Virus record (IMG/VR): IMGVR_UViG_3300032135_000005
Span: 1-64,000 of that record
DNA from: a virus
Lineage: Duplodnaviria; Caudoviricetes
DNA: 64,000 nt
Reading direction: 5' to 3' (one strand)
The notes below the pieces were generated by a model. It did no database searches. It saw only the letters and a program-made list of their open reading frames with translations, and was not told the origin of the DNA. Within the stretch, counting starts at the first letter, position 1. Each line of letters begins with the position of its first letter. This document shows, one piece after another, positions 1-64,000 of this stretch. Made by a program: the position numbers and the translations under genes.

Positions 1-2376
1 TGTTATATTAGAGTGTATCTGAGCTGAATAATCTGTTTCTGCTATAAAGTTAGCTAATCTATAATCATTAGCATACAATGAATTGGCTGCATTATTATTT
101 GAATTATCTATACCTACTGCATCAAAGTCAGTTGTTACAACTGGTATATATGGTGTTCCACTTACTTCTCCGTAAGCTACTTGTTTAGAACTAAATACAC
201 CTGTAGCTGAATTATAAGCTGTGAAATATTCCTTAGTTACTACAGCTTTAGTTACTGCTAATTGAGTGTCATCTGCTAAGTAAGCTAACGCAGGAATATC
301 TGTAGATAATAAATTTGTACCACTTGTAACTAATCCTTTCGCATCATACGTGATTTTTGTATTAGTTCCAGCAGTAATTGCAGTATTCTCATTTACTTTT
401 CCATCCAATGCACTTTGTAATCCTGTAATAAAACTAATAGCATGTGATGTAGGATTTACTTCTGCATCAGTTGTTAAGGTTAAAACTCCACCAGCTGAAT
501 AAGTTACGTGTAGATTTCCTGTTGTTACTAAATCAAAGTCATTTGTTGATTGTATAGTTTTTCTTTGTACTCCATCAGATTTTAAATTCCAATACTGATA
601 ATTATCGTAAGTTCCTGCGGGTTGGTAAACTCCCGTATGTAAGTGGTTTCCTTCTGAAACAGTCCCTGCTATTACTCCAAAATCTTTATTAAATCCAGTG
701 TTCTTAGTGAAAGCAGGTTCTTTACTATTGAATATATCCCAATCTGTATCTGATAAAGCACCAGTAGTAGAAGTACTTGCTAAAGCTAATGATAGAACTT
801 GAGATGGTAAAGTTCCTAAACTTAATCCATTTGCTGTACCTATTGTAACAGCATCATGTAAAGCTGATTCATCTACTAAAGTTGCATCAGTTATAATTGT
901 ATTTAATTCTGCAAGTGTGTCAATATCTTCTAAAAATAAGAATTGCTTTCTTTCAGATGCAGTAGTTATTGTTCCGTAAAATGCATCATCTAAAAACTCT
1001 ATTGCACCAATATCTGTAACTGTTTTTAAAGCACCTGATTCAAATTTTAAAGGTACTTTATCAATAGACCCAGCTTCTATGTGTATAGATGCAGTAGGTT
1101 CTAATATCCCAACTCCTAGGTTAGCATCTACAAGTAAGCTTCTTGAGCTTAATCCACCAGTTCCATCAGCCACTCCTATGATTTCTAATATTCTAGTACT
1201 AGCAATAGAGAACCCTACTCCTAATACATCTCCTGAAGTTGAGTCTGAATTTACTGGAATATCTACAATGTCCATTAGTTCTTGATTCACTACATGAAAT
1301 AATGATGAGATAGCTACTTTATTTCCAAATTCTATGAGGTTATCAGAAGATAGTTTTAGTATATTTGATATGTTACCTGCATAGTCAATTCCTTGTAGCC
1401 AGGAAGTATTGTTTGTACCTAATATTATATTACTATCAAATCTTCCTTCTCCATTAATCCACATATCAGCATCTTGTGGTAGTTCTATCTGATTTTGAAT
1501 GTAGTTAATTGAACCGCTTGAAGGAGTGTAATCATTTATATTTTTTGTAAAATCAAAATATTTGTTTACATTATCCCATATTGCAAATTGACCAGATTCT
1601 GTTAAAGGCGTTCCATTAACATCATCCATATCTGTAAATTTAGAATTCCAAGATGGTCTTAACTTTATTGCTCCATTAACTGCGTGTTTAACGATTACAT
1701 GCCCTATGTATATTCTTTGACCCGGTGCATTCGGCTCAACATTTGTTAGACTTCCTGCTGTTAATCCTACATAAATTATATCACCATTTGCCCACGTTTC
1801 ACCGTAAAGTGTTCCGGTAGTATTTAATTTTCTAACTTTCCCAAACCAAGTCACTTTACCAAATTCACCTACTGCAATACTTTGAGTTGTAAGACCCATT
1901 ATATACTGAGAAGGAAAAGAACCATCCGCTATAGCAGGTTGAATATTTATTCTGCCGCTTAGGCCTACTGGTGAATGAAACATTACTGGAGTTCCATTTG
2001 GAATTATTGAACCAGTATTATTTCTACCACCATCAAAGATCTCTTCAAACATTTGTCCAGTAACTCCACCAGGAAGTCCTACATCTAGTGTTCCATCATC
2101 AGAATTCCATCTCATTAAACCCACCGATACATTACTTGTCGTTGGTGTTAAATTAAATTGTATACCCTCCATAGTTGGAGAACCGTTTATAACCTCTTGT
2201 GGCGTTGTCTGATCTAGTTTTAGAAATCCTAAATCCTCAAGAACCTCTTCAGGTGTTCTGTAGGTTACTACATTTAATGAGTTTAACTGTAAAAAGTTAC
2301 CGACATCATTTAACCTTACAGGAAGTTCTAGACTTCCTATAATCTGTGTGTCTTGATTTATTACGTGTGTAGCCAT
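1..2376 (-). CDS. Tail fibre / receptor-binding-like protein (3' end runs off the window)
   Basis: Not in the ORF track. ATG at 2376 (MATHVINQDTQIIGSLELP...) reads open to position 1. Gly/Thr/Asn-rich, with fibre-like segments (LGVGILEPTASIHI; ITGLQSALDGK; TKITYDAKGLVTSG). Lies in the tail gene block. Confidence 0.7.
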   Translation of the reverse strand, partial: MATHVINQDTQIIGSLELPVRLNDVGNFLQLNSLNVVTYRTPEEVLEDLGFLKLDQTTPQEVINGSPTMEGIQFNLTPTTSNVSVGLMRWNSDDGTLDVGLPGGVTGQMFEEIFDGGRNNTGSIIPNGTPVMFHSPVGLSGRINIQPAIADGSFPSQYIMGLTTQSIAVGEFGKVTWFGKVRKLNTTGTLYGETWANGDIIYVGLTAGSLTNVEPNAPGQRIYIGHVIVKHAVNGAIKLRPSWNSKFTDMDDVNGTPLTESGQFAIWDNVNKYFDFTKNINDYTPSSGSINYIQNQIELPQDADMWINGEGRFDSNIILGTNNTSWLQGIDYAGNISNILKLSSDNLIEFGNKVAISSLFHVVNQELMDIVDIPVNSDSTSGDVLGVGFSIASTRILEIIGVADGTGGLSSRSLLVDANLGVGILEPTASIHIEAGSIDKVPLKFESGALKTVTDIGAIEFLDDAFYGTITTASERKQFLFLEDIDTLAELNTIITDATLVDESALHDAVTIGTANGLSLGTLPSQVLSLALASTSTTGALSDTDWDIFNSKEPAFTKNTGFNKDFGVIAGTVSEGNHLHTGVYQPAGTYDNYQYWNLKSDGVQRKTIQSTNDFDLVTTGNLHVTYSAGGVLTLTTDAEVNPTSHAISFITGLQSALDGKVNENTAITAGTNTKITYDAKGLVTSGTNLLSTDIPALAYLADDTQLAVTKAVVTKEYFTAYNSATGVFSSKQVAYGEVSGTPYIPVVTTDFDAVGIDNSNNNAANSLYANDYRLANFIAETDYSAQIHSNIT

Positions 2377-2379
2377 ATT

Positions 2380-2784
2380 TTATACCCATGTTTCGTGTAC
2401 AGTTCTCCTCCAAGTATCTGTTGCGATACAAAGATATAAATAATTTGCATCCCATCTAACTTCTCCTGCAGTTCCTGTATCAGTTGCTGAGGTTGGAGGT
2501 GGATTAAAAGTTCCCAGTCTTAACTGTCCAATTTCAAGGACTTTTGGTATGATAGTATCTCCGTTTCCATCTACATAAATCTTAGAGGCTGGATCTATTA
2601 TAGGATTCCCACTAAATGACATCCATTGAACTCCTGACCATCCATAGTATTCTTTATTAACTGTATGAAAGAACCATAATCCTTCATCATCAGGTCCAAC
2701 AGTAGGAAAAGTAATGGCATCAGGTGCACGCATCTCAGCTGTGCGGGATCTATCAAAATCTAATAAAGCTACACTAATTTTCAT
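2380..2784 (-). CDS. Small tail/fibre-associated protein
   Basis: C-terminal module PPTSATDTGTAGEVRWDANYLYLCIATDTWRR, paralogous to the C-terminus of 4965..5270. Confidence 0.55.
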   Translation of the reverse strand: MKISVALLDFDRSRTAEMRAPDAITFPTVGPDDEGLWFFHTVNKEYYGWSGVQWMSFSGNPIIDPASKIYVDGNGDTIIPKVLEIGQLRLGTFNPPPTSATDTGTAGEVRWDANYLYLCIATDTWRRTVHETWV

Positions 2785-2788
2785 ATTG

Positions 2789-4435
2789 TTAGTTTAAGAT
2801 TACTGTTCCTTGTATTGCGTTAATATATGTTATTCTTAAGTTGTTAATGTCAATGTCTTCTTCATCTCCTATTAATCGGTTTCCCGAAGAGTCATAAACT
2901 CTTACTGCAGGAAACTTGCCCATATCGTGTGGAATGTTCCATACAGTTGCTAGAGTTCCTTGTACATGTACTACGTTTTTGTCCTTATTGGCTTCAACTA
3001 AAGTATCTACGGCAAGAGATGTTGGATACGTAATATCATCAGGAGCAGTAAAGTCTGTTACTTTATTTGCAACGTCTTCAGGTATAAATTGTAAAGCATC
3101 AATAACTGCTTGATATGTTACAGGAAAAGTAGCACCTTCGATATTAGAGAACTTCCCTAGATGAAAGAGCCTAAATGTAGCTGGGTCACTAAGGTCTGAT
3201 ATACCTTGTTTAAGTATGATGTATGCTCTATGAACAGCTTCAGCGTGTAAGAAAGGTTCTTCTACGTAGATATCTCCTTCTAATCCTGCAGTAGCATCTT
3301 GCATTGTATCATATTCTGCCTGTCCGTACTGAATTCTAACTGTACCATCAGGTAGTATAAATATTCTTTGAGCTGTGTATAAATCTGCTGTCACGGCGAC
3401 TAGAGACCCTGCATCGTCCCACATGTTTGGGTTAAGACTCGTAGTAGGAATATACTCTATACTATCTTGTTGTCTATATTGAAATACTTGTTGTATAGCT
3501 AAAGCTACTGGTAAGTTATGCGGATCTTGATAATCATTGGCACTATTAATTCCTAATTTGAATATAGTTCCAGCAGTTTTATTAATTGTCATTCCGGTTC
3601 CATTCGCTGAGAATTTATTCCCGTCTGTATTTAAAGCTCCTACTGATACGAATAAATCGTGTAGTTGTGAGATTCCAGCCATAGGCTGTGGAGCAATATT
3701 ACTGACATCATCTACAATTGTATTGTCAATGTGAGAAAGGAAACCAAGTACAATTATACTTCTGCGTTCTGACGGTGTAAATGGAGTACTACTCTGCACT
3801 ATAGAAGCAACTAATGTTGTAGAGTTATACGAGATTCCAATGTAAGTGACAGGATTTGTAGCTAAGTATGCTGGAACTATATCCGTGAATGGTCCAAATT
3901 CTACCAAAGATGTTACAGGAGGTACAAAAGAGTCTGTTGGTGTCCATTCATTAAGTATTCCTATGCCTGCTGCTATATCGAACAAAGTCGGATCAGCATT
4001 TATAGCAATTAAACCAAACTTTATAAGTCCAGTTACATAAGGGTTCTTTAACCCAACGAAATTATTTATTTCTGCTTGAGTATATTTATCTAAATCGGAG
4101 ATATCAACTTCAAGATGCGTGTGAGCTAATGGTGGTTGTTGAATGTGTGTATGTGTTGTTAAAGAATAATCAGAGAACTTCGCTATTAAATCTAATTGGT
4201 CTTCAAGAGTTCCAATAATATCTCCCCATTCAACTGGAATAGGCCCTGAAATAGGAAGCCATTCAGGTACACTCTGAAAATATCTATATTCTATGTCCTC
4301 ATCTAATACAAATGAAGTCATCCTATCATACTTAACAGGTATTAAAGCTAAACTAGTAAACGTATCTACTTGCATACGTGCATCAATTGGCATTGGTGCA
4401 TTTATCTGAAATCCTATGTTTAAATTCTTAGGCAT
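2789..4435 (-). CDS. Tail fibre-like structural protein
   Basis: N-terminal LNIGF..APMPIDAR module, WGDIIGTLEDQLDL and HTH.. fibre motifs, C-terminal WNIPHDMGKFPAVRVYD module. Confidence 0.6.
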   Translation of the reverse strand: MPKNLNIGFQINAPMPIDARMQVDTFTSLALIPVKYDRMTSFVLDEDIEYRYFQSVPEWLPISGPIPVEWGDIIGTLEDQLDLIAKFSDYSLTTHTHIQQPPLAHTHLEVDISDLDKYTQAEINNFVGLKNPYVTGLIKFGLIAINADPTLFDIAAGIGILNEWTPTDSFVPPVTSLVEFGPFTDIVPAYLATNPVTYIGISYNSTTLVASIVQSSTPFTPSERRSIIVLGFLSHIDNTIVDDVSNIAPQPMAGISQLHDLFVSVGALNTDGNKFSANGTGMTINKTAGTIFKLGINSANDYQDPHNLPVALAIQQVFQYRQQDSIEYIPTTSLNPNMWDDAGSLVAVTADLYTAQRIFILPDGTVRIQYGQAEYDTMQDATAGLEGDIYVEEPFLHAEAVHRAYIILKQGISDLSDPATFRLFHLGKFSNIEGATFPVTYQAVIDALQFIPEDVANKVTDFTAPDDITYPTSLAVDTLVEANKDKNVVHVQGTLATVWNIPHDMGKFPAVRVYDSSGNRLIGDEEDIDINNLRITYINAIQGTVILN

Positions 4436-4438
4436 AAT

Positions 4439-4951
4439 TTAATAAATTAAGTATTTAGTTCCTGCTACTAGTGTTACATCTATAACTGCTTGGTCATAAT
4501 CTGCTTGGCTTATTTCAACTATATTAGTTATTGCAGAACTTCCTGTAGGTTCTCCCGTAATGGTGGATATTAGTATCTCTGTTACTGTTGATTGAGAACC
4601 TAAAGATATAAAGTTTTGAGCTGTTAGTGTACTTGTTACATTCATAGCACCACTAACAGTTCCTCCTATCTTAGGAAATTTTAAGTTTAAAGCACTTTGT
4701 AAATCTGCCTGAGCTGACAGAGTTCCTGTTATAGTTCCCCAAGTAGTTGCTGTTGCAGATCCTCCTGGAACATAAAGACTCCAAGAACCACTGACGTAGC
4801 GATAATCTGTATCCTCATCTTCTACATAAGTAATAAGGCCATTATACGGAATTGTAATATTCGCAAGACCAGAATAGGTAGAGACTTTAAATCTAGAATC
4901 TATTGGTAGTGGTGCGAATACTGTAAAACCTATATTAAGTGCTTTGCTCAT
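4439..4951 (-). CDS. Short fibre-like structural protein
   Basis: N-terminus paralogous to 2789..4435 (LNIGF..APLPIDSR; WGTITGTLSAQADLQSAL). Confidence 0.55.
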   Translation of the reverse strand: MSKALNIGFTVFAPLPIDSRFKVSTYSGLANITIPYNGLITYVEDEDTDYRYVSGSWSLYVPGGSATATTWGTITGTLSAQADLQSALNLKFPKIGGTVSGAMNVTSTLTAQNFISLGSQSTVTEILISTITGEPTGSSAITNIVEISQADYDQAVIDVTLVAGTKYLIY

Positions 4952-4964
4952 AATTTACATTAGT

Positions 4965-5270
4965 TTATACCCAAGCGGCTGTTGCTACTCTTTCCCAACT
5001 GTTTGTTGCTACACAAGTATAAATAAATCCTGCTTCAATAGCAATCTGTCCTGTAGTTCCTGTTGAGGTTGCTGTTGCAGGGACTGCTACAACTTCAGCA
5101 AAACTTAGTTCAGTTGCTTGTAATCCTAATTTTATAGGATTTCCTTGAGTATTATAGAAGTACATTATACGCGTATCTTGCGCGATAAAACGAACTCCTG
5201 GTTTGTCTCTTACAAGTTTCTCTGCATCATTCCCAATGTACAATTTGCCTTTTTGAATTTCTATAATCAT
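4965..5270 (-). CDS. Small tail/fibre-associated protein
   Basis: C-terminal module PATATSTGTTGQIAIEAGFIYTCVATNSWER, paralogous to 2380..2784. Confidence 0.55.
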   Translation of the reverse strand: MIIEIQKGKLYIGNDAEKLVRDKPGVRFIAQDTRIMYFYNTQGNPIKLGLQATELSFAEVVAVPATATSTGTTGQIAIEAGFIYTCVATNSWERVATAAWV

Positions 5271-5290
5271 GATTTTAAAATTTAAGTTAA

Positions 5291-6487
5291 TTATCTGTAT
5301 AAAGTTAAAGTTGAAACGAGTGGTGACCTATACCCCCATCTGTAGACAGAGTAGATAATACCATTAACAAGAACATCTACGGGTGGACGAATAAAATCTC
5401 CCACTGCAATTATAGATGAGTTGGCTCCAAATTCTACCCACTTAGTGTAATCTCCTGCTGTCTGAATCTTAGGTACAGCTATAAATCCTTGCTGTCCTGC
5501 TGTTGTATCCACATTCATAGTTACTTGCTCTGTAGTGTCCTGGAAATCCGAAACTCTGGCTAAAATTTTAGCTTGTGTTACTGTAACTGCAGTATCATCT
5601 GCAGTAGATTCTTTATTATAATAAGATTTATCCCATACATTTACAGTTATTACTATATCTTCCATATTAGTAGCACTAAGTGTCCACGTAATTGGTCCAT
5701 ATACTGATAAAGGATATTCTAAAGGAACTGCTGGTGTGTAGGAATTTCCTGTTACAGCTTGAGCAATAAGAACTCCTTCGGAATCTGTAATAGTCATACC
5801 GGCAGGTACTCCTGTTGTCTCCCATGTAAACTGGGTGATAGTCAGAGTTGACCCTACTTCAGCTGCTGGTACGTAAGAGTCGAAAGTGAATGTACTTAGG
5901 TCTACGGTTCCTGATGCAGTTAAAGCTAAATCCCATATATCTTGTAGCAAAGTTCCAATAGGAAACACTTGCCCTATGTAGATTGAACCTAAACTTACTT
6001 GAGAAGTTATCTCAACTGTGAGGGCACCTCCAGCACCTAATAAATCTAGTTGGTCTTGTAGAGTACTGTCTCCTGCTATTCTATCTGCAATCTCTGCGAT
6101 TAAGTTATCTGATATAACTATGTCTTCGTCTATACTTGCTTGCTCTACTGCATTAAGTTGTGGAATAGTAGCATATACACCTACGCCTGGAGTTCCTCCT
6201 CCTGCCACGGGTGTGTACTCTAATCCTACAAATCCAAAAGATACCAGATTTCCTTCTATTGAATAGTAGTCAGTCATCCCTTGAATTTCATCTGCAGTCC
6301 AAGTTAATGTAGAACTTTCCAGAACTTCGATAGAGAGTTGCAACTCAATAGAGAGCTGTACTTTGTAGTCATCAATATCATTACGAGAATACTCTTCTAC
6401 CAGAGCTACCGTTAATTCCGCTATTTTTTGCTTAGCTCTACTTACGTAAAGAGCTTCAGCCGTTGATAATACTCTATCGTAGTACAT
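5291..6487 (-). CDS. Putative tail-associated structural protein
   Basis: 398-aa ORF in the tail block; helical N-terminus, coiled segment (EIADRIAGDSTLQDQLD), beta-rich C-terminus. Confidence 0.45.
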   Translation of the reverse strand: MYYDRVLSTAEALYVSRAKQKIAELTVALVEEYSRNDIDDYKVQLSIELQLSIEVLESSTLTWTADEIQGMTDYYSIEGNLVSFGFVGLEYTPVAGGGTPGVGVYATIPQLNAVEQASIDEDIVISDNLIAEIADRIAGDSTLQDQLDLLGAGGALTVEITSQVSLGSIYIGQVFPIGTLLQDIWDLALTASGTVDLSTFTFDSYVPAAEVGSTLTITQFTWETTGVPAGMTITDSEGVLIAQAVTGNSYTPAVPLEYPLSVYGPITWTLSATNMEDIVITVNVWDKSYYNKESTADDTAVTVTQAKILARVSDFQDTTEQVTMNVDTTAGQQGFIAVPKIQTAGDYTKWVEFGANSSIIAVGDFIRPPVDVLVNGIIYSVYRWGYRSPLVSTLTLYR

Positions 6488-6490
6488 AAT

Positions 6491-7138
6491 TTAAGATATT
6501 TGTTTGTTTACTCTAATGTCGTCTAAGTTCTCTACAATACCGTAGTAATTGCTGTACAATCCTAAAGCCCAATTATACCCGGCACCATCAATAAGAGCTG
6601 CAAAGTAATCCAAGTCAGTTCTTTTGTAATACAATTTATTTTGGTCGGCTCCATTAAGTATGTCATATTTTACCTGAGCAATGTATTCAAGATTCAATTG
6701 GTTCTTATACGTGTAAGCATAAGCTAAATAAGGAACTTCAAACGTTACCGAGTAAACTGCATCTCCAATATGATCAGCTAAATCTACTATGTCCCAAGTT
6801 GCTCCATTATACATCTTAAGTAAGTCATCTGTATCTACTGCAATGTCTCCATTTACGGGACTTGTAGTTACGGCTACTGTTAAGAACGCGTACCCTAAGA
6901 ACGTGTATCTTCCATCAGCGTTAGTTACCGCTGACCAACTTACATCCGTGGTAGGTTCTTCCGGAGTGACTGCAATTGGTGAAGATGTCGCACTAAGTCT
7001 GTAACTACCTGTTACAAATACTCCGTAACTAGATCTTGCTCCTTCAGCTGAATCTGCCCAAACAGATACATCGTCGATTGCTAAATTGGCACCTTCATTT
7101 GAGATGCTTCCTGTTGCTAATAATAATTCAAATGCCAT
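6491..7138 (-). CDS. Putative tail hub / fibre-attachment structural protein
   Basis: 215-aa ORF between cargo genes and fibre genes; assigned by position only. Confidence 0.35.
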   Translation of the reverse strand: MAFELLLATGSISNEGANLAIDDVSVWADSAEGARSSYGVFVTGSYRLSATSSPIAVTPEEPTTDVSWSAVTNADGRYTFLGYAFLTVAVTTSPVNGDIAVDTDDLLKMYNGATWDIVDLADHIGDAVYSVTFEVPYLAYAYTYKNQLNLEYIAQVKYDILNGADQNKLYYKRTDLDYFAALIDGAGYNWALGLYSNYYGIVENLDDIRVNKQIS

Positions 7139-7150
7139 AATATTTTAGTT

Positions 7151-10100
7151 TTAATTTAACCATTTACTTCTTTCGTGTAATCCTTCTGGAGTAAAAGATA
7201 CTAAATGTTTATAAAAAGGAAGTGTTTTTCCTAATTTAACTTTTAATCTATTTTCACCTTTTCTCCATCCTGCTTCATATTCCTCTAAAGGATAGGCCAT
7301 CTGAGCAGTTAATTCATATAATGACTCTCCTAAACTTACTGTAGCAGCAGGAGATCTTAATAATTTTAAAGCTTCTGGTATACTTGCATAAGCACTTAAT
7401 TCTGCTCTAAATCTCAACAGTTCATATTGTGAAAATCTGAATGCTCCTAATGCAAGTCTATCTTCCCAATTGTCTCCATCGTAATCATCTTCTATTTCTT
7501 TTCCGATTTTCCCGAACATAACACTTGCTAAGGCTGTAACAGTAATCATAGAAGCTTCTACTAAGAACCTCCTTATATTAGCTTTTTCGTGCGGTGTCAG
7601 ATGTGCCCAATTTTCTTTTGCTACTGCTAAGTTAAACTTTTTTATATCTCTTGCAAAGCTAAACAAAGCTCTACCACCTGAACGATAAAATCCTTCAACA
7701 TCTTGCTCTAGCAAATGATTAGGACTAGCTTTCCCGTATCTTTTTTTAGCTGATTCTGCCATCCAACCTCTAAATTGTAGCAACATATCACCCAAGGCGT
7801 GTTGTTTTGCAGCACCCGCAGTCTTAGGACTATAGTTACCGTGAGATTTTCTATTAACTCCTCCTATTTTATCCCCTATTCTATTTTGTTGCTTCGTATC
7901 ATATTGAACTAATGAACCATCTTTCTCTTTAATGTAAACGTCATCAATTACTAATTTACCTTCCTTAAGAGAATGTACATTTAACAGAGTTCCTATTTCA
8001 GTTCCTGATTTATCGTATGTTTTAGTTGCATCAAGCATTGCTAGTCCAGATCTTACCTGAAGTAAATGCTCAGCACCTGAAGTTAGAAAGTATGCTGTAC
8101 TTGTTTTTAGTAGCCTTCTCATTCTAGTTCTCTCGGCAGTACTAATTTGCTCTCCACCATAATTCTGCAAGAGATCATAATGCTCTTCTATTAAATTAAC
8201 TATAGATGAAGGAGTTCTTGCACCTATATCTCCTAGCATATTTGAAGTATCTTTACGATAAAACGTACTAGCAGTCTTTAAATTTTTAAATGAATAGTAC
8301 TCTCCACCTGCGGCTTCCATTAAATTAGAATACTCTCCGTATGTTGTATTAGCTCCAGCTGCTGTTAAATTAAATGGTATTTGTAGTATTGATGTGGCTC
8401 TAGTTACCCCTCTAAGACCTTTATTAACATCTACATTAGTTCCTAATATATTTATAGCTCCTAAATCCTCTTGCCTCATTCCGTATAATTGCATATCATA
8501 CACTTTCATCAACTGTTTATATGCAGTAGACTCTGGACCTGTAACATCAGAGTTTCCATAAGTCCTTTTCTCAGAACCTACAACTTCAGCTATTGCATCA
8601 AACACGTGAACCTGCTCGTACTTCGCTGTAAAACTAGTAGCCATTACGTGAAAAGCTTGAAGATTACTAGCTACATCTCTAGAAATTACTTTAAGTAGTT
8701 CTGATTTTGCTTTTGCTTCAGCTGCTTCTTCTGCTAATATGTCTGCCTCTTCGTGAGATTTCCCCTGTTCAGTATAAATATCATATATTTTTTTATAAGC
8801 TTTTTTGTACTCAACAGAATTATATTTTTGTGTATAGAAAGTAGGGATTCTCTTGACAGGTTTTCCTGTAGAGTCTTTTAATTGCCCTTTTTCCATATCT
8901 AGATTAGTAGCTATAATTTTATTTCTCATGTTATCCTTTAGTACATTGTACTTGTCAGCCATATTACCTCCTTGAAGTAATTCTAATTCTGATCTCATAA
9001 CACTCGGCATACGCGTACCCATCTTAGATGAAGTAGGAAGACCCACATCAAGAGTTCTCATTGTATCGTTGTAGAACACAAGAAAGTCCATTAATGCCGG
9101 ACGTCCTTTTATAGTGGCCAATTTAGCTAACATCTTTTGATGTAGAGGTGTTGTATTGTCTGCTGTAACAGTAGTATCTATTACATGAAGTTCGTTGTTA
9201 TGTTCTACTAAGATATCATCAAATACTGTATCTGCTTTACCTGAGTACTCAGCTTCTACAGCTTCTAGTTTACCTTGTAGATCCTTACTAAAATCTATAC
9301 CTTGTCTACGTGCTTTATGATCAGTTCCTCTTAGTCGTTTAGACGCTTCAAATAAAAGTCTATCTTTACTATCTCCCATATGCATCACCTGGTACTCAGT
9401 CCAAGTTACATCCTGAGGTGCACTATCTAATACTGCTCTAATATCTTTTTTGGACCAAGTAGGGTCATCTTTATGAAACTCTTCAACTAAGAACTCCTTA
9501 GATTTAGCTACATAGAAGTTTTGTATATCATTAATTTTCTCTGTTGTTCCATCAACCATTTTAAAACTATCTGAAAACAAAGATGCTACTTCAGAAGAGT
9601 CTAATAGTTGAGATTTCATAGTTCCTATTATGTCATAACTTGATGCTGTTTTATTTAATCCAGAAAATGTTACAATATCTTCTCTTGTTACAGCCGGCTT
9701 CTTAAATGCTGTCTCTGCTATTTGATATAATGAATTAACGTGAGCAGATGCAGACTCAAAGAACTTAGGAATACTAGTGTTTACTGATTCTGTTTCTAGG
9801 ATTTCTAGTAATTTTTGAAGGTTAGCAACATGTGTGTTGTCTCCTTTGTACTGCAAGTACTCAATTCTGTTCTCTATTTTAGCAATTATTTTTGGAATAT
9901 TATTGACTAACTTCTTAAATATTTCAGCAGCGTAGTCAAGTTCTACTTTAGCGTAGTCAACTCCGTGAGTGTATCTACCTGCAGCTATATCATCGTATAT
10001 AGGTTCTCCATTAAGATCGTTTTTACCCTGATACTCTTCTACGAATGCATCAGTTTTTGTGTAAAAGTACATATCTATTGCATCATCACTAGTCACAGTA

Positions 10101-10171
10101 GCTTTTACTATATCTTTAAATAAGATAGAGTCTCTTCCATTAGGTGCTTTAAGATTTAATTCACAAGCCAT
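7151..10171 (-). CDS. Large virion cargo protein (downstream partner of the virion RNAP)
   Basis: 1006 aa, helical, follows the RNAP gene with a 1-nt gap. N-terminal C..K APNG..S.LF module resembles the RNAP N-terminus. Typical crAss-like giant-gene block. Confidence 0.65.
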   Translation of the reverse strand: MACELNLKAPNGRDSILFKDIVKATVTSDDAIDMYFYTKTDAFVEEYQGKNDLNGEPIYDDIAAGRYTHGVDYAKVELDYAAEIFKKLVNNIPKIIAKIENRIEYLQYKGDNTHVANLQKLLEILETESVNTSIPKFFESASAHVNSLYQIAETAFKKPAVTREDIVTFSGLNKTASSYDIIGTMKSQLLDSSEVASLFSDSFKMVDGTTEKINDIQNFYVAKSKEFLVEEFHKDDPTWSKKDIRAVLDSAPQDVTWTEYQVMHMGDSKDRLLFEASKRLRGTDHKARRQGIDFSKDLQGKLEAVEAEYSGKADTVFDDILVEHNNELHVIDTTVTADNTTPLHQKMLAKLATIKGRPALMDFLVFYNDTMRTLDVGLPTSSKMGTRMPSVMRSELELLQGGNMADKYNVLKDNMRNKIIATNLDMEKGQLKDSTGKPVKRIPTFYTQKYNSVEYKKAYKKIYDIYTEQGKSHEEADILAEEAAEAKAKSELLKVISRDVASNLQAFHVMATSFTAKYEQVHVFDAIAEVVGSEKRTYGNSDVTGPESTAYKQLMKVYDMQLYGMRQEDLGAINILGTNVDVNKGLRGVTRATSILQIPFNLTAAGANTTYGEYSNLMEAAGGEYYSFKNLKTASTFYRKDTSNMLGDIGARTPSSIVNLIEEHYDLLQNYGGEQISTAERTRMRRLLKTSTAYFLTSGAEHLLQVRSGLAMLDATKTYDKSGTEIGTLLNVHSLKEGKLVIDDVYIKEKDGSLVQYDTKQQNRIGDKIGGVNRKSHGNYSPKTAGAAKQHALGDMLLQFRGWMAESAKKRYGKASPNHLLEQDVEGFYRSGGRALFSFARDIKKFNLAVAKENWAHLTPHEKANIRRFLVEASMITVTALASVMFGKIGKEIEDDYDGDNWEDRLALGAFRFSQYELLRFRAELSAYASIPEALKLLRSPAATVSLGESLYELTAQMAYPLEEYEAGWRKGENRLKVKLGKTLPFYKHLVSFTPEGLHERSKWLN

Positions 10172-10172
10172 A

Positions 10173-13100
10173 TTAACATTTTTTTAGTTTACTTACAAGC
10201 TCCATATCGGAATGCTCTAGAAATTGAGTATATCTATCAGCTACATATTTGCTGAAAAATTCCTTGTACTCAGCCTCAAAATTATTTTTTTCCGCACTTT
10301 TTCTATGTGCGAAGGTAGCATTTTGTATTGCTCCTGCGTATATATCTTGAATGAACTCTATATCAGAAGCAGATTCTTTATTCTTTTCTAACCTTTCTAC
10401 AAGAACTTCTAAATACGCTTTTGCATCAGCATCATTATCTATTGTAAATTCATCTTCTGAGATAAGTTCTTTTATATAACTTCGTACCGTTTGAGTTTTA
10501 GTTACATCTTTAAAATTAGAGTGTTCATTTCCTACATTATTCATAACATTCTTGTTAACTTTACTTGCCGAATCACGTTTAGCTTTAGCTAATATACTTG
10601 CGTAAGGAACATTAAATAATGAATCTTTAGAGTGGTACTCAACAGCTAAGTTAGGTATACCCCTATCATCTTGTCTTGCGTAACCTTGCCCATCAAAGTA
10701 CAATAATCTCCATCGTTTATCTATGAATGATTTCGCGTATAAGGGTGGTTTATTTGTTTGAGTAAGACTCACATCATATATGTCGATAGGTAATGTACTT
10801 ACGTTATTAGCTAGATACATATGCATAAATGCACCTATACTATCAGTTGAATAAGAACTCTCGTCATTAGTTGTTTTCTGCAAGTCTCTAAAGAAATCAG
10901 GTAGTGAAACATTATTCGCGTCCGCTTTCTTTCCACCCATAAAATCATGATGTGCTCTAGGAGGTAAAAAATCCATGTAAGAATTTATAGACCTAGAATA
11001 CCCATAGAACATAATAGCATAATCAGCTAAACTTTTAGCTAATTTCTTTTCTATATCAGAATTTGAGTCCATTAAATCTTCATAGTAAGCAATCATTGAC
11101 TTAGCTTTCGTAGGAGTTATAGCTCTGGCCACAGTATTTCTAAACGTTACAAACTTCCTAGAACCTTCAGTTACTATGGTAAGGTTCTCAGTGAACCCAT
11201 TTTCCACTTCTGTATTTGACTTATTAATTTTTTCTCTGTAAGCTTTTAGTATGTTAGCAGTAGAATCTGGGTTAGTGCTATCAATCATACTTGTATAATC
11301 CTTAGCCATTGCCCTAGAAACTTCACTTGTATTATTGATAATAGATTTATCATTAGTTGCTACAAATGTATCGTAAGCTGCTAATACTTTAACTGCTTGA
11401 AATTCATCTAAGTACCCTAGAGTTTCAGTTGCATTTCTAATTACTTTTTGATATTGTTGTGTTGCTGTTGGAGATGTTTCCTTAAGAATTTGTAATGGTC
11501 TGTTTAAAAGATAAGTCTCCATAGTTGCCAAATGAGTGTTTATATATTTAGCGTGATCTATTTTTATCGCGTGAGCTTCATAATCTTTTTTACCTCTAAG
11601 TAAAGGTAATAGTTTTGTAGTTCCTGTTTCAAAATCAGAATGTTCTAGTACCCAAGAAGAAGTTCCTTCAATAGATGCAAGATTTTCATACTTAGCAATA
11701 ATTCCTGCGGTAGTTGTAGGAGTTCCAGAAGAATCTATATTTAATAAAGTTTGTGCTTTACTTAAAGCAGAACCGTTTGTGTATAATTCATTGAATACTT
11801 CTAATGATAATGTCATATCGTTAGGAGTTGTAGAATTCATTATACGCTTAGCATCATTCATTCCAAAATTTGGGAGTTTTTCAAAACCCTCTTCTGTATT
11901 AAGTTTTAACCCATACTTCCTAGCTATAGTACGAAGGGCTACTTCGTGAGCTTTAGTAGGATAATGCATTCTTTCTAACTTAGGATATAATGCTGCAAGT
12001 TCTTTTATTACTGGAGCATTTAAGAATGTAGTAGCGAACTCTATTCCGTGTCCTGCACTAATAAGTAATAATGCTGCTGATGCTGTATACTGATTGATAT
12101 TTAACTTACCTAATAATGGATCGTTTGCATTATCTAAGGCTGCATTTTGAATCTCAGCAATTTCATCTGATATCCTAGCTCTATATTTTCCTTTAACTAA
12201 GTTCCAAGTTTCTCCTAGTGCAACTTCTTCTGCATTTTCATTTACTCCTTTAATACGAATCGGTTTTACAAAGGCTGTACCTATATGTTTTGCTACTGCA
12301 TGACTAATAGATGCGATAGAAGATATTCCAATCATATCTCCACCTTGCATATTGTTATTTCTAAAGTCTTCTTGTGACTGTACTGATGACAACATTCCAG
12401 AAGTATCTCCATCTGTATTAGGTGGATAAAGTTCTGTTACTGCTCTAGTAAGTGAAGTAGTTCTGTTTGGAAGCAACAACTCTGAAACATAAGCAGGACT
12501 TGAAAGAACTGCTTTATGGTACTCCATAATGTAAGCTTGAGACCTATTTATAGTTGCTAGTTCTGTATTATAGTCTATCTCTTCAGCTAATGTTTCAATA
12601 TTTCCTTTTTCTAAACTATTTAGTTTATTTTGAAGATATTGAAATAATTTAGGTGCTTTTTCTTTAAGCATTGCTTTACCGGTACCTATCCCATCAGCAG
12701 GCATTACAATAGTTTTACCACTACTTTTAGCTAATTGTATTTGGGTATCTACATGATTTTTAAACCATTTAAGATCATTGTCTGTTAAATAAGAACTTGC
12801 AGAAGTGCCTCTATCTTTTTTAGTATCTATACCAATAGCATTTGATAGTCCTCTAATAACAGCTTGCGTCATTGATGGAACATGTTTAGTTACAGTTCTA
12901 TCATTAGTATTATCTCCAAATAAAAATACTTTATCTTCCTGAGACGCTACTTGTCGTCTATTCCAAAATCCTTTGAATATTTCTATTTTAGATTGTCCAA
13001 CAGTAGCATTATAATTAGAAATATCTTCATCTATAATATCTTCTAACATTTGTTTATAAGATTCAGCATGTCTATCTATAGTACTATCTAGTACATTAGC

Positions 13101-16100
13101 TCTGTCTACAACTTTTTCAAACTCAACCGCATTTAAAGTATTGTATCTTCCTAATTTTTTAATGCCTTCTTGTGTCCAACCTTCTTTATACCAAGTATTT
13201 TCATTTAACCCTTTAGTTATTTTAGTAATTTTTACAAGTATTTTTTTTGTTGTTCCATCAATAGATTTACCAAACATATAAGTATAAGAACCTTCTCTTA
13301 AATCATATTTCTTCAATTCAGAATCAGTTCTTGTTGTTCTTGTTCTAAATTTACTATCTATCATGTCAATAGAATAAGGATTTTTACCTAAGACATTTTT
13401 AACCTTTTGATTAGCTTCTTGTATAGTTCCATATTTCTCAATACCGCTTTGTAAATTTTGAGGTATTAATGTATTATTAGGTCTTAAATCTGCTTCTTTT
13501 TTAGCTTGATTATATTTATTAGTATCATCTTTAATTCTTTGTTTGGCTAATTCAGGATTCAAGTCCATTAATTTATACTGAATATTAGCATCAGGTAATA
13601 CTTTTTTAATAGCTTCAATAAAAGGTCTTCTTTTATCTTTAGTTAAGTTAGTAGTATCAAATATTACTTGTTTATTATTTTTTACCGCTTGTATAGCTCT
13701 TTTAGTGGCCTCTTCATAAATCTCTTTATCTTTAGATTTATCGTTCATATCTCCTGTAAACTTAACTCTCATTTCATCAGGAGAAATAACTACAAATTTA
13801 TTATTTTTATTTATAGATTTAATCCAAGTAGATTTACCACTACCACTTATACCAATAGGTAATATTACATCTGCTAAAGCTAACTCAGAACCTACCCGAG
13901 CCCCACTTGAACGGTAGCTTTGTTTTTTAAAGACTCCTTTGTCTACACCAAATTTGTGCATTTCAATATACACTTTATCAATATCAAAATCGGATCCGGA
14001 CTGCTCTACAATTTCCCCTGGAACTTGAATACTTGCTCCAGCTTCTGGTGGTAAGAAATCTTTGATAGTAGCTGCAAGCATAGAGTTCTTTCCTTGAGTA
14101 GGAATTCTGTATAGAACTATATCTGCAAGTCCAGCTTCTTTTACTTTAGCAATACTAATTTCTCCATTTTCAGATACTTGTCTAAATAATTGAGCATAAT
14201 TCTTATCGTTAGATTCTTGTATAAGTTTATTCCTGTGGTCAGTTAGCTCAACCTTAATAGCAGCAGGTGATAGTCTTTTATTTAAAGTCTTTCTAAAAAT
14301 TTCTACTCTAGCGTTGATATTTTTCATACCAGCTTTAGTTCTTTCTTTAGAAATCTCTCTAAGCCTATTTGTAAAGTATTGAGAACTCACTCTAACCTCA
14401 GCAGGTTTAATAGTGTAGTTTTTCGTTTCTCCTCTAGCTATGTCTTCAGCTGCAGCTAACAAAGCATCTCCTGTAAGTTCTACTGCTCCTTTCTTTATAC
14501 CTACAAACTTCAGATCACTATTTACAGAAATTCCTTCTTCTGTATACATAGTTCCCATACTAGAAACTTGAACAGCTGAGTACCCAGGAAGTTTCATTTT
14601 AGATACTTTCTTTCTAAACTCTGCTGCTATGGAAGAGTCAATAGCACTTTTAATAGTAGGGTAGTTTGCAGGTAGCAAAGAGTCTCCTTCTTCATTTAAA
14701 GTACGTAGGGCGGCTTGATAGTACTCAGCATTTTTAAATGGGTTGTACTCAAGCTCTCGTAGTATTGTATTTATGACCCTCTCCATATTTACATTACCGT
14801 TCATATCTTTATATTGGGATATGACCCCTTCTCCTATTGAAGATACTACATTAGATATTGCTTTATTGTAATTATCTAGAGCTACTGTACCGGTCTCTCC
14901 TAAAATATCTGCATTAGGATTATGATTGGCCATAATAAGTTTTCTTATCTGAGAACCAAATCTAGCTGCTGTTTTCTTAGTTACTGGAGTCACCTGAGGA
15001 ACCCTCATTCCATCATTGTCTAAAGTAATATGTTGTGCTGTATCTAGGTTTTTTATGTCTGTAACGTTCCTAATTCCTACCTTAACTGCAGATTCCATTA
15101 CAACTTCATCTGCTCTACCACTTCTAAGTTCTCTAGATATTTTTGCTAGTCCTGGAAATGCTTCATCACCGTTAGAGTTCTTACGTTCAAACAATGTAGG
15201 TATAGCTGGAAATACTGCATACTTTAATGACAGAGGTGCCATCGCATTATGTTGAGCTGATACTTTTTGTACTTTAAAGAAGAAATGTTTTAGAACTTCT
15301 AGCGTAGCATCTGAGGTAATTTCTTTTGTGTTGTCTTTAGCCCATTCATTTAATTGATCTACCATTTCTACTAGTTCATCTGTATGAATTCCTCTAGCAG
15401 CCATAGATTGTAAGTACCTATTTACACTTACAAAACCCTGTCCATCAGCTAAGTCTATACCTTCTGCATTCATAAACCCATCTCCTAATACATTGTATAC
15501 TTTACGTAATTCAGCTTTAATGTTAGCTTCTTTAAGTATTTTTAGTTTAAAAGTTTTATCTACTCCTGAATGAAACATCTTAGTGTTATGTATGATTTCA
15601 TTATTCATATCTGTTTCTAAGTCGCCTGACTCTCTCATAGTAGAGTTTATAGCAAACTTAACTCCGGGAGTAAATGGTAATCTAAATCTTTTATTTATAT
15701 TGTTTTTCTGTTCTAGTGTAGTTCCTTCTTTATAAAATGCAGGGTCTCCAGCATAAAACAATTGTTGTTCGTACCCATAAATAAAGTTGTTAGCAAGAAA
15801 CGTATCCATTTCTGCACTAGTTAAATTATTAAGGTATTTATCTTTAGATTTAAAAGAGTTGTTATCATTTTTAACAAATACTCCTTTATCTGTATAGTAC
15901 TTAGCATCTGATTCCAACATCTTAATAAACTCTTTCTCTGCTGTTGGGTAAAGTTTAGTTACTGTTGCTTCAATATTTGACTCACTTAGGTTAGCAGCAT
16001 TAATGTCTACTGCATTTAAAGACTGGAATAAATTAAATTTAGACGCATTCCCTGGAGACTTATTTGTTTTAGAATAATTTTTAAATCCTTCTAAGTTAGG

Positions 16101-18248
16101 GGATTCAATTATCCTAGCAAGTTCTCCTGCAATTTGGTCTTTAATCCATCCTGAAATATCTGCTGGAGCAATCTTTCCATCTACAACTACTTTCTGTGTA
16201 GAAGTACCTTTTTTGTAATTTAATTTAGGTACAGCTATAACTGTAAGGTTTCCATTATCCCCTTGAGTAGGGCTCATTGCATTGAAGTACCCTTGCATAG
16301 TATTTGGTCTGAAGAAGAACTGCATTCTAGATGTCAATGCATCATAGGTAGATAATTGTCCGTAAGTTCTTCCAGACTTAGCTTTTTGATTGTTTGTTAA
16401 TGTATCTAAAGATTGCACACGAAAATTTACTTTGTGAGGTCCATCTTCTGTAAGTACATTATATAAAATACTTTTGGCATACATAGGGTCACTCCCATAA
16501 TCATCTTGAGCCTCCTGAACTTCTTGTAGTCTACGCCACATATCCTGAGCTTCTGTGCTCATATTAAATGCATGAACTATTGTTCCTCTTCCTGATAAGT
16601 GAGCACCAACGTGCATATCTGTTCTAGATTCTGCTACTGCATCTGCTAGTATATTAAGGTATTTATTTTCTCCGAATGCATCTGTATCCTTAGCAAATAC
16701 ATCATTTCCAGTATAAATCTGATCCCTTACTATTTTAGCTAGCATGGTTTTGATAATTTCACTAGGAGATTTCTTAGCAGTACTATCACTAAATCTACGA
16801 GGATTGGAATGTACTAAATCTATAATAGCTTTGATATCTGATTTCCCAATTTTTGTAAGCCCGGCAAGTTCAAATTGTCTAGCTGCCTCTTCTAAATGAG
16901 TGTTCTCAAAATTATTTAATCCTTCTATATTCTTATTAGGTTCTGTTTTTCTCTTCCGCGGAATAATTTCTCCTTTCTTATTTCGTTTAACAGGTAAAGC
17001 TTGAACTGTACTTAAGTATTTACGTAGAACTTCTCTCTTCTTATCAAGAGACTTCACTGGACTTTGCTGTACATCATCTATAGTCTCACTCCACGCATCC
17101 TTAAGTTTACTCTTAACTTTAGCGTTATTGGCATCCGTCACTAAAAGAGTAGTTGCATCTTTTTCTGCAATATTAATCATATCATAATCCGCCTTAGCTA
17201 ACGTAAATAAAGCTACTGCTAGTCTATCATAGTCTCCTAAGTTAGGAACATAAACAGGTTTCTCCTCCATAAGAACCTCGTATAGAGGAATAAGTTCAGG
17301 AGTAGTAGTTAAAGAGTTCTGAAGTTTCATAGCCATTTCATCCATAGACTGAACTCCCTTGGTTACTTTAAATAACTTAGAAAGAATATCTTCTGCACTG
17401 CTAGGTCTGAAAGAACCTATTGCTGTAGTTTCATATATATTTTGTCTGTTGTATACTAAATCATCTGCAGTTTTATTAGACCACTTGTAGTTCTTTTTAA
17501 CTTTTCGTAATTTTCTTAGGGCTATTTTTAATGCGGGTAGTACTGAGTTCATAGTAGGCATCTCTAAAATATCCATAGAGTAGATAAGTTCACTTGCTGT
17601 CTCGGCTTCTTCTGCACTGTAAGTACCTTCTCCACTAGCCTCCAATGCATCTTTGTATGCTTCAGATTGGTCTATCTCTATTTGATCTTTGCCTATTCTA
17701 ATATGAATTCCTATATCTCTAAGTTTTACTCCAAGAGGACCAAGAATTTCATCTTGTCCTATGAAGTAAGGCATATCTACAATAGCTTTTTTCATTAATG
17801 CGTAATGCTCTTCTGAGTACTGGTCAGCAGCTTTACTACCAAGTTCTAGCCATATTTTGTTCCTTACTGCAGTAATAACTTTCGGAAGAAGTGTAGCATC
17901 TTTTGTAAGAGCTTTAGTGTCAATTCCTCCTAGTGTGTACATACTTTGAGTTCCCTGGATAGTACTGAAAGCTTCTACGATTTCATCAACTAAAAAGTCC
18001 ATAATATCATCCTGCTCCCTTCTGTCTTTAAACCCTTCTAGTTTATACTTAGGACTGCTTATGTAATTTTCTTGACTAACTTCTCCTTGCTCATTTTTCC
18101 CATACATTTTAATGTAGGCTTCCTTATTTGAAGATAATTCTAAGTAAGTTTCTAGGGCTTCCCCAGATTCCATAGTACTATGCAGAGCTTCAAATAGTTT
18201 TGAAGATTCTCCATTTTCTAACAATACTTGCTCTACTCGACATCCCAT
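10173..18248 (-). CDS. Virion-packaged single-chain RNA polymerase (phi14:2 gp66-like)
   Basis: 2691 aa. Catalytic GSDFDIDK motif (DFDID at 13977..13991) preceded by YRIPTQGKNSM; also ADGQG, ESAVKVG and FGSQIRKL motifs characteristic of crAss-like two-barrel RNAPs. Confidence 0.9.
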   Translation of the reverse strand: MGCRVEQVLLENGESSKLFEALHSTMESGEALETYLELSSNKEAYIKMYGKNEQGEVSQENYISSPKYKLEGFKDRREQDDIMDFLVDEIVEAFSTIQGTQSMYTLGGIDTKALTKDATLLPKVITAVRNKIWLELGSKAADQYSEEHYALMKKAIVDMPYFIGQDEILGPLGVKLRDIGIHIRIGKDQIEIDQSEAYKDALEASGEGTYSAEEAETASELIYSMDILEMPTMNSVLPALKIALRKLRKVKKNYKWSNKTADDLVYNRQNIYETTAIGSFRPSSAEDILSKLFKVTKGVQSMDEMAMKLQNSLTTTPELIPLYEVLMEEKPVYVPNLGDYDRLAVALFTLAKADYDMINIAEKDATTLLVTDANNAKVKSKLKDAWSETIDDVQQSPVKSLDKKREVLRKYLSTVQALPVKRNKKGEIIPRKRKTEPNKNIEGLNNFENTHLEEAARQFELAGLTKIGKSDIKAIIDLVHSNPRRFSDSTAKKSPSEIIKTMLAKIVRDQIYTGNDVFAKDTDAFGENKYLNILADAVAESRTDMHVGAHLSGRGTIVHAFNMSTEAQDMWRRLQEVQEAQDDYGSDPMYAKSILYNVLTEDGPHKVNFRVQSLDTLTNNQKAKSGRTYGQLSTYDALTSRMQFFFRPNTMQGYFNAMSPTQGDNGNLTVIAVPKLNYKKGTSTQKVVVDGKIAPADISGWIKDQIAGELARIIESPNLEGFKNYSKTNKSPGNASKFNLFQSLNAVDINAANLSESNIEATVTKLYPTAEKEFIKMLESDAKYYTDKGVFVKNDNNSFKSKDKYLNNLTSAEMDTFLANNFIYGYEQQLFYAGDPAFYKEGTTLEQKNNINKRFRLPFTPGVKFAINSTMRESGDLETDMNNEIIHNTKMFHSGVDKTFKLKILKEANIKAELRKVYNVLGDGFMNAEGIDLADGQGFVSVNRYLQSMAARGIHTDELVEMVDQLNEWAKDNTKEITSDATLEVLKHFFFKVQKVSAQHNAMAPLSLKYAVFPAIPTLFERKNSNGDEAFPGLAKISRELRSGRADEVVMESAVKVGIRNVTDIKNLDTAQHITLDNDGMRVPQVTPVTKKTAARFGSQIRKLIMANHNPNADILGETGTVALDNYNKAISNVVSSIGEGVISQYKDMNGNVNMERVINTILRELEYNPFKNAEYYQAALRTLNEEGDSLLPANYPTIKSAIDSSIAAEFRKKVSKMKLPGYSAVQVSSMGTMYTEEGISVNSDLKFVGIKKGAVELTGDALLAAAEDIARGETKNYTIKPAEVRVSSQYFTNRLREISKERTKAGMKNINARVEIFRKTLNKRLSPAAIKVELTDHRNKLIQESNDKNYAQLFRQVSENGEISIAKVKEAGLADIVLYRIPTQGKNSMLAATIKDFLPPEAGASIQVPGEIVEQSGSDFDIDKVYIEMHKFGVDKGVFKKQSYRSSGARVGSELALADVILPIGISGSGKSTWIKSINKNNKFVVISPDEMRVKFTGDMNDKSKDKEIYEEATKRAIQAVKNNKQVIFDTTNLTKDKRRPFIEAIKKVLPDANIQYKLMDLNPELAKQRIKDDTNKYNQAKKEADLRPNNTLIPQNLQSGIEKYGTIQEANQKVKNVLGKNPYSIDMIDSKFRTRTTRTDSELKKYDLREGSYTYMFGKSIDGTTKKILVKITKITKGLNENTWYKEGWTQEGIKKLGRYNTLNAVEFEKVVDRANVLDSTIDRHAESYKQMLEDIIDEDISNYNATVGQSKIEIFKGFWNRRQVASQEDKVFLFGDNTNDRTVTKHVPSMTQAVIRGLSNAIGIDTKKDRGTSASSYLTDNDLKWFKNHVDTQIQLAKSSGKTIVMPADGIGTGKAMLKEKAPKLFQYLQNKLNSLEKGNIETLAEEIDYNTELATINRSQAYIMEYHKAVLSSPAYVSELLLPNRTTSLTRAVTELYPPNTDGDTSGMLSSVQSQEDFRNNNMQGGDMIGISSIASISHAVAKHIGTAFVKPIRIKGVNENAEEVALGETWNLVKGKYRARISDEIAEIQNAALDNANDPLLGKLNINQYTASAALLLISAGHGIEFATTFLNAPVIKELAALYPKLERMHYPTKAHEVALRTIARKYGLKLNTEEGFEKLPNFGMNDAKRIMNSTTPNDMTLSLEVFNELYTNGSALSKAQTLLNIDSSGTPTTTAGIIAKYENLASIEGTSSWVLEHSDFETGTTKLLPLLRGKKDYEAHAIKIDHAKYINTHLATMETYLLNRPLQILKETSPTATQQYQKVIRNATETLGYLDEFQAVKVLAAYDTFVATNDKSIINNTSEVSRAMAKDYTSMIDSTNPDSTANILKAYREKINKSNTEVENGFTENLTIVTEGSRKFVTFRNTVARAITPTKAKSMIAYYEDLMDSNSDIEKKLAKSLADYAIMFYGYSRSINSYMDFLPPRAHHDFMGGKKADANNVSLPDFFRDLQKTTNDESSYSTDSIGAFMHMYLANNVSTLPIDIYDVSLTQTNKPPLYAKSFIDKRWRLLYFDGQGYARQDDRGIPNLAVEYHSKDSLFNVPYASILAKAKRDSASKVNKNVMNNVGNEHSNFKDVTKTQTVRSYIKELISEDEFTIDNDADAKAYLEVLVERLEKNKESASDIEFIQDIYAGAIQNATFAHRKSAEKNNFEAEYKEFFSKYVADRYTQFLEHSDMELVSKLKKC

Positions 18249-18249
18249 T

Positions 18250-21200
18250 TTAACAAACTATTTTAATTCTTCCTTTAGCTTTTAAACTTTGTAAAGTTAC
18301 ATTATTTTTCGGCGATAATTGTTTCGTAAACTCATTTACTGATTGTATTCCACTAAGAGAAGCTTTGAACCACGTTTTACTTGGAGTTTTTGTGAACCCA
18401 CCTTCCATTATTTTAGTAAATACATCCGTAACTACATCAGAAGATCTAGTACCTTTAAACCAATCAATAATACTAGCAAAGAACTTCTTAGCTTTATCAG
18501 CATAAGTTTCTTTCTTATAGGTTTTTTGAAATTCCTCGAATTCCCCTGCAAACTTTTCTTCAAGTTCTAATGACCACTCTTTTTCTCCTCGCTCTTTAGC
18601 CATCTCAGCTCTTTCAGAAGGAGTTAAATATAAATCAGCAACGGCGTGAAAAGCTTCGTGGAAAATTGCTCCTTGTTTAGCACCTTTCACTACGTAAGCA
18701 ACTCCTTGGTTATAAGCACCTATTGCTTGAGCACCAAATCTTTTATGCATATAAGCTACATCCTTCACTACATTAACTGGAATTTTAGGTAGTAACTTAT
18801 TAATCTGAGTTACTTCGTCATTAAATTGTTCATTAGTAAATACCTCATCTTTACTAGCTAGTTTAAATGGTGTAGTGTTCTCGTCCAAGAACTTATTCAT
18901 TACAGCATTAACATCTGCGTTAGCATCTGTCTCTGCCATAAGAGTTATGGTCTTAGTAAGTTTAATAGCCTCAGCAGGAGTTATAATTCCTTTAGCTATT
19001 GCGTTCTCAAATTGAGCTACGGCACCTGACTCTACTCCCATTTCTTCTAGAGTCTCTTGAGCTCCTTGGGGTTCTTGGCTTTCTTGAGTAGTATCAGTAT
19101 TTTGAACTATACTCTTATTTGTAGGAGTTACTGGAGTACTTTTAGTAGTTCCAACTACATTATTCTGACGTATTACTGTACCTCCTTTAGTAGTAGCGGG
19201 TCTAACAGATTTAGTCTGGGTAGTAGGCTTTACAGTTTTTGCTTTGTCTAACCTAAGTGGTCCAACTTCATCTAATCCTAGTGCAGGCACAAGAGGTAAT
19301 ATTCTAGCTGTTCTAGCTTTCGTATCCCCGGCTGAATAATCTACTTTAACTGGAACTACAAATAGTTTTTTATCTGCAAGTATTCCATAAGTATTATTCA
19401 GTATAATCCTATAGGCTGATAATTGTTTTTGATGTTTAATTCTATTAGAATCTCTTACACCTTTTTGTCTTTTACGTTTTGGGGTAACACCATCAGCTTC
19501 AAAAACACCTTTAACAGTTTTCCAAATAGTTGTATCTTCATATCTATTATCAGTAGTAGGATCAAATAACATAGTTTTAATGTCGTAGATACGAACTGCT
19601 CCTTCATTATCATAAGTAAGTAAATCTATTGTACCAGCTCTCTTTGTAGTCTTATCGAAAAGAACCATCCCGGTAGATACTACTGTCTGTCCTGCAATAC
19701 TTTTCTTAAATGCTTGCAATGAGGTTACAAATTCATCAAAGACTTCTTCAGTTATGGCATAACTACTATTCCAAACTAAAGAGGATTCTGTAGGGTCAAA
19801 GAAATCACGTATCATATTATCAATACCAGTTCCTATTACTTGACTGCTTTTTAATTTTGGAGTTATTACATCAGGATTTTCTGAAAAGATATCAGTAACC
19901 CTATCATATTTAGTATAGTTTCCACTCGCATCCTTATCATTTACATTTACATACCATTTAAACTCTTTATCTAAACCTACAAGTTTACTATCTTCACTAA
20001 GTCCCTTAATATTAGGAAGTTCATTTTGTATAGTTTCAAGTACCGTTTTAACTTCTTCAACTCGTTCTTTTTGAAGTGAAGTGCTTGGACTTTTAGTAGC
20101 AGGTTTAACTGGTTGAGATGGAGTATCTGCAGTAGAGAACCTATCTGCATACATCTCAGTTTCTAAACTAATTACTACATCCAATGCATCAATCATCTCT
20201 TCATACGCAGAGGTTAATTTTGATTGCCCTGTTTGTTGAATAGTTCCTGTTCTGTCCCCAGGAGCTACTGTAGATGCTATGTGAACTGCTTTACTTGTGT
20301 ACTTACTTCTTGTTAAAGAGTACACGGTAGCTTCTGATTTAATTACAGAAGTAGGTGAAGGATTATCTTTTATAGCTTTTACTACATCTCTAAGTAATTC
20401 TATGTGGCCAATCTTTTGTTCACTTGAAGCTACGTTCTCCCTGGCTGCTATTTTAGTATTAAGAAGACTTAACATATCCTGAAAATCTTGGTCAGTATAC
20501 GGAACTGCATCTAAAAATGCATCGTTCATAGCTTTTATGTACTCAACATCAACAGGCCCATCAGGATGCACATCTAATAGTTTATCTCTGTATTCTATAA
20601 CACCATCAAACCCTTTGGCAATGTTACCGGCTCTTTTAGAGTTCCCTACTAGTTTAGCGAAGACATTTTTAGTGTAATGTAACCCTAAAGCATCTGAAGC
20701 TACAGATAAAGAGTGTAAAGAGTTATCCGTTCCTGAATCATTTTTCTCTGCTTCATTTTCCTCTCCATAAGCTCTCTTTTTAAGATAAGTTGTTCTAGCC
20801 TCTAATGTATTTACAGCTCTAGTGGCAGACTCATGTTGAATAGTACCGGGTCTCGCTTTTTTTAGTTTGACTCTCGCGTCAGCTAATTGACGAAATGCTC
20901 CTTTTTCTTTAAATAGATTAGCAGGATACATTTGTACTCCTTTGCTTTTTTCACTAAATCTTACTACTATAGTTCCTTTAGGAGTGGTACTCATAACTAC
21001 TCCATCTCCGTGAACTGGACTCCATATTTTTTCATGTCTAGCAAATTCTGATATACCCTCAGCTTGAGTGAACTTACTATCTACAGTAGCTTTTCTTACT
21101 GTGTATAAATTTAATTCTTTTGATTTTACTTTAGCTTGAATTTCCTGTAGTGCAAGAACTCCTCTAGCCATTAAAGGTACTTGAGAATAATTCTCTAATG

Positions 21201-24200
21201 GTAAAGCGTTTAGACTATCCTCAATAGTTTGAAGTTCTTGGGATTTCTCCTCAGTAACCTCTTCCATAGTATCTTTAATTATAGTCGAAACATCTTCTTT
21301 GATTCCGAAAGATGCTGCTATGTCTTGAAACGCATTCACCATTCCGGTTTCTGTAGTTTCATTACTCACTACTTTCATGCTAATCTCAATAGAGTCTGGA
21401 TCTAGTATAGTGTCTATCTTATCGTTGAAGTCACTTATAGTTTCATCAGAAGCATCCTTTTCGTATATAGCTTGTTTAGGTGCTTTGTCTTCTCGTACTT
21501 TTTCTAATTTTTTATACTCGTTTACTCCGTATGCAATGTCATCCCCAAGCAATTGGATATCAGCAGAAGCTCCTACGTATACATTATTAAGATTTACATC
21601 AGAAACTAATCCACTATCATCTACATACTCTTGCATTGCCTGAGCTCCATCTACTATATCCTCATTAAACAAAGTATCCATAGACATACGAGAACGTTTT
21701 CCTTCAAGTATATCCATAAATTCTTCAGCGTTATCTAAAGGATTTATCACTTTCCATCTATGCGGTCTAAGTTCATCCCTAACTTCTATGGCCACTACAT
21801 ATTGATTTGTACTCTCAGATACAGCGATAGTAGGTTTAAAGTAATCTGGACTTACCAGTGGTCGTCCTTTACCATCTACTGAGGTTCTCTCAGTACCGTC
21901 TTCATTCTTTCCTTTTATAAATTTCTGCTTATTCCTTTTAGAAATTACTATATGCTTTAAAATAGAATTCTTAAATGAATCCCAGAATTCAGTCACGGCT
22001 ACATCATCAGCTTTTTTATTTTTATCTGTAGCAGCTTTCCTTTTAAGACTACGTGCAAGTCTTCTCTGCTCTTCTGCAGAGTTTACTTCATTACTTGACT
22101 CGGCTTCTCTTTTATATTGCTCGTCTAGTGAAATCTCGTCAGCAATCTCGTCCTGCATTAATTCCTCAACGTGTTGTTGCCACTCTTCCACCACGTCATA
22201 AGCTTTATTATCCATACCTTGAGAACTTGGAATTTCTCTTAGGTTAGAACTCCTAAATGCTATAGGTGTGACCTCTCCATTTAGTCCTTTTATAAGTGCA
22301 TAAGTATCACCCGGCGTCATTCTATGATAAGGAATTTCTACATGTACCCCATCTATTAGAATACTACTCTCTTTGTAAATAGTACCATCCATAGCTCTAG
22401 CGGCATTTACATTGTCAACTCCATTAGCTCCTTTAGTTTGAGCTAGTATTAATGAATTGTTAATAAGTAAGTCAGATGATAAATTATTAAATTTACCGAT
22501 TGGAGTGTATATAATATTACCTGCTGAGTCTCTGTTCTTAGAAAAGTTTCCCCGGTTACTGTAATGAGCTTTTACCATTCCAGTTATTACATCTCCTTTT
22601 GCTAATGCTTTTATTAAATCTTCGTGTGCTAAATTATAGAACCTATTTAGCCTAGTAAGTTTTACTTCCCCTTCCGGAGTATTTGTCATTACATCTATGA
22701 AGGTATTATTTCTACGATCTGTGTTTAATTTTAAAGTTACAGGATACGGTTCTTTGAAAGGTTTGTTTATCAAATCCATTCTGTATTCATTCAACCATTC
22801 AAAGCCTGGTTTACCTATACTAGTTTCGTGTATGTTTACAGAATTAACTATACCTTCAGATACATTATCCAATCGTCTAGTATTGTATGCATAGTTATTA
22901 GGTTTAAGAACTGTATCAATAGTTCTATAAGATTTCCAATCAGTACTGTGATGACTATACTTTCCATCAGCTCTTACAATTCCTTGAAGAACTCCGTGTT
23001 TAATCCAAGAATTATCTTTAAGTACAGTCTGCTTACTAGCTTCTTTGTACCTGCCTTTCTCCATTACTACCTCTTTGATAACTGGCATATTAGGAGCTTT
23101 ACTATCTGTACCTTTATAATTTTGATACATAACTCTAAACAGTCTACCATTTTCTGCTTGAACTATATCATGCTCTGTATAATTTCTTACTACTCCTTCT
23201 GAATCTATAGAGGTAAAAGTTTTCCCTTCTCGTACTTGAGCGTACTCACCTTTCTCTGTATGTTCTTTAACTGCAGCATCCCTATCATTATTCATAGTCT
23301 GAAGTTCTTCAGCTGTAACTCTAGGTTTAGTGTTCTTTATGGTAGAGAACTCAGTAAAGCGACTTTCCTTAACTGCATCTGTTTTGACATCTTCCTTTTT
23401 ATTAGACTCTTCTAGTGCATCAGGAATTCCTTTGACTGCATCTTGTTGCTCTTCTATAAATTTCTTTTGTCCTTCAGGAGAAACCAGGTAATCAAATTGT
23501 TTGCCTAAGTTAATAGAAAGCTTTTCAAATTTCTTTATTCTTTTTATGTCCTGCTTAGTGTCCTTATACTCATCTCTGTTCTGAATAAAATCTTGAAGGT
23601 TCTGAGTTTCTTTTGCTTCTTGTGATTTTAAAGTAGTTACTTGAACAGGAGATAGCTTATCAAATCGTTCAGGAGCTTTATCGGTAAAAGCCAATTTATC
23701 TAAATCAACAGTTCTATTAGGATACTTTTGTTTTAACAAAGATTCTAACTTAGTCATATTTTCTATGGCTCTTGTAGATACTTCTGTTATTGCTTTATCT
23801 GTTTTAACAGAAACCATTCTGTTATAAACTATTCCTCCTAAATTAGCTTTACCTTTATGTTGTTTAATATACCCTTCGGCCTTATCTAATGTGTCTAAAA
23901 ATTCAATAGCTACCTCTTTATAATCAGAGTCAAATCCTTTAACATTATCTGCTCCTTCTTCTGCATCTCTTACTAGTTCAATATCTTTTCTAAGGCTATC
24001 TATAGTTCCGTATTCAACCTGACGAGCCACTTCATGCATTAAATGAGATTGACTTATAAGCTCAGATTCAGTTAGGTCTCCTTTATTAACTGCATCTGTA
24101 AATGCATCATTATACTTTTTAAATGTATCGAAGTTATTTTGTGCAAGTACTTTACCTAGAGTAAGACGTTCTTGCTGAGTATTATAATCTGCTTTTTGTT

Positions 24201-25476
24201 GTTTTAATTGTTTACCCATCATTGGACGTTGGATAAGAGCAAATTGAATTGGTCCACCTACCACACCTAATGATCCTGCGTGAACTGCTCTGTTAGATAA
24301 CATAAGTTCTGCAGTTCTAGTCCAGTAGTCTGAACTGTACTCATCTTTACTTTGAGTGCCACCTAATGTATCTACATCATGTAGTTGCTCCATTTGAATC
24401 ATTTCCTGATACACGTTTTCTCCAAACGCAGTAGGAGAACCTTTCTTGATTAAATCAAATGCTTGTCTACCAAATGTAGGGTCTTTAAGCATTACATTAG
24501 TTCTTCTACGTTTAAAGATTCCACCAAATTTAAGGTAAGCTGTTGCAGTTAAAGCCATATTTAATGCAACTACATCTTGTGCTTCATTGTTGGCCATCTT
24601 CTGAGCTTCAAATCTAGTAAGCATACCAGGTTTATCCCCTATTCGTCCTTCAAGATGTTCCATAGCTAACTTATATGTATCCGCTGCCATCATTTGTCCC
24701 ATAAAGAAGTTAGTTGTAGCTGATGTAGCTAAAGGGCCAACAAAAGCTTTTGTAGATCCACCTGCCATTCCTAACGCTTCATCCGCAAATCCTGCTATAG
24801 CTTTAAAATTTTTCATAGCTCCTAATGAAGATACTAGTTTTGCAGCTCCCAGTCCAGTGATACCAAATCCAACAGCAGAACTAATAGCTCCTTCTAAAGA
24901 ACTCCATTTGAATATTTTACTTGCTATACTATTAGAATCAGTTTCTTCGTCATATATTTTAAATGCATTAGATTGTCTTAACCCATCTTGAGTTTCTTTC
25001 ATTATATCAGTCCACCAGTTTCCTGATAAATCTTCTGTGTCTGTAAATAGATTTGTATAAGTATCTAAATCTCCTACATAACCTGCTTGCTCCATAGCAA
25101 TCAATCCACCTTGAAGTATTCCACCTCCTATAGCTTTAAGTGCTTTTACACCTCCACTCTGATTTCTAGCTCTATTAGAATCAACAGATTCGTATAATCC
25201 TCTGCCGACGTCTAAATCCATATCTCTGCCCCCTTGTTTGGTAGAACGTTGCATAGCAGCTTCTTGAGTAAGACCTGTTACATAATCTTTTACATCTGCT
25301 TGACTTTGTAAATCTGGGCCAACGTACACAGCTTTCTCTACATCCAATCCACTAAGATCGAGAGTAGGTTTCTTAGGTTTACCCTTTGTAAGATTCTCAG
25401 TAAGAGACTCAGCTTCCGTAGGTTCTGTGTTTAACATTGTTAAGTCCGGGTCTATTTCTTTGTTGGTCTCTGTCAT
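18250..25476 (-). CDS. Giant virion cargo protein with PD-(D/E)XK nuclease and zincin metallopeptidase domains
   Basis: 2408 aa. AGTIDLLTYD...IYDIKT...QLSAY nuclease motif near 19400-19650; IFHEAFHAV HExxH motif near 18645-18670; Gly/Ala-rich hydrophobic N-terminal segments. Confidence 0.75.
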   Translation of the reverse strand: MTETNKEIDPDLTMLNTEPTEAESLTENLTKGKPKKPTLDLSGLDVEKAVYVGPDLQSQADVKDYVTGLTQEAAMQRSTKQGGRDMDLDVGRGLYESVDSNRARNQSGGVKALKAIGGGILQGGLIAMEQAGYVGDLDTYTNLFTDTEDLSGNWWTDIMKETQDGLRQSNAFKIYDEETDSNSIASKIFKWSSLEGAISSAVGFGITGLGAAKLVSSLGAMKNFKAIAGFADEALGMAGGSTKAFVGPLATSATTNFFMGQMMAADTYKLAMEHLEGRIGDKPGMLTRFEAQKMANNEAQDVVALNMALTATAYLKFGGIFKRRRTNVMLKDPTFGRQAFDLIKKGSPTAFGENVYQEMIQMEQLHDVDTLGGTQSKDEYSSDYWTRTAELMLSNRAVHAGSLGVVGGPIQFALIQRPMMGKQLKQQKADYNTQQERLTLGKVLAQNNFDTFKKYNDAFTDAVNKGDLTESELISQSHLMHEVARQVEYGTIDSLRKDIELVRDAEEGADNVKGFDSDYKEVAIEFLDTLDKAEGYIKQHKGKANLGGIVYNRMVSVKTDKAITEVSTRAIENMTKLESLLKQKYPNRTVDLDKLAFTDKAPERFDKLSPVQVTTLKSQEAKETQNLQDFIQNRDEYKDTKQDIKRIKKFEKLSINLGKQFDYLVSPEGQKKFIEEQQDAVKGIPDALEESNKKEDVKTDAVKESRFTEFSTIKNTKPRVTAEELQTMNNDRDAAVKEHTEKGEYAQVREGKTFTSIDSEGVVRNYTEHDIVQAENGRLFRVMYQNYKGTDSKAPNMPVIKEVVMEKGRYKEASKQTVLKDNSWIKHGVLQGIVRADGKYSHHSTDWKSYRTIDTVLKPNNYAYNTRRLDNVSEGIVNSVNIHETSIGKPGFEWLNEYRMDLINKPFKEPYPVTLKLNTDRRNNTFIDVMTNTPEGEVKLTRLNRFYNLAHEDLIKALAKGDVITGMVKAHYSNRGNFSKNRDSAGNIIYTPIGKFNNLSSDLLINNSLILAQTKGANGVDNVNAARAMDGTIYKESSILIDGVHVEIPYHRMTPGDTYALIKGLNGEVTPIAFRSSNLREIPSSQGMDNKAYDVVEEWQQHVEELMQDEIADEISLDEQYKREAESSNEVNSAEEQRRLARSLKRKAATDKNKKADDVAVTEFWDSFKNSILKHIVISKRNKQKFIKGKNEDGTERTSVDGKGRPLVSPDYFKPTIAVSESTNQYVVAIEVRDELRPHRWKVINPLDNAEEFMDILEGKRSRMSMDTLFNEDIVDGAQAMQEYVDDSGLVSDVNLNNVYVGASADIQLLGDDIAYGVNEYKKLEKVREDKAPKQAIYEKDASDETISDFNDKIDTILDPDSIEISMKVVSNETTETGMVNAFQDIAASFGIKEDVSTIIKDTMEEVTEEKSQELQTIEDSLNALPLENYSQVPLMARGVLALQEIQAKVKSKELNLYTVRKATVDSKFTQAEGISEFARHEKIWSPVHGDGVVMSTTPKGTIVVRFSEKSKGVQMYPANLFKEKGAFRQLADARVKLKKARPGTIQHESATRAVNTLEARTTYLKKRAYGEENEAEKNDSGTDNSLHSLSVASDALGLHYTKNVFAKLVGNSKRAGNIAKGFDGVIEYRDKLLDVHPDGPVDVEYIKAMNDAFLDAVPYTDQDFQDMLSLLNTKIAARENVASSEQKIGHIELLRDVVKAIKDNPSPTSVIKSEATVYSLTRSKYTSKAVHIASTVAPGDRTGTIQQTGQSKLTSAYEEMIDALDVVISLETEMYADRFSTADTPSQPVKPATKSPSTSLQKERVEEVKTVLETIQNELPNIKGLSEDSKLVGLDKEFKWYVNVNDKDASGNYTKYDRVTDIFSENPDVITPKLKSSQVIGTGIDNMIRDFFDPTESSLVWNSSYAITEEVFDEFVTSLQAFKKSIAGQTVVSTGMVLFDKTTKRAGTIDLLTYDNEGAVRIYDIKTMLFDPTTDNRYEDTTIWKTVKGVFEADGVTPKRKRQKGVRDSNRIKHQKQLSAYRIILNNTYGILADKKLFVVPVKVDYSAGDTKARTARILPLVPALGLDEVGPLRLDKAKTVKPTTQTKSVRPATTKGGTVIRQNNVVGTTKSTPVTPTNKSIVQNTDTTQESQEPQGAQETLEEMGVESGAVAQFENAIAKGIITPAEAIKLTKTITLMAETDANADVNAVMNKFLDENTTPFKLASKDEVFTNEQFNDEVTQINKLLPKIPVNVVKDVAYMHKRFGAQAIGAYNQGVAYVVKGAKQGAIFHEAFHAVADLYLTPSERAEMAKERGEKEWSLELEEKFAGEFEEFQKTYKKETYADKAKKFFASIIDWFKGTRSSDVVTDVFTKIMEGGFTKTPSKTWFKASLSGIQSVNEFTKQLSPKNNVTLQSLKAKGRIKIVC

Positions 25477-25478
25477 GA

Positions 25479-27005
25479 TTACTCTTTTTTAGTGACTGGT
25501 GCTATTTTCTTCTTCCCATCTTCAGTGTACATTGCATAAACCCTTTCTCCTCCTTGGTAAAGGTCAGTCATTCCGGTATCCGGATTGAACTTAACATCAT
25601 AAACTCCTGCAGGTACTCCATTTCCTCCATACAAATCTACGGTTTTATTCCAAGTTAATGAGTCTCGTACATCATCTAATTGTCCTATTTGATAATCTCT
25701 AGACCCAAGAACATCAGGACTTTTGTTTTGTTGTAAGTATGTTCCTGAAGGAGTAGAGATAACAATGGCACCTCTGTAGTCCCCTTTAGTAACAACTCCA
25801 GAAGTAAATATTTTATTTGCAGCATCTGTTCCTTGCATAACTTGATTTACAGTTACGGAGTCTCCATTCAGATTCATCATCTTAGCTTCCTTATCTCTAA
25901 GCTGGCCATTAATAACTGCACCTCTAACCTCAGAGATATCTCCACTCACAGGTATATTCCTAGTAGTATCTTGGTCATATAAATCTTCCATCCAAGCTGC
26001 TCTTGCTACAGGGTCTTTAGGCATTGTAGTACCAGAGTTTGATTCCAAAGCTTTAACAAGTCTTTGTCCATCTTCAGAGGCTATATACTCATCAGCTTCT
26101 CTTGTAATACCTAACATTTTCTTAGGCCAAATCATAGAGTTACCTACCATATTACTAATACCTTTAGAACTGTCTGGACGTCTCACTCCAATTAATTGCG
26201 TGTCTGAGAATCTATCTACAGAGTTCTTCTCTGATGCACGGTCTTGATATTCTTTAGCATCAACTGTTCCTTCAACAATACTTTTTCTCCATTCACTATA
26301 AGAAACAGGATTTTTAGGATCCTGAGGTAAAGCTGTAAACCTTTCTTGTAAAGCTTTATTGACATTAGGATTAGTCTGAAATAAATTGGTTACTGCAGTT
26401 AAGATACGATTTCTACTTCTACCTGCCTGCCCTGCACTATTATCTTGGGCTACTACCTCATCTATTGTATCGTGTATAGTTTTTACAGGGTTCATTTCTG
26501 TGGATGGATTGTATCCATGAAAAGGAGTAAACCCTCCTGCTTCAGTTTGAAGTGTTCTATGAGTCTGCATTGAGTTTCTAAATCCAGCTACACCTTGTTC
26601 ACTTATTTTTCCTTCCATGAACATATCTTCAAGTTTTTTACTCTTAGCAGCCGCAGCAATATAATTTTTATTCTGAGCTCCTAATTCTCCATAGTTCATT
26701 TCTCTATTAAGATCTCGTTTGTACCTGTCAAGAGAACCTTGTATAGTAGAATAATCTCCATTTGCATCATCAATTATCTTATTTAGTTTCTGGTCCTGTT
26801 CAGCTTGCAACTCCATATGCCGTGCTCTATCCCCAGGTAAGAACTTCAAACCTAATAAAGATTCATCTTGGGCTTCAATATCTGCTTTAGCAGTATCATA
26901 CTTAGTCTGTCTTTTCTCTAGAGTCTTAGATATAAAGTCTAAAGGTAGTCCTACGAATTCACTCATAGGATTTGCTGCTATCGGTTTTTCAAATAAATTT
27001 GCCAT
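25479..27005 (-). CDS. Virion cargo protein
   Basis: 508 aa, helical N-terminus, in the crAss-like cargo block between the muzzle gene and the RNAP block. Confidence 0.5.
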   Translation of the reverse strand: MANLFEKPIAANPMSEFVGLPLDFISKTLEKRQTKYDTAKADIEAQDESLLGLKFLPGDRARHMELQAEQDQKLNKIIDDANGDYSTIQGSLDRYKRDLNREMNYGELGAQNKNYIAAAAKSKKLEDMFMEGKISEQGVAGFRNSMQTHRTLQTEAGGFTPFHGYNPSTEMNPVKTIHDTIDEVVAQDNSAGQAGRSRNRILTAVTNLFQTNPNVNKALQERFTALPQDPKNPVSYSEWRKSIVEGTVDAKEYQDRASEKNSVDRFSDTQLIGVRRPDSSKGISNMVGNSMIWPKKMLGITREADEYIASEDGQRLVKALESNSGTTMPKDPVARAAWMEDLYDQDTTRNIPVSGDISEVRGAVINGQLRDKEAKMMNLNGDSVTVNQVMQGTDAANKIFTSGVVTKGDYRGAIVISTPSGTYLQQNKSPDVLGSRDYQIGQLDDVRDSLTWNKTVDLYGGNGVPAGVYDVKFNPDTGMTDLYQGGERVYAMYTEDGKKKIAPVTKKE

Positions 27006-27012
27006 CTTGTTA

Positions 27013-30000
27013 TTAGTATTTAAAATTATCTCTCCAATCTTTTGAACCTACTTCAGCATCAACACCAAAGTCTGGCATATCTATTTCAATTGGATTTTGA
27101 AATGCGTCTGGACTAAAATTAGATTTAGGTAATGCTCTTTGCTTTGAAGAATTTCCTGTGTACTCTATTTCTCCTGAATCTTGATTATACTTATAATCTC
27201 CTGTGTTCATTAACTTCATCATCTTATTATCCCGTTCTCCTTTAAGCCTATCGGTTTTATTACGAGAAGTTATATTTGCTACATCCTGAACTCCTTGAGC
27301 TAAGAATGAATTTGTTGCTGCTTCAGACCTCTGATCTATTTCATCGTATCTTGCGTTAGCTTGTGTATTATATTGGTCTGCTTTATTACGTATACCAATA
27401 TTTTGAGTAGCTACTTGGTCTGCTCGCTGGGCTTCTTGTGCATTAACTTGACCTGTTCTTGCTATCTTATCTGCCCATGATTTTTCCGTGTTACTTCTGA
27501 AGTTAGACATCATTCCTCCTGATAGATTTCTAGCATTTCCTACTGCTGTAGAAAAAGCATTCTCTATTGCATTTAGTTGAGGTTGATCCATAGGTTGAAA
27601 CACTCTTGTTTGAGGAGTTACAAATCTACGTTTAACTTTATCAGGATCTTCAAGACCTCTGACAATATTGTATATCGCTGGAGCGTATGAAGCTAGCGTG
27701 GAAAAGCCGCCGGCTAATCGTTCACCTATCTTACGTTCTCCTGAACCTCCTTCATCTCCTGCTGGAATTTCAGCTGGTGCTTCCTTATATGGAGTTACAG
27801 AGCCACCTATTTGTTTAGATACTTCTTCTTGTTTTTTAGTATCTACAGGTGTAGGTGTAGTGTCAATTGCATCAGGTGTAGTTGCTTCAGGAGTAGTAGG
27901 TTCTACTGGATCTGCTGTAAATCCTTCTTCAATTTTAGCTATCTCAATAGGGTCTACTTGCCTATCTCTAAGTAAATTTAGTACCTGAGCAGTTCCTACT
28001 GCACCTGATTTAACATCATCCCAAAAATTAGCTTCTTTACTTAATAATTTTACTGATTCAGGAAACTTATCTAAAGTCTTACGCATATTAGTTACTCGAG
28101 CTAAGCTTGTAGTAGCAGAAGCTTTTGCTCCTTTAGTCGCTTCTACTATCCCACCTGCAGTATGTGCATCTGATTCTGCCTGAACTACTTTACCATATTT
28201 CATTACAGCTTCTAAAGGATCTTTTCCCTCTACAAGTGCTTTAGAATAAAGTCTGGCAGCTTCCTGGTCATTTTTAAGTGCTGTAGCAACTTCTGCAGGA
28301 ACATCTCCACTTTTAAATATAGCATCCATTGCAGCATTATATCGTTTCATAGCCGGTCCAATAACATCTACCTCATCTGTAGCTCTAGCATCTTTAACTA
28401 TACTCTCTAATAAACTAGCATTAGCCCAGTTCTCACTATTTAAAGTTTGCTTTTTAAGAGCAGATTTAAGTACTCCTTCGGTTTCAGTAACAGCACGTTC
28501 GGCAGCATATACTGCTTCAAGTTCTGCTTCGCCCCCACCTGCTGCTTTAACAGCGCCTATCGCTTCTCCTTTAAATGGTTTACGTGCTTCAACTAACGCT
28601 GATTTAGCTTCTGTAAGAACTTGCTTTGCTTTAGAGTATTTCTCTGCTGCTAATGCTTTGCTTTCTGTAAAGGTTTTTAAACCTTCTTTTATTTCGGTTT
28701 GTTTCTTAGCTAATAGTAATCCCAGTTCTTCCGGTTTCATAGCAAGAACCTCTTTGGTAGATTTACCTGTAAGTTGAGTTACATCTCGTTGTATCTTAGA
28801 AACTTCTTCCATAGATTTACCTATCATTCTTTCATGCATCTTCTGAGGAAGTTTTTTAATAAACTCTCCAGCGTTCTTAAAGGTCTCTGCCCAAGTATTA
28901 GACGTAGTTTTTCCTACTGTTTTTAATGGTGGAACTTTAGCATCATCAAATTGTTTACCTAAATCTATTAATTCTTGTACTGTTTTTTCTCCCTTATAAG
29001 TTTTACTTCCTAGAACTCCATGATATATATCAGATATTAACTTCTGGCCCGATCCTTTTAAGTACTTAAGAGCTTTCATTGCATCTTCTGCTTTGACAAT
29101 ACCGGTGGCTAACTTAATAGTTTTGCCTCCATTCTTAAACATATTAATAATTCCTTTGGGATTAGCTAATACAGCAGCTACATCAACTCCCATATTACCT
29201 GTCATCTCACTAGTCCAAGTTTTATTTGGTGTCTTTGCAAAATCTCTAATTACCCAAGCTCCTTTTCTACTAATATATCCCTCATCTTGAGCGCCCTTTA
29301 ACCATTTTGCAATATCTTTAGGATCTTCTCCCGCTAATATCTCAGCAAGATGTGCCGGTTTATTAGCAGCATTGCTTTGTCCAGATAAAAGATAAGTTTG
29401 TACATCTCCATAAGTTCTCAAAGCATTCATAATATCAGATGGGATATCTGCATTGTTCAGATACTTTTTAAATCCATCTAATTCTTTCTCCATTTTAGGA
29501 TCTGTAAACGCTACCTCATCAGTTTCAATTTTATCTCCTTTATCGTGAAATAGATTCCATAATTTAGCTGAAGTATTAAAATACTTTTCTCCTATCATTG
29601 CTGCAGGAGATATACTCATATTCATTTCGCGTAACATCTTCCCTGCCATTACAGCTTGAGACTCTGGGTCTGAAGCGTATCTGATCCCTCTAAACTGAAC
29701 ATCAGATTTCATTTTCTTATCAAAATCTGCATCAGACATAGTAGCAAGTGAGTCTCCTATCGCAGCATCACCTCTTGGATTAGGTTTAGGTGCAGGAAGT
29801 CCTTCAGCTTCAGCTTTTTTCTTTAACTCTTCAAATGAAAGTACTGGTGCTGTAGTTTCTTTTTCATTTCCTTTTGCTGCTGGATCAGTTACATTAGCTT
29901 TGTACCATTCTGCTGTCTGAGGTTCTTTCCCGATAGCTTTAATTTTCTTAACATAATCTTCATAAGTATCCACAGCTTTAAATTCATTAGGTCCATTAAC

Positions 30001-31359
30001 ACTATTTTCAAATCCCAGGTAGTCTGGAACATAGAAATCTTTTGTTGCATTTCTAGCACTCTCTTTAGTTACATTTCCATTTTCATCTTGCCATGTTGGA
30101 TTACCATCAGCTTGAGGTGAACCTTTTTTGTACATTATATCTTTGTCTTCTAGTCTACCTGAACTTGCACCCACTACAATATCGTAAGGATGATCGCCAT
30201 ATTTTTGGTACTTATCATAGTATTTATCTACATAGTCTAACTGTTCTGATGCAGTCATACCTCTAAGTTCTTTTGTTGTAGTACCTAACTCATTTGCAGT
30301 AGCCTCAACAAATTGAATTAATCCAGATGCTGTAGAACCTGATTTTGGGTTTTTAATTGAAGGATCTAAAGTATTAGAAGTTTCTAAATCGAATACCGCC
30401 ATTAAATCACTAGGAGAGAACCCATATTTCTCACTCATAGAAATTACTTTATCTTTAACTCCAGGTTGGGCTAAGAACTTATCCCACCTAGCTTTTCTTT
30501 TACTAGGAGTTGTAGTCATAACATCTTTAACTCCTTTTGCTGCAACCATCTTTTCTGAATCAGCAGGCAATGCTTGTCTAATAGATTCTATCTTTTTCCA
30601 ATCCCTAGTTCTTAATGCTTTATCTACAGCTAATCTTTTCTTCCCGGGCATAATAATATCTCCATCATTAGCTATATAGTCTTCACCCCCTTGAGCGTGA
30701 GATTTACCTCCTTTAAAGTCGGCTACCTTTTTATACACTCGTCCTATTTTTCTAAGAACTATCTCATTCTTTTCTACTTCAAACTGTTTAGTTCCTTGTA
30801 CATCTTTTCTTCCTTGGGCCGCAGCTTGTGTTTGCTGAGGTTGAGTATCATTATTTGATATGGCTCCTATTTGAAGTCCCATATCAAATCTATTACGTTG
30901 GTTATTGGCATCTGCAAAATCAGGTTGCTTGAATGCATCTAGTCCAGCCATTACTCCACCCCCAACAGCTCCAACAGCTCCGCCTATAACAGTACCCCAA
31001 GGTCCAAAATTAGAACCAAGTTTAGCCCCAGCTGCAGCCATACCTACTATCTTACCTCCTGCATTAACTTTATGAGTAGTTGCACCCTTATCGTCCATAC
31101 GTTCAGTAGTACTTAATCCTATATCTTTAATAGCTGAAGCACCTTGACCTATTAACCCTGCAGAATCTCCTACAACACTTGCTCCTTTACCTACTTTTCC
31201 TGCAGTTTTGCCTATATCAGTGGTCTTCTTACCAAGCATATCATTAGACTTAGCATAATGAGCTGCAGCTCCCTGCATACCTGACGCTCCCATAACATCA
31301 AAAGGCTTGCTAGCATTTCTATCTATTCCTGCGTTGTAATCTATCTCTGGTAGTGGCAT
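27013..31359 (-). CDS. Virion cargo protein 1-like with lytic transglycosylase domain
   Basis: 1448 aa. Gly-zipper segment GAKLGSNFGPWGTVIGGAVGAVGGG; EVEKNE..G.SHAQGG module; lysozyme-like motif LMAVFDLETS...ASGLIQF...EQLDYVDKYY (about 30030-30480). Immediately after the muzzle gene. Confidence 0.7.
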   Translation of the reverse strand: MPLPEIDYNAGIDRNASKPFDVMGASGMQGAAAHYAKSNDMLGKKTTDIGKTAGKVGKGASVVGDSAGLIGQGASAIKDIGLSTTERMDDKGATTHKVNAGGKIVGMAAAGAKLGSNFGPWGTVIGGAVGAVGGGVMAGLDAFKQPDFADANNQRNRFDMGLQIGAISNNDTQPQQTQAAAQGRKDVQGTKQFEVEKNEIVLRKIGRVYKKVADFKGGKSHAQGGEDYIANDGDIIMPGKKRLAVDKALRTRDWKKIESIRQALPADSEKMVAAKGVKDVMTTTPSKRKARWDKFLAQPGVKDKVISMSEKYGFSPSDLMAVFDLETSNTLDPSIKNPKSGSTASGLIQFVEATANELGTTTKELRGMTASEQLDYVDKYYDKYQKYGDHPYDIVVGASSGRLEDKDIMYKKGSPQADGNPTWQDENGNVTKESARNATKDFYVPDYLGFENSVNGPNEFKAVDTYEDYVKKIKAIGKEPQTAEWYKANVTDPAAKGNEKETTAPVLSFEELKKKAEAEGLPAPKPNPRGDAAIGDSLATMSDADFDKKMKSDVQFRGIRYASDPESQAVMAGKMLREMNMSISPAAMIGEKYFNTSAKLWNLFHDKGDKIETDEVAFTDPKMEKELDGFKKYLNNADIPSDIMNALRTYGDVQTYLLSGQSNAANKPAHLAEILAGEDPKDIAKWLKGAQDEGYISRKGAWVIRDFAKTPNKTWTSEMTGNMGVDVAAVLANPKGIINMFKNGGKTIKLATGIVKAEDAMKALKYLKGSGQKLISDIYHGVLGSKTYKGEKTVQELIDLGKQFDDAKVPPLKTVGKTTSNTWAETFKNAGEFIKKLPQKMHERMIGKSMEEVSKIQRDVTQLTGKSTKEVLAMKPEELGLLLAKKQTEIKEGLKTFTESKALAAEKYSKAKQVLTEAKSALVEARKPFKGEAIGAVKAAGGGEAELEAVYAAERAVTETEGVLKSALKKQTLNSENWANASLLESIVKDARATDEVDVIGPAMKRYNAAMDAIFKSGDVPAEVATALKNDQEAARLYSKALVEGKDPLEAVMKYGKVVQAESDAHTAGGIVEATKGAKASATTSLARVTNMRKTLDKFPESVKLLSKEANFWDDVKSGAVGTAQVLNLLRDRQVDPIEIAKIEEGFTADPVEPTTPEATTPDAIDTTPTPVDTKKQEEVSKQIGGSVTPYKEAPAEIPAGDEGGSGERKIGERLAGGFSTLASYAPAIYNIVRGLEDPDKVKRRFVTPQTRVFQPMDQPQLNAIENAFSTAVGNARNLSGGMMSNFRSNTEKSWADKIARTGQVNAQEAQRADQVATQNIGIRNKADQYNTQANARYDEIDQRSEAATNSFLAQGVQDVANITSRNKTDRLKGERDNKMMKLMNTGDYKYNQDSGEIEYTGNSSKQRALPKSNFSPDAFQNPIEIDMPDFGVDAEVGSKDWRDNFKY

Positions 31360-31361
31360 AA

Positions 31362-34300
31362 TTATCTAATGTTTTTGGATAACCCTACGGTTAAGTCGTA
31401 AAAGAACAACGGACCCTGAGTATTATCACTTGTTAATTTAATTTCCATATAGTTTCCTCTCATCTTAGGCAACCATTTAGTAAGTTCTGCATCCCCTCTA
31501 TGTTGTGCATGATTATTTAATGCAAAGATATTAACTTCTGGGTCTAATACAACATCTCTAGGAGTAGTAATTCTAAAGGTATCTTTAACTTTATCTGTAA
31601 GAACCTCCATTGGTACAGCTAGTTGAAATGCATTTGTCTTAGGTGTTATGTTTACAATCCCTGTGTATCGTTCCTCATTAAATACTTCTACCTGATTCCA
31701 CGTACTAAAAGGAAGATTTAATCCTTCCTCTGTAGTTCTCTTGGTTAATACCTCAAAATTCCTAAATAATTTAGATACTGTTTCCTCTCCATTGGCCACT
31801 ATTGTAATAGATGACTTATGTAGTTTACCATAATACTCACCTGTAACTCCTGCACTGTGTTTAAATACTCCGGTAGATCCTACGACAGAATTAATTTGAT
31901 TAGAGTATAAATGTGGACCATGGCTAAAGAACCATCTTGGAACCCAAGTATGTCTGCTAGCAAATATTCTACGTTCTAAGTTGTATGACCACATAGTAGA
32001 GCCAACCTTAATGAATACTCTTTCTCGAAGAGGTTCTGACCCAACTAGTATATTTCCATAAGTATCACTTAATGCTTGAACATCTAATCTAACTGAACCA
32101 TTTAAGTCTTGAGATATAACTCCAAGAGTCTCCTGCATTAAGAAGAACTTCCCTTGGCGTTTGTCTACGATGACCCTTCCCCAGACTGTATTAATTGCAT
32201 GCAACCAGTGAGAAGTTCCAGCATATCCTCCATCTACTGTAGACATAGGAACAGCAGCTCTATTAAATGCTCCTCCAGACCCTAGGGTAATCTCTCCTGC
32301 ACTTGTAGCTTGCGTGGCTAACATATTATAGAACAACTTCCATTGCACTTGTGCTGTGCTCGCAAAGAGTTCTCTATTAACATATAAATCAGTTAATTCC
32401 CCGAACTCTTGAGGAACATCGTAGTAGTTGTTAGGAGCAAAGAGTTGATACGCATCAGACTTCTCTCCTTGAACAGCTTGAGATGAATATATTATTCTAT
32501 TAACCAAAGAACCTTTACGCTCTGTATCTTCTAAAGGAGTCACTACAAAGGGTTTAATTGTTGGTTGGGTAGAGTATTGTGTATTGTACGTTTTACAATA
32601 TCCTGGATGTAACCAGTTTGGAGACCCCATAGTCAGTAAACCAAAAGGAGTATCTACGTTAGCTAGTTGTTTGTAGTAAGGGTAGAAAGGTAGTGTGCTG
32701 GCAGCTCCAGTTATATTGTCTTCTGTATATGTTGTTGATTCTGTATAATGTCTGTAGTCATAGTTATTATCTGATTCTAACCAGAAGTATAACATTACAT
32801 TCATATTGTTAGGTTTAATAAACTCTCTTCGTCTATCTCCTTGGTCGTCATTTTCTTGATATACCCACGCAGATTCATCACTTAGTTTTAATCCATATTT
32901 AGAAATAAAGGTATCTCCATTGTATACGTTAACCGTTCCATTGAAGCTTTTCCAGTCCACATAATCTACAAACATAGAAACCATCTGGTCTAAAGAACCG
33001 TATTGTTTAGTATTATGTCTAGTAAGTGTATGTATTACTAAATCACTTCTGAATCCATCTGGTTCTAAATACTTGCATCTCTCTCTCCATCTGTTAGTTT
33101 CTCCTTCATTAAAACACCAGTAGTAATATGGGTTAGCAATCTTTCCTTCAAATTTTATAGGAGCTGTCGGACTAGCCGTAGAGAACCAAGTAAATCCCTG
33201 TGAAGAAGCCATCTGAAGTTCTCGACTCCCTTTTTGAATAATAACATTCCTTTTACCTCCATCTTTAAATGACATATGAGGAACCCCGAAAGGTCTTATA
33301 TCTTTTGGATTTGGCTCTAGTAGTACTTCACTATTATCAAAAGATAGGTCACTAATTCCTAGTACATTATGGAAAGCCACATTAACCCTAGAAGGATCTT
33401 CTGGAGAATCATATATTCTATCATTACTATTTATATAGTAATCAAATTTAGCTGCATAAGGATCAGACTTATATACTGAGTGCTGTTTAATATATGTAGC
33501 TAAAGCAGATGAGTATACATTATGAATAAGATCAGGTGCTACGAATGTAAAGTCGGTAAGGTCTGGAACAGAATCTAAACTACTAGTATCAAGATTATCA
33601 TTTCCTTCTGTACCTACGGCTGTAAATCCATCTGCTAACATTGTAGTTCTTACATTATCAGGTAAATTATTAGTAGCTAAATCTATATTAGGTCTTACAA
33701 TACCCTGTGCTAACTGAGTTTCTTGTCCTCTTTTATCAACTCTTCCTATAATGAACCCAGCAATTTGTTCTTCGTACTGTACTTCAGAAGGGTCTAATAC
33801 TATGTTAGTAAACTCTAGTCCTAAAACGCGAATAAAACAATTACCATTTTCAACATTTCCTTCTATAATAGGTTGCTGTTTAGCACTCGGCATTTTAAAT
33901 AATCTAAGTCCTGTTCCAATAAGTCCTGTATACCTATCATCAGGATAAAGTTCTTCCGATATGTATGAACCAAGAACTCCCCCATCATTAGGATCGGTGT
34001 CCACCGTGGGAGAACCAGATGCAGGACCAGGTATATGTACCGTTGCACCATACACACCAGATTTAAACACTGGCGTAAGTGTGAATGTATATACTTCATC
34101 TCTTCTATATCCTTTGTAAAGAGCACAAGTAACAGGATCTTTGTAACCCTCGTTTGTAGGGTTCATACTCTCATCTGAAGTTTCTCTTAATTCAAAGTCA
34201 CTTTCATCAATAATATTTGTCCTAGTATAAGATTGTCCCTCAAATCTAAGATTTTCTGTAAAAGGTATGCGTTTAACAGTATAATTAACTGTAATTCCCT

Positions 34301-35288
34301 GTGCTACTCTAAACCAATTAATATCAGGTTTCTCTGCTTCTATTGGTGCGCCTAGTAATAAAGTTCCATCCTTTTGAGCTAAGTATTTAGCAGATGCATA
34401 AGCTATTCCTGATGCTATGAACTCTTCTGTAGTAAGGTCTCCATTATCATCTGAAGCTCCTCTATATGATGTAAGGACAGTAGACTGTCCATTAATCAAT
34501 ATCCTAGAAGACTTAGTAATTTTTTGTGCATTAGATAGTCCTATATAAGTAAGTACACCTAATTCTATGTATTTAAAAGCTGTATCTACATTTTCAATTT
34601 TTAGAGTGATAGCTTTAGATGTTATTGTTTGTGTTGGGTCTCCTTTTATCCTATATCTAGAACCATTAAGTGAAGCACTTACTATTGGTATAACTCCAGA
34701 GACAATGCCAAAAGGTGTAGAAGCTCCTGAATCAGTTACAAGTCTAGCAACAAACTGGTAAACTCCTGATAGGAGTTCTCCTGAATTTGTCTCTCCTGTA
34801 TACCTAACTCTAGGTAAATCATATTCTAAGAATAAAGATGTAACTTTATCAAAGTCTTCGTCATCAGTAGGAAGTATTATATCATCTGGAGTTTTCCCAA
34901 GATTAATTCTACGAGAACCTGCGGGTGTACTAAAGTAAATTACTCTTTCTCCTGCCCAGTTCTTCTTACCTTCTACTTGAGTTGGGTCTGTAATACCAAG
35001 AACATCAACTCCAGCTCTAACAGGAACTTCTACATTCCATACGCCGTTTATATCTAAAGAACCTATGATACTTTTACTGTTAATTGTTCCTAATAGAATA
35101 GTTTCATCCCCAATAGCGCAAGAACCCCATTCAATAAAGTTAGCCGGTACATTAGTAGGTAAATTCCCCTCGTCTGTACGTTTAGCTCTTCCTGCAACCC
35201 TCATATTTACTGCATCAGTATAGGCACCTGGTGGAGTATGTATAGGCTTGGTATTAGTAAAAAGTCCTTTAGTAAAATCCGTTTTCAT
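31362..35288 (-). CDS. Tail muzzle / stabilization protein
   Basis: 1308 aa. N-terminal FTKGL.T...P...PPGAYTDAVN, central KGYRRDEVYTF, C-terminal KMRGNYMEIKL; conserved position after the ring protein in crAss-like phages. Confidence 0.8.
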   Translation of the reverse strand: MKTDFTKGLFTNTKPIHTPPGAYTDAVNMRVAGRAKRTDEGNLPTNVPANFIEWGSCAIGDETILLGTINSKSIIGSLDINGVWNVEVPVRAGVDVLGITDPTQVEGKKNWAGERVIYFSTPAGSRRINLGKTPDDIILPTDDEDFDKVTSLFLEYDLPRVRYTGETNSGELLSGVYQFVARLVTDSGASTPFGIVSGVIPIVSASLNGSRYRIKGDPTQTITSKAITLKIENVDTAFKYIELGVLTYIGLSNAQKITKSSRILINGQSTVLTSYRGASDDNGDLTTEEFIASGIAYASAKYLAQKDGTLLLGAPIEAEKPDINWFRVAQGITVNYTVKRIPFTENLRFEGQSYTRTNIIDESDFELRETSDESMNPTNEGYKDPVTCALYKGYRRDEVYTFTLTPVFKSGVYGATVHIPGPASGSPTVDTDPNDGGVLGSYISEELYPDDRYTGLIGTGLRLFKMPSAKQQPIIEGNVENGNCFIRVLGLEFTNIVLDPSEVQYEEQIAGFIIGRVDKRGQETQLAQGIVRPNIDLATNNLPDNVRTTMLADGFTAVGTEGNDNLDTSSLDSVPDLTDFTFVAPDLIHNVYSSALATYIKQHSVYKSDPYAAKFDYYINSNDRIYDSPEDPSRVNVAFHNVLGISDLSFDNSEVLLEPNPKDIRPFGVPHMSFKDGGKRNVIIQKGSRELQMASSQGFTWFSTASPTAPIKFEGKIANPYYYWCFNEGETNRWRERCKYLEPDGFRSDLVIHTLTRHNTKQYGSLDQMVSMFVDYVDWKSFNGTVNVYNGDTFISKYGLKLSDESAWVYQENDDQGDRRREFIKPNNMNVMLYFWLESDNNYDYRHYTESTTYTEDNITGAASTLPFYPYYKQLANVDTPFGLLTMGSPNWLHPGYCKTYNTQYSTQPTIKPFVVTPLEDTERKGSLVNRIIYSSQAVQGEKSDAYQLFAPNNYYDVPQEFGELTDLYVNRELFASTAQVQWKLFYNMLATQATSAGEITLGSGGAFNRAAVPMSTVDGGYAGTSHWLHAINTVWGRVIVDKRQGKFFLMQETLGVISQDLNGSVRLDVQALSDTYGNILVGSEPLRERVFIKVGSTMWSYNLERRIFASRHTWVPRWFFSHGPHLYSNQINSVVGSTGVFKHSAGVTGEYYGKLHKSSITIVANGEETVSKLFRNFEVLTKRTTEEGLNLPFSTWNQVEVFNEERYTGIVNITPKTNAFQLAVPMEVLTDKVKDTFRITTPRDVVLDPEVNIFALNNHAQHRGDAELTKWLPKMRGNYMEIKLTSDNTQGPLFFYDLTVGLSKNIR

Positions 35289-35304
35289 CGTGTCTTGAAT
35301 TAAT

Positions 35305-35910
35305 CTAAGTTCTATCTAACGTGTTTGATTTACCTACTCCTGTGTAGTTGTTCAAATGTACGTCTTTTAAAGGATTCAGTCTAACAAAATCTTGGTAAGC
35401 CTTGTTAGTATCCTGTAGAGACATTACATTTAAGTACCCTCGAGCAGATTTACACCTCCAATGCCATTCAGCATCTGCGAATTGAAAGTTTACTGACCTT
35501 ACTTCTCCTTGTAAAACAAGTATCTTTATCATATACCACATGATTGCAGCTCTTACTGGAGCACTATCTGGTACTAAAATATACCCTCTGGAGTCAGTAG
35601 GCATAGCTTGATAAGCTAATTCTATCTCAGTTCCATCCGGATCATCTACTATAATAAATGGCCCACGTTCTATGTAAGATTTATTTATAGGAATTAGATG
35701 TTTAATGTTTTGTAAATCTTTTGGTAATGGTGCAAGAGAGCCAGTCACTGTAAGAGTTGCAACTTGGTCGATATATATCTTTGCAGCTCCTATAAACTTA
35801 AGAGCTTCTGCGATATCCTCTACACATTCTTCAATATCATATTGCCATTCCTTTAATTTGAAGGTTCGTATGAGTTGATCTATAACTACTTCTACTGTAT
35901 CGTAATTCAT
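35305..35910 (-). CDS. Tail ring (tubular) protein
   Basis: IAEALKFIG, APLPKDL, YQAMPTD..GYILVPD motifs; directly upstream of the muzzle gene. Confidence 0.75.
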   Translation of the reverse strand: MNYDTVEVVIDQLIRTFKLKEWQYDIEECVEDIAEALKFIGAAKIYIDQVATLTVTGSLAPLPKDLQNIKHLIPINKSYIERGPFIIVDDPDGTEIELAYQAMPTDSRGYILVPDSAPVRAAIMWYMIKILVLQGEVRSVNFQFADAEWHWRCKSARGYLNVMSLQDTNKAYQDFVRLNPLKDVHLNNYTGVGKSNTLDRT

Positions 35911-36401
35911 GAGTTTAGTATTTGGTTCTTATAAGCTGCTCTAGCCCTTGATTTTTGGGTAATTTGTGCCTTTTTAACATATTGTCTATGTCCACCAGGA
36001 GTTCGCATTACCTTCACAATTGCCAAAACTAATCTTCTACTTGGATCAAACTTCCATCCCCTAGAAGCTATCTTTGTATAATGTCGTGTCCATCCAACTT
36101 TAGCTATATAAAATCCTGAATGTACATTAGACTTTCTTATGACTTTACCTGCATCTCTAGATGCTTTGAAATCTACATAAGAAGTCTGCTTAACTTTTCT
36201 AATTCGTAAAGTAGCTAATCCACTATGGAGTTTAACATCTTTACCTGCCTGCAAATACTCTATTACTTTTTGTCCCCAAGTATCTAAAATCAGTTTATGC
36301 TCCTTGTAACTTACAGGAACAACTTCTCGTTCTTTGCAGCGTTTCTTATAGAACTGATAAACCTGTAAAAGCGAATACTGACTTTTATCATATTTAGGCA
36401 C
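35907..36401 (-). CDS. IHF/HU-like basic DNA-binding protein
   Basis: ILDTWGQKVIEYLQAGKDVKLHSGLATLRIRK resembles the IHF fold; such genes sit at this position in crAss-like genomes. Confidence 0.6.
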   Translation of the reverse strand: MPKYDKSQYSLLQVYQFYKKRCKEREVVPVSYKEHKLILDTWGQKVIEYLQAGKDVKLHSGLATLRIRKVKQTSYVDFKASRDAGKVIRKSNVHSGFYIAKVGWTRHYTKIASRGWKFDPSRRLVLAIVKVMRTPGGHRQYVKKAQITQKSRARAAYKNQILNS

Positions 36402-36676
36402 TACTTCTTTTTAGGTCGTTTCTTATAATTCTTTACAGAAAACGTATCGGTATTTTCTGTGTACCCTCCGCCAGGTCTAAATGCATCTACTACAGCACCT
36501 AAATCTTTAGCTTGTTTAGCGTAAGCACTTCCACGTTTAACGGCCATATCGTAACCTGCAGTACTTCTAACATGAACCGTATCTTTAGCTGCAATTCTAG
36601 GTGTTCCTTTTATTCCACTAGTAGCATTGATGGGATCATCTAGACTACTTCCTTTTTTCTTAACTTGTTTTGCCAT
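36401..36676 (-). CDS. Small basic hypothetical protein
   Basis: 91 aa, Lys-rich termini, translationally coupled to its neighbours. Confidence 0.5.
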   Translation of the reverse strand: MAKQVKKKGSSLDDPINATSGIKGTPRIAAKDTVHVRSTAGYDMAVKRGSAYAKQAKDLGAVVDAFRPGGGYTENTDTFSVKNYKKRPKKK

Positions 36677-36690
36677 GACTATATAAACTT

Positions 36691-37392
36691 TTATTTAGTA
36701 GATTTACCAAGCCCTTGTAGTGTATCTAACAATTGACTTTCATCTTTTTTATTTTTAGTAGCTTTTTGTAGAGCTTCAACTGCTTCATCTCCCCAACCCA
36801 TATCGCCGGCCATAGCTATTTTATAAACAGTATCTGCATCCTTCAACGTTAATGGGTACTCCCAATCGAATGGACTTAAATACTTGTACCTTCCCATAGC
36901 CTGTTCAACTCTGTAGGGCTCATCAAATATACCTCTAACTCTTGCTTTTTGTAAGTTTGATATTTCAGAATTAATCAGATAAATCTGCCCGTTTAGTAAG
37001 AACCATTTAGGAGAACTCGCTGTATACTTTCTATATAAAACTGTACGTAATTGAGAATAGGATATTTCTGTGTAACTCTCTTCTCCATCGGTAGACCCTA
37101 TTGTAAATATACCTCCTCCTCCAGAGTAGGATATAAAATTAGGTACTTCCAATTTTAAAACTTTTGAGTTTCCTACTTGCCCAATTTCACTTTTTAAAGC
37201 ATTAGTAGGTTTCACATCAACCACTTGAGACATCTGGACAATATTAACTTTGGCGTCCATTTTCTGAGAGGCTAACTTAGCTCGAGCTTCATCTAACATA
37301 TACATAAGGTGTTGGTCAGTTGCATTCCACAAATAACTATGAGCCTCTTTTAGATTAGTTCGTAAATTGTATATTAACTCTTTGGCTTTCAT
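36691..37392 (-). CDS. Tail ring protein
   Basis: ELIYNLR..L N-terminus, WFLLNGQIYL, RVRGIFDEP and EYPL motifs of crAss ring proteins. Confidence 0.65.
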   Translation of the reverse strand: MKAKELIYNLRTNLKEAHSYLWNATDQHLMYMLDEARAKLASQKMDAKVNIVQMSQVVDVKPTNALKSEIGQVGNSKVLKLEVPNFISYSGGGGIFTIGSTDGEESYTEISYSQLRTVLYRKYTASSPKWFLLNGQIYLINSEISNLQKARVRGIFDEPYRVEQAMGRYKYLSPFDWEYPLTLKDADTVYKIAMAGDMGWGDEAVEALQKATKNKKDESQLLDTLQGLGKSTK

Positions 37393-37405
37393 TTCGTAAA
37401 GGTAT

Positions 37406-37435
37406 AAAAAAAAGCCTGAACATTTGCTCAGGCTT
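37406..37435 (-). terminator. Intrinsic terminator after the auxiliary capsid gene
   Basis: AAGCCTGA/TCAGGCTT inverted repeat followed by a T-tract on the minus strand. Confidence 0.75.
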
Positions 37436-37463
37436 CTTATAATTAATTTTAACTAGTTAAATT

Positions 37464-38423
37464 CTAGGTATGTGCAGCTACTACTACAGGAACAATTCCG
37501 GCAGTGGCTAAATCAGTTTCAAGCAATGCTTGACCTGCAGCTGAAGTGGCTATAAGAGCTCCAATAGGATTGGCTCTTAAACCTTGCATATCTCCTTCAA
37601 GCTCAATATCTGCACGAATTACTAATACTTCATAATCCGTAATTCCAGATACAATCTGAGATTGATATTTCCTAGCACTCCAAGTTCTTCTATCAGAATA
37701 ACCTAAACGACCCATATGTTGTTCTTCCAACCAAGCTATTTTAGCAACATCTCCTTGACCTGCTTGAGCTTCAGTAGTAGGGTCTACAATTACATAAGTT
37801 CCAGTAGAACCCATAGTTTCTGGTCGAGCTATCTCAAACACAAGTGTTTCCGGTCTATTAATTCCATTATAATTACTTGCAGTTGTAATTGTAATTCCTG
37901 TGAAGGTTACAGTATCTGTTGCTGAAGTAACAGTTACAAATAAGTTATCTCCTGTTTGCAAATTAAACTCTGCAGCAATAGCAGCAGCCCAGGCTGTTGG
38001 AGTTGCAGTGTTAGCTGCAGTAGCAACAAGACCTATAACAGACTGTTTGATTTGATTAGGTATGATACTTAAATTATCATGATAAGCAACTTTAAAAATT
38101 GCAGTCTCGTCTACGGCGGGAACAGCAGTTACTTGTAGAGTTGATATCTGATTTACGGGAGCAGCATAAGGATTGTTATTAACAGTACGAATACCTGCTA
38201 CAGGTATAGGTCCAGCTAAAATAGGTTCTCCTAAAGTTGCAGTACCTCTCGCAAAACCAATATTGGTGGTATCTGCTGTTATAGAGTTGTCTGCTTCATT
38301 TGCTACATCAAAGTCGAAAGCAATAATTTGACCATCGGTTAAATCTTCTAGTGCTACAGCAGCTAGGGTAGTATTTGCAATTCCAGTTCCGACTAGCATT
38401 TTTGATACATAATTACGTGACAT
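37464..38423 (-). CDS. Auxiliary capsid protein-like structural protein
   Basis: 319 aa, Ala/Thr-rich, GQG...IAWLE..MGRLGY motif; position in the head block. Confidence 0.6.
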   Translation of the reverse strand: MSRNYVSKMLVGTGIANTTLAAVALEDLTDGQIIAFDFDVANEADNSITADTTNIGFARGTATLGEPILAGPIPVAGIRTVNNNPYAAPVNQISTLQVTAVPAVDETAIFKVAYHDNLSIIPNQIKQSVIGLVATAANTATPTAWAAAIAAEFNLQTGDNLFVTVTSATDTVTFTGITITTASNYNGINRPETLVFEIARPETMGSTGTYVIVDPTTEAQAGQGDVAKIAWLEEQHMGRLGYSDRRTWSARKYQSQIVSGITDYEVLVIRADIELEGDMQGLRANPIGALIATSAAGQALLETDLATAGIVPVVVAAHT

Positions 38424-38454
38424 AATTTTTACATTTTAAATTAAACATTCATTC

Positions 38455-39066
38455 TTAAGATTTAGAAACTACAGGTTGTGAGTTAATCCTGCCTGATTCT
38501 AAATTTTCTAATATTAGTGTTACCGTTTTATCTTCCAGTTCTGTTAGAAAGGGATAGTCCAATACACTAGCCTCTGTAATTACTACTGGATATTTAAGAT
38601 AATCATAGCGAGCTTTGGTAACCTTAAAGTCGCTTACCTCAAATTTGACTTCTTTATCTATTAACCTATATATAGGAGTATCAGCGTAAGACTTTGTAAA
38701 TAAATTGTCTTCTCTAGTAGAGTTCTCAGTATTATCCAAGAACCTTGTACCTACCCAATCTGCCTCCGCACCTATTGTTACATAAGCTTCTAAATCTTTA
38801 AATTTAAACACATCAACTGGTAAAGTAAATTTATTATTAGTAACAGTAACATTTTCCGTTACTCCATATAGATGAGCCAGATACGTCTTAGTAGCGAACT
38901 CATCTAATAATCTAGAGTATAATCCAAGATCAAATTCTAGTGTCAGAGCTTTCAATGCATCATTAGCGAAAAATATAACTTCCTCGGGTCTAATATCCTC
39001 GTAAGAACTAGTTGCGATTCTATTAAGTTTAACCTCTACGTGACTTATGAATTCTGTTCCTGTCAT
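38455..39066 (-). CDS. Tail ring protein
   Basis: EVKLNRIATSSYEDIRPEEVIFFANDA N-terminus and YLKYP motif typical of crAss ring proteins. Confidence 0.65.
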   Translation of the reverse strand: MTGTEFISHVEVKLNRIATSSYEDIRPEEVIFFANDALKALTLEFDLGLYSRLLDEFATKTYLAHLYGVTENVTVTNNKFTLPVDVFKFKDLEAYVTIGAEADWVGTRFLDNTENSTREDNLFTKSYADTPIYRLIDKEVKFEVSDFKVTKARYDYLKYPVVITEASVLDYPFLTELEDKTVTLILENLESGRINSQPVVSKS

Positions 39067-39986
39067 TAGTCTTTTGCTTTAACTGGTTTTTTGTCTTCCG
39101 TTTTACCATTTTCTGTTTTCATAGCTTCTTTTAAGATAGCCATATCTCCAGACATTTTAGCTTTGATAATCTTCTGCAATACCTCATTTTTAGCTAAGTT
39201 CTCAGCGGCAGATTGTCTATCGTATCCTAAGATAACTTCACCGTGATAGATTGCTCCATCTTCCATTGTTAATACTGCAGCATCAAGTGCTTTAGATACT
39301 AACGATCTTGTAACTAAGAAACCATCATTAGCTCTTATTAAGAACTCTTCAGCATCAGTTTCAATTTGCTCATCAATCTTATCAATGATAGAATTTACAT
39401 TTGAAGCATCAACTAATATTCCGTATGTTGCAAGAATATTAACTTTAGTTTCTATGTCTAACTCTTCAGCCAAATTATAAGCTTTTTTCAATGATTTTCT
39501 TCCTGTTACTCTTCCTGCAGCTTCTTGGTCTTCAGAGAATATTACGTATTCTACTTTAGAATCTTGAGCTATATTAACTAACCCATCACATACTATTGAC
39601 TGACCTAGCGCAAACAAGTATTTTAAAAGATCCATATTATCTCTTAAGTTCCAGGTTAATGCTTCTGAACCAATTCTTAGTTGGAAAGTATTCCAATAAG
39701 AAGAATTATTTTTTAAAGTTCCTTCAGTCAAATCAAGAAGTATTTCTAATGCTCTTCTTGTACCTTGAACTTTCTTAGGCATCTTACTACCTATTGTTGG
39801 TTCTTTATAATCTTCCGTTAATCCGGTTGCTGGAAACCCATTCTTATCTAGACTTGCGCCTAACAAAGTATAAGCTTCATCATATTTTTTTAATTTAATT
39901 AAAGGATCAGAGTAAATTTGTTTAAAATTAACTACTGCATCTCTGTTGAATCCTTCTAATGTTGTAATTTTTGTTCGCTTACTCAT
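39066..39986 (-). CDS. Conserved crAss-like protein downstream of the major capsid gene
   Basis: 306 aa, with TGLTE, NSSYW and DLLKYLF motifs; syntenic position directly after MCP. Confidence 0.55.
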   Translation of the reverse strand: MSKRTKITTLEGFNRDAVVNFKQIYSDPLIKLKKYDEAYTLLGASLDKNGFPATGLTEDYKEPTIGSKMPKKVQGTRRALEILLDLTEGTLKNNSSYWNTFQLRIGSEALTWNLRDNMDLLKYLFALGQSIVCDGLVNIAQDSKVEYVIFSEDQEAAGRVTGRKSLKKAYNLAEELDIETKVNILATYGILVDASNVNSIIDKIDEQIETDAEEFLIRANDGFLVTRSLVSKALDAAVLTMEDGAIYHGEVILGYDRQSAAENLAKNEVLQKIIKAKMSGDMAILKEAMKTENGKTEDKKPVKAKD

Positions 39987-40032
39987 ATATATTTGTCTTT
40001 TGTTGTTACTAAAGATTTGAAATTTTTATGAA

Positions 40033-40070
40033 TGTTATAAGAGGGCAGGTTACCCACCCTCTTAATAACA
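40033..40070 (-). terminator. Stem-loop after the MCP gene (terminator or mRNA-stabilising hairpin)
   Basis: TGTTAT-AAGAGGG / CCCTCTT-AATAACA inverted repeat; no strong U-tract. Confidence 0.5.
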
Positions 40071-40105
40071 ACAAAGGATATTTCAATCCCTGACAAAATT
40101 ATACA

Positions 40106-41557
40106 TTAATTCAAACGCATAATCATTTCTCCACAGCTAGTTGGGTCTTGTAATTGAATACCACACTCAGCTAACATATGTACTTCATACCCATCTAAAC
40201 CATTTGAACGCATAACTGACATTGAAGTTGCAACATCTCCAAATGGAGTTGTAGAACCGGCAACATACCACATTGCATTCTCAGAATTCTTTTTAGATAC
40301 TTTTCTTACATTCGCTTTACCTTTTACAATTCCGAAGTTTAAGATAGTAAATCTATAAGATTCGATTGGTTTTTTAGATATTGGGTGCAACTCTCTGTTA
40401 CGAACTTTATCATCGTAAGGAGAAAATTCTTTAACTGTCAACGATACACCGTTTAAAAATTCAACTTTTTTGAAGTGACCTGTCAATGTTAATGAATCTC
40501 CTGTACCAGTGATAAAAGTACCAGAGTTAGTTACAGTAATTCCTAATTCTTTTTGTCTATCTATAATAGCACGGTTAAACTCTCGAATACCCATTTTACC
40601 AGTTAGTGCTACAAAATTGTAATCTCCTCCCCAACGTGATGCATTGTAAGATAAGTCTAACAAGAACTCATCAATTACATCGTAGGTTAATTTAGAATAG
40701 TATAATCTATTTGCAGGAGAGATTTGTTGTCTCACACCAGCACCGTGATAAACAGGACGTTGGTTTTTTCCTTGCAATCTTACTACACCTTGAGGATCTT
40801 TGTTATAGATAGTATAGATAAATGATCTATCAATCTCTTTGTACCATTGTGCCAAAGCAGTCCATTCTGCTAATTTTGTCCACAATTTAGTAGACTGACC
40901 ATCTTCTGCGAATAACTCAATTACCATTACATCAGTAGCTGCTGAACGAGATACTGCGTAGTGCTTACGTAAAGTTGTAAGTTGGTTTTTAAGAGTCATT
41001 GGAGCAACGAAATCAGTTCCACCACCTTTATCAGAGAACTCTTCAACAGTAGAGAAATCTTTCGACATTCTAGCTGTAGATGAAATTTGGTCTACATTGA
41101 TAAATTTCTTAGGGTCTGGATCTGTTAAGACAGCAGTATAGATATAATCAATACCGTTAGATACTCTATTTGATACTCTCAACATCGTACCATCATCTGA
41201 TACTAAGTTGTCGGATACTTGGAAGATTCCTTCTTCCATTTTGAACCTGAAAGGAGCTCCATTCAATCCCGGGTTAGAACCTGGATTAACAGCGCCAGTT
41301 ATGACAATAGCTCTTTCGGTTTGACCATGCAAATCCCATGTGTATTCGCGATTGGTAATAAATCTTGTGTTCCCAATACCTCCTGTCAACATAGACAGTA
41401 CAGTTTCGTTTTGGGTCCCAAATGCATATGCTAAAACAGAATCCATTCTCTCTGGCTCAGTCAAATAAGCTTGAGATAAGTGATCTGCTTCGGTCATGCC
41501 AGATGGTAATGCACGTAATTTGTGCAATTGTAATGGTGATACATCAGCTTGAAACAT
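40106..41557 (-). CDS. Major capsid protein
   Basis: 483 aa. EYTWDL, KNQLTTLRK, HGAGVRQQI, TGKMGIREF and C-terminal DGYEVHMLAECGIQLQDP motifs of crAss-like MCPs. Confidence 0.88.
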   Translation of the reverse strand: MFQADVSPLQLHKLRALPSGMTEADHLSQAYLTEPERMDSVLAYAFGTQNETVLSMLTGGIGNTRFITNREYTWDLHGQTERAIVITGAVNPGSNPGLNGAPFRFKMEEGIFQVSDNLVSDDGTMLRVSNRVSNGIDYIYTAVLTDPDPKKFINVDQISSTARMSKDFSTVEEFSDKGGGTDFVAPMTLKNQLTTLRKHYAVSRSAATDVMVIELFAEDGQSTKLWTKLAEWTALAQWYKEIDRSFIYTIYNKDPQGVVRLQGKNQRPVYHGAGVRQQISPANRLYYSKLTYDVIDEFLLDLSYNASRWGGDYNFVALTGKMGIREFNRAIIDRQKELGITVTNSGTFITGTGDSLTLTGHFKKVEFLNGVSLTVKEFSPYDDKVRNRELHPISKKPIESYRFTILNFGIVKGKANVRKVSKKNSENAMWYVAGSTTPFGDVATSMSVMRSNGLDGYEVHMLAECGIQLQDPTSCGEMIMRLN

Positions 41558-41587
41558 AATTATTTAATTTTAATTGGACAGTTACAT

Positions 41588-42736
41588 TTAGTCCTCTACT
41601 TCCATTGATTGGGCTCCAAAGATAGTTGGGAATACAAGTTTACCTTTCTTGCTGTCACTTTTTGTAGTAATGCTTTTAGAACTATTACTACTGGTGACCC
41701 CTTTATCACTGAACCTACTCAATTTTTTTCTTCTTGTTTTCGTTAGATCTGACGTTATTTCTTTAGTCAAATCCTCTTTATTATAATTCACGAAATCAAG
41801 GAATGCAATGTTCATACGCCTATCTTCGTTGGCCATATTTTCCTGCATCTGTGTTTTTCCTGTTCTTGGTCTTACTTTAAATAAGTAATCTTTGAACGCT
41901 GCTCTTCTTTTGTCGTCTAAATCGAACCCTGCTATAGACTTCGCTGAATCTATAGTAGCTTTGAGCTCTACAATTTCTTCATTTGCTTTCTTATCTGCAA
42001 TAGCTCTAGCTTTAGTATCCTTTTCTTCTTTAGCCGCTTTAGCTGCTGTTTGAGATTTTACTAGTGCTTCTCTTGCGACTTCAGCTTTCTTATCCAGTTT
42101 TCCTGTTGTCTTTACATCTTCTATTTCTTCAAGTGCATCTTCTTCGCTCATACCTTGATTTAAGTAAAACTGCTTTAAGGTTGTTTCCTTACTCGCATCA
42201 TCATCTAGGTTTACATCGTCCCAGTTGATTGGTGCATTCAACTTAAACTCTTGTGGATCATTACCACTCATTACGTGCGCGTAATATTGTTGCACTGATT
42301 CAGGAATCGCCGCTAACTCTTCGGCAACGTTTTTACGAACTGCTGCTGCCGTAGCATCTGCTAACCCTGATGGTGTAACGTCAAAGTCATCACCTTCTGC
42401 AGGTTCTGGTAGAATTCCCTCATCAATTAATAAATTGTAAGCTCGTTCTATCTCTGCTTCACTATACTCAATCTTTTCCGGTGCACCCTCCTCCTCCTTT
42501 TCTTTAGGATCAGGTTTCCCTTTAGAACTTTCTTCTTTTTCTTGCTCTTCGGTCTCTACTTCTACCTCACTAGTTTCAACATCTGCACTAGATGTATCGT
42601 CATCGTCGATTTCTGTTTTAACCTTCTCTTTTTTGTCGGGCTCTGCAGGAACTTTAGTTTTTGCTTCTGAACTTTCGTCTTTAGCAGTTACGTGACCTAC
42701 ATTTATATCTCCCCAAATACTCGGAAATTTTGTCAT
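41588..42736 (-). CDS. Acidic scaffold-like head assembly protein
   Basis: Very Glu/Asp-rich N-terminus, coiled-coil C-terminus, located between portal and MCP. Confidence 0.6.
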   Translation of the reverse strand: MTKFPSIWGDINVGHVTAKDESSEAKTKVPAEPDKKEKVKTEIDDDDTSSADVETSEVEVETEEQEKEESSKGKPDPKEKEEEGAPEKIEYSEAEIERAYNLLIDEGILPEPAEGDDFDVTPSGLADATAAAVRKNVAEELAAIPESVQQYYAHVMSGNDPQEFKLNAPINWDDVNLDDDASKETTLKQFYLNQGMSEEDALEEIEDVKTTGKLDKKAEVAREALVKSQTAAKAAKEEKDTKARAIADKKANEEIVELKATIDSAKSIAGFDLDDKRRAAFKDYLFKVRPRTGKTQMQENMANEDRRMNIAFLDFVNYNKEDLTKEITSDLTKTRRKKLSRFSDKGVTSSNSSKSITTKSDSKKGKLVFPTIFGAQSMEVED

Positions 42737-42758
42737 AAAAATATGTTTGTTGTTATTA

Positions 42759-42790
42759 CAAATGTACTACAAAATTATAACTCAAAACAA
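42759..42790 (-). promoter_or_regulatory. Bacteroidota sigma-A type promoter
   Basis: TACATTTG (-7 consensus TAnnTTTG) at 42766..42759, with TTG about 21 nt upstream; precedes the scaffold/MCP genes. Confidence 0.55.
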
Positions 42791-42847
42791 CTTTTGTTAT
42801 AACTTTTTTATACATAACTCATATAGAGCTATTTAGATATAGATTTT

Positions 42848-43114
42848 CTACTTCTTTTCATTTTTTTCTTCCTTCTCTTTCTCTATCTTAACGATAGGAC
42901 CACTCACTAGAATGTCTTTTGGACTAACCTTATCTTGGCTGACTTCCCACATATCTGGCTGTCGAAGTTCTTTAACTTTTAATTTAACAGTTAATTCTAC
43001 TACTTCTCCTATAGATACATCTTTAAGAAAAGGAAAATCTTTACTACTTAAGTGAAGGCGGCCATAATTTTTTTCCGGCTTAGGCATTGCTGATACTTTT
43101 TGTTCTAGTTTCAT
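42848..43114 (-). CDS. Small hypothetical protein
   Basis: 88-aa ORF overlapping the portal stop codon (ATGA coupling). Confidence 0.55.
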   Translation of the reverse strand: MKLEQKVSAMPKPEKNYGRLHLSSKDFPFLKDVSIGEVVELTVKLKVKELRQPDMWEVSQDKVSPKDILVSGPIVKIEKEKEEKNEKK

Positions 43115-45561
43115 TTTGAACTGGTTTTAGGTACTGGTTTATTGGCTACCTTTTCTTTTATATCTAGCTCTCTTTGAGCCTCGGCAGCACGATTATCTTC
43201 TTTTTCCTCGTCTAAAGTTTGAGCCTTAGCATCTAAGGACACTCCAGCAAATTTAGTAGCGGCATCAACTTCACCGTCTCCGGCATCAGTTTGTATTTGA
43301 GAACCGATTTCCATTTTCTTAAGAAGAATAGCATTTCTAATTTGATCATCACTAAGTTCTTTCTCAAGAGAACGGTCAAGTTCTTTATCTTTTCTAGCTA
43401 CTTCGTCTCTTGCAGCCTGAGCTTCATTGGCAGCTTTACTATCAGCTTGAGCTCTTTCATTAGCTGTTCTATCTCCTTCTTCCAAAGTAGATATAGTGTA
43501 ATTCATAGAATCTGATCTCAAAGATTTTGCAACATCTAATAGAGATGCTTTCCCTTGATTCACTGCAGCAGTAAGCAAACCTTCCATCTTATCTCGTCTC
43601 TCTCTATCTTCATAAGAGTTAGAAACAAAACAACCCATCTGAGAACCATTCAGTTTATCTCCATCAATCCTAAGGGTTTCAACTTCAAACTCATCCAGAA
43701 CTAATTCCATCTCAGCTCCATCTATATATGCAATCTTAGCTAGTTCTAATAATTCATTAAGAACTGCTTCCTTACATAAATCATGAAAGTAGAACCAAGG
43801 TTTAGTAACATTGGTACTTCTTGAGATAGAAGTCTGAGCTCCCGTGGCTGTTTCAGAAGCTTTGATATCTCCCATTCTCTGTGGAGATACTCCCATAATA
43901 TCTTCTACTAAATATTCTAATTTTTCAAGAATCTCCATATATTGCCCAACGACTTGAGATAATGTCATATCAATTGATTGGAACTGATTGAACTGTGCCT
44001 GTGAACTAGGATCTCCTTTTCTACCTTCCTCCGTAGAATTAATCCACACTACACCTAAGTTATCAAAATAGTACATCCATTTATCAACGTCCCACCCCAT
44101 GCTTGAAGGGAGTTGAGCCATATCCATTATGAACTTTTTACCTTTTGCTTTAGCGAGTTCTTGCTCTAATCTCCACCACACAACAATGTAAGTATATTGA
44201 TGAGCTTTCACTAAATCTACCATTGAGGTAGCAATGGAGTTTACGTTATTGTATACATAACCTACATAAGGTAAGTTCCCAGTTTGATTATGTTTAGGTC
44301 TGACATTTATAAAAATATCTGTTCCGATGAGTGTGCCTTCCCAGATATCGTGGTCCCAGTGCCAGGATAGTTGTGCACCAAGAGCATCTAACTCATCAGT
44401 CATTTTAAAAGAATCGTCTACTTCTACTTCTTCCCACTTACCTGTTCTTTTATCAGGATACCCTAAGATTCCTACTTTAGCCCAAGACCTCCAAGCACAT
44501 TGCATTACGTATACGTGAGTACCAACCCCATTTACCCATTGAGATCTTCTTTGGCCACCATCATAAGAATATGCAAATCCTTGTTGCATTCCACCTTGCA
44601 TATAAGAGTGACCGGCTTTTCCTTCAGATATTAATTTAACCTGAGCATCTGTAAGAACATCTCCATACATAGATATTATCTCTCCAATAGGTAACCAATA
44701 TTCTTCTCGAACCCAATTCCCTTCGTGGATAAATGTAGTATTAGCTCCTTTATCATAATCTACTTGTAGAGGATTTACAGGTCTTACAGAAGGATGTCCC
44801 ATTATAATTCCTGTGTAATAAATCTCTTCGGCAGATACTAACGCGTGAAACCAACCCAAGTTAAATTTCAGTGCGAGCTTATCATTCTTCTTAAGATACT
44901 TTAATATTTTATTGTTTGTTTGTTCAGTAGGGTCTGTATAGATAGAATTAAACCGCTTCATCTCAGCCTGAATATCAGGCATATTGTTACGTTGTTCTTG
45001 CAACTTCTGCATTTGTTGTTGCATTTGTTGCATTTGCTGTTGATCCTGCATTGTTTGCATTTGCTCCTGCAGTTGATTCATTTGCTCTTCTAGCTTAGTA
45101 ACAGCTTCGTCTAATTGAAACTCCATACGAATTTGAGCTTTCATCAAATCCTTCAGCATATCTTTTCTCTTTTGTTTCTTTGCAGATACAGCTTCACCTG
45201 AAATAGCGTACACAAAAAAGTTTAAAGATGCATTCATCTCCTCTCCTCTTAGAGTTTCTAACCTAGAACGTATAATATTGTAGTTTTGCATTTTGGTAGG
45301 AGTTCCACCAAAAGATTTCATATCTAATCCATAAGGATTTAAAACATGCTCGAAGTCATCTTCTCTATATTTAGAGTTCACCAAGTCGTAGTTCTCTTCT
45401 TTGTTTTCTCTAGTTGATCTCCCCATATCATCTATTCCGGAAGACATTCCTTTAATCGCTAATACACAATTACGTCCCCACTTTGGACCCTTCTTAGCTG
45501 ATTTAATATGCTGAGGTGGCATACTAGAGGGCGTTTGATTTTGTAGAACTACTTCACTCAT
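43111..45561 (-). CDS. Portal protein
   Basis: 816 aa. NYNIIRSRLETLRGEE, SMVDLVKAHQYTY, FNQFQSIDMT and GVSPQRMG motifs; follows terL. Confidence 0.88.
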   Translation of the reverse strand: MSEVVLQNQTPSSMPPQHIKSAKKGPKWGRNCVLAIKGMSSGIDDMGRSTRENKEENYDLVNSKYREDDFEHVLNPYGLDMKSFGGTPTKMQNYNIIRSRLETLRGEEMNASLNFFVYAISGEAVSAKKQKRKDMLKDLMKAQIRMEFQLDEAVTKLEEQMNQLQEQMQTMQDQQQMQQMQQQMQKLQEQRNNMPDIQAEMKRFNSIYTDPTEQTNNKILKYLKKNDKLALKFNLGWFHALVSAEEIYYTGIIMGHPSVRPVNPLQVDYDKGANTTFIHEGNWVREEYWLPIGEIISMYGDVLTDAQVKLISEGKAGHSYMQGGMQQGFAYSYDGGQRRSQWVNGVGTHVYVMQCAWRSWAKVGILGYPDKRTGKWEEVEVDDSFKMTDELDALGAQLSWHWDHDIWEGTLIGTDIFINVRPKHNQTGNLPYVGYVYNNVNSIATSMVDLVKAHQYTYIVVWWRLEQELAKAKGKKFIMDMAQLPSSMGWDVDKWMYYFDNLGVVWINSTEEGRKGDPSSQAQFNQFQSIDMTLSQVVGQYMEILEKLEYLVEDIMGVSPQRMGDIKASETATGAQTSISRSTNVTKPWFYFHDLCKEAVLNELLELAKIAYIDGAEMELVLDEFEVETLRIDGDKLNGSQMGCFVSNSYEDRERRDKMEGLLTAAVNQGKASLLDVAKSLRSDSMNYTISTLEEGDRTANERAQADSKAANEAQAARDEVARKDKELDRSLEKELSDDQIRNAILLKKMEIGSQIQTDAGDGEVDAATKFAGVSLDAKAQTLDEEKEDNRAAEAQRELDIKEKVANKPVPKTSSK

Positions 45562-45575
45562 GATACAGGTTTTTA

Positions 45576-48500
45576 CTATCGTTTCATATTTGATGTAAAT
45601 AACTTACGAGAAAAGAAGTCTTTTCTTGGCGTAGCATCTACGTCTTCATCTTCCTCCTCCTCTGGTCTACCAGCGTCAATAATTATATTACGCATTTGTA
45701 TTAATTGGATGATTGCTAACATCAAAGCAATTACCCTATCAAAGTTACCGTCAACATTATACGAGATTAACTCGTCTAGCAAAGGTATACTTTTTATCGT
45801 ATGTAATTGTAATTTTCCATCGCCAATTGGTGTAAGTAACCATTCACGTAGATAAATTTCACATTCATTCTTAACTTGAGTCGGCATGTGTTGCCCGTAA
45901 ACTCTAGTTCTAGCAGTCTTAGAAGTTTCATTTGCTTTCAATACTCCAGGAGTATACGCAAGTAAATCTATAGAATACATTTTCTTAAAGTATTCTTTGA
46001 TGTGCTGCTTCTCATTTTCATACAAACAACTAGCATCTCCGTACCATCTCAGCATTCTTCTGACTTGCTCGTAAAAGTCTGAAGCTAATCCGGGTCTTCC
46101 AGTATACTCTGCTACTATTCTATCAAAGCCTCCATTAAGTGGAGTAGCTCTTTTGATAATTATTACAGAACCTAAAGATACTGAGTTAGGAGCAATATCA
46201 AAATCATAAGGGTCATTTCCTGCTACGTACCATCCATATTCTGCACGCTCGTCAGGTCGTTCCCAAATAACAACAGCTCCTGTGTTATCATCAGTAATCT
46301 TAACAGGATAACTTGCAGGTTTATAATTATCAGGATCTACATTGAAGTAAGGTTTGTAGTCCTCATCAAGAAGCATCCATCCGTCTAATCCTGTGATAGA
46401 AGGGTCATTGCCCATTGCTAACAATTGATCTTTATGTTCCTTCAAGTCAGTGGTAGGAAGAATAGAATTGTTTGTAAGTAAGAACACTTCAGAGTGCACA
46501 AGAGGTCTTTGTACAATCTCATCCTCGTAAGCTTGTTTCTTTTTAACATTCTTCTTGAGGCGTTCCCTAGTTTTATGTAAATATTTTAATGCAGCTCTCC
46601 AGTTAGTATTACCTAGCTCATCTTTGAACTGATTCAGGGTCATCCACGCAGGTACAAAGAATCCTATCTTAGTTTGGTAACCTTCAAATTCATCATCGAA
46701 CTGTAAACAATCGAATGCCGCCGGAGAATAGAATACTTGCTTCACAGCTTCTGTAGCTCCACCCGTCATATCTCCACCAGTACCGCACATCCAGATAGTA
46801 CCTTGTTTTACAGTACCATCAGCTGCAGCTTCTTTCATTTGTCCTAGAACTTCTATAAGGTTCACCATAAATCCTACTTCATCAATAGTAGCCCAGTTAG
46901 GACGCGTACCGTTGGCAGCAACGTGGTTATCATTAAAAGATCTGTGTTGTATAAGAGAAGCAGAACCTTTACGTTCCCACTGTCCTCCTATCTTGATATC
47001 GTATCCTGCAGTAATAGTATTGTGAGTAACCACATAGTCTCCACATAAGAATAATTTTGATTCATTGTCTACAGATAAACAATAAGAGTCCTCTATTATA
47101 GTAGGTTCTATATTTACAATAGCTACTGAAGTCCTACTAGTTTTACTCGTACTACTTCTAGTAGGAAGTATTCTACTTTTCTTCCTACTTAATTTGAATA
47201 CAATTTCTTCTGTATTAATAAATAATCTATAAGATTTACTGTATTTTTTAATCCCTTTATACTTCCAAGACGTTGTACGTTTCCGTAAATTTACTCTAAT
47301 GCCTAGAGAGTGACACAAGAGTTCTACCCCCTTAATAAGAGTTTTATTTTTATTAGAAAATTCTATAGTACCATCAATACCTATAGAACCGTCAGAATCT
47401 AGCAGACCTTGCAGTAAATCTTTTCTTTGTTCATAAGACCCATAGAAATATTCCTCTGGTATGTGTTTATTTTGAATAAGATTAAGCGTTTGAAGTCCTG
47501 TTCTAATAGAATTTCCCCTTATTGAACCATCTCCTACAACAAAATAATGAGGACACTTCCCTTCTATTATCTCCGCTCGAAGAGTTAGATTTTTGTATAA
47601 ACAAAGTTGTTTTAAATATTCTACAATCTCGGTATCTACAGTAGAAATAGAAGGACCTCTAGAACTCCCATCTCCTAACCATAATCCTAAAAAGTAAGGT
47701 TCTAATGTAAATTGTTTTGGAGAATACTCTAATGATTTAGTCAAAGGAAGCCTGTACATATAATCAGTCCTAGATCCTCTAATATTTACATACTTAGATT
47801 TGTAAATATCTATTAAAGACATTACTTTATTTTTACCTGCTTTAATAACCTCCCATTGATGATCTGCACCGCAATATACTACTCTACCATCTTGAAGTGT
47901 AACTTTATATTGTAATTTATCTGTAAAGGAAAATTTATTGCATACTTTAGTAAGAATACCAGAATCATCATAAATTTTATCCCCTATAGAAATATCTTTA
48001 ATTTCTTTTACACCGTCAACAGTAAAAATCTTAGTATCCCATCTTAAATCTTTACCCGTGTCCCAAGAACCTGAGTATTTCTTAAAGAATGGAGATGGGT
48101 ATACGTCATCTCCTATAACCATTTTTCCTGGTAGGTTATTAAAGCCCAGTTTTATTTTTCCTATTAAATCGTTAGAGTATTTACTATCAATAGCACCTAC
48201 TAAAGTTTCGGAAGTCATAGGTTCATCTGCCGCCTTACTTTCTAGATACTCATCATAATCTAAAGCTCCGTCAAATATGAAATTATGTCCTAGAGTTGCA
48301 GCAGCAAAGTAAGACTTTCCACCTCCTCTGGCTTCCATATCAGCCATATTGAAGTTCATATTATAGTACATCGCCTTACCCATAGGTTTCTTGAAGTATC
48401 TTCTTAAATATTCTCTAGCTGGTACATAAGTTTTAAACGTACCATCTGGTTTAGTTACAGCGTCCCGTATTAAATCAGGATTGTTGTACTCCATAAGTAA

Positions 48501-48926
48501 ATCCTCAAACTCATCAGGATCTTTATTAGGATCCACTTCATTTAAGATATTATGACAACTAATCTCATCATCCATCTCGAAACCAGAGAAGCCTTTAACT
48601 TCAGATGTTAAGGCTGCTTTGATCCATTCGAGGTCTCTTAAAAAAGGTGTTTGTGTTTTCTTGATTTTAGTCTTAGCTCCTTTTGGATTAAGTTTAATCT
48701 TCCAAAAGTTTACGAACCAATAGAGTGGGCCAGATACCCATTTATAATCTCCATTATGCTGTACCCAATACCCGTCAATACATCTACGTTTCTGAATTTT
48801 CCACCACCGTTTGTACTCTAACCCGAGAGGGTTCATACGTGGAATATCTAAAGCTACCTGTACTTTATCTACGGGTATTCGATTCTTATACAGAATCCAC
48901 ATATTATCATGTACTGGTAGCGCCAT
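45576..48926 (-). CDS. terL: Terminase large subunit (intein-containing)
   Basis: Walker A EARGGGKSY, Walker B TIDEVG, GTGGDM motif, RNase H-like nuclease motifs AGNDPYD and GNFDRVIA. Confidence 0.92.
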   Translation of the reverse strand: MALPVHDNMWILYKNRIPVDKVQVALDIPRMNPLGLEYKRWWKIQKRRCIDGYWVQHNGDYKWVSGPLYWFVNFWKIKLNPKGAKTKIKKTQTPFLRDLEWIKAALTSEVKGFSGFEMDDEISCHNILNEVDPNKDPDEFEDLLMEYNNPDLIRDAVTKPDGTFKTYVPAREYLRRYFKKPMGKAMYYNMNFNMADMEARGGGKSYFAAATLGHNFIFDGALDYDEYLESKAADEPMTSETLVGAIDSKYSNDLIGKIKLGFNNLPGKMVIGDDVYPSPFFKKYSGSWDTGKDLRWDTKIFTVDGVKEIKDISIGDKIYDDSGILTKVCNKFSFTDKLQYKVTLQDGRVVYCGADHQWEVIKAGKNKVMSLIDIYKSKYVNIRGSRTDYMYRLPLTKSLEYSPKQFTLEPYFLGLWLGDGSSRGPSISTVDTEIVEYLKQLCLYKNLTLRAEIIEGKCPHYFVVGDGSIRGNSIRTGLQTLNLIQNKHIPEEYFYGSYEQRKDLLQGLLDSDGSIGIDGTIEFSNKNKTLIKGVELLCHSLGIRVNLRKRTTSWKYKGIKKYSKSYRLFINTEEIVFKLSRKKSRILPTRSSTSKTSRTSVAIVNIEPTIIEDSYCLSVDNESKLFLCGDYVVTHNTITAGYDIKIGGQWERKGSASLIQHRSFNDNHVAANGTRPNWATIDEVGFMVNLIEVLGQMKEAAADGTVKQGTIWMCGTGGDMTGGATEAVKQVFYSPAAFDCLQFDDEFEGYQTKIGFFVPAWMTLNQFKDELGNTNWRAALKYLHKTRERLKKNVKKKQAYEDEIVQRPLVHSEVFLLTNNSILPTTDLKEHKDQLLAMGNDPSITGLDGWMLLDEDYKPYFNVDPDNYKPASYPVKITDDNTGAVVIWERPDERAEYGWYVAGNDPYDFDIAPNSVSLGSVIIIKRATPLNGGFDRIVAEYTGRPGLASDFYEQVRRMLRWYGDASCLYENEKQHIKEYFKKMYSIDLLAYTPGVLKANETSKTARTRVYGQHMPTQVKNECEIYLREWLLTPIGDGKLQLHTIKSIPLLDELISYNVDGNFDRVIALMLAIIQLIQMRNIIIDAGRPEEEEDEDVDATPRKDFFSRKLFTSNMKR
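47019..48050 (-). mobile_element. Intein with LAGLIDADG homing endonuclease, class 3-like (344 aa)
   Basis: Starts GK|DLRWDTKIFTVDG; block B CGADHQW; LAGLIDADG motifs LGLWLGDGS and LQGLLDSDGS; block F SYCLSVD; ends VVTHN|T. Confidence 0.88.
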
Positions 48927-48929
48927 ATA

Positions 48930-49574
48930 TTAAAACTTTTTGTCTCCGTCTGATAAACTTTCTTTACCTCCGCCTTTGGCTACACCATGTCCTTCTACAG
49001 TTTTCAGATCTTCCATAGCTCTAATAACTAAGGAATTAATCTTCTCTGTATTAGCAAACATTCTATCTAATTGATCTGCTGTTCCTTTCCTTAGTACATT
49101 CTTAGCTCCTGTTACTTCATAATAATCCATTGTGTAATCGGTGGCATTAATGAATGCAGTTCTCTGTGCAAGTTTCTTTTCAAGGATACGTAATGATAAT
49201 CCAATTGGCGTATCAATAGTTTTTTCAAACTCTGCAATATACTCAACTAAACCTAAATCAGCAAACTTTAAAAGACCTGGTTTAGATGTCATATCTTCTA
49301 GTAAGTCTGTCATTAAAGAAGCTTGACCGAAGATATTGTCTCCGGCCACTTCCCATTTATCTTTCTCAGGTTGTGCAAAGAAGGAACTTTTCCTATCATA
49401 GCATACAGTCAACAACCACATAAAATTAGAACTCGCTTCAAGATATCTAGGTCCTGCGTTCTTGTTACACTCCCAGAATACACCGAAGATTCTATTCATC
49501 TTATAGTCAGAGAACTCTTCCCAGAAATTAACTTTCTTTTCAAAGCTGTCTATTGGATGTCTTTGTAATGCCAT
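48930..49574 (-). CDS. Hypothetical protein, candidate terminase small subunit
   Basis: 214-aa helical protein immediately upstream of terL; positional inference only. Confidence 0.35.
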   Translation of the reverse strand: MALQRHPIDSFEKKVNFWEEFSDYKMNRIFGVFWECNKNAGPRYLEASSNFMWLLTVCYDRKSSFFAQPEKDKWEVAGDNIFGQASLMTDLLEDMTSKPGLLKFADLGLVEYIAEFEKTIDTPIGLSLRILEKKLAQRTAFINATDYTMDYYEVTGAKNVLRKGTADQLDRMFANTEKINSLVIRAMEDLKTVEGHGVAKGGGKESLSDGDKKF

Positions 49575-49576
49575 AT

Positions 49577-49771
49577 TTAATATGTTATTTGATCTGATAA
49601 TTCAAAATCGTAATGACTAGACTCATCCTCTCCTGAAGATACTTTATATATTACAGGAGAGTCGGGTCTAAGAAGGTATCCAGTTACAAGTCTTACTTGT
49701 TGGTATTGGTCTGTTACTAAGTATACCTTTGCTCCAAACTCAAATTTAACACTTACTTGTACTATTGCCAT
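49577..49771 (-). CDS. Small SH3-like barrel hypothetical protein
   Basis: KFEFGAKVYLVTD...VTGY pattern common in small phage proteins. Confidence 0.45.
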   Translation of the reverse strand: MAIVQVSVKFEFGAKVYLVTDQYQQVRLVTGYLLRPDSPVIYKVSSGEDESSHYDFELSDQITY

Positions 49772-49774
49772 ACT

Positions 49775-50098
49775 TTAAATATTTCCTATTCCTCTTTTTC
49801 TCAAATCAGCTACGTGATCATCCACAGCTTGTATTGCTGCTCTTCTATTCTGAAGTAATCCTCCTAGATGTTTCCATACTTCTCCAGTAGCATTTTCGCG
49901 AGAAACTTTTTCTCCTATTTCTACATCAAATAAGTCAGGGTTTACTACTCCTGCCATACCAATAATCTCATGACCATTGGTAAGTGTCATATGGCAAATC
50001 ATAATTTTCTTGCCTAGTTTTGTGTAGCTAACTGCTTCAATAGAATTCTCTACATCAACTGGAGTTACTTTGTCTCCATTAATTGTAATTTCTTCCAT
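49775..50098 (-). CDS. N4 gp49/Sf6 gp66 family protein (Acb4-like sponge candidate)
   Basis: VTP..VE..I, ICHMTLTNGHEIIG.AGVVNPD.FD.EIG.KVSRENA...VW..LG.LL match the family pattern as recalled. Confidence 0.7.
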   Translation of the reverse strand: MEEITINGDKVTPVDVENSIEAVSYTKLGKKIMICHMTLTNGHEIIGMAGVVNPDLFDVEIGEKVSRENATGEVWKHLGGLLQNRRAAIQAVDDHVADLRKRGIGNI

Positions 50099-50100
50099 AA

Positions 50101-50508
50101 CTATTTAATATAAGATAACCTCTTTTTCAAGATTATTAAATAACCTTTCATAGCACTGAGTTGCAATGTAAGAATTTCTACCTCTTTCTTCGGAACTTTT
50201 TTATCTTTCAAAGCTTTTGTCAATTTGGTATGCTTCTCCAATAATTCAGAGTACTCTAGCTTAACTCTATCTCCGAAAGATTCTGCAATCTTATAAGCTT
50301 TAACAAATACCTTTTTAGGGGACCAGGATATGTATCCTTTATGATCTGGATGATTACCATCTCCACCCTCTACGTATTCTATCAAGAACCCTTCATCTTT
50401 TCCGTTCTCATCTTCAGGTAGCTTCCAACCTCTATACTTGTTGTACTCTGCCCTAGTCATAGGACTAGCTAAAACTTCTTTTTTGCCAATAAACTTTACT
50501 GCTTTCAT
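50101..50508 (-). CDS. Two-domain conserved phage protein
   Basis: N-terminal FIGKKEV.A.PMTR.EY..YRGW...DEGFLIEY...GYISWSPK.VF..AY module plus C-terminal helical hairpin DRV..E..EL..K..KL...Q..AM..Y..IL..RL. Confidence 0.6.
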   Translation of the reverse strand: MKAVKFIGKKEVLASPMTRAEYNKYRGWKLPEDENGKDEGFLIEYVEGGDGNHPDHKGYISWSPKKVFVKAYKIAESFGDRVKLEYSELLEKHTKLTKALKDKKVPKKEVEILTLQLSAMKGYLIILKKRLSYIK

Positions 50509-50601
50509 GATATATAAATTTAAAATTAAAACATATTTAATAGGTCACTCCTATCCACTGCTTCTGCAGGATTAGATGTGAGGTAACCTTTTGATTCTAC
50601 C

Positions 50602-51426
50602 TTAAGACTGTATATCAGTTCCTCTCTTGTCTCCGGATGCGGGACCCACCAGCTCTTTGAGTTTACCGTCAGCTTTGAGTACTTCATATAATATCTCTAA
50701 TAATTTATCGTAATTAGTAACTAGCAACATTGGTATGTCCCACTTACCTTTTTTAGTTCTATAAGAGTCAGAGTAAGCAGGATGTACTGGAATACTCTTC
50801 CTTATTTTCTCCATAATATTAGCTACCTGCTTACGAGGCGCTAATTCAGTTCCATCTTTATCGTGCAAACTTACGTAATCTTTTAGTAACCTCTGAAGAG
50901 AAATAACACGTTCATCGTATTTGTTTTTCACAATATCTACAATAGCTTTACGATCCTTTAAGAACTCTATAGTATATTTATCTGTAGCTATCTTAACCTT
51001 AGCCTTCTGTTTCTCCCAAAGTTTCTTGGCATCCTCATCATCCTTAGCTACAACTTCGTCCATACCAATAGATTTTAAGTAGGCGCTCATATCTGAAGAT
51101 TTGTGTGGCCATACTGAAGTTCCGTAGTTAGCCCAGAAGTAAATAGGAGAATTCTTACAGTTGTGAAGTTCTTTCTTCCAAAACTCTACTTCAGCAAACT
51201 CCTTAGAGTAACTCTCTAAATCAATTTCTTTTCCTTTAGTATCCACAACAGCTAATGGTGCTTCGTGCCCATCAACTCCATATAACTTAGGCTTTACTCC
51301 TTCTTTAGAAGAATCCCAAAAGATAACGTTATGCATCTCGTAGATCTTTACTAGGTTGCCGATATCTAATCCTCCAGGTACCGCTTTAACATCGTATACC
51401 AATTTCATTCTTTTACTTATACCCAT
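50602..51426 (-). CDS. Hypothetical protein
   Basis: 274-aa ORF in line with its neighbours; no recognised motif. Confidence 0.55.
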   Translation of the reverse strand: MGISKRMKLVYDVKAVPGGLDIGNLVKIYEMHNVIFWDSSKEGVKPKLYGVDGHEAPLAVVDTKGKEIDLESYSKEFAEVEFWKKELHNCKNSPIYFWANYGTSVWPHKSSDMSAYLKSIGMDEVVAKDDEDAKKLWEKQKAKVKIATDKYTIEFLKDRKAIVDIVKNKYDERVISLQRLLKDYVSLHDKDGTELAPRKQVANIMEKIRKSIPVHPAYSDSYRTKKGKWDIPMLLVTNYDKLLEILYEVLKADGKLKELVGPASGDKRGTDIQS

Positions 51427-51435
51427 AATCTCTAA

Positions 51436-51699
51436 TTAGTCGAATCTTAGAGGTTCATCCTCAGATTCTGTTGTTACTTTTTTGTTTAATTTCTGTGCTT
51501 TATGTTGAGCTATCATACGCTCTCGAACCGAACGGCTCATAAAAGTCCCCACTTGCCTCAGGTAGACTGAAGTGGTTTCTTTATTCTGAATTGCTTTTCT
51601 TGCTAACGCAGTCTGACTTGAAACCACTTCGAGAATTTGCTTCTGGGGTGCTCCCAATTCCCGTGCTACCTCCTGTATAAGTTTCCCTCTATTGTCCAT
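51436..51699 (-). CDS. HU/IHF-like DNA-binding protein
   Basis: KLIQEVARELG....ILEVV.S......KAI......SVYLRQVGTF matches the HU/IHF pattern; ATG at 51699. Confidence 0.65.
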   Translation of the reverse strand: MDNRGKLIQEVARELGAPQKQILEVVSSQTALARKAIQNKETTSVYLRQVGTFMSRSVRERMIAQHKAQKLNKKVTTESEDEPLRFD

Positions 51700-52072
51700 C
51701 AATCTTAAATTTAAAAGTTAACATTGAACTCGGGACAATATTAGGGTTCATTTGGTATTTGCCATCATCCTTACCAAGAACATTCTTCTTCATAAGGGCA
51801 TCAAATGTGTTATTCAAATGTGCAGCTGAAATCTTCAACTCATCACACATCTCTTTACGGGTTTCCGTACTGAATAGAATAATAGACGCATAAGGTTCTT
51901 TAACTCCATCGGTCACATACTCAGCGTACTTACTTACTAAAACCGTAGCAACTTCTAATTGCTTATCTGCTAATCTTTCATTAGCCAGGAACACGCTTAA
52001 AAACGTACTTATAACGTGGGCCGAAGTTCCTGAAATGCTAATAACTAATCTATCTGCACTTAATAATTTCAT
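51689..52072 (-). CDS. Winged-helix protein (RepL/MarR-like)
   Basis: TRKEMCDELKISAAHLNNTFDALMKKNVL....GKYQMNP. Confidence 0.6.
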   Translation of the reverse strand: MKLLSADRLVISISGTSAHVISTFLSVFLANERLADKQLEVATVLVSKYAEYVTDGVKEPYASIILFSTETRKEMCDELKISAAHLNNTFDALMKKNVLGKDDGKYQMNPNIVPSSMLTFKFKIDGQ

Positions 52073-52095
52073 TTTGTCATTTCTTTGTTGTTAAG

Positions 52096-52127
52096 CAAAT
52101 GTATAACTATTTTTGTTATCCACCAAA
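52096..52127 (-). promoter_or_regulatory. Bacteroidota sigma-A type promoter
   Basis: TTTG-N20-TACATTTG on the minus strand, upstream of 51689..52072. Confidence 0.7.
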
Positions 52128-52134
52128 ACAATTC

Positions 52135-52395
52135 TTATTTTAGCTTGTTTACGAAGTTATCAATCTGAGCATCTATATCTTTGAACTGCTCTATATTTTG
52201 TTTACGAATATAATACCAACCCTTCTTAGTCAGGGTATAGTGTTTCTCATTTAACGGTTCTACGCATCCAGTACTCCTCATTCTTTTCAGCATATTTACA
52301 AAGGATTTTCCTACTGGCATAAAGTGAACGTGTGTTGTCTTTTCAAACTCTGACGTTGCCACGGCCAGAAGAACTTCTAATTTAGTAGCTTCCAT
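52135..52395 (-). CDS. Small winged-helix-like protein
   Basis: LKRMRSTGCVE.....YTLTKKG wing motif. Confidence 0.5.
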   Translation of the reverse strand: MEATKLEVLLAVATSEFEKTTHVHFMPVGKSFVNMLKRMRSTGCVEPLNEKHYTLTKKGWYYIRKQNIEQFKDIDAQIDNFVNKLK

Positions 52396-53266
52396 TTTGT
52401 ACTTTTTTAAATTCCATTATTGTGCTTTTGCTCACTCCCAGCGTTGCCGCTGTTCTACCTAGAGAATCATTAATCTCTTGTAACTCCAGGAACTTCGCGT
52501 ACTTTTCATATGTCCTATACGATTTGAATGCAGCACCTATATTATGGTCACTGATATTCTTCTTAGTGGCTTCACTCATATACTTAGTAATAGACCTAAT
52601 CGACGCTGACCCTTTCTTAGTAACCACCAATTTAGTAGTCTCAATCTTAGAAGTAGTAATCTTTACTTGCTCAAACTCATCCATCAAATGTTCTACCACA
52701 ATATGTATAGCTGAAGACATATGCTCATAAATCTTAGTCATTCTAGCCATGGCGTGTACTTCCTTCTTCATACTAGGAGTGAACATAGATGTATTAGAAA
52801 ATAAAACATAAACGCCCGTAGTTGGCGTATACGCACCATTTTTAAATAACAAATACATATTCAAAGCTCCGGAAACCTCCTCGAACTTAAGAACAGGTAC
52901 AGGAACTAGTCTGTCCATACTAACCTCTGAAGGTTTCATTACCATCGCAGAGAACCTCAACAAGATAAATTCCACTAACTTCTTTCTTGTAAGTAAATCA
53001 GGTGAAGGGTTCAAATACACTAGAGCACGGATAACCTCTTCCAAATAAGGATCAGATGCGCTCTTAATTCTAGACGCATAGAACTTATTGAATTTAGGTA
53101 CAGCTAAAGGCTCTTTAAAGATTAGAAAAGGCTCGTTCTTAAACCACTCCATTTGAATAAATCCAAACTCCTCCATTATATCTAACCTATCTATATCAAT
53201 ATCTTCTGAGCATAGACTAGTTCTTACCTTCCCACTCTTATTGGGTTTAATCGTTATTCCTTTCAT
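52382..53266 (-). CDS. Hypothetical protein with C-terminal HTH
   Basis: SLGRTAATLGVSKSTIMEF helix-turn-helix at the C-terminus. Confidence 0.55.
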   Translation of the reverse strand: MKGITIKPNKSGKVRTSLCSEDIDIDRLDIMEEFGFIQMEWFKNEPFLIFKEPLAVPKFNKFYASRIKSASDPYLEEVIRALVYLNPSPDLLTRKKLVEFILLRFSAMVMKPSEVSMDRLVPVPVLKFEEVSGALNMYLLFKNGAYTPTTGVYVLFSNTSMFTPSMKKEVHAMARMTKIYEHMSSAIHIVVEHLMDEFEQVKITTSKIETTKLVVTKKGSASIRSITKYMSEATKKNISDHNIGAAFKSYRTYEKYAKFLELQEINDSLGRTAATLGVSKSTIMEFKKVQNGSY

Positions 53267-53604
53267 GTTACTCGATCTATAATATTTATATCAAGATAAA
53301 AATCAGCAAAAATATGAACTGTATAAACAACTCTACCATTAGGCTTATCCGTATTTGTTTTTGTTGGAACCCATAAATCTTTATCAGGTTTAGTTAAACA
53401 ATTCTCCAACGCTTTAACCATTTCAGCAATAGGTGCCGCATCCTCAGTCCAAGGCATTGCCATAATATCCATATCGTTTGCTAAACTTCCGTGTAAACCT
53501 AAAGCCCATCCTTTATCGAGTGCTGCATTTCTAAAATCTTCCCACATACAAGCATAAAATACTGCTCTGCCATTTGTAATTACGTGTTCTCTACTTTTAG
53601 CCAT
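53263..53604 (-). CDS. Small nucleotidyltransferase-like protein
   Basis: LGLHGSLANDMDIMAMPW resembles the hG[GS]...DxD motif of the Pol-beta NTase superfamily. Confidence 0.5.
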   Translation of the reverse strand: MAKSREHVITNGRAVFYACMWEDFRNAALDKGWALGLHGSLANDMDIMAMPWTEDAAPIAEMVKALENCLTKPDKDLWVPTKTNTDKPNGRVVYTVHIFADFYLDINIIDRVT

Positions 53605-53610
53605 TTATAT

Positions 53611-53994
53611 TTAAAAATTATCTAATTCTACTGTTTGACCTTTCAAATGATGTGTACAATCACCTAAATATTGTATCATTCCATCTCTAACAAAAGAGTG
53701 ACATACTTCATGTAAATCATAAGGTAATTCTTCTCGGGTTGGATTCCGATTATGTTTCTTATAAAAAGCATCTGCTTTAGCAGCATTCCCAGGAGACGAG
53801 TGTTCCCAACTTATTTTAACTGACGGTGTAAATGTCGGCTTTTCTTCATTACCATTAAATCCCCAAATTGGAACCTTATATGTTAGATGAACTTGTTTAG
53901 TGTAAACTAAATGTGCACTATTACATCCCGGGCAATGAAAGTGATAACCTTCATTTCCATTGGCATCTACATATTTATAAACCTTCTTGCTCAT
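53611..53994 (-). CDS. Cys/His metal-binding protein (DUF6527-like)
   Basis: FHCPGC..AH, WGFNGN..KPTFTPSV, CHSFVRDGMIQYLGDCTH.L.GQTV.L. Confidence 0.7.
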   Translation of the reverse strand: MSKKVYKYVDANGNEGYHFHCPGCNSAHLVYTKQVHLTYKVPIWGFNGNEEKPTFTPSVKISWEHSSPGNAAKADAFYKKHNRNPTREELPYDLHEVCHSFVRDGMIQYLGDCTHHLKGQTVELDNF

Positions 53995-54000
53995 AATTAA

Positions 54001-54222
54001 TTATTTATAAAAATTAGCAATAATAATGTTCTTTGGTTCTTGCCCTTTCCACCACCATTCTCCGCCAGTCTTCATATGATGTTCATTAGAGGTTGTAATT
54101 AATACCTTTTGTATAACGGATAACTCATAATGGATACCATCATCGAGATAGCAATCTCCAGGTAGTGGGCAGGATAAAGATGCACAAAATATTCTTCCAT
54201 CTTTTCTTATTCTAACTGCCAT
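54001..54222 (-). CDS. Hypothetical protein
   Basis: 73-aa ORF in the co-oriented small-gene cluster. Confidence 0.5.
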   Translation of the reverse strand: MAVRIRKDGRIFCASLSCPLPGDCYLDDGIHYELSVIQKVLITTSNEHHMKTGGEWWWKGQEPKNIIIANFYK

Positions 54223-54316
54223 AATTGTACTCTGTATTATTCATCACCATTCATTAAAACGAAATGGCAACAAAGGTTGTAAATAATAAAACCCTTGTCA
54301 CCTCTCGCTTGACTAT

Positions 54317-54499
54317 TTAACCTAGTACAAATTCATAGATTTTAGCCGCAACCTCAATCACATCATCCTGATGTTTAATAACATCACCTATTTTGTTTGG
54401 TAGATAAACAGGTTTCCCAACAACTCTTGTTGCGTAATCAATACATTCTAGTCTCATTTGTTGGTTTCGTTTGTTTTCCAACTCTTTTGAATTACTCAT
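54317..54499 (-). CDS. Hypothetical protein
   Basis: 60 aa, RLECIDYA...VIEVAAKIYEFV helical pattern. Confidence 0.55.
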   Translation of the reverse strand: MSNSKELENKRNQQMRLECIDYATRVVGKPVYLPNKIGDVIKHQDDVIEVAAKIYEFVLG

Positions 54500-54555
54500 A
54501 ATATATAATTTAATTAACTCAGCGTTTTTCTAACCCCACGCTAAAAAAGGGTTTT

Positions 54556-54681
54556 TCATTCTGATTTGGTATTTTCAGGAGCTGCGTAGAGAACTTGCTT
54601 GGGCTCATCACATTGTTTATACTCTTCAATACCCATTCTCTGTGCAATACCATTTACTAATACGATGTACGTTCTACTCAT
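54556..54681 (-). CDS. Small hypothetical protein (41 aa)
   Basis: MSRTYIVLVNGIAQRMGIEEYK..., translated by eye; overlaps the upstream stop codon. Confidence 0.4.
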   Translation of the reverse strand: MSRTYIVLVNGIAQRMGIEEYKQCDEPKQVLYAAPENTKSE

Positions 54682-54853
54682 TATGTTTTAATTTAGGATA
54701 TCCTTTTACTTCTAGTTCTGCTTTAAGGGCTTTAACAAGTTCATTCATTTGTTCTCTACTCATTATAGGAAACATATCAGGATAGGTCGCAAACCTTCTT
54801 TCATCCTTTGGAAGAACCTTCCTAATGGCCGGTGCTTTTTTATATTTTGCCAT
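54674..54853 (-). CDS. Small hypothetical protein (59 aa)
   Basis: MAKYKKAPAIRKVLPKDERRF..., translated by eye; coupled to its neighbours. Confidence 0.45.
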   Translation of the reverse strand: MAKYKKAPAIRKVLPKDERRFATYPDMFPIMSREQMNELVKALKAELEVKGYPKLKHNE

Positions 54854-55049
54854 CTCTTATTTTTCTTGCCGTTATATCCCATTCGTATTCACCATTGGCA
54901 TCTGGTTTAATATCAAGATTTGCTGTAAGGTACTCTTCAATCATAAGTTTACATTCTGCCTTACGTTGTTCAAACTGTTGCTCCATATACTCTCCAATTT
55001 TTTCTGCATCAACAAACACCATTCCTAAATTATCAAAGAACTCCTTCAC
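54840..55049 (-). CDS. Hypothetical protein
   Basis: GTG-start ORF; the true 5' end may be frameshifted from the ATG at 55081. Confidence 0.45.
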   Translation of the reverse strand: MKEFFDNLGMVFVDAEKIGEYMEQQFEQRKAECKLMIEEYLTANLDIKPDANGEYEWDITARKIRDGKI

Positions 55050-55077
55050 TTCTTCTGGGTCATTTTCTTATATCTAC

Positions 55078-55356
55078 TCATTTCTTCTGCGGTTTTAATT
55101 CAAATAACTTATCTAACTCATTGGCTACAGACTGAACCAATATCTCACTCCTCTTCTCCTCTATTGCACCAATCTGAAAAAATATGGCGTGCACTAATTC
55201 ATGCATAAAGGTATTTCTAGTCATCTCTTTGGACATTCCTAAAGAGAGAATAAGTTCTTGATCTTCGGGTTCGTGTAGTCCAAAACACTTCTTTAACTTC
55301 TTAAACTTTACTTTGTAGGTAATGTTACCTACTTTAATTTTCTTTGGTATATCCAT
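55078..55356 (-). CDS. Small zincin-like metallopeptidase
   Basis: IPKKIKVG..TYKV N-terminus and TFMHELVHAI (HExxH); ATG at 55356. Confidence 0.7.
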   Translation of the reverse strand: MDIPKKIKVGNITYKVKFKKLKKCFGLHEPEDQELILSLGMSKEMTRNTFMHELVHAIFFQIGAIEEKRSEILVQSVANELDKLFELKPQKK

Positions 55357-55482
55357 ATTCTTAGGTTTTATAAGGGTTTGACCAGTACAGAAAGTATACA
55401 AAACATGCCCTATTACTATAGGCTATGTATTGTACATAAGTTGTACTACTCTAACCCTTGTCATTACTGGGTTCTTCTTCTT

Positions 55483-55683
55483 TTACGCTTCCGTGAGACA
55501 TAGGGGATGGTCCATTGGATTATAATCTCCTATATAGAGAACAGTAAATCTATAACTTGTATGAGATTCTTCTTGTACTCTCCATAAAGAACTAGTCCCA
55601 TTAGGGTACCAAACTACTTTTGCTTTCCCTATTCCGTGAAGAACACGTTCAGCATTATGATCTCTGGATATATTATTTTTCAT
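55483..55683 (-). CDS. Hypothetical protein (first gene of the minus-strand block)
   Basis: ATG at 55683, preceded by a near-consensus TAccTTTA element. Confidence 0.4.
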   Translation of the reverse strand: MKNNISRDHNAERVLHGIGKAKVVWYPNGTSSLWRVQEESHTSYRFTVLYIGDYNPMDHPLCLTEA

Positions 55684-55838
55684 ACAGTAAAGGTACAACT
55701 TTTATTTTAAAATCTGTACTATAATTTTTAAAAAAATATTTTCGTGTGTCATTTCTGGGACCACTATGTAACACCACCCCCATCTATAGAATCAGCCTAC
55801 ACGGGTAGGGTAATATTAAACGTTAAACATTTAATCTA

Positions 55839-56270
55839 ATGCAAGAAACAAAAACTAAAAACAGTACAGATGCACAAATGAAAGCATTTATGAAAGGAGC
55901 CGTTTACGTTCCTTCTACATTTACAAGTAATTCAACCTTATGGGTAAGCTTATCCAAATCAATAGTCATTGATTGTACAATTCACGCTTCTAAACAGAAC
56001 CCTGAAAAGTGGTGGGTAACTAACGACTTCGACAATGAAGGCGTCAGCACAGGTGACTGTTATGATCGGATCCAAGACCGATTTGATGCAGGGGAACGTT
56101 CCATTACCATTAAGATGATACATCAAGAGCCTCGTCCTGAGGCTGATTGTGGACCCACCATAGAGTACGTATTAGGTCTTGAACGTGGTAAGTCTGTAAT
56201 CGATAACTATCGATTAGCACTGGATACTCCAGGTGCTGTACGTAATAGTATTGCAATCTTAATGGATTAA
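55839..56270 (+). CDS. Hypothetical protein (first plus-strand early gene)
   Basis: 143-aa ORF with an A/T-rich leader, followed by a terminator. Confidence 0.65.
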   Translation: MQETKTKNSTDAQMKAFMKGAVYVPSTFTSNSTLWVSLSKSIVIDCTIHASKQNPEKWWVTNDFDNEGVSTGDCYDRIQDRFDAGERSITIKMIHQEPRPEADCGPTIEYVLGLERGKSVIDNYRLALDTPGAVRNSIAILMD

Positions 56271-56275
56271 TCAAT

Positions 56276-56305
56276 AAGAGGCGCTGACGCGTCTCTTTTC
56301 TTTTT
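56276..56305 (+). terminator. Intrinsic terminator
   Basis: AAGAGGCGC-TGAC-GCGTCTCTT hairpin followed by a T-rich tract. Confidence 0.8.
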
Positions 56306-56367
56306 ACTTGGAAAGTGTGAACTACCATTGAATTGGAAAGAACAAACTAAATTACTTTAAGCTATTA

Positions 56368-56547
56368 TAGTTAGTGTATTATACCTTAGAGAGTTAGTTG
56401 TAAAGAGTTAAAGTACTAATTTAGGTAAGAACTCCTAACTTAACTGTTTATTGAGTGAATAATGTGCTTGTAAGCCTTGGTATCAGAGCTCTAAGCCCTT
56501 TATTCCACATTGAACATCTTACAACTCATCAATAATCAAACTAACTA
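56368..56547 (+). ncRNA. Putative structured RNA element A
   Basis: Nested stems TAGTTAGT/ACTAACTA, AGTTGTAA/TTACAACT, AATGTG/CACATT and TTAGG/CCTAA. Confidence 0.35.
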
Positions 56548-56586
56548 ATATAACATAAACCTAATTAAAACTTTAAATAACTACTT

Positions 56587-56691
56587 ATGAAAACAATACT
56601 ATCTCGTGATTACAGTATACCTGCTGTATCAACTATCACTAAAACAGCTACACATACAATAATAACTTACACTAAGCCTCTCTTGACCTAA
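56587..56691 (+). CDS. Small peptide (34 aa)
   Basis: MKTILSRDYSIPAVSTITKTATHTIITYTKPLLT after a typical A-rich leader. Confidence 0.4.
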   Translation: MKTILSRDYSIPAVSTITKTATHTIITYTKPLLT

Positions 56692-56702
56692 TGACAGAGA
56701 CG

Positions 56703-56829
56703 CTATACATTTATGTAAAGTCCTACACTATTGACCAATGTAGGCATTAAACTTTGAGTCAAGCTCTTATAATACTGAGCAATGTATAGAGAACAAGTCC
56801 TAAGCAAGACTTACAGAGTTAAACTGCTT
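56703..56829 (+). ncRNA. Putative structured RNA element B plus H-type pseudoknot C
   Basis: B: CTATACATT/AATGTATAG closes CCTACA/TGTAGG and GCTC/GAGC hairpins. C: AAGTC/GACTT stem whose loop AAGCA can pair with the downstream TGCTT. Confidence 0.45.
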
Positions 56830-56842
56830 TTAATTAAAACTT

Positions 56843-57053
56843 AACTATTCACCCATAGGAAGGAATTCAATAGTGCTAGTAGTCAACAGCTCTCCCAATG
56901 AACTGCGCAACTGTAGCTCTCACTGAACTGAAACAAGTACACAACCCTTAATGCAAGTGCACATTGCAAAAAGCTAGCATAATAGCTAGACACTGAATTA
57001 TACAATAACATCTGATGTCTATTAGTACTCAGGCCAGTTGTATGTGAATAGTT
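56843..57053 (+). ncRNA. Putative structured RNA element D
   Basis: Perfect 10-bp closing stem AACTATTCAC/GTGAATAGTT; internal AATTCA/TGAATT, TGCAA/TTGCA, AGCTA/TAGCT and ATACAA/TTGTAT stems. Confidence 0.5.
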
Positions 57054-57063
57054 TTTAATCAAT

Positions 57064-57173
57064 AATAATCATTATAGGTGTTACATTCCAGCCCTTAATA
57101 TAACATAGTACCTGTATAGGTACTAGGCTAATTCTATATGCAGAGACCAACAGTTGTGGAGCTAATGATTATT
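57064..57173 (+). ncRNA. Putative structured RNA element E
   Basis: 11-bp closing stem AATAATCATTA/TAATGATTATT; internal TAGTACCT/AGGTACTA hairpin. Confidence 0.45.
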
Positions 57174-57190
57174 TATTAAACAATACTAAT

Positions 57191-57270
57191 CCTATGTGCT
57201 AACAGCTTACACGCATCCACAATAAGATGAAGATCTTTAGAGTAATTTGTAAATACTGTTAGCAAGTAGG
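57191..57270 (+). ncRNA. Putative structured RNA element F
   Basis: CCTA/TAGG plus 9-bp TGCTAACAG/CTGTTAGCA stem. Confidence 0.45.
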
Positions 57271-57295
57271 TATTATTAATTAATAACTTAGTATT

Positions 57296-57448
57296 ATGAA
57301 AGACTTAAATAAAGAACTATCAGATATATCTCTTAAAGAGCTATATAAATTCAGAAGTATACTCAACATTATTATTAACAATAGAATAGAGACTGAAAGA
57401 TTAGAAGATGATAATGAATGTGATGCAACTGAAGTTGATATTTATTAA
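57296..57448 (+). CDS. Small protein (50 aa) with acidic tail
   Basis: MKDLNKELSDISLKELYKFRS...DDNECDATEVDIY, translated by eye. Confidence 0.55.
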   Translation: MKDLNKELSDISLKELYKFRSILNIIINNRIETERLEDDNECDATEVDIY

Positions 57449-57469
57449 AAACAATTAAAACCTTTAAAA

Positions 57470-57739
57470 ATAAAACACAAAAAAGATACTTTTACCGAAG
57501 GAACTTATATTATAATAATTACTGTATTGGTAATGATATTTATAAGTATACTCATTAAAATAGCTCCAATGAGTAACAGTGAAGCAGGAGCTATAATGAC
57601 TGAACGTGGAGGATATATGTATAACTTAGATGTAGTTTACATTTATATGCCTGAAGAGCCATTGGAGATAGAACTAGAAGCTGCAACTATATTAGCTAGT
57701 AATGCTGATGTTGTTGTTTTATCCTTAATCCAAGAGTAG
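57470..57739 (+). CDS. Small membrane-anchored hypothetical protein
   Basis: Frame is open from ATA at 57470, after an A-rich leader; hydrophobic YIIIITVLVMIFISILI segment. ORF track starts it at TTG 57527. Confidence 0.45.
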   Translation: MKHKKDTFTEGTYIIIITVLVMIFISILIKIAPMSNSEAGAIMTERGGYMYNLDVVYIYMPEEPLEIELEAATILASNADVVVLSLIQE

Positions 57740-57740
57740 T

Positions 57741-57881
57741 ATGACCTATAAAAGAGCTAAACTAGAACTAAAGATATTTAAGATAGTGAAAGCTGTCTTA
57801 TTTATCATAGTAATATCCTGCTTTGTATGGTTCATAGTGGACTGTTTCACTCAAGGATATGATTATAAACTATTACGATAA
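57741..57881 (+). CDS. Small membrane protein (46 aa)
   Basis: MTYKRAKLELKIFKIVKAVLFIIVISCFVWFIVDCFTQGYDYKLLR. Confidence 0.5.
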   Translation: MTYKRAKLELKIFKIVKAVLFIIVISCFVWFIVDCFTQGYDYKLLR

Positions 57882-58028
57882 TAGCTAAAAAGAAGAAAGT
57901 TCGTCGTACAATAGTACCAATTGAGAACCCTGCTACTAATACTAGCTTGAAACCTAAACTTAAGAGGTCAATTGAATGGTTCTTAGGAGAATCTGAATCT
58001 AAATTTCATAAATAACAACTAAATAATT

Positions 58029-58313
58029 ATGTTAACACTTAAAAAACTTAAAGAAATGACTCCTGGGAAAGTATTTGCCCAAGGTGTAATTAAAAACTCC
58101 CTTGAAGGCATTTATATGACAGATTCAAGGATTGGAGAGAATCTTATGTGGGTAGCTAAACGTGGAGGTATTTATGATTGGGCTATTTACATACATTGGG
58201 AAATCAGTGGATTTAATTACGTACTTACATCAGGAGATAAAGTACAATCTAAAGAATATATTCAAAAGCTTATACCTTGTGACAAAGAAGCTTTGAAGAT
58301 GTATAGACATTAA
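58029..58313 (+). CDS. Hypothetical protein
   Basis: 94 aa, WVAKRGGIYDWAIY motif, A-rich leader. Confidence 0.65.
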   Translation: MLTLKKLKEMTPGKVFAQGVIKNSLEGIYMTDSRIGENLMWVAKRGGIYDWAIYIHWEISGFNYVLTSGDKVQSKEYIQKLIPCDKEALKMYRH

Positions 58314-58332
58314 CAATTAAAAAGAAATAATT

Positions 58333-58557
58333 ATGCCAAAACATTTTGTAACATTTGGACAAATACATATTCATAGAATCAATAATAAAGTAATAGATCG
58401 TGATTCTGTAGCTGTATTTAATGCAGATTCTCCTCAAGAAGGAAGAGATAAAGCTTTTGAATTCTTTGGAAATAAGTTCTTTACTGATTACCATGATAAA
58501 GAATGGACAGGAGAAGACTTACATTTCTTCCCAAGAGGATATGTAGAAATAGAATAA
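58333..58557 (+). CDS. Hypothetical protein
   Basis: 74 aa, HFVTFGQ.H.H...FFPRG pattern. Confidence 0.65.
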   Translation: MPKHFVTFGQIHIHRINNKVIDRDSVAVFNADSPQEGRDKAFEFFGNKFFTDYHDKEWTGEDLHFFPRGYVEIE

Positions 58558-58568
58558 CAACTAAACTC

Positions 58569-58599
58569 TTTGATTGTTATAAAACATTTTGTATATTTG
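58569..58599 (+). promoter_or_regulatory. Bacteroidota sigma-A type promoter of the HNH gene
   Basis: TTTG-N19-TATATTTG, ending 4 nt before the ATG at 58604. Confidence 0.7.
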
Positions 58600-58603
58600 T
58601 ATT

Positions 58604-59044
58604 ATGAAGAAAATAGATGGAACTTATTCAATTAATACTCAAGGAGTAGTGATGAATATTAAAACAAATAAAAAACTATCGCATACTATAAGTAATGGAT
58701 ATGTGGTAGTTTCTCTTTATAGAAAAAGTAAGAAATTACATCAATTATTGGCACAATGTTTTATACCTAATCCTAATAATTATAAATATATAAACCATAA
58801 AGATGGTAATAAATTAAATAATTCTTTAGATAATTTAGAATGGTGTAATTATAGTATGAATTTAAAACATGCTTGGGATAATAATTTAAGAGTTTGGAAT
58901 CCTAAGAGTGCTAGAGTAAGTAGATTTAATGATACTGAAAAAACTGAGATTAAATCTTTAAAAGTTACTAAAACTAATAAAGAAATAGCTCAATTATATA
59001 ATTGTCATCCTTCTATTATACAAAGAATAACAAGTAATAAATAA
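58604..59044 (+). CDS. HNH homing endonuclease (I-HmuI/HNH_3-like) with C-terminal HTH
   Basis: NGYVVVSL, LHQLLAQCFIPNP...INHKDGNKLNNSLDNLEWC..S.N..HA, and KEIAQLYNCHPSIIQRI; very AT-rich. Confidence 0.88.
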   Translation: MKKIDGTYSINTQGVVMNIKTNKKLSHTISNGYVVVSLYRKSKKLHQLLAQCFIPNPNNYKYINHKDGNKLNNSLDNLEWCNYSMNLKHAWDNNLRVWNPKSARVSRFNDTEKTEIKSLKVTKTNKEIAQLYNCHPSIIQRITSNK

Positions 59045-59046
59045 TT

Positions 59047-59285
59047 AAACTCTTTGAATTGAAGATAAACAATAATTAAATGAAAGGATGATTGTCTAGA
59101 GGCATATTTAATGCGACAATAGGGTTATGAGGATTTTAATTATAAACTGTATCAGCAGTTGTGTTCCCGTAAGGGTATTAAATATTGTAGATGTATTATA
59201 GATATAAGAGACCTAGTTGAATTAACGACTGCAATGGCACATATCATACATAATATCCCATAACTGAACTTTGGGCAAAGAGTTT
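59047..59285 (+). ncRNA. Putative structured RNA element G
   Basis: 10-bp closing stem AAACTCTTTG/CAAAGAGTTT; GGTTATG-GGAT/ATCC-CATAACT; ATTGTC/GACAAT; AACTG/CAGTT; CCC-GTAA-GGG (GNRA loop); ATTGTAG/CTGCAAT. Confidence 0.55.
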
Positions 59286-59316
59286 TTTAAATTAATAATT
59301 AAAATCAATAAGAATA

Positions 59317-59487
59317 ATGGGAAAGAAATATGACCCTAATACACGCGAGCAAATATTTGAGCTCAAAGGAAATCGAACTGTGTTCAAAACACACAATGGC
59401 TTCAAATGCCATCTACAAGATAAAAATGATGTTGTTACACCTATTTCACAAGAATACTACACTAAAGTAAAACGCAGTAAACTATGA
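59317..59487 (+). CDS. Small hypothetical protein (56 aa)
   Basis: MGKKYDPNTREQIFELKGNR...; stop overlaps the next ATG (ATGA). Confidence 0.55.
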   Translation: MGKKYDPNTREQIFELKGNRTVFKTHNGFKCHLQDKNDVVTPISQEYYTKVKRSKL

Positions 59488-59669
59488 AATATCTTAAATA
59501 CACAGCATTAGTATTAACCTTTATATTTATGATGATACCAGCATATAATAGCTATGATTTAGTTGTTACCAATGTACATAACTTTATGGACAATTGGTAC
59601 TACTATGTATTAGCATTAATATGTTATGTTATCTATGTAGTATTAAAGAACAAAAACATTTTTAAGTAA
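59484..59669 (+). CDS. Small two-helix membrane protein
   Basis: Two hydrophobic segments. Confidence 0.55.
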   Translation: MKYLKYTALVLTFIFMMIPAYNSYDLVVTNVHNFMDNWYYYVLALICYVIYVVLKNKNIFK

Positions 59670-59780
59670 GCAAGCGATTAATTAACACGCTGCTCATTGC
59701 TTACGAGCACCTAACCTTTTATTGGATCTACTAACAATAACGTTGTTGGAAATCGAACCGGACTAATAAAGTTAGGTGCT
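59666..59780 (+). ncRNA. Putative structured RNA elements H and I
   Basis: GTAAGCAA/TTGCTTAC hairpin, then 10-bp AGCACCTAAC/GTTAGGTGCT plus TTTATTGG/CTAATAAA stem. Confidence 0.5.
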
Positions 59781-59802
59781 TTAATTAAAATCCATAAAAC
59801 TT

Positions 59803-60456
59803 ATGAAAGAACTAATAAAAGTACATATGTTACCTGACAGTAAACCTAGAAGTGTACTGTGTAATAGTAAAACTAAAGAATATAAGTACTCTAAATTAGG
59901 TTCTTTAAGCTTAGGACATTTAGATTTTCAACCACAAAACCTATACTTCACATCAGATGAAAAGATTAAATCAAATGAAGGTAAGATAATGGGGGACTGG
60001 TGTTGGAATAGTATTTATAATAAAATATTCCAAATGAATGGAGATGTAACTGCATATGATTTTAAAATAGTAGCAACTACTGATAAATCATTAATTATAC
60101 CTTGTAAATGTGGTAATATAAGTCCTTGTGCTTTATATCCAGAACAAATTTGTAATTTTAAAAAGTATCCACAAATATCCCAACAATTTCAAGAAGAATA
60201 TTGTAAAGCTGGAGGTATTGATGAGGTTTATTTAGAATATGAACTAAATCCACATATTTATGATAGTTCTAAAGATACTAAAACACTTAAACTAGACTTA
60301 AACAATTGTGTTATTACTCATCCTGTTGAACTTAAACTTTATACTAAGGAAGAAGTAAATGCTAAATGTATTGCTTTTGCTGATTTATGTGTGCATAAAG
60401 GAATCTTTAGGGAAAAAATAAGAGGAGAGTTTATCAATTGGATTAAAGAAACTTAA
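59803..60456 (+). CDS. Hypothetical protein
   Basis: 217 aa, PQNLYFTSDEKIK..GDW and KIVATTD motifs common in Bacteroidota phage early proteins; contains a Cys-rich insert. Confidence 0.65.
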   Translation: MKELIKVHMLPDSKPRSVLCNSKTKEYKYSKLGSLSLGHLDFQPQNLYFTSDEKIKSNEGKIMGDWCWNSIYNKIFQMNGDVTAYDFKIVATTDKSLIIPCKCGNISPCALYPEQICNFKKYPQISQQFQEEYCKAGGIDEVYLEYELNPHIYDSSKDTKTLKLDLNNCVITHPVELKLYTKEEVNAKCIAFADLCVHKGIFREKIRGEFINWIKET

Positions 60457-60469
60457 ACTAATAGATATT

Positions 60470-60547
60470 ATGTCTAAAATAATTAAAGTAATACTCTTGA
60501 TTATACTATTTATGATAATTCAAGCTGTATTCTTTAGAATTTCTTAA
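60470..60547 (+). CDS. Hydrophobic micro-peptide (25 aa)
   Basis: MSKIIKVILLIILFMIIQAVFFRIS. Confidence 0.4.
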   Translation: MSKIIKVILLIILFMIIQAVFFRIS

Positions 60548-60551
60548 GGCT

Positions 60552-60886
60552 AAACATTGAACCTTTGTGAAGAGAAGTGAGTCCTCCAAGTATTGAAAAA
60601 TAGATGGAATAAAGGTTAGCATAATTCACATAAAGATACTAATCCTGAGCACAGGATATTAACAGAGAATAGTAGACTCAAACTCTACTCTGCTTTTAGT
60701 AAGAACCATAAAGAATTATTTAGTAGTAAATTGCTATTAAAGAGAATCAATGTAAACCAAACAATTAAAAGATATAATAATGGAGTAATCCTAGATGTGT
60801 TGTTCTCTTGAGAAAGGAATATTGTAATGACAGAGGTACTGTTACAACACAAATGAGTTCTCAACATTAACTTGGGTTCAATGTTT
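60552..60886 (+). ncRNA. Putative structured RNA element J (about 335 nt)
   Basis: 12-bp closing stem AAACATTGAACC/GGTTCAATGTTT; internal ATCCTG/CAGGAT, GTAGA/TCTAC, AAGAGAA/TTCTCTT and TTGTAATG/TGTTACAA stems. Confidence 0.55.
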
Positions 60887-61027
60887 TTAATATAGTCCAA
60901 AATCCTTATGACTTTAAACTGTAACCTACCAGTAATGGTAACAAAAAATTATCTAAGTTAGTAGATTTTATATCGAAAAACCCCTTAAACCTCTGTATGT
61001 AATGTTTATGTGGTATGAACGATAAAG

Positions 61028-61415
61028 ATTGTAATATAAAAGTTACTTAAGAAAGGTAAGTCAATGGTTGTTCCTCAATATTAATATTGAAAACTTCAGA
61101 AAGGAAAATGACTTACTTTTATATTACAATTAGGAATAGATGCAACTGTATGAGATATGTTGCTTAGTGAATTAAAAACTCCCACAGACTAGTGGCTGGA
61201 GCACAATATAGAAATATATGAAGACACTTATTCACATTATTGGAAGTTCTCAGCAAGTAGTTAAGATGGTCAGGAAAATATTACGTAAGTAACTATTGAT
61301 TACTGGTTAAAAAATAAGTATCCACAATAACTACGTGACCCTACTCTTATGACCAAGTTGAATTTATTCAACGGTTATTAAAGAAATGAATTGACATATC
61401 CATAAGAAAGAGGGT
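61028..61415 (+). ncRNA. Putative structured RNA element(s) K-L
   Basis: 16-bp ATTGTAATATAAAAGT/ACTTTTATATTACAAT; GTAAGTCA/TGACTTAC; GCAAC/GTTGC; GTGAAT/ATTCAC; GTAGTTA/TAACTAC; ACCCT..TCTTATG/CATAAGA..AGGGT. Confidence 0.5.
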
Positions 61416-61446
61416 GCTAATTTAAAATAACTTAAAACCTTTACAA

Positions 61447-61608
61447 ATGATAACCAAATCAAAAAGAAGACATTTTACACGTCAATTAATTGACACTAGA
61501 TTAATGAATCTTTTAACTAAAATCTGTACTAATAAGTTAGAAGTTGAAATAAGATACAGACAAATGCGTATTGAACCAACATATATTTATGCAGGCTCAA
61601 GAGCGTAG
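61447..61608 (+). CDS. Small basic protein (53 aa)
   Basis: MITKSKRRHFTRQLIDTRL..., after an AAAACCTTTACAA leader. Confidence 0.45.
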   Translation: MITKSKRRHFTRQLIDTRLMNLLTKICTNKLEVEIRYRQMRIEPTYIYAGSRA

Positions 61609-61933
61609 AGAAATAATAGAAGTATTTGAAAAACTAATCAAATATATAGAAGAGAACTTAGATAATTGCACATATTTATGTCTAATGAAACAGTATATAG
61701 GTTCATTTAGAACCTGTGGCTTTAATAGAATGATTATTCTAGCTCACAATTATCTACAGGCACAACGACCTACTTCAACTAAGAATAAAAAGCATTATAA
61801 CTCTTTATCCTTTAGTAGAAATAAACATGCTGAACCTGCTTGGTGGAACTATCAATTACAACCTGATAGAGTACCAACAAATATGGAAAAAGTAAGATTT
61901 TTAAAGCATTTAATACAGAAACTTAAAAGATAA
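61589..61933 (+). CDS. Hypothetical protein
   Basis: ATG at 61589; YLC...RPT...WW...KVRFLKHLI pattern. Confidence 0.6.
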   Translation: MQAQERREIIEVFEKLIKYIEENLDNCTYLCLMKQYIGSFRTCGFNRMIILAHNYLQAQRPTSTKNKKHYNSLSFSRNKHAEPAWWNYQLQPDRVPTNMEKVRFLKHLIQKLKR

Positions 61934-62132
61934 TTATTATCTTTACAGTCATCCTTGTGAGTGCATCTGGTTAAACTCTCATCTTTTTCATATGCAATTT
62001 TCCTCTCTTTGGGCCATGATCTTAAAGGGAGGTTTTAACTAAAATTTAATGAATATAAAACTACAATATAAGTAAGGGTCTCCTACGGATAATGCCGGGG
62101 AGTTTTTACTTTAATCTTAAAACCATAAAGAA

Positions 62133-64000
62133 ATGAGTAAATTTAAAAAAGGTGACAAAGTAATGATACGTCCTGATAGTGAATATTATCGAGGACAGAA
62201 CTTCCGTAAGGGTGAAGTAATTATGCGTACTATTACAAGTATTGCAGATAATACTGGGTTAAATCATCATACTGACCATAATGTTTATAATGAAAAGGAT
62301 TTAGAGTTCTATCGTGACGATGCTAGCTCTACTCGTAAATTTAAAGTAGGAGATGCAATTATAGGTAATTCCACAGCAACATATAATGTTACTAAAGAAG
62401 GATGGATTGGAGTTGTAACTAAACTTCTAACAGATAATATTATTGAGGCTAGAAATTTTACTCCTAATGATCCTAAAGACTCAAGTTATACATTAAGAGA
62501 AGAAGCATTTGATTTACATACAGTAGCTAAATTTAAAAAAGGAAATATTGTAAGAGCTCTTGTAGATAGTCCACGTGCACTAGCTGCTTTGTGTTCTAAA
62601 GGAGATTTACTTAGAGTAGACGATGTATATGGAACTACCAGTTTCTCTTCAGATATGTGTAGAGGAGAGGCTCATTATTGGAGTGGAATGCACACGGAAG
62701 ATTTTGAACTTACAAGTTTAACCTCAACTGAACCTGCAGTTAAAAAGCCTGATATATCTTACAAGTTTGCAGTAGGAGATACTGTTAAAATTGTAGCAAA
62801 TGGATGGGGTGTAGGAGAGAGAGCTTTAGGTAAAACTACTACAATAACAGAATTAGGTCTTTATTGTGGTCCTGGATATAAATGTAGTCTTGGATTTGGT
62901 AATTGCGCACATGGTAGTCATGGATTTGTTGGAGAGAAATCTTTTGAACTAATAAGTCCGGAATCTATAAAAGAATCATCTTATAAATTTGATATAGGAG
63001 ATATAGTAAGAATTATAAGGAGTGGACACGGAATAGCCAACAGTGATGAAGGTCAAGAAGTTACTATTATAGAGCAGGGTATGTATCAGAATAAAGAACT
63101 TGGATACAGAATAGACCCACCATTTGGTAACTCTAAAGATGGTAAATTTAAGTATATGTGTGGAGAAACTTCATTTGAGTTAGTAAGTCGACCTATAAAG
63201 AGTCCAAGTTTTAAAGCAAGAGACATTCTAGAATTTATTCGTAAAGACCCAATTGGTACTTGTTTTGAAATTGGCGACCACGTTACTTTCCTTAAGTATG
63301 AGGGTGATACGGTAAAAGCTAAAGGTATAATGTCTACTTCAGATTGTATTACAACTCAAAATGCTCGTATTCATCAATTTAAGTTTGTACGTTCAGCTAA
63401 AGATGTACCTAAAGCAATTCTCACATCATTTCCAACTGAAGGTTGGTGTCTTAATGCAAATATGTCTCTTGGAATATTTTTAAGAGATAAATTTGAAGTA
63501 GGTTCTTCTCCTAAACCTTCAGGTTCTAGTGGATATGCTTGGAATTCCCATAGTTATTGGGCTATAGCTACATTTTCAGGTAAACCTAAATATGATTGGG
63601 AAGATTTAAAACAATTTGTAAAAGCTGCATCAGAACTTAAAATAATTGCATCTAGTTCTAAATCAACGCCACTTAAATATAAATTAGATGATAAATTAGT
63701 TATTAAGTATAGATTACACGGAAATATGTTTGAAATAGGAACTGTTGTTCAAGTAGTAGAAATTAATGCTAAATATATTAACTGTCCTTATAGAGTAGTT
63801 AGTGTTAGTTCAGAAGGTGATAGTGATTGGTGGGTTAATGATGATGAAGTTGATTTTTATGGCGATAAAGTTCCTGATTATCCTCTTAAATATAGTAAAG
63901 GAGACAAAGTTGTTATTACAGGAAATACTAATGACCACGGATTTGGAATTGGTGATGTAGTTAAGATTACATCAGTACATTTACCTAGCAATAGTTATAC
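62133..64000 (+). CDS. Tandem SH3/KOW-like repeat protein (runs off the window)
   Basis: Not in the ORF track. ATG at 62133 is open to the end; repeated KF(K/A/D)xGDxV units roughly every 60-75 aa, several ending in FEL. Confidence 0.7.
   Translation, partial: MSKFKKGDKVMIRPDSEYYRGQNFRKGEVIMRTITSIADNTGLNHHTDHNVYNEKDLEFYRDDASSTRKFKVGDAIIGNSTATYNVTKEGWIGVVTKLLTDNIIEARNFTPNDPKDSSYTLREEAFDLHTVAKFKKGNIVRALVDSPRALAALCSKGDLLRVDDVYGTTSFSSDMCRGEAHYWSGMHTEDFELTSLTSTEPAVKKPDISYKFAVGDTVKIVANGWGVGERALGKTTTITELGLYCGPGYKCSLGFGNCAHGSHGFVGEKSFELISPESIKESSYKFDIGDIVRIIRSGHGIANSDEGQEVTIIEQGMYQNKELGYRIDPPFGNSKDGKFKYMCGETSFELVSRPIKSPSFKARDILEFIRKDPIGTCFEIGDHVTFLKYEGDTVKAKGIMSTSDCITTQNARIHQFKFVRSAKDVPKAILTSFPTEGWCLNANMSLGIFLRDKFEVGSSPKPSGSSGYAWNSHSYWAIATFSGKPKYDWEDLKQFVKAASELKIIASSSKSTPLKYKLDDKLVIKYRLHGNMFEIGTVVQVVEINAKYINCPYRVVSVSSEGDSDWWVNDDEVDFYGDKVPDYPLKYSKGDKVVITGNTNDHGFGIGDVVKITSVHLPSNSY

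Follow-up and report, generated by a model that had tools for sequence, protein, structure and literature searches.

A divergent crAss-like phage encodes, in its late module, three consecutive RNA-polymerase cargo proteins whose only cysteines lie at the ends that face one another. This pairing is conserved among Crassvirales relatives and follows the breaks between the cargo genes as these move or vanish, and we consider it likely that the three proteins are tied head to tail, most probably by disulfides, into a single chain in the virion. The window, the whole stretch of DNA that was analysed, comprises 64,000 nucleotides (positions 1 to 64,000) of the IMG/VR virus record IMGVR_UViG_3300032135_000005; the features discussed here are collected in Table 1.

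Table 1 Cargo block of the window, its cysteine codons and its surroundings (window positions).
Feature	Position	Strand	Remarks
First protein of the proposed chain, 2408 aa	18250..25476	-	Counterpart of crAss001 gp47 and phi14:2 g067; sole Cys is the last residue (KIVC, then stop), codon TGT at 18253-18255; none N-terminal
Middle protein of the proposed chain, virion RNA polymerase, 2691 aa	10173..18248	-	Counterpart of crAss001 gp50 and phi14:2 gp66 (g066); sole Cys are residue 3 (MGC), codon 18240-18242, and residue 2691, the last (KLKKC, then stop), codon 10176-10178
Last protein of the proposed chain, 1006 aa	7151..10171	-	Counterpart of crAss001 gp49 and phi14:2 g065; sole Cys is residue 3 (MAC), codon 10163-10165; none C-terminal
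Junction 1, TGT TAA A ATG GGA TGT	18240..18255	-	C-terminal Cys of the 2408-aa protein faces Cys3 of the polymerase
Junction 2, TGT TAA T ATG GCT TGT	10163..10178	-	C-terminal Cys of the polymerase faces Cys3 of the 1006-aa protein
Cys-free protein, 508 aa	25479..27005	-	Upstream cargo, outside the proposed chain
Cys-free protein, 1448 aa	27013..31359	-	Position of gp45 (cargo protein), outside the proposed chain
Muzzle protein, crAss_MUZ, 6 Cys	31362..35288	-	Pfam; anchors the block in crassvirus tail/cargo synteny
Crass_capsid, crassvirus major capsid protein	40106-41557		Pfam match

The window contains the late module of this divergent phage, in which we identify the 2408-, 2691- and 1006-aa proteins as the RNA-polymerase cargo block of Crassvirales (gp47/gp50/gp49 type). 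Their ORFs are consecutive on the minus strand, with 1-nt gaps between them. Within the late structural module they come after the muzzle protein and two smaller cargo proteins, an order that is the same in loci L001-L007. The 2691-aa protein matches crAss001 gp50, which in a PDB sequence search matches structure 6VR4, that of phi14:2 gp66. Its resemblance to known Crassvirales RNA polymerase genes is confined to short stretches of 24-47% identity (tblastn), and the DFDxD motif of the crass virion RNA polymerase is present as a catalytic DFDID at residue 1420, within a segment, G1418-S-D-F-D-x-D-K1425, that is invariant across the 12 sequences of the polymerase alignment. A module made up of an AAA_33 kinase and DUF7831 is inserted at approximately residues 1440-1900, and it is through this insert that a PDB sequence search with the window polymerase matched only kinase-like chains. 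The 1006-aa protein matches gp49 (phmmer E 1.6e-44) and g065 (2e-25), both in a small local database. The match between the 2408-aa protein and crAss001 gp47 is weak (tblastn E 3e-6 over 87 residues), and the two are bridged by fused proteins of which one and the same region matches both; the C-terminal domain of the 2408-aa protein holds an invariant HEAFH motif at residues 2273-2277, a zincin-like HExxH. Upstream, the 508-aa protein is a putative counterpart of crAss001 cargo protein gp46, judged from its position, its size and a MANLF/MANF start. The 1448-aa protein has no Pfam match; genes at the gp45 position of four orthologous loci have lysozyme or glucosaminidase matches, one of them weak and one faint. 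A search of IMG/VR for related loci with the window polymerase found no relatives.

Translation of the three ORFs gives four cysteines in 6105 residues, all at the junctions, which makes exact what the first-pass annotation had counted by eye; an internal cysteine, which it had named as contrary evidence, occurs nowhere in the trio, and the 508- and 1448-aa upstream proteins, to which it had provisionally assigned no cysteine, indeed have none. Four cysteines strewn at random over 6105 residues would place one at most 3 residues from each facing end with P ~1.4e-12. Cysteine makes up 0.41% of residues over the whole window and 1-4.6% in several genes, including some early genes at 2-4.6%, and the neighbouring virion proteins of this phage have almost none. 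From base composition alone we estimate that cysteine codons should account for ~2.8% of the cargo block, against 0.07% observed, which rules out chance or base composition as the source of the pattern.

Cysteine counts across Crassvirales relatives show the terminal residues to be conserved in orthologous cargo triplets. Eleven of 11 orthologues of the polymerase (P0002-P0012), at 34-53% identity, have exactly 2 cysteines, one at position 3 and one within the last 3 residues. All 12 members of the 2408-aa family (P0131-P0142; 11 relatives) have a single cysteine as the last residue, and every member of the 1006-aa family (P0121-P0128; seven relatives) has a single one at position 3. Six orthologous contigs keep the three genes side by side, with exactly 4 cysteines per triplet, all at junctions; on one of them the third protein is cut by the contig end. 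Among these contigs the gap between genes ranges from an overlap to 4 nt, the C-terminal cysteine may precede one to three further residues, and TGC occurs beside TGT. The layout TGT-TAA-(A/T)-ATG-Gnn-TGT, which the first-pass annotation had noted at both junctions, thus holds in the window but not as a conserved arrangement in relatives. Because spacing and cysteine codon vary, and because crAss001 gp47 keeps its cysteine although encoded on the strand opposite gp50 and gp49, the signal resides in the protein and not in the DNA.

The same pattern extends across the order, cultured phages included. In phi14:2, g067 (1797 aa) has its only cysteine as the last residue, the polymerase g066 (2180 aa) has cysteines at 3 and 2179, and g065 (1421 aa) has its only one at 3; the record annotation lists each of them as detected in virions by MS/MS. 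In crAss001, the single cysteine of gp47 is Cys2339, at -3; gp50 carries one internal cysteine besides those at 5 and -9 (Cys2404), and gp49 has a single one at 5. Mass spectrometry has shown all three to be cargo of the virion, in a study that analysed both reduced and untreated virion samples by LC-MS/MS (PMC10172136). The crAss001 and phi14:2 blocks resemble that of the window in their homologous proteins, the order of these, the DFDxD motif of the middle protein and the terminal cysteines, whereas the window phage is distant from both and its polymerase carries the additional kinase and DUF7831 insert. IAS virus is arranged like crAss001, including a gp47 on the opposite strand, with more internal cysteines and a gp50-type gene broken by ambiguous bases. 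The Intestiviridae (cr3_1, cr271_1 and crAss002) have a gp47-type protein with a C-terminal cysteine followed by a gp50+gp49 fusion of 4245-4620 aa that starts M-S-C and lacks a C-terminal cysteine; for crAss002 this fit requires a start at Met33 of the annotated gp33, reading MSC. Internal cysteines are tolerated in some lineages (7-10 in IAS virus, 15 in cr271_1 and 33 in P0065), so that the purge of cysteine is not universal.

We assembled 18 loci, the window and 17 others that range from close orthologues to phi14:2, crAss001, crAss002, IAS virus, cr3_1 and cr271_1. Cysteine stands on both sides of 30 of 30 junctions between separate chain proteins, one of which relies on the corrected crAss002 start and one of which lies in ambiguous, low-quality IAS sequence. 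At the outer ends of the chain there is none (0 of the assessable ends), and the numbers of C-terminal and N-terminal cysteines balance in all 18 loci. As a background, of 206 other ORFs of 100-899 aa in the same 19 sequences, 1.9% have a cysteine among residues 1-7 and 4.9% among the final five residues.

Gene fusions and splits within Crassvirales show how closely the cysteines keep to the gene breaks. We typed 149 retrieved proteins and six contig neighbours by BLAST against the reference gp47, gp50 and gp49. Proteins of gp47 type only have a C-terminal and no N-terminal cysteine (14/14), those of gp49 type only have an N-terminal and no C-terminal one (12/12), and both terminal cysteines are found in 89 of the 95 proteins of gp50 type only, the remaining ~6 being without one of them in the called gene. 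Where gp47 and gp50 types are joined, the C-terminal cysteine alone is kept in 16 of 23 proteins, and 10 of these 16 have no other cysteine in 3000-4550 residues. Five of the 23 have both terminal cysteines, and in four of these (P0016, P0017, P0038 and P0075) we read a shifted breakpoint; another of the 23 is truncated by a contig end, and P0103, with 20 internal cysteines, has the N-terminal cysteine only and is an exception to the pattern. A triple fusion of 4424 aa (P0114, locus L009), followed by genes on the other strand, contains 0 cysteines. The gp50+gp49 fusion P0106 (4294 aa, L010) has a single cysteine at 3, and the 1985-aa protein before it has its only one at -2.

Breaks at other places are marked in the same way. 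In L011, the fusion P0104 (4547 aa) has its only cysteine as the last residue; next come a 319-aa protein with cysteines at 3 and -2, an inserted GIY-YIG endonuclease gene and a gp49-type protein with a cysteine at 3. Elsewhere, the N-terminal module of gp50-type proteins is a homologue of the 319-aa protein, so this module, when free-standing, bears a cysteine at both ends. An HMM of the gp47-family C-terminal domain, the only domain traceable into fusions, finds it inside fused proteins and, in other lineages, at the N-terminus of the polymerase protein, from which it follows that the gene break has moved. Two loci illustrate such shifts: L018 encodes proteins of 2128 aa (cysteine at -4), 4009 aa (3 and last) and 2414 aa (3), that is, four cysteines in a chain of 8551 residues, and L019 encodes proteins of 1305 aa (last), 2135 aa (6 and -4) and 1021 aa (4). 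In both, the cysteine pair sits at the new break. L019 also encodes a 199-aa protein that ends in a cysteine and has no obvious partner. HMMs of the polymerase N-terminus, the polymerase C-terminus and the N-terminus of the 1006-aa protein (250 aa each) had no match in fusions from other lineages, and for this reason the exact residues that replace the cysteine pair in fusions cannot be mapped. Taken across these architectures, the two cysteines of a junction behave as a single unit that takes the place of a peptide bond. Other pairings, of the N-terminus of the polymerase with its own C-terminus and of the first protein with the last, are less parsimonious because each kind of fusion removes exactly the two facing cysteines.

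A link of this kind has one published example. In the pre-ejectosome of cyanopodophage A4 (Anabaena phage A-4L), cryo-EM shows Cys1715 of gp27 disulfide-bonded to Cys5 of gp26 (PNAS 2025, PMC12002296). In the A-4L genome we find that these are the only cysteines of the 1717-aa gp27 and the 1114-aa gp26, and that the two genes are adjacent. Large ejection proteins, adjacent genes and lone terminal cysteines that face each other thus make up the signature of each junction in the window. As opposed to the window block, A4 has one link between two proteins and involves no RNA polymerase, and its bond was seen in a structure whereas the window pattern is known from sequence. A phmmer comparison of A4 gp26, gp27 and gp28 with the crass cargo set gave no match, and the likeness appears to lie in working principle and not in descent.

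The near-absence of cysteine from giant ejected proteins also has a parallel. In Schitoviridae (N4-like phages), cysteine is suppressed in the ejection proteins, including the virion RNA polymerase of roughly 3500 aa, which has been ascribed to passage through the envelope (PMC11445570), so the first-pass annotation was correct to cite the N4 polymerase for cysteine avoidance. The two groups share giant ejected proteins that are almost free of cysteine, and the cysteine-free 4424-aa triple fusion of the crass relatives resembles the single-polypeptide solution of N4. Unlike the N4-like proteins, which have essentially no cysteine even at their termini, the window block keeps conserved junction cysteines; with four of these remaining, it departs from the essentially complete absence of the Schitoviridae type.

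We therefore favour a linear, disulfide-tethered chain, for which the N4-like suppression of cysteine, the disulfides of crAss001 virions and the A4 disulfide make the chemistry plausible. In such a chain, the C-terminal cysteine of each protein would pair with the residue-3 cysteine of the next, and two links, most likely disulfides, would give a linear chain of ~6100 residues inside the virion, functionally equivalent to the single cysteine-free polypeptide that some relatives encode. The purge of internal cysteines would prevent side links or loops in proteins that have to cross the tail and the host envelope in a partly unfolded state. On arrival, reduction of the links in the cytoplasm would release the chain and free the polymerase and its partners. 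The tether may help the proteins to be packaged together, stabilise the packed cargo or order its ejection. Of the covalent linking of cargo in gene order that had been suggested at first pass, the core, a pairing of terminal cysteines across the junctions, is strongly supported by the conservation of the pairs, their shift with the breakpoints and their absence from fusions; a disulfide, a part in ordered packaging or ejection, and release by reduction would go beyond this comparison. The order concerned is that of the proteins and not strictly that of the genes, as the first protein of crAss001 and of IAS virus is encoded on the opposite strand. Both the chemistry of the link in crassviruses and the time at which it would form are what we infer. 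Virion assembly takes place in the reducing cytoplasm and gut crassviruses live without oxygen, both of which count against a disulfide chain. The disulfides published for crAss001 virions, which join proteins in the tail and at the portal vertex (PMC10172136), lend support, with the reservation that they were seen in purified virions. A complex prediction, run without alignments, of 420 N-terminal residues of the polymerase together with 209 C-terminal residues of the 2408-aa protein scored 0.01, which speaks neither for nor against the link.

Among other explanations, the one that survives best, although we think it improbable, is that the paired terminal thiols join the proteins in another way, for example through a shared metal ion (Zn or Fe) in a hook-like site built from two or more chains. 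A metal bridge accounts equally for the covariation with gene architecture and could form in the reducing cytoplasm, with no oxidation problem there or in the oxygen-free gut. Against it, each junction offers only two cysteines with no conserved histidine or cysteine nearby in the termini that we compared, the same signature in A4 corresponds to a disulfide, and disulfides do form in crAss001 virions.

Somewhat less credible still is that each terminal cysteine acts alone, in attachment to the portal or capsid interior or in homodimers, with no head-to-tail chain. The cargo needs to be held in the capsid somehow, and the unpartnered 199-aa protein of L019 would suit a solitary role. Yet both junction cysteines are present or absent together in every fusion that could be read with its neighbours, and solo roles fit poorly with pairs that appear and disappear as one. 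Nor would they be expected from balanced C- and N-terminal counts and outer ends that never carry a cysteine, and in the window phage the neighbouring virion proteins offer hardly any cysteine as a partner.

We regard as very unlikely a role of the terminal cysteines in processing or ligation, whether proteolytic maturation or a splicing-like ligation into a true polyprotein. The preprint of Drobysheva et al. proposes that the fusions are polyproteins which undergo cleavage, and the zincin-like HExxH domain lies next to the C-terminus of the first protein. The termini, however, contain no intein-like or ligase domain (Pfam), and the fused forms lack the junction cysteines, so that cleavage there would not depend on cysteine. 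Finally, a nucleic-acid signal in which TGT-TAA-N-ATG directs termination-reinitiation or frameshifting and the cysteine codons are by-products, a reading suggested by the same layout and 1-nt gap at both window junctions, is ruled out for practical purposes by the variable spacing, cysteine position and codon in orthologues, by the gp47 genes of crAss001 and IAS virus, whose products end in cysteine even though these genes are apart from gp50 and on the other strand, and by the GIY-YIG gene that parts two chain members in L011.

Full-text literature searches found no paper that mentions these cargo cysteines in Crassvirales. The crAss001 paper (Bayfield 2023, PMC10172136) makes no mention of them; the fusions are noted in the preprint of Drobysheva et al., from which the word cysteine is absent. 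The A4 report describes one bond in one structure, with no conserved rule, multi-link chain or covariation with fusions (PMC12002296). The kind of link is thus already known from A4, and what our comparison adds is a conserved, apparently multi-link chain that includes the RNA polymerase and covaries with gene architecture. A practical gain lies in annotation: at least one published gene start, that of crAss002 gp33, is corrected by the M-x-C start, and chain members can be told by the cysteine pattern however far their sequences have diverged.

No phages of the human gut are more abundant than Crassvirales, whose way of packing and injecting roughly 0.7 MDa of protein cargo is an open question (PMC10172136, PMC13434306). 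The conserved rule predicts which protein ends join and so provides a concrete hypothesis on both steps. A tether would also explain the near-absence of cysteine from the cargo proteins, and it recasts the giant fused 'polyproteins'. More tentatively, and with more doubt than belief on our part, the cargo may be delivered as one covalent disulfide thread, a pseudo-polyprotein of 6,000-8,500 residues with 1:1:1 stoichiometry that passes through the tail N to C in a set order, its reduction both freeing and activating the polymerase, with fusion and tether interchangeable and the code possibly general. If this were true, gene fusion and cysteine-pair tethering would be interchangeable evolutionary solutions, and facing terminal cysteines on otherwise cysteine-free ejected proteins might be a sign of ejection chains in podophages as unrelated as A4. 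Together with A4, the crassvirus cargo block suggests a more general principle for the ejection proteins of podophages.

The entire tail and cargo block of the window (1-31359, minus strand), 12 ORFs with about 10,400 aa, contains only 6 Cys, and Cys depletion in this phage therefore reaches past the three chain proteins, the consecutive cargo proteins in which a C-terminal Cys faces the N-terminal Cys of the next. At the related locus L011, a GIY-YIG homing-endonuclease gene with 4 internal Cys separates a free-standing 319-aa module from the next chain member, and may be a mobile element located at a chain breakpoint. At the related locus L019, a 199-aa protein has the C-terminus ...KLKMKC*, and no obvious N-terminal-Cys partner adjoins it.

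Two annotations of relatives probably need revision. A start at Met33 gives crAss002 gp33 the sequence M-S-C, the canonical start of its relatives, and the annotated start probably lies 32 codons too far upstream. The IAS virus counterpart of the RNAP (gp50-type) is annotated as CDS of 837 and 2159 aa, one of them called 'molybdenum carrier', with ambiguous bases close to the end of both; these are likely to be a single gene split by sequence quality. Within the window, the LAGLIDADG domain and the genomic position of the 1116-aa protein indicate that it is probably a terminase bearing an intein, and we take the adjoining ORF to be the portal gene.

The first chain protein, of 2408 aa, carries a HEAFH motif approximately 130 residues ahead of its terminal Cys, whereas the Drobysheva preprint assigns a zincin-like domain to phi14:2 gp65, the counterpart of the 1006-aa protein. 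In some lineages, the RNAP protein carries the HEAFH-bearing domain at its N-terminal end.

Features of the window and of related loci
Feature	Location	Strand	Remark
319-aa module + GIY-YIG gene	L011 23648-25395		Cys at both module ends
199-aa protein	L019 2166-2765		Directly downstream of muzzle gene
gp33, crAss002 (L012, NC_055828)	15666-28403		Annotated start in doubt
gp50-type gene, IAS virus (L013, NC_049978)	9579-18561		Two annotated CDS
RNAP insert, ~460 aa	RNAP residues about 1440-1900 (gene 10173-18248)	-	AAA_33 + DUF7831 domains
AAA_33 P-loop kinase	RNAP residues 1461-1573	-	Within insert
DUF7831	RNAP residues 1757-1874	-	Within insert
1116-aa protein	45576-48926	-	Adjoins 816-aa ORF; large-terminase position
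LAGLIDADG homing-endonuclease domain	Residues about 489-575 of 1116-aa protein	-	
HEAFH (HExxH, zincin-like) motif	Residues 2273-2277 of 2408-aa protein (18250-25476)	-	Invariant, C-terminal domain

The RNAP of the window contains an insert that starts directly behind the DFDID catalytic motif and is absent from all 11 RNAP orthologues compared (2171-2493 aa). Its kinase and DUF7831 module recurs in other Crassvirales cargo proteins at 60-87% identity and in very different positions, N-terminal, internal or C-terminal, and on this sequence evidence looks like a mobile module shifting among cargo proteins.

Follow-up and report, generated by a model that had tools for sequence, protein, structure and literature searches.

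A kinase, ASCH and DUF7831 cassette within a crAss-type virion RNA polymerase

In the human gut the dominant phages are the Crassvirales, whose ways of meeting host defences during the first minutes of infection are poorly understood. The locus described here, part of a 64,000-nt stretch of viral DNA (the window), poses a question: what is the long segment that follows the catalytic motif of a giant RNA polymerase, and what might it do there? An earlier note had read it as an accessory cassette of a kinase, an ASCH-like and a macro-like domain, co-injected with the polymerase. The features referred to below are as follows (window coordinates).

10173..18248, minus strand: virion-type RNA polymerase gene P0001, a single open reading frame of 2691 aa, homologue of phi14:2 gp66
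13977..13991, minus strand: DFDID catalytic motif, aa 1420-1424, aligning to gp66 1361-DFDID-1365
12546..13913, minus strand: complete extra segment, aa 1446-1901, of which about 20 aa may be ancestral linker
13524..13874, minus strand: N-terminal part of the kinase, aa 1459-1575, with P-loop GSGKST (K1472), PDEMR (D1491, R1494), FDTTN (D1531) and lid R1571
13110..13523, minus strand: ASCH-fold module, aa 1576-1713, with octapeptide K-F-R-T-R-T-T-R (aa 1633-1640) and KEGW (aa 1688-1691)
12993..13109, minus strand: C-terminal part of the kinase, DRANVLDSTIDRHAESYKQML, aa 1714-1752, joined directly to the N-terminal part in P0007, P0008, P0009 and P0124
12618..12980, minus strand: DUF7831 domain, aa 1757-1877, with FGDN (N1780), DTK (K1810) and PADGIGTGKA; pLDDT 92-97

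The polymerase and the boundaries of its extra segment

On sequence grounds, the gene product is a Crassvirales-type virion RNA polymerase. The structure of phi14:2 gp66 (6VR4) was matched by the profile of its orthologues (E 1.8e-41) and by the single sequence (E 3.7e-16), and crAss genes annotated as "putative RNA polymerase" showed about 24% identity to it in tblastn. As in gp66, DFDxD lies in a homologous DPBB region, and homology extends around the bridge helix and the trigger loop. Virions of phi14:2 contain gp66, which acts as the transcriber of early genes (bioRxiv 10.1101/2020.03.07.982082). The two nearest orthologues are P0003 (2259 aa; 56% identical to P0001) and P0004 (2251 aa; 54%), both of them syntenic; gene order at the P0001 locus is syntenic with that at the P0003 locus.

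All motifs quoted in the earlier note (DFDID, LPIGISGSGKST, ISPDEMR, VIFDTTN, AKQRI and RSQAYIMEYHKAVLSSP) were found where it had placed them, within a single open frame of the minus strand. Alignment with 13 orthologues fixed the boundaries of the segment and showed it to be an insertion relative to the orthologues, not a normal polymerase region. The conserved flanks stop at Y1445 and restart at about T1899/R1902, with RSQAYIMEYHKAVLSSP (aa 1902, window 12545) representing the resumed RNAP-like sequence. The insertion as such therefore stands, yet its proposed start about 35 aa after DFDID has to be moved: the segment, of about 430-455 residues, begins about 22 aa past the motif, and the P-loop lies about 45 aa past it. 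P0003 and P0004 have a linker of 20-26 aa at this place (a net gain of 432-440 aa in P0001), and the segment is missing from these two and seven other orthologues. In gp66 the equivalent linker has about 100 aa and is non-homologous to the segment, and none of the three modules gave an alignment to gp66. [quoted passage not shown]

The segment had also been described as visibly AT-rich over about 430 aa, and a GC plot shows this drop, with 0.25-0.29 along the segment and 0.33-0.38 in the flanks. GC and GC3 are 0.282 and 0.114 in the insert and 0.343 and 0.216 in the remainder of the gene. A simulation that encoded the amino acids of the insert with codon frequencies taken from the scaffold and the two genes next to it gave expected values of 0.320 +/- 0.006 for GC and 0.21 +/- 0.018 for GC3, which puts the insert at z = -6.0 and -5.4, respectively. 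The insert is AT-richer than its own amino acids account for. Among equal-sized windows in the 64 kb, 2.7% are equally AT-rich.

As the segment interrupts a conserved enzyme, and inteins and introns are abundant in crass-like phages (PMC7886860), it could be imagined to be cut out post-translationally, as an intein-like element or by a protease, leaving a mature polymerase without it. We find this barely credible. The earlier note had seen no intein motifs, and indeed no intein domain is detectable: Hint, LAGLIDADG and HNH domains gave no match in P0001 at E<=1, and the junctions (QSY/RSS and TIN/RSQ) lack the Cys/Ser/Thr and His-Asn intein signature. Moreover, the segment is, judging from the models, fully explained by three folded enzyme-type domains, and the same modules are terminal in other proteins. 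The segment is thus probably retained in the mature protein.

A polynucleotide kinase with an ASCH module in its lid

The kinase motifs begin at aa 1463 (LPIGISGSGKST), 1488 (ISPDEMR), 1528 (VIFDTTN) and 1568 (AKQRI). Its assignment to the AAA_33/polynucleotide kinase type was borne out: Pfam AAA_33 matched with 58-61 bits (cut-off 27), and PHROG 505, polynucleotide kinase, was matched as well. In a VIA fold search with a 455-aa model the best match was 4gp6 (CthPnkp; Z 15.7, 164 aa, rmsd 3.2), followed by 1ly1 (T4 Pnk; Z 14.8) and 4xrp (Z 14.4), and the top Foldseek matches were identical; T4 Pnk aligns over both kinase parts of the model (residues 12-290). GSGKST, PDEMR and FDTTN align with GSGKST, SDFCR and VDATN of CthPnkp. 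Walker A, the Asp-x-x-Arg acceptor motif, the second Asp and the arginine lid are all present, the lid arginines R1571 and R1716 standing on either side of the ASCH insert. By sequence and modelled fold, the module is a 5'-OH polynucleotide kinase of the T4 Pnk/Clostridium Pnkp type with its motifs intact. It shares with these enzymes (T4, 1LY1/1LTQ; Clostridium thermocellum, 4GP6/4JST) the P-loop, Asp-x-x-Arg, FD(T/A)TN and the arginine lid, but differs in that a 138-aa ASCH domain interrupts its lid loop and that no 3'-phosphatase or ligase partner was found. A Pfam search detected no 3'-phosphatase family in the P0001 protein, and RNA ligase PF09414 had no match in the 93.7 kb record. This record, rated 60% complete by CheckV, appears not to encode a T4-style RNA repair pathway in full.

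The missing phosphatase and PF09414 partners would also suit a toxin-like (zeta) or small-molecule kinase, aimed at a nucleotide signal or host protein and serving takeover or the disabling of immunity instead of healing. A weak Pfam Zeta_toxin match (E 0.0049, under the cut-off) and the precomputed Zeta_toxin labels of many homologues point the same way, as does the co-occurrence of the modules with NADAR, ART-PolyVal and SLOG-type domains of the NAD/ADP-ribose network (PMC9503650). We nevertheless judge such a role decidedly unlikely: polynucleotide kinases come first in both sequence and fold comparisons, the D-x-x-R acceptor motif specific to Pnk is conserved, and Zeta/PezT structures scored lower in VIA (Z 10.2).

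The ASCH-like call was likewise upheld. In Foldseek, the model of this module (ma0c73debbe96, pLDDT 91.6) matched YqfB, 3s9x and 1t62 at probability 1.0; in VIA its best eight chains were all ASCH, led by YqfB (Z 9.5, 93 aa, rmsd 2.8), and the next match had a Z of 4.9. The predicted structure identifies the module as a true ASCH fold, a PUA-like beta-barrel. The Pfam ASCH model gave no match in P0001 at E<=1, being blind to this family, and a profile search of the ASCH alignment against PDB sequences found nothing. The family comprises about 90 clusters among 1.84 billion representatives, mainly giant phage proteins. E. coli YqfB (9KYF), TthASCH and ZmASCH have the same beta-barrel, with the octapeptide at the same place. 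The consensus of the family is G-x-R-T-R-T-T-R (G-x-R-x-x-T-x-R), whereas the P0001 copy, K-F-R-T-R-T-T-R, has K at the first position; as in YqfB, positions 6 and 8 are occupied by Thr and Arg. Mapped by sequence position, not by superposition, Arg stands throughout the family in place of the Lys of the catalytic octapeptide G-x-K-x-x-(E/T)-x-R. This Lys is essential in YqfB and TthASCH (PMC6972931; bioRxiv 10.64898/2026.02.27.708502), and because Arg replaces it, deacetylase activity of the module is doubtful.

The cassette does contain three modules, as proposed, but not in a simple row: the order is kinase-N/ASCH/kinase-C/DUF7831, and the ASCH module is nested in the lid loop of the kinase instead of forming a separate middle domain. 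A lid insert of 121-144 aa was found in 13 of the 103 kinase modules. In P0122 this insert is DUF7831, and the others looked at are of the ASCH type; by tblastn, P0122 is a kinase with DUF7831 in its lid, not ASCH and not the whole cassette.

The DUF7831 domain

The third domain had been called macro-like, a label that gained weak support. The Pfam family it matched was DUF7831 (PF25176), with 92.8-99.8 bits (cut-off 27) over model positions 2-117 of 118. Pfam Macro (PF01661) gave no match in 18 DUF7831 members (E<=10) or in the record (E<=0.1), while the positive case, PhiKZ AdfM, was matched at 30 bits. In hhalign, DUF7831 against AdfM-type macrodomains gave a P of 0.0048 (probability 7%, 68 collinear columns), near the 0.011 of an unrelated control, and N1780 and K1810 fell on the N23 and PTK positions of AdfM in the relaxed alignment only. 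Both are small alpha/beta domains. In comparison with DarG/TARG1 macrodomains and phage AdfM (PhiKZ gp104; PMC13309987), FGDN is collinear with VN (N23), DTK with PTK, and the P-x-x-G-x-G-x-G of DUF7831 with PPLGCANGG, but in the alignment DUF7831 lacks about 27 residues of the first Gly-rich loop and helix. Kinship with macrodomains is thus weakly supported.

In BFVD, the top matches of the 455-aa model were DUF7831 proteins with no functional names. Taken together, searches of PDB with Foldseek, of VIA (wide) and of BFVD returned kinase or unnamed DUF7831 matches and no fold class for DUF7831; its alignment profile found nothing among PDB sequences, NCBIfam and Pfam at E<=10 gave noise only, and a literature search on DUF7831 gave no match. 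A SLOG identity, suggested by hhalign values of 42-70% for GGQTGxD slices, was rejected as contamination because the P0200 slice held the C-terminal half of DUF7831 and other slices held ASCH. Atlas look-up leads for DUF7831 were an "A1S_2505 family" cluster (0.89) and a cluster with 11% Macro (0.82).

Shuffling of the modules and their probable role

The modules recur, with 60-88% identity, elsewhere along the sequence of many giant phage proteins. The best identities in unrelated giant proteins are 88% for the kinase, 84% for DUF7831 and 76% for ASCH, and the best scaffold match is 56%; this difference could in part reflect slow enzyme evolution on a fast-evolving scaffold instead of recent transfer. 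The copies sit N-terminal, C-terminal or internal, beside Zeta_toxin, ART-PolyVal, NADAR and 2OG-Fe(II) domains, and the modules are also found free-standing and in giant proteins without match to the polymerase flanks. Among 72 RNAP homologues the post-DFDxD gap is between 10 and 436 aa long; this set was fetched with a query containing the insert and is hence biased upward in module frequencies. The gap holds DUF7831 in P0079 and P0094, while P0256 has an ASCH module there and P0013 and P0093 have unassigned inserts of about 270-320 aa. In most RNAP homologues the modules lie about 1400-2500 aa from the site, at the N or the C terminus.

Several unrelated effector domains in one large protein, shuffled among homologues, are what defines the polyvalent proteins of phages and conjugative elements, a concept that includes virion RNAP fusions (Iyer, Burroughs, Anand, de Souza and Aravind, 2017, PMC5512222). 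These proteins are giant, probably virion-delivered strings of shuffled effector domains, N4-like virion RNA polymerases are among the carriers, and partner domains of this kind (ART-PolyVal, NADAR, SLOG-type and Zeta-type kinases) recur in the homologues here; the text of that article, as searched, makes no mention of polynucleotide kinase, ASCH or crAss-type polymerases. Unlike the cargo described there, that of P0001 is internal, beside the catalytic motif and nested, a domain in a domain in an enzyme.

We consider it reasonably probable that the segment came in by horizontal transfer and is an in-frame effector cassette of this polyvalent kind, for nucleic-acid healing or counter-defence, delivered with the polymerase. 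It would have been grafted between the catalytic double-psi barrel (DFDID) and the bridge helix, where the linker varies in length. Its first unit would be the Pnk-type 5'-OH polynucleotide kinase, with a lid loop bearing a PUA-like ASCH domain that may bind RNA or modified cytidine, and its second DUF7831, possibly a stripped-down DarG/TARG1-like ADP-ribose hydrolase. Co-injection, as proposed earlier, is a fair inference by analogy with phi14:2 gp66 and with PhiCrAss001, in whose virions RNAP-associated proteins were detected by mass spectrometry (PMC10172136). Because virions carry homologous polymerases and eject them along with the DNA, the cassette would be available in finished form from time zero, linked to the enzyme reading the incoming genome. 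It might then heal or de-modify nucleic acids damaged or marked by host defences, candidate substrates being the 5'-OH ends that defence RNases produce and, possibly, bases carrying ADP-ribose. Passage through the tail requires partial unfolding of cargo proteins (PMC10172136), so extra globular domains come at a cost. The nearest orthologues manage without the cassette, which counts against this reading.

The deviant codon usage of the insert, its absence from the nearest orthologues and the acceptance of unrelated inserts by the same loop would also fit a selfish or neutral passenger, domain-sized DNA that recombination or homing has brought into a permissive loop and that the phage tolerates without benefit; in a related phage, a GIY-YIG homing endonuclease gene directly follows the kinase-DUF7831 gene P0122. 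We think this quite unlikely, since every kinase catalytic motif is intact, no endonuclease, intein or intron feature lies in or beside the insert, and module identities of 60-88% across very different hosts and positions argue for purifying selection. The modules might instead serve the polymerase in cis, and not act against host systems, by cleaning or conditioning the incoming template or first transcripts, for example through base-adduct removal ahead of the enzyme or the phosphorylation or binding of RNA ends. The distance of about 22 aa to the catalytic motif, the RNA-associated ASCH fold and the single-stranded or denatured DNA template of gp66 (bioRxiv 10.1101/2020.03.07.982082) are in line with this. 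Closeness to the active site is, however, not required where the modules lie about 1400-2500 aa away, and they also occur free-standing and in giant proteins without a match to the polymerase flanks, so a role in cis seems unlikely, though not far-fetched. A bolder form of the healing reading, which we hold tentatively and give a modest chance, makes the polymerase a self-contained first-minute repair machine: the cassette, tethered next to the active site, would act in cis on whatever the enzyme encounters, DUF7831 stripping ADP-ribose-type adducts from the incoming template and ASCH steering the kinase to particular RNA ends or modified cytidines, while the post-DFDxD loop and the kinase lid would be evolved sockets for tool exchange.

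For the cassette reading, the general theme is known already, while placement after the catalytic motif and the nesting are not described. The locus suggests that an injected polymerase can double as a carrier of swappable enzymes, points to two recurrent insertion sockets (post-DFDxD loop and kinase lid), and supplies three uncharacterised, strongly conserved modules that lend themselves to clear and inexpensive assays. Should the proposed functions be true, the polyvalent-protein idea would also cover enzymes embedded in the catalytic core of a polymerase. Lineage-specific insertions of cellular RNA polymerases are generally known as non-enzymatic modules inherited vertically within lineages, whereas P0001 carries a set of swappable enzymes. 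Those insertions, such as SI3 in the trigger loop (PMC10895346), likewise show large domains tolerated in the catalytic subunit near mobile catalytic elements.

The polymerase gene and the insertion behind its catalytic motif

The segment under study lies in P0001, a crAss-type virion RNA polymerase. Its gene is located downstream of the terminase, portal and major head protein genes and is flanked by genes encoding 2408 aa and 1006 aa.

10173-18248, minus strand: P0001 polymerase gene, a single open frame of 2691 aa
12546-13913, minus strand: cassette inserted in P0001 (aa 1446-1901), in the order kinase-N, ASCH, kinase-C, DUF7831

A tblastn search with P0001 matched crAss-type 'putative RNA polymerase' genes at ~24% identity. 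The phi14:2 virion RNA polymerase gp66 (6VR4) was matched by a profile built from nine insertion-free orthologues (E 1.8e-41) and by the single P0001 sequence (E 3.7e-16), with the catalytic DFDID aligned to gp66 residues 1361-1365. Upstream, the terminase large subunit ORF (window 45576-48926, minus strand) is unusually long (1116 aa); PHROG recognised nothing in its ~280 N-terminal residues, and TerL profiles matched it in two distinct stretches (aa 286-638 and 639-1109). This ORF may harbour an extra domain or insertion.

The earlier note proposed that an accessory segment had been inserted just after the catalytic motif, and comparison with the closest relatives agreed: aa 1446-1901 are extra in P0001, with no counterpart in P0003 (2259 aa, flanks 56% identical) or P0004 (2251 aa, 54-56% identical), where ...KQSY is joined to ...QAY(V/I)MEYHKA by a linker of only 20-26 aa. 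As the P0003 locus shares gene order and neighbour sizes with that of P0001 (2424 / 2259 / 1022 ... 170 / 548 aa), the two proteins are orthologues, 432 aa apart in length. All the motifs quoted in the note were found in P0001 at their given positions, and the AT-rich switch was recovered as a drop in GC to 0.25-0.29 across the segment. Compared with the values predicted from its own residues and scaffold codon usage, the insert was lower both in GC (0.282 vs. 0.320; z -6.0) and in GC3 (0.114 vs. 0.21; z -5.4), so amino-acid composition does not account for the drop. Its GC3 was the lowest among all 456-codon windows of the five large genes tested.

On gp66, the insertion site falls between residue 1392 and the bridge helix, residues 1529-1559 (bioRxiv 10.1101/2020.03.07.982082). 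Among the 72 polymerase homologues retrieved, for which module frequencies are biased upward by the insert-containing query, spacing of the conserved flanks at this site varied between 10 and 436 aa. P0094 and P0079 have DUF7831 at this position, P0256 has an ASCH module, and in the orthologues P0013 and P0093 the site equal to window ~12546-13913 is filled by a different insert of ~270-320 aa. Because both spacing and contents differ among homologues, the site is a permissive socket that has been used repeatedly. The P0013/P0093 insert gave no Pfam match; by eye, it carries a PD-(D/E)XK-like GT(V/L)DLL...D-x-K motif.

The kinase and the ASCH module nested in its lid

Assignment of the kinase to the AAA_33/polynucleotide-kinase type, made in the note, was supported by Pfam AAA_33 (58-61 bits) and by PHROG 505, 'polynucleotide kinase'. 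By sequence, the solved proteins closest to it are the Pnkp kinase of Clostridium thermocellum (Cth) and T4 Pnk; GSGKST, IS-P-DEMR and IFDTTN align with Cth GSGKST, IS-S-DFCR and VVDATN. A structure model of the cassette (455 aa, pLDDT 82.7) gave Z 15.7 to 4gp6, 14.8 to T4 Pnk and 14.4 to Pnkp1, vs. 10.2 for Zeta/PezT structures. In Bacillus phages, the nearest homologues adjoin RNA ligase genes.

The note listed the three domains one after another, but the ASCH module is nested within the kinase: when the retrieved proteins were compared by BLAST, P0007, P0008, P0009 and P0124 had the counterparts of kinase residues 1459-1575 and 1714-1752 directly joined. The lid reads AKQRIKSDIAAGKNRANVPDSTIDRH in these four proteins and AKQRIKDD-[138 aa]-DRANVLDSTIDRH in P0001. 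Uninterrupted kinase modules made up 90 of 103, while the other 13 carried an insert of 121-144 aa at the lid point; in P0122 this insert is DUF7831. In a related phage (L003:8001-10618; also L004 and L005) we observed a separate 648-aa gene, 3 nt past the giant polymerase gene, whose product is the same kinase, here bearing DUF7831 in the lid and a second insert of ~107 aa. This kinase-DUF7831 gene, P0122, is directly followed by a GIY-YIG/NUMOD3 homing endonuclease gene.

The ASCH-like call itself held. Modelled alone with 24 sequences (pLDDT 91.6, pTM 0.86), the module forms an ASCH barrel, with Foldseek probability 1.0 to YqfB, 3s9x, 1t62 and PH0355; in VIA, YqfB (Z 9.5) was followed by seven further ASCH proteins, the first unrelated row scoring 4.9. 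The Pfam ASCH model gave no match to the module in a search of P0001. Its family octapeptide, G-x-R-T-R-T-T-R, keeps the YqfB Thr and Arg, and Arg replaces the Lys that is essential in YqfB and TthASCH (PMC6972931; bioRxiv 10.64898/2026.02.27.708502). An exhaustive phmmer search of 1.84 billion representatives returned only 90 clusters with the 138-aa module, carried mostly by proteins of 2000-6000 aa and in some cases free-standing (130-320 aa). Judged from sequence, it may be nested in other hosts too. In the free-standing P0302, P0303, P0247 and P0314 (ASCH alignment A2), it is flanked by apparent halves of a GGQTGxDE (YpsA/SLOG-like) domain.

DUF7831 and the shuffling of modules

The third domain, labelled macro-like in the note, is a strong Pfam match to DUF7831 (93-100 bits; model pLDDT 92-97), with FGDN, QAxIRG, NAxGIxTK and PxxGxGTGxA among its invariant motifs. 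In BFVD its neighbours are DUF7831 proteins too; they come from giant viruses, from rhizobial and Caulobacter phages and from published crAss-like genomes, e.g. cr131_1. Adjacent matches from cr130_1 and cr272_1 lack the DUF7831 name. Pfam Macro, which does match PhiKZ gp104 (AdfM, PMC13309987), matched neither the 18 DUF7831 members searched (E<=10) nor the record (E<=0.1). In hhalign, 65 DUF7831 segments against 111 AdfM-type macros gave P 0.0048 and a probability of 7%, vs. P 0.011 for an unrelated control pair. The 68 collinear columns set DTK on PTK and PADGIGTG on PPLGCANG, and a relaxed alignment additionally sets FGDN on the catalytic VN. We treat a DUF7831-macrodomain relationship as a lead.

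In P0200, P0079, P0117 and P0033, an insertion separates the long helix of DUF7831 from its IVxP strand, so the domain is a third recurrent insertion socket. A short SLOG-like piece, GGQTGxD, occupies this position in P0200.

Copies of the modules reach maximum identities of 88% (kinase), 84% (DUF7831) and 76% (ASCH), and the giant proteins carrying them also contain Zeta_toxin-type labels, ART-PolyVal, NADAR, 2OG-Fe(II), PDDEXK and SLOG-type domains. Polymerase homologues carry the modules mainly at the N terminus and in other cases at the C terminus; one large clade, including proteins named Crassvirales sp., has DUF7831 at aa 65-190. Such shuffling matches the polyvalent-protein pattern (PMC5512222; PMC9503650), and the general principle is already known. 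We found no publication describing placement right behind the catalytic motif, and no description in the literature of the three-level nesting, the kinase-lid socket or the rare R-for-K ASCH family.

Proposed activity and delivery

With its Pnk motifs intact, the kinase is predicted to act on 5'-OH nucleic-acid ends. In Pnk enzymes the lid closes over the active site, and a lid-borne ASCH could hold an RNA substrate or confer selectivity for one. One caveat is that the module lacks the catalytic Lys. DUF7831 may remove an ADP-ribose-type mark. Family searches found no phosphatase in P0001, and no PF09414 ligase was found in the record, an IMG/VR virus contig of 93.8 kb.

The gp66 polymerase is virion-borne and makes early transcripts (bioRxiv 10.1101/2020.03.07.982082), and PhiCrAss001 virions contain polymerase-associated proteins, with ejected cargo having to unfold partly (PMC10172136). 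Family searches of P0001 revealed no protease domain and, as the note had claimed, no intein domain. On these grounds, and by analogy, the cassette would be expected to stay in the polymerase and to be ejected with it. As a separate observation, Cys3 and the final residue, also Cys, are invariant in 9/9 insertion-free orthologues (alignment A4; window 18240-18248 and 10173-10178), in agreement with a separate remark by the same reader that cysteines of cargo proteins are confined to the ends.

What the first reader, a model, noticed from the sequence alone, without database searches (positions are those of the whole stretch)
56368..62110. Array of about ten structured non-coding elements in the early region
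About 2.3 kb of the 6-kb early region lacks plausible ORFs. Nearly every such stretch is bounded by a perfect 8-16-bp long-range inverted repeat enclosing nested hairpins (A 56368-56547, B 56703-56789, D 56843-57053, E 57064-57173, F 57191-57270, G 59047-59285, I 59706-59780, J 60552-60886, K 61028-61130, L 61338-61415). Elements are separated by short unstructured A/T linkers. Where checked (G, I, J), stem mismatches are G-U pairs on the + strand, consistent with selection on RNA. The elements differ in sequence and none looks like a tRNA. Inference: a polycistronic cluster of phage ncRNAs, such as decoys, antitoxin mimics or ribozymes, excised from the early transcript.
Basis: partly seen in the sequence, partly recalled or inferred. 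Interest (0 to 1): 0.85.

Follow-up and report, generated by a model that had tools for sequence, protein, structure and literature searches.

The report
Phage early-region RNA gene island
The gene-poor start of this crAss-like phage's early region holds three conserved folded RNA genes that are missing from the RNA catalogue and that sit among tRNA genes in many other phages. The other six proposed elements could not be verified, and the function of the RNAs is unknown.

Summary
Partly confirmed. The window is a crAss-like phage. The flagged 5.8 kb lies between two + strand terminators, is about half ORF-free, and has roughly twice the chance number of long-range perfect inverted repeats.

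Comparative evidence supports three RNA genes, not ten:
- **G (59045-59287)** belongs to a virus-only family with 58 copies in the DNA I fetched. Its helices and a loop-loop contact co-vary.
- **J (60546-~60890)** is the core of the RNA family whose copy in cultured phage phi14:2 lies where very abundant 'long non-coding RNA' was reported.
- **K and L** are parts of one further RNA, KL (60888-61420). It stands alone in another phage. In most phages its L part is fused to J.

Rfam matches none of them. In other phages these RNAs abut tRNA and tmRNA genes and share arrays with GOLLD RNA. HNH endonuclease cassettes repeatedly insert next to them.

A, B, D, E, F and I have no detectable relatives. 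A, B, D and E fold no better than shuffled sequence; F and I are stable hairpins.

Function is unknown. My best guess is stable RNAs cut from the early transcript.

This scan had already met the J family on other DNA. The G family and the J/KL split are followed up here for the first time.

The parts
56276..56297 (+). Intrinsic terminator after the first early ORF (55839-56270). Left border of the flagged unit.
   Evidence: Terminator scan, 9-bp stem with 5 G-C pairs and a T-run.
56368..56547 (.). Element A: orphan, unverified.
   Evidence: The closing repeat is real. z is -1.8 on + and -0.3 on -. No homologues. One 14-nt identity (TTAACTGTTTATTG at 56440) with the syntenic leader of relative L140, at a similar distance from the terminator.
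56703..56789 (.). Element B: orphan, unverified.
   Evidence: 9-bp closing repeat. z is -1.7 on + and -3.1 on -. No homologues.
56843..57053 (.). Element D: orphan, unverified. Folds better on the minus strand.
   Evidence: 10-bp closing repeat. z is -0.9 on + (-46.0 kcal/mol) and -1.85 on - (-59.8 kcal/mol). No homologues.
57064..57173 (.). Element E: orphan, unverified.
   Evidence: 11-bp A/T-rich closing repeat. z is -0.7 on +. No homologues.
57191..57270 (+). Element F: stable long hairpin just upstream of ORF 57296-57448. Orphan.
   Evidence: z is -4.8 on + and -3.6 on -. No homologues.
58563..59046 (+). HNH homing-endonuclease cassette inserted at the 5' edge of G. It has a 12-nt duplication of G's 5' end (58562-58573 and 59046-59057), its own Bacteroidetes-type promoter (58569-58599) and an ORF (58589/58604-59044).
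   Evidence: PHROG HNH families, E 7.5e-37. Promoter motif TTTG-N-TAnnTTTG, the only one on the + strand of the region. Direct repeat read.
59045..59287 (+). G RNA, a multi-helix RNA. P1 closing helix 59047-59056 with 59276-59285. Conserved 5' motif UUGAAGAUAAACAAUAA at 59059-59075. P3 hairpin 59144-59160. Lineage-specific GNRA hairpin 59166-59175. P5 hairpin 59257-59275. The P3 loop (UCAG) kisses the P5 loop (CUGA).
   Evidence: 110 bits against covariance model R1. Family statistics. Kissing-loop covariation. No Rfam match even at E 10.
59706..59780 (+). Element I: very stable imperfect hairpin between ORFs 59484-59669 and 59803-60456. Orphan. Possibly a processing or attenuation hairpin.
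   Evidence: z is -4.8 and -6.2 in the sliding scan. No homologues.
60546..60890 (+). J RNA. P1 hairpin with invariant loop CUAAACAUUGA (60546-60565). P2 60566-60630. P3 hairpin 60642-60657. GNRA hairpin 60782-60791. Helix UGUGUUGU/ACAACACA (60796-60803 with 60844-60851) enclosing a hairpin whose loop UUGAGAA (about 60808-60814) pairs with UUCUCA (60858-60863). Terminal hairpin 60863-60885 plus a U-tract.
   Evidence: Nucleotide-level conservation with phi14:2 although the neighbouring protein is 33% identical. About 25 homologues. Helix counts. Same terminal hairpin plus U-tract in L003, L019, L020 and L266.
60888..61420 (+). KL RNA. GUAA-loop hairpin near 60925-60945. K helix 61028-61043 with 61115-61130. 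Hairpin 61142-61163 with conserved loop UGUAUGAGAUAU. Helix GUGAAU/AUUCAC. Strand AGUUCUCAGCAAGUAGUUA 61245-61263. P8 GUAGUUA/UAACUAC (61257-61263 with 61328-61334). P9, which is element L, 61338-61415. 3' end GCUAA 61416-61420.
   Evidence: Collinear with a unit in L262 that directly follows a G-like RNA, with no J in the locus; blocks are 90-100% identical. The L part is 100% conserved over 22-25 nt in many loci. P8 and P9 covariation read.
62002..62032 (+). Intrinsic terminator. Right border of the flagged unit.
   Evidence: 12-bp stem plus T-run.

Best explanation
The stretch is an 'RNA island' at the start of the phage's early, rightward transcription unit. Small ORFs are interleaved with three genuine RNA genes, G, J and KL, which belong to widespread, uncatalogued structured RNA families so far seen only in viruses.

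**What is shown**
- The three families are conserved and their helices co-vary.
- G has a co-varying loop-loop contact.
- In other phages the RNAs are embedded in arrays of tRNA, tmRNA and GOLLD genes, on the same strand and within about 0-12 nt of tRNA genes.
- HNH homing-endonuclease cassettes repeatedly insert at their edges.
- In most phages J and the L part are one fused RNA. In this phage, and in a few others, they are two RNAs, each with its own copy of the strand GAGUUCUCA.

**What is inferred**
- The RNAs are transcribed early as part of a long precursor.
- They are trimmed to stable, compact species by host RNases: RNase P and RNase Z where tRNAs flank them, and cuts in the A/U-rich linkers otherwise.
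- They act in trans as part of the phage's translation and RNA-metabolism takeover kit, either as tRNA-shaped mimics (G) or as large RNA-only or RNP scaffolds in the manner of GOLLD and ROOL (J, KL).

**What is left open**
The six orphan elements (A, B, D, E, F, I) are best treated as unproven. F and I are real stable hairpins, perhaps processing or attenuation signals for the neighbouring ORFs. A, B, D and E may be lineage-specific RNA modules or chance repeats in A/T-rich DNA.
For: **G**
- A 17-mer scan gave about 45 true copies. Covariance model R1 finds 58 copies in the loaded loci.
- 98.3% of cells pair, against 89.3% in shuffles and 27-54% when partners are slid. 14 of 22 pairs change on both sides, and 0 of 500 shuffles reach the observed values.
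- The P3 and P5 loops are complementary in 31 of 32 members, in variants CUAG/CUAG, UCAG/CUGA, UUCAG/CUGAA, UCCAGU/ACUGGA, UUACAG/CUGUAA and UAUCAG/CUGAUA. Cross-paired loops match in 46% of cases.
- G abuts tRNA or tmRNA genes in L066, L048, L021, L091, L124 and L043. It lies directly upstream of J in L005, L021, L026 and L041.

**J and KL**
- Blocks are near-identical to phi14:2 although the flanking protein is 33% identical.
- P1, P2, P3, P8 and P9 show compensatory variants.
- The pseudoknot is compensated in L036, with AAAA/UUUU in place of GAG/CUC.
- KL stands alone after G in L262.

**Expression**
Two long intergenic regions of phi14:2 are transcribed rightward above most genes, from the earliest time point, and persist.

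**Context**
- GOLLD (250 bits) and 20 tRNAs lie beside the J/L RNA in L009.
- phi14:2 has a tmRNA at 4031-4500.
- There is one internal host-type promoter, and terminators bracket the unit.
- Long-range inverted repeats are also enriched in the syntenic ORF-free stretches of relatives L140 and L139.
Against: - There are no expression or end-mapping data for this phage. Assigning the phi14:2 'g004-g005 junction' to 2905-3589 is my inference from gene spacing, because the paper's gene table was not available.
- The covariance-model alignment leans towards the model's structure.
- The J core is almost invariant, so its central helix and both pseudoknots rest mainly on conservation plus one or two compensated cases. 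The KL pseudoknot (UGAGA with UCUCA) has no covariation at all.
- Sliding-window folding energies do not separate non-coding from coding DNA here.
- This phage has no tRNA genes, so RNase P/Z trimming cannot define the ends here.
- The function is pure inference from genomic neighbourhood.
Confidence: 0.7

Rival explanations
1. One reading: all ten elements are separate non-coding RNAs (decoys, antitoxin mimics, ribozymes), each excised from one early transcript at its closing helix.
For: - Long-range perfect repeats are about twice as frequent as chance and tile the ORF-free stretches.
- The same enrichment occurs in relatives' ORF-free leaders.
- Relative L140 has a syntenic 850-nt ORF-free leader that ends in a hammerhead ribozyme.
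- Three of the units are proven RNA families.
Against: - K and L are one RNA.
- A, B, D and E fold no better than shuffles, and B, D and E fold better on the other strand.
- The six orphans have no homologues and so no covariation.
- No ribozyme model or hammerhead core matches on the + strand here.
Confidence: 0.15
2. The orphan elements are cis-acting signals in the early mRNA, not RNA genes. They would be hairpins that serve as RNase III or RNase E processing sites, stabilisers or attenuators between cistrons, as in the T7 early region.
For: - F and I are strong single hairpins lying 25-30 nt upstream of start codons.
- The recurring A/U-rich linker TTAATTAAAA follows A, B, G and I.
- The unit appears polycistronic.
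Against: - There is no conservation to test.
- A, D and E are long multibranch predictions with weak energies, unlike RNase III sites.
- The comparison with T7 comes from my own knowledge and was not tested here.
Confidence: 0.3
3. The ORF-free kilobase A-F is a DNA-level element, such as a replication origin, a packaging or end region, or a recombination hot spot at the strand-switch point. On this view its inverted repeats act in DNA or are chance.
For: - The cumulative GC-skew minimum and the switch in gene orientation lie at about 56 kb.
- The repeats are strand-symmetric in energy.
- One public assembly of the same phage breaks at 56569.
Against: - I found no iterons or tandem repeats.
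- The region lies downstream of a terminator, inside the rightward unit.
- A syntenic leader in L140 carries a strand-specific ribozyme.
Confidence: 0.2
4. The 380 nt between the two GAGUUCUCA copies (60864-61244, with K) is an intron-like mobile insertion in a single J-L RNA gene. It would be an ORF-less relative of the HNH-carrying insertions in L003 and L019, removed by splicing.
For: - L003, L019, L266 and L267 have an HNH gene at the same site.
- The hairpins upstream of GGGAGUUCUCAG are conserved and co-vary.
- The closest relative, L139, has no insertion.
Against: - In L262 the same unit follows G with no J anywhere in the 11-kb locus.
- No group I or group II model matches.
- No pair of splice sites with U at the 5' exon end and G at the intron end restores the family consensus (my reading).
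- J is followed by a hairpin plus U-tract that looks like a terminator.
- There is no remnant of an HNH ORF.
Confidence: 0.15

Closest known systems
The 'long non-coding RNAs' of Cellulophaga crAss-like phage phi14:2 (Drobysheva et al., bioRxiv 10.1101/2020.03.07.982082)
   Same: J and the L part are homologous at the nucleotide level to phi14:2 2908-3365, downstream of the homologous 217/236-aa gene. phi14:2 also has a G-like RNA at about 1283-1567 and a tmRNA at 4031-4500, on the same strand and in the same order. The paper reports two long intergenic regions transcribed rightward above most genes, early and persistently, with unknown function.
   Different: The paper gives no structure, family or boundaries. 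In phi14:2, J and L are one RNA of about 450 nt. In this phage they are two genes with an added K domain. Which published junction is which RNA is my inference.
GOLLD and ROOL large ornate RNAs (Rfam RF02032 and others; Kretsch et al., Nature 2025, PMC12286853)
   Same: They occupy the same niche: phage-encoded, next to tRNA islands, large, with pseudoknots and kissing loops, and of unknown function. A GOLLD gene lies between a J/L RNA and a 20-tRNA array in L009. In that study, loop contacts first read as tertiary proved to be intermolecular, and the same could be true of G's kissing loop.
   Different: No sequence or model similarity: Rfam gives no match at E up to 10. G is much smaller, at 140-340 nt. 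Oligomerisation is untested.
Phage T4 stable RNAs C and D (species 1 and 2) of the tRNA gene cluster
   Same: Small stable RNAs of unknown function encoded within a phage tRNA cluster and matured from the same precursor. This comes from my own knowledge and was also named by earlier notes of this scan. It was not tested here.
   Different: No sequence comparison was made. This phage has no tRNA cluster at all.
RNase III processing hairpins between the early genes of phage T7
   Same: Structured elements between cistrons of a polycistronic early transcript. This comes from my own knowledge.
   Different: The T7 sites are single, roughly 20-bp irregular hairpins. G, J and KL are conserved multi-helix RNAs of 240-530 nt. 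The comparison applies only as a rival reading for F and I.

Membership tests
G family (uncatalogued; defined here by covariance model R1) | 10-12-bp closing helix around the motif UUGAAGAUAAACARUAA and a central hairpin AAACUG...CAGUU. | tested here: met
   The window copy scores 110 bits, E 7e-19, over the full model length.
G family (uncatalogued; defined here by covariance model R1) | Complementarity between the central hairpin loop and the loop of the hairpin next to the 3' closing strand. | tested here: met
   UCAG (P3 loop) with CUGA (P5 loop) in the window; 31 of 32 members have at least 4 bp.
J/L family (phi14:2 long non-coding RNA family; uncatalogued) | 5' hairpin with loop CUAAACAUUGA, joint AAAGAUACUAAUCC, GNRA hairpin GGAGUAAUCC, helix UGUGUUGU/ACAACACA, and loop UUGAGAA pairing with UUCUCAG. 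| tested here: met
   All motifs are present in order at 60546-60863.
J/L family (phi14:2 long non-coding RNA family; uncatalogued) | A contiguous 3' domain: CAGCAAGUAGUUA, helix with UAACUAC, hairpin ACCCUACUCUUAU...AUAAGAAAGAGGGU, then GCUAA. | tested here: inconclusive
   The 3' domain is present at 61245-61420. It is separated from the core by 380 nt, with a second copy of the strand AGUUCUCA. The same separated unit stands alone in L262.
J/L family (phi14:2 long non-coding RNA family; uncatalogued) | Abundant stable + strand transcript during infection. | not testable with these tools
   Only the published statement for phi14:2 is available.
Any Rfam 15 family, including GOLLD, ROOL, tmRNA, RNase P, 6S and the self-cleaving ribozymes | A covariance-model match. 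| tested here: not met
   0 matches at E up to 1 in 54000-64000 and at E up to 10 on G alone.
Group I intron (for 60864-61244) | A model match, plus splice sites (U before the 5' site, G before the 3' site) that restore the uninterrupted consensus. | tested here: not met
   No Intron_gpI match in the window, L003 or L019. No such pair of sites gives AAAUGAGUUCUCAGCAAG (sequences).
Hammerhead ribozyme | CUGANGA ... GAAA core between three stems. | tested here: not met
   The core pattern is absent on the + strand of 56-62 kb. It is present in relative L140 at 8291-8352, at 56.2 bits against a gathering score of 56.3.
tRNA / tmRNA | Detection by ARAGORN or the Rfam models. | tested here: not met
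   0 genes in the window and in the whole 93.8-kb genome.

The most novel reading that the evidence does not exclude
G, J and KL would be the tRNA-independent core of phage 'RNA islands'. On this reading they are self-folding RNAs that work without a dedicated protein, for example as self-assembling cages or multimers held by the co-varying loop contacts, or as catalysts acting on host tRNA or ribosomes. The six orphan helix-closed modules would be further, fast-evolving RNA genes, which would make this early operon mostly an RNA arsenal.
Probability: 0.12. Interest if true: 0.85.

Novelty: new variant of a known kind. Interest (0 to 1): 0.6.

Why it matters
crAss-like phages are among the most abundant viruses known, yet their early regions are almost unannotated. 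This work shows that part of the 'empty' early DNA encodes at least three conserved, elaborately folded RNAs.

These RNAs are shared with many marine and gut Bacteroidota-type phages. They travel with tRNA, tmRNA and GOLLD genes and are conserved enough to be targets of homing endonucleases. One family matches transcripts reported as more abundant than most mRNAs in the only cultured marine crAss-like phage.

That gives concrete, cloneable candidates, with boundaries, structures and a cultured model, for asking what phage tRNA-island RNAs do. The same question is open for GOLLD, ROOL and T4 RNAs C and D.

Tried and rejected
- **Alternative genetic codes.** TAG=Q and TGA=W open no convincing ORFs in the gaps.
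- **Rfam.** No match at permissive thresholds on the region, on G alone, or on a G+J locus.
- **Close relatives through neighbouring proteins.** The 217-aa, 622-aa and 143-aa proteins give none, or only strains with 1-3 SNPs.
- **Relatives through the 294-aa late protein.** This gave L139 and L140, which have syntenic early regions but no sequence match to A-F or I.
- **Searches for the orphan elements.** blastn, nhmmer and covariance model R1 found nothing in about 1.2 Mb of loci or in the phage database.
- **Repeated promoter.** The 14-mer that A shares with L140 is single-copy in the genome.
- **Iterons or tandem repeats in A-F.** None found.
- **Sliding-window z-scores.** Not discriminating, even for the proven RNAs. 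A first, heavier run timed out.
- **J, K and L as one gene with an intron.** This was my working model until. I dropped it because L262 has the K-L unit without J.
- **RNase P-like or group I-like readings of the J core.** Considered from memory, then rejected on topology and on the lack of any model match.
- **An obligate protein partner.** Relatives of the 217-aa protein lie near G or J in only about 9 loci.
- **G in cellular genomes.** 80 pattern matches were fetched, and none is a true copy by the covariance model.
- **First automated kissing-loop script.** It mis-called the loops and was replaced by the script.

Full report
**Setting**

The window is a crAss-like phage. A 56-kb minus-strand late block carries ORFs of 2691 and 2408 aa, and a plus-strand block starts at 55839. 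The whole genome is one contig of 93,763 bp with no tRNA gene. The flagged stretch lies between two + strand intrinsic terminators, at 56276-56297 and 62002-62032. It contains only one host-type (Bacteroidetes) promoter motif, which belongs to an HNH endonuclease cassette.

**The observation**

The ten closing inverted repeats are real. Independent gene calls on a near-identical contig leave about 2.9 kb without a gene.

Perfect repeats 40-350 nt apart are about twice as frequent as in dinucleotide shuffles:

| Repeat length | Observed | Shuffle mean |
|---|---|---|
| 9 bp or more | 30 | 17.3 |
| 10 bp or more | 11 | 5.0 |
| 11 bp or more | 6 | 1.4 |
| 12 bp or more | 4 | 0.44 |

Other parts of the genome lie mostly near expectation, and this region has the highest count in the genome. 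The ORF-free early stretches of two relatives show the same excess.

Folding energies do not support the claim. A, B, D and E are within 2 sd of shuffles even with hand-picked boundaries. Several elements fold better on the minus strand. In an unbiased sliding scan, non-coding windows fold no better than coding ones, and only element I stands out.

**G is a real RNA**

G's ends and two internal blocks recur in phage contigs. A 17-mer scan gave about 45 true copies, each with a perfectly complementary closing strand of different sequence.

A covariance model finds 58 copies in the loaded loci. On that alignment 98.3% of cells pair, and 14 of 22 pairs change on both sides. None of 500 shuffles reaches the observed values, and slid controls pair at 27-54%. 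The alignment is fitted to the model, so these counts lean towards the structure.

The loop of the central hairpin and the loop of the hairpin next to the 3' closing strand are complementary in 31 of 32 members. The variants switch together: CUAG/CUAG, UCAG/CUGA, UUCAG/CUGAA, UCCAGU/ACUGGA, UUACAG/CUGUAA and UAUCAG/CUGAUA.

G abuts tRNA or tmRNA genes within about 0-12 nt in several arrays. It lies directly upstream of J in four loci. Phage phi14:2 has a copy.

Rfam has no match. All 80 pattern matches fetched from cellular genomes are false by the model.

**J, K and L**

J is nearly identical in blocks to phi14:2 DNA downstream of a protein that is only 33% identical. A 16-mer scan gave about 25 homologues with a constant architecture: a 5' hairpin with an invariant loop, co-varying P2 and P3, a GNRA hairpin, an invariant 8-bp helix, and a loop-to-downstream-strand pseudoknot.

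I first read this as an intron-like insertion, because L003 and L019 carry an HNH gene at that site. A further scan changed the reading. In L262 a G-like RNA is followed directly by a unit collinear with window 60888-61420, with blocks 90-100% identical and the K helix conserved. No J exists anywhere in that 11-kb locus.

J in this lineage ends in a hairpin plus U-tract. The downstream unit has its own conserved hairpin loop, UGUAUGAGAUAU. That loop can pair (UGAGA with UCUCA) with its own copy of the strand; this pairing is my inference and has no covariation behind it.

So the window holds J (60546-~60890) and KL (60888-61420) as two genes. No group I model matches, and no canonical pair of splice sites restores the consensus.

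**Context and expression**

Drobysheva et al. report that two long intergenic regions of phi14:2 are transcribed rightward above most genes, early and persistently, and call them long non-coding RNAs of unknown function. By gene spacing these are most likely 2905-3589, which holds the J/L RNA, and 4102-4601, which ARAGORN and Rfam identify as a tmRNA. I could not check the paper's gene table.

Elsewhere the J/L RNA shares arrays with tRNAs, tmRNA and a GOLLD RNA. Relative L140 has a syntenic 850-nt ORF-free leader that ends in a hammerhead ribozyme. GOLLD and ROOL are phage RNAs of unknown function near tRNA islands that form RNA-only cages through kissing loops.

**The orphans**

A, B, D, E, F and I have no relatives in the phage database or in any of the fetched loci. 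Available strains differ by only three SNPs. They cannot be confirmed or refuted as RNA genes.

F and I are strong hairpins close to start codons.

**Verdict**

This is a real cluster of RNA genes, but it holds three, not ten. Their function is unknown, and the mechanism I propose is inference from neighbourhood. Earlier notes of this scan had already met the J family on other DNA and pointed me to the phi14:2 paper. The G family and the J/KL split are followed up here for the first time.

Noticed in passing
L001 (phi14:2, KC821624) 4031-4500: An unannotated tmRNA gene. ARAGORN gives tag GSSVQKLAMVA; Rfam gives 46 bits against a gathering score of 47, E 5e-15. It fills the second long ORF-free gap and is probably the second published 'long non-coding RNA'.
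   Followed up: partly
L140 8291-8352 (minus strand of the locus): A RAGATH-1 hammerhead ribozyme (56.2 bits against a gathering score of 56.3). It sits at the end of an 850-nt ORF-free leader that is syntenic with elements A-F, in a relative whose 294-aa-protein homologue is 43% identical.
   Followed up: partly
L009 3961-4386: A GOLLD RNA (250 bits) between a J/L-family RNA and an array of 20 tRNA genes in one phage contig.
   Followed up: no
window 55677-55789: The sequence just upstream of the first early ORF, at the divergent junction, is 79-81% identical in relatives L137 and L139, and a similar motif (..TAACACCACCCCC..) occurs in L140. It may be the early promoter or leader, or a genome-end feature.
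   Followed up: no
window 58562-58573 and 59046-59057; L003, L019, L266, L267: HNH endonuclease cassettes with their own promoters sit at the edges of G and between J and the L part. Each is flanked by a short direct repeat of the RNA's own sequence (12 nt TAAACTCTTTGA; 8-9 nt GAGTTCTCA). The two HNH proteins are 37% identical.
   Followed up: partly
window 61047 (T in the window, C in strain L129): One of only three SNPs between strains. It turns a U-G pair into C-G in the inner hairpin of K (61043-61059). This fits selection for pairing, but it is a single case.
   Followed up: partly
L095 3488-3700 and L099 7291-7488: Some G-family members carry a perfect T-arm-like hairpin (5-bp stem, loop UUCGAUU) in their first variable arm.
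   Followed up: no
L019 9085-9215 and L020 330-430: tRNA genes matched over the full Rfam model but 101-131 nt long, so they carry insertions. They lie just downstream of the J-family RNAs.
   Followed up: no
L009 about 6080-6191 (minus strand): In this J/L RNA the pseudoknot strand is split (GAGU ... UCUCAG) by two small GNRA hairpins with no duplication, so the site tolerates expansion.
   Followed up: no
window 56440-56453 and L140 about 8978: A 14-nt identity (TTAACTGTTTATTG) at a similar distance downstream of the first early terminator in two otherwise unalignable leaders. It is single-copy in the genome.
   Followed up: partly
window 56303-56349: Two 22-nt direct repeats (73% identical, 25 nt apart, core TTGGAAAG..AACTA) immediately after the terminator, at the start of the ORF-free kilobase.
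   Followed up: no
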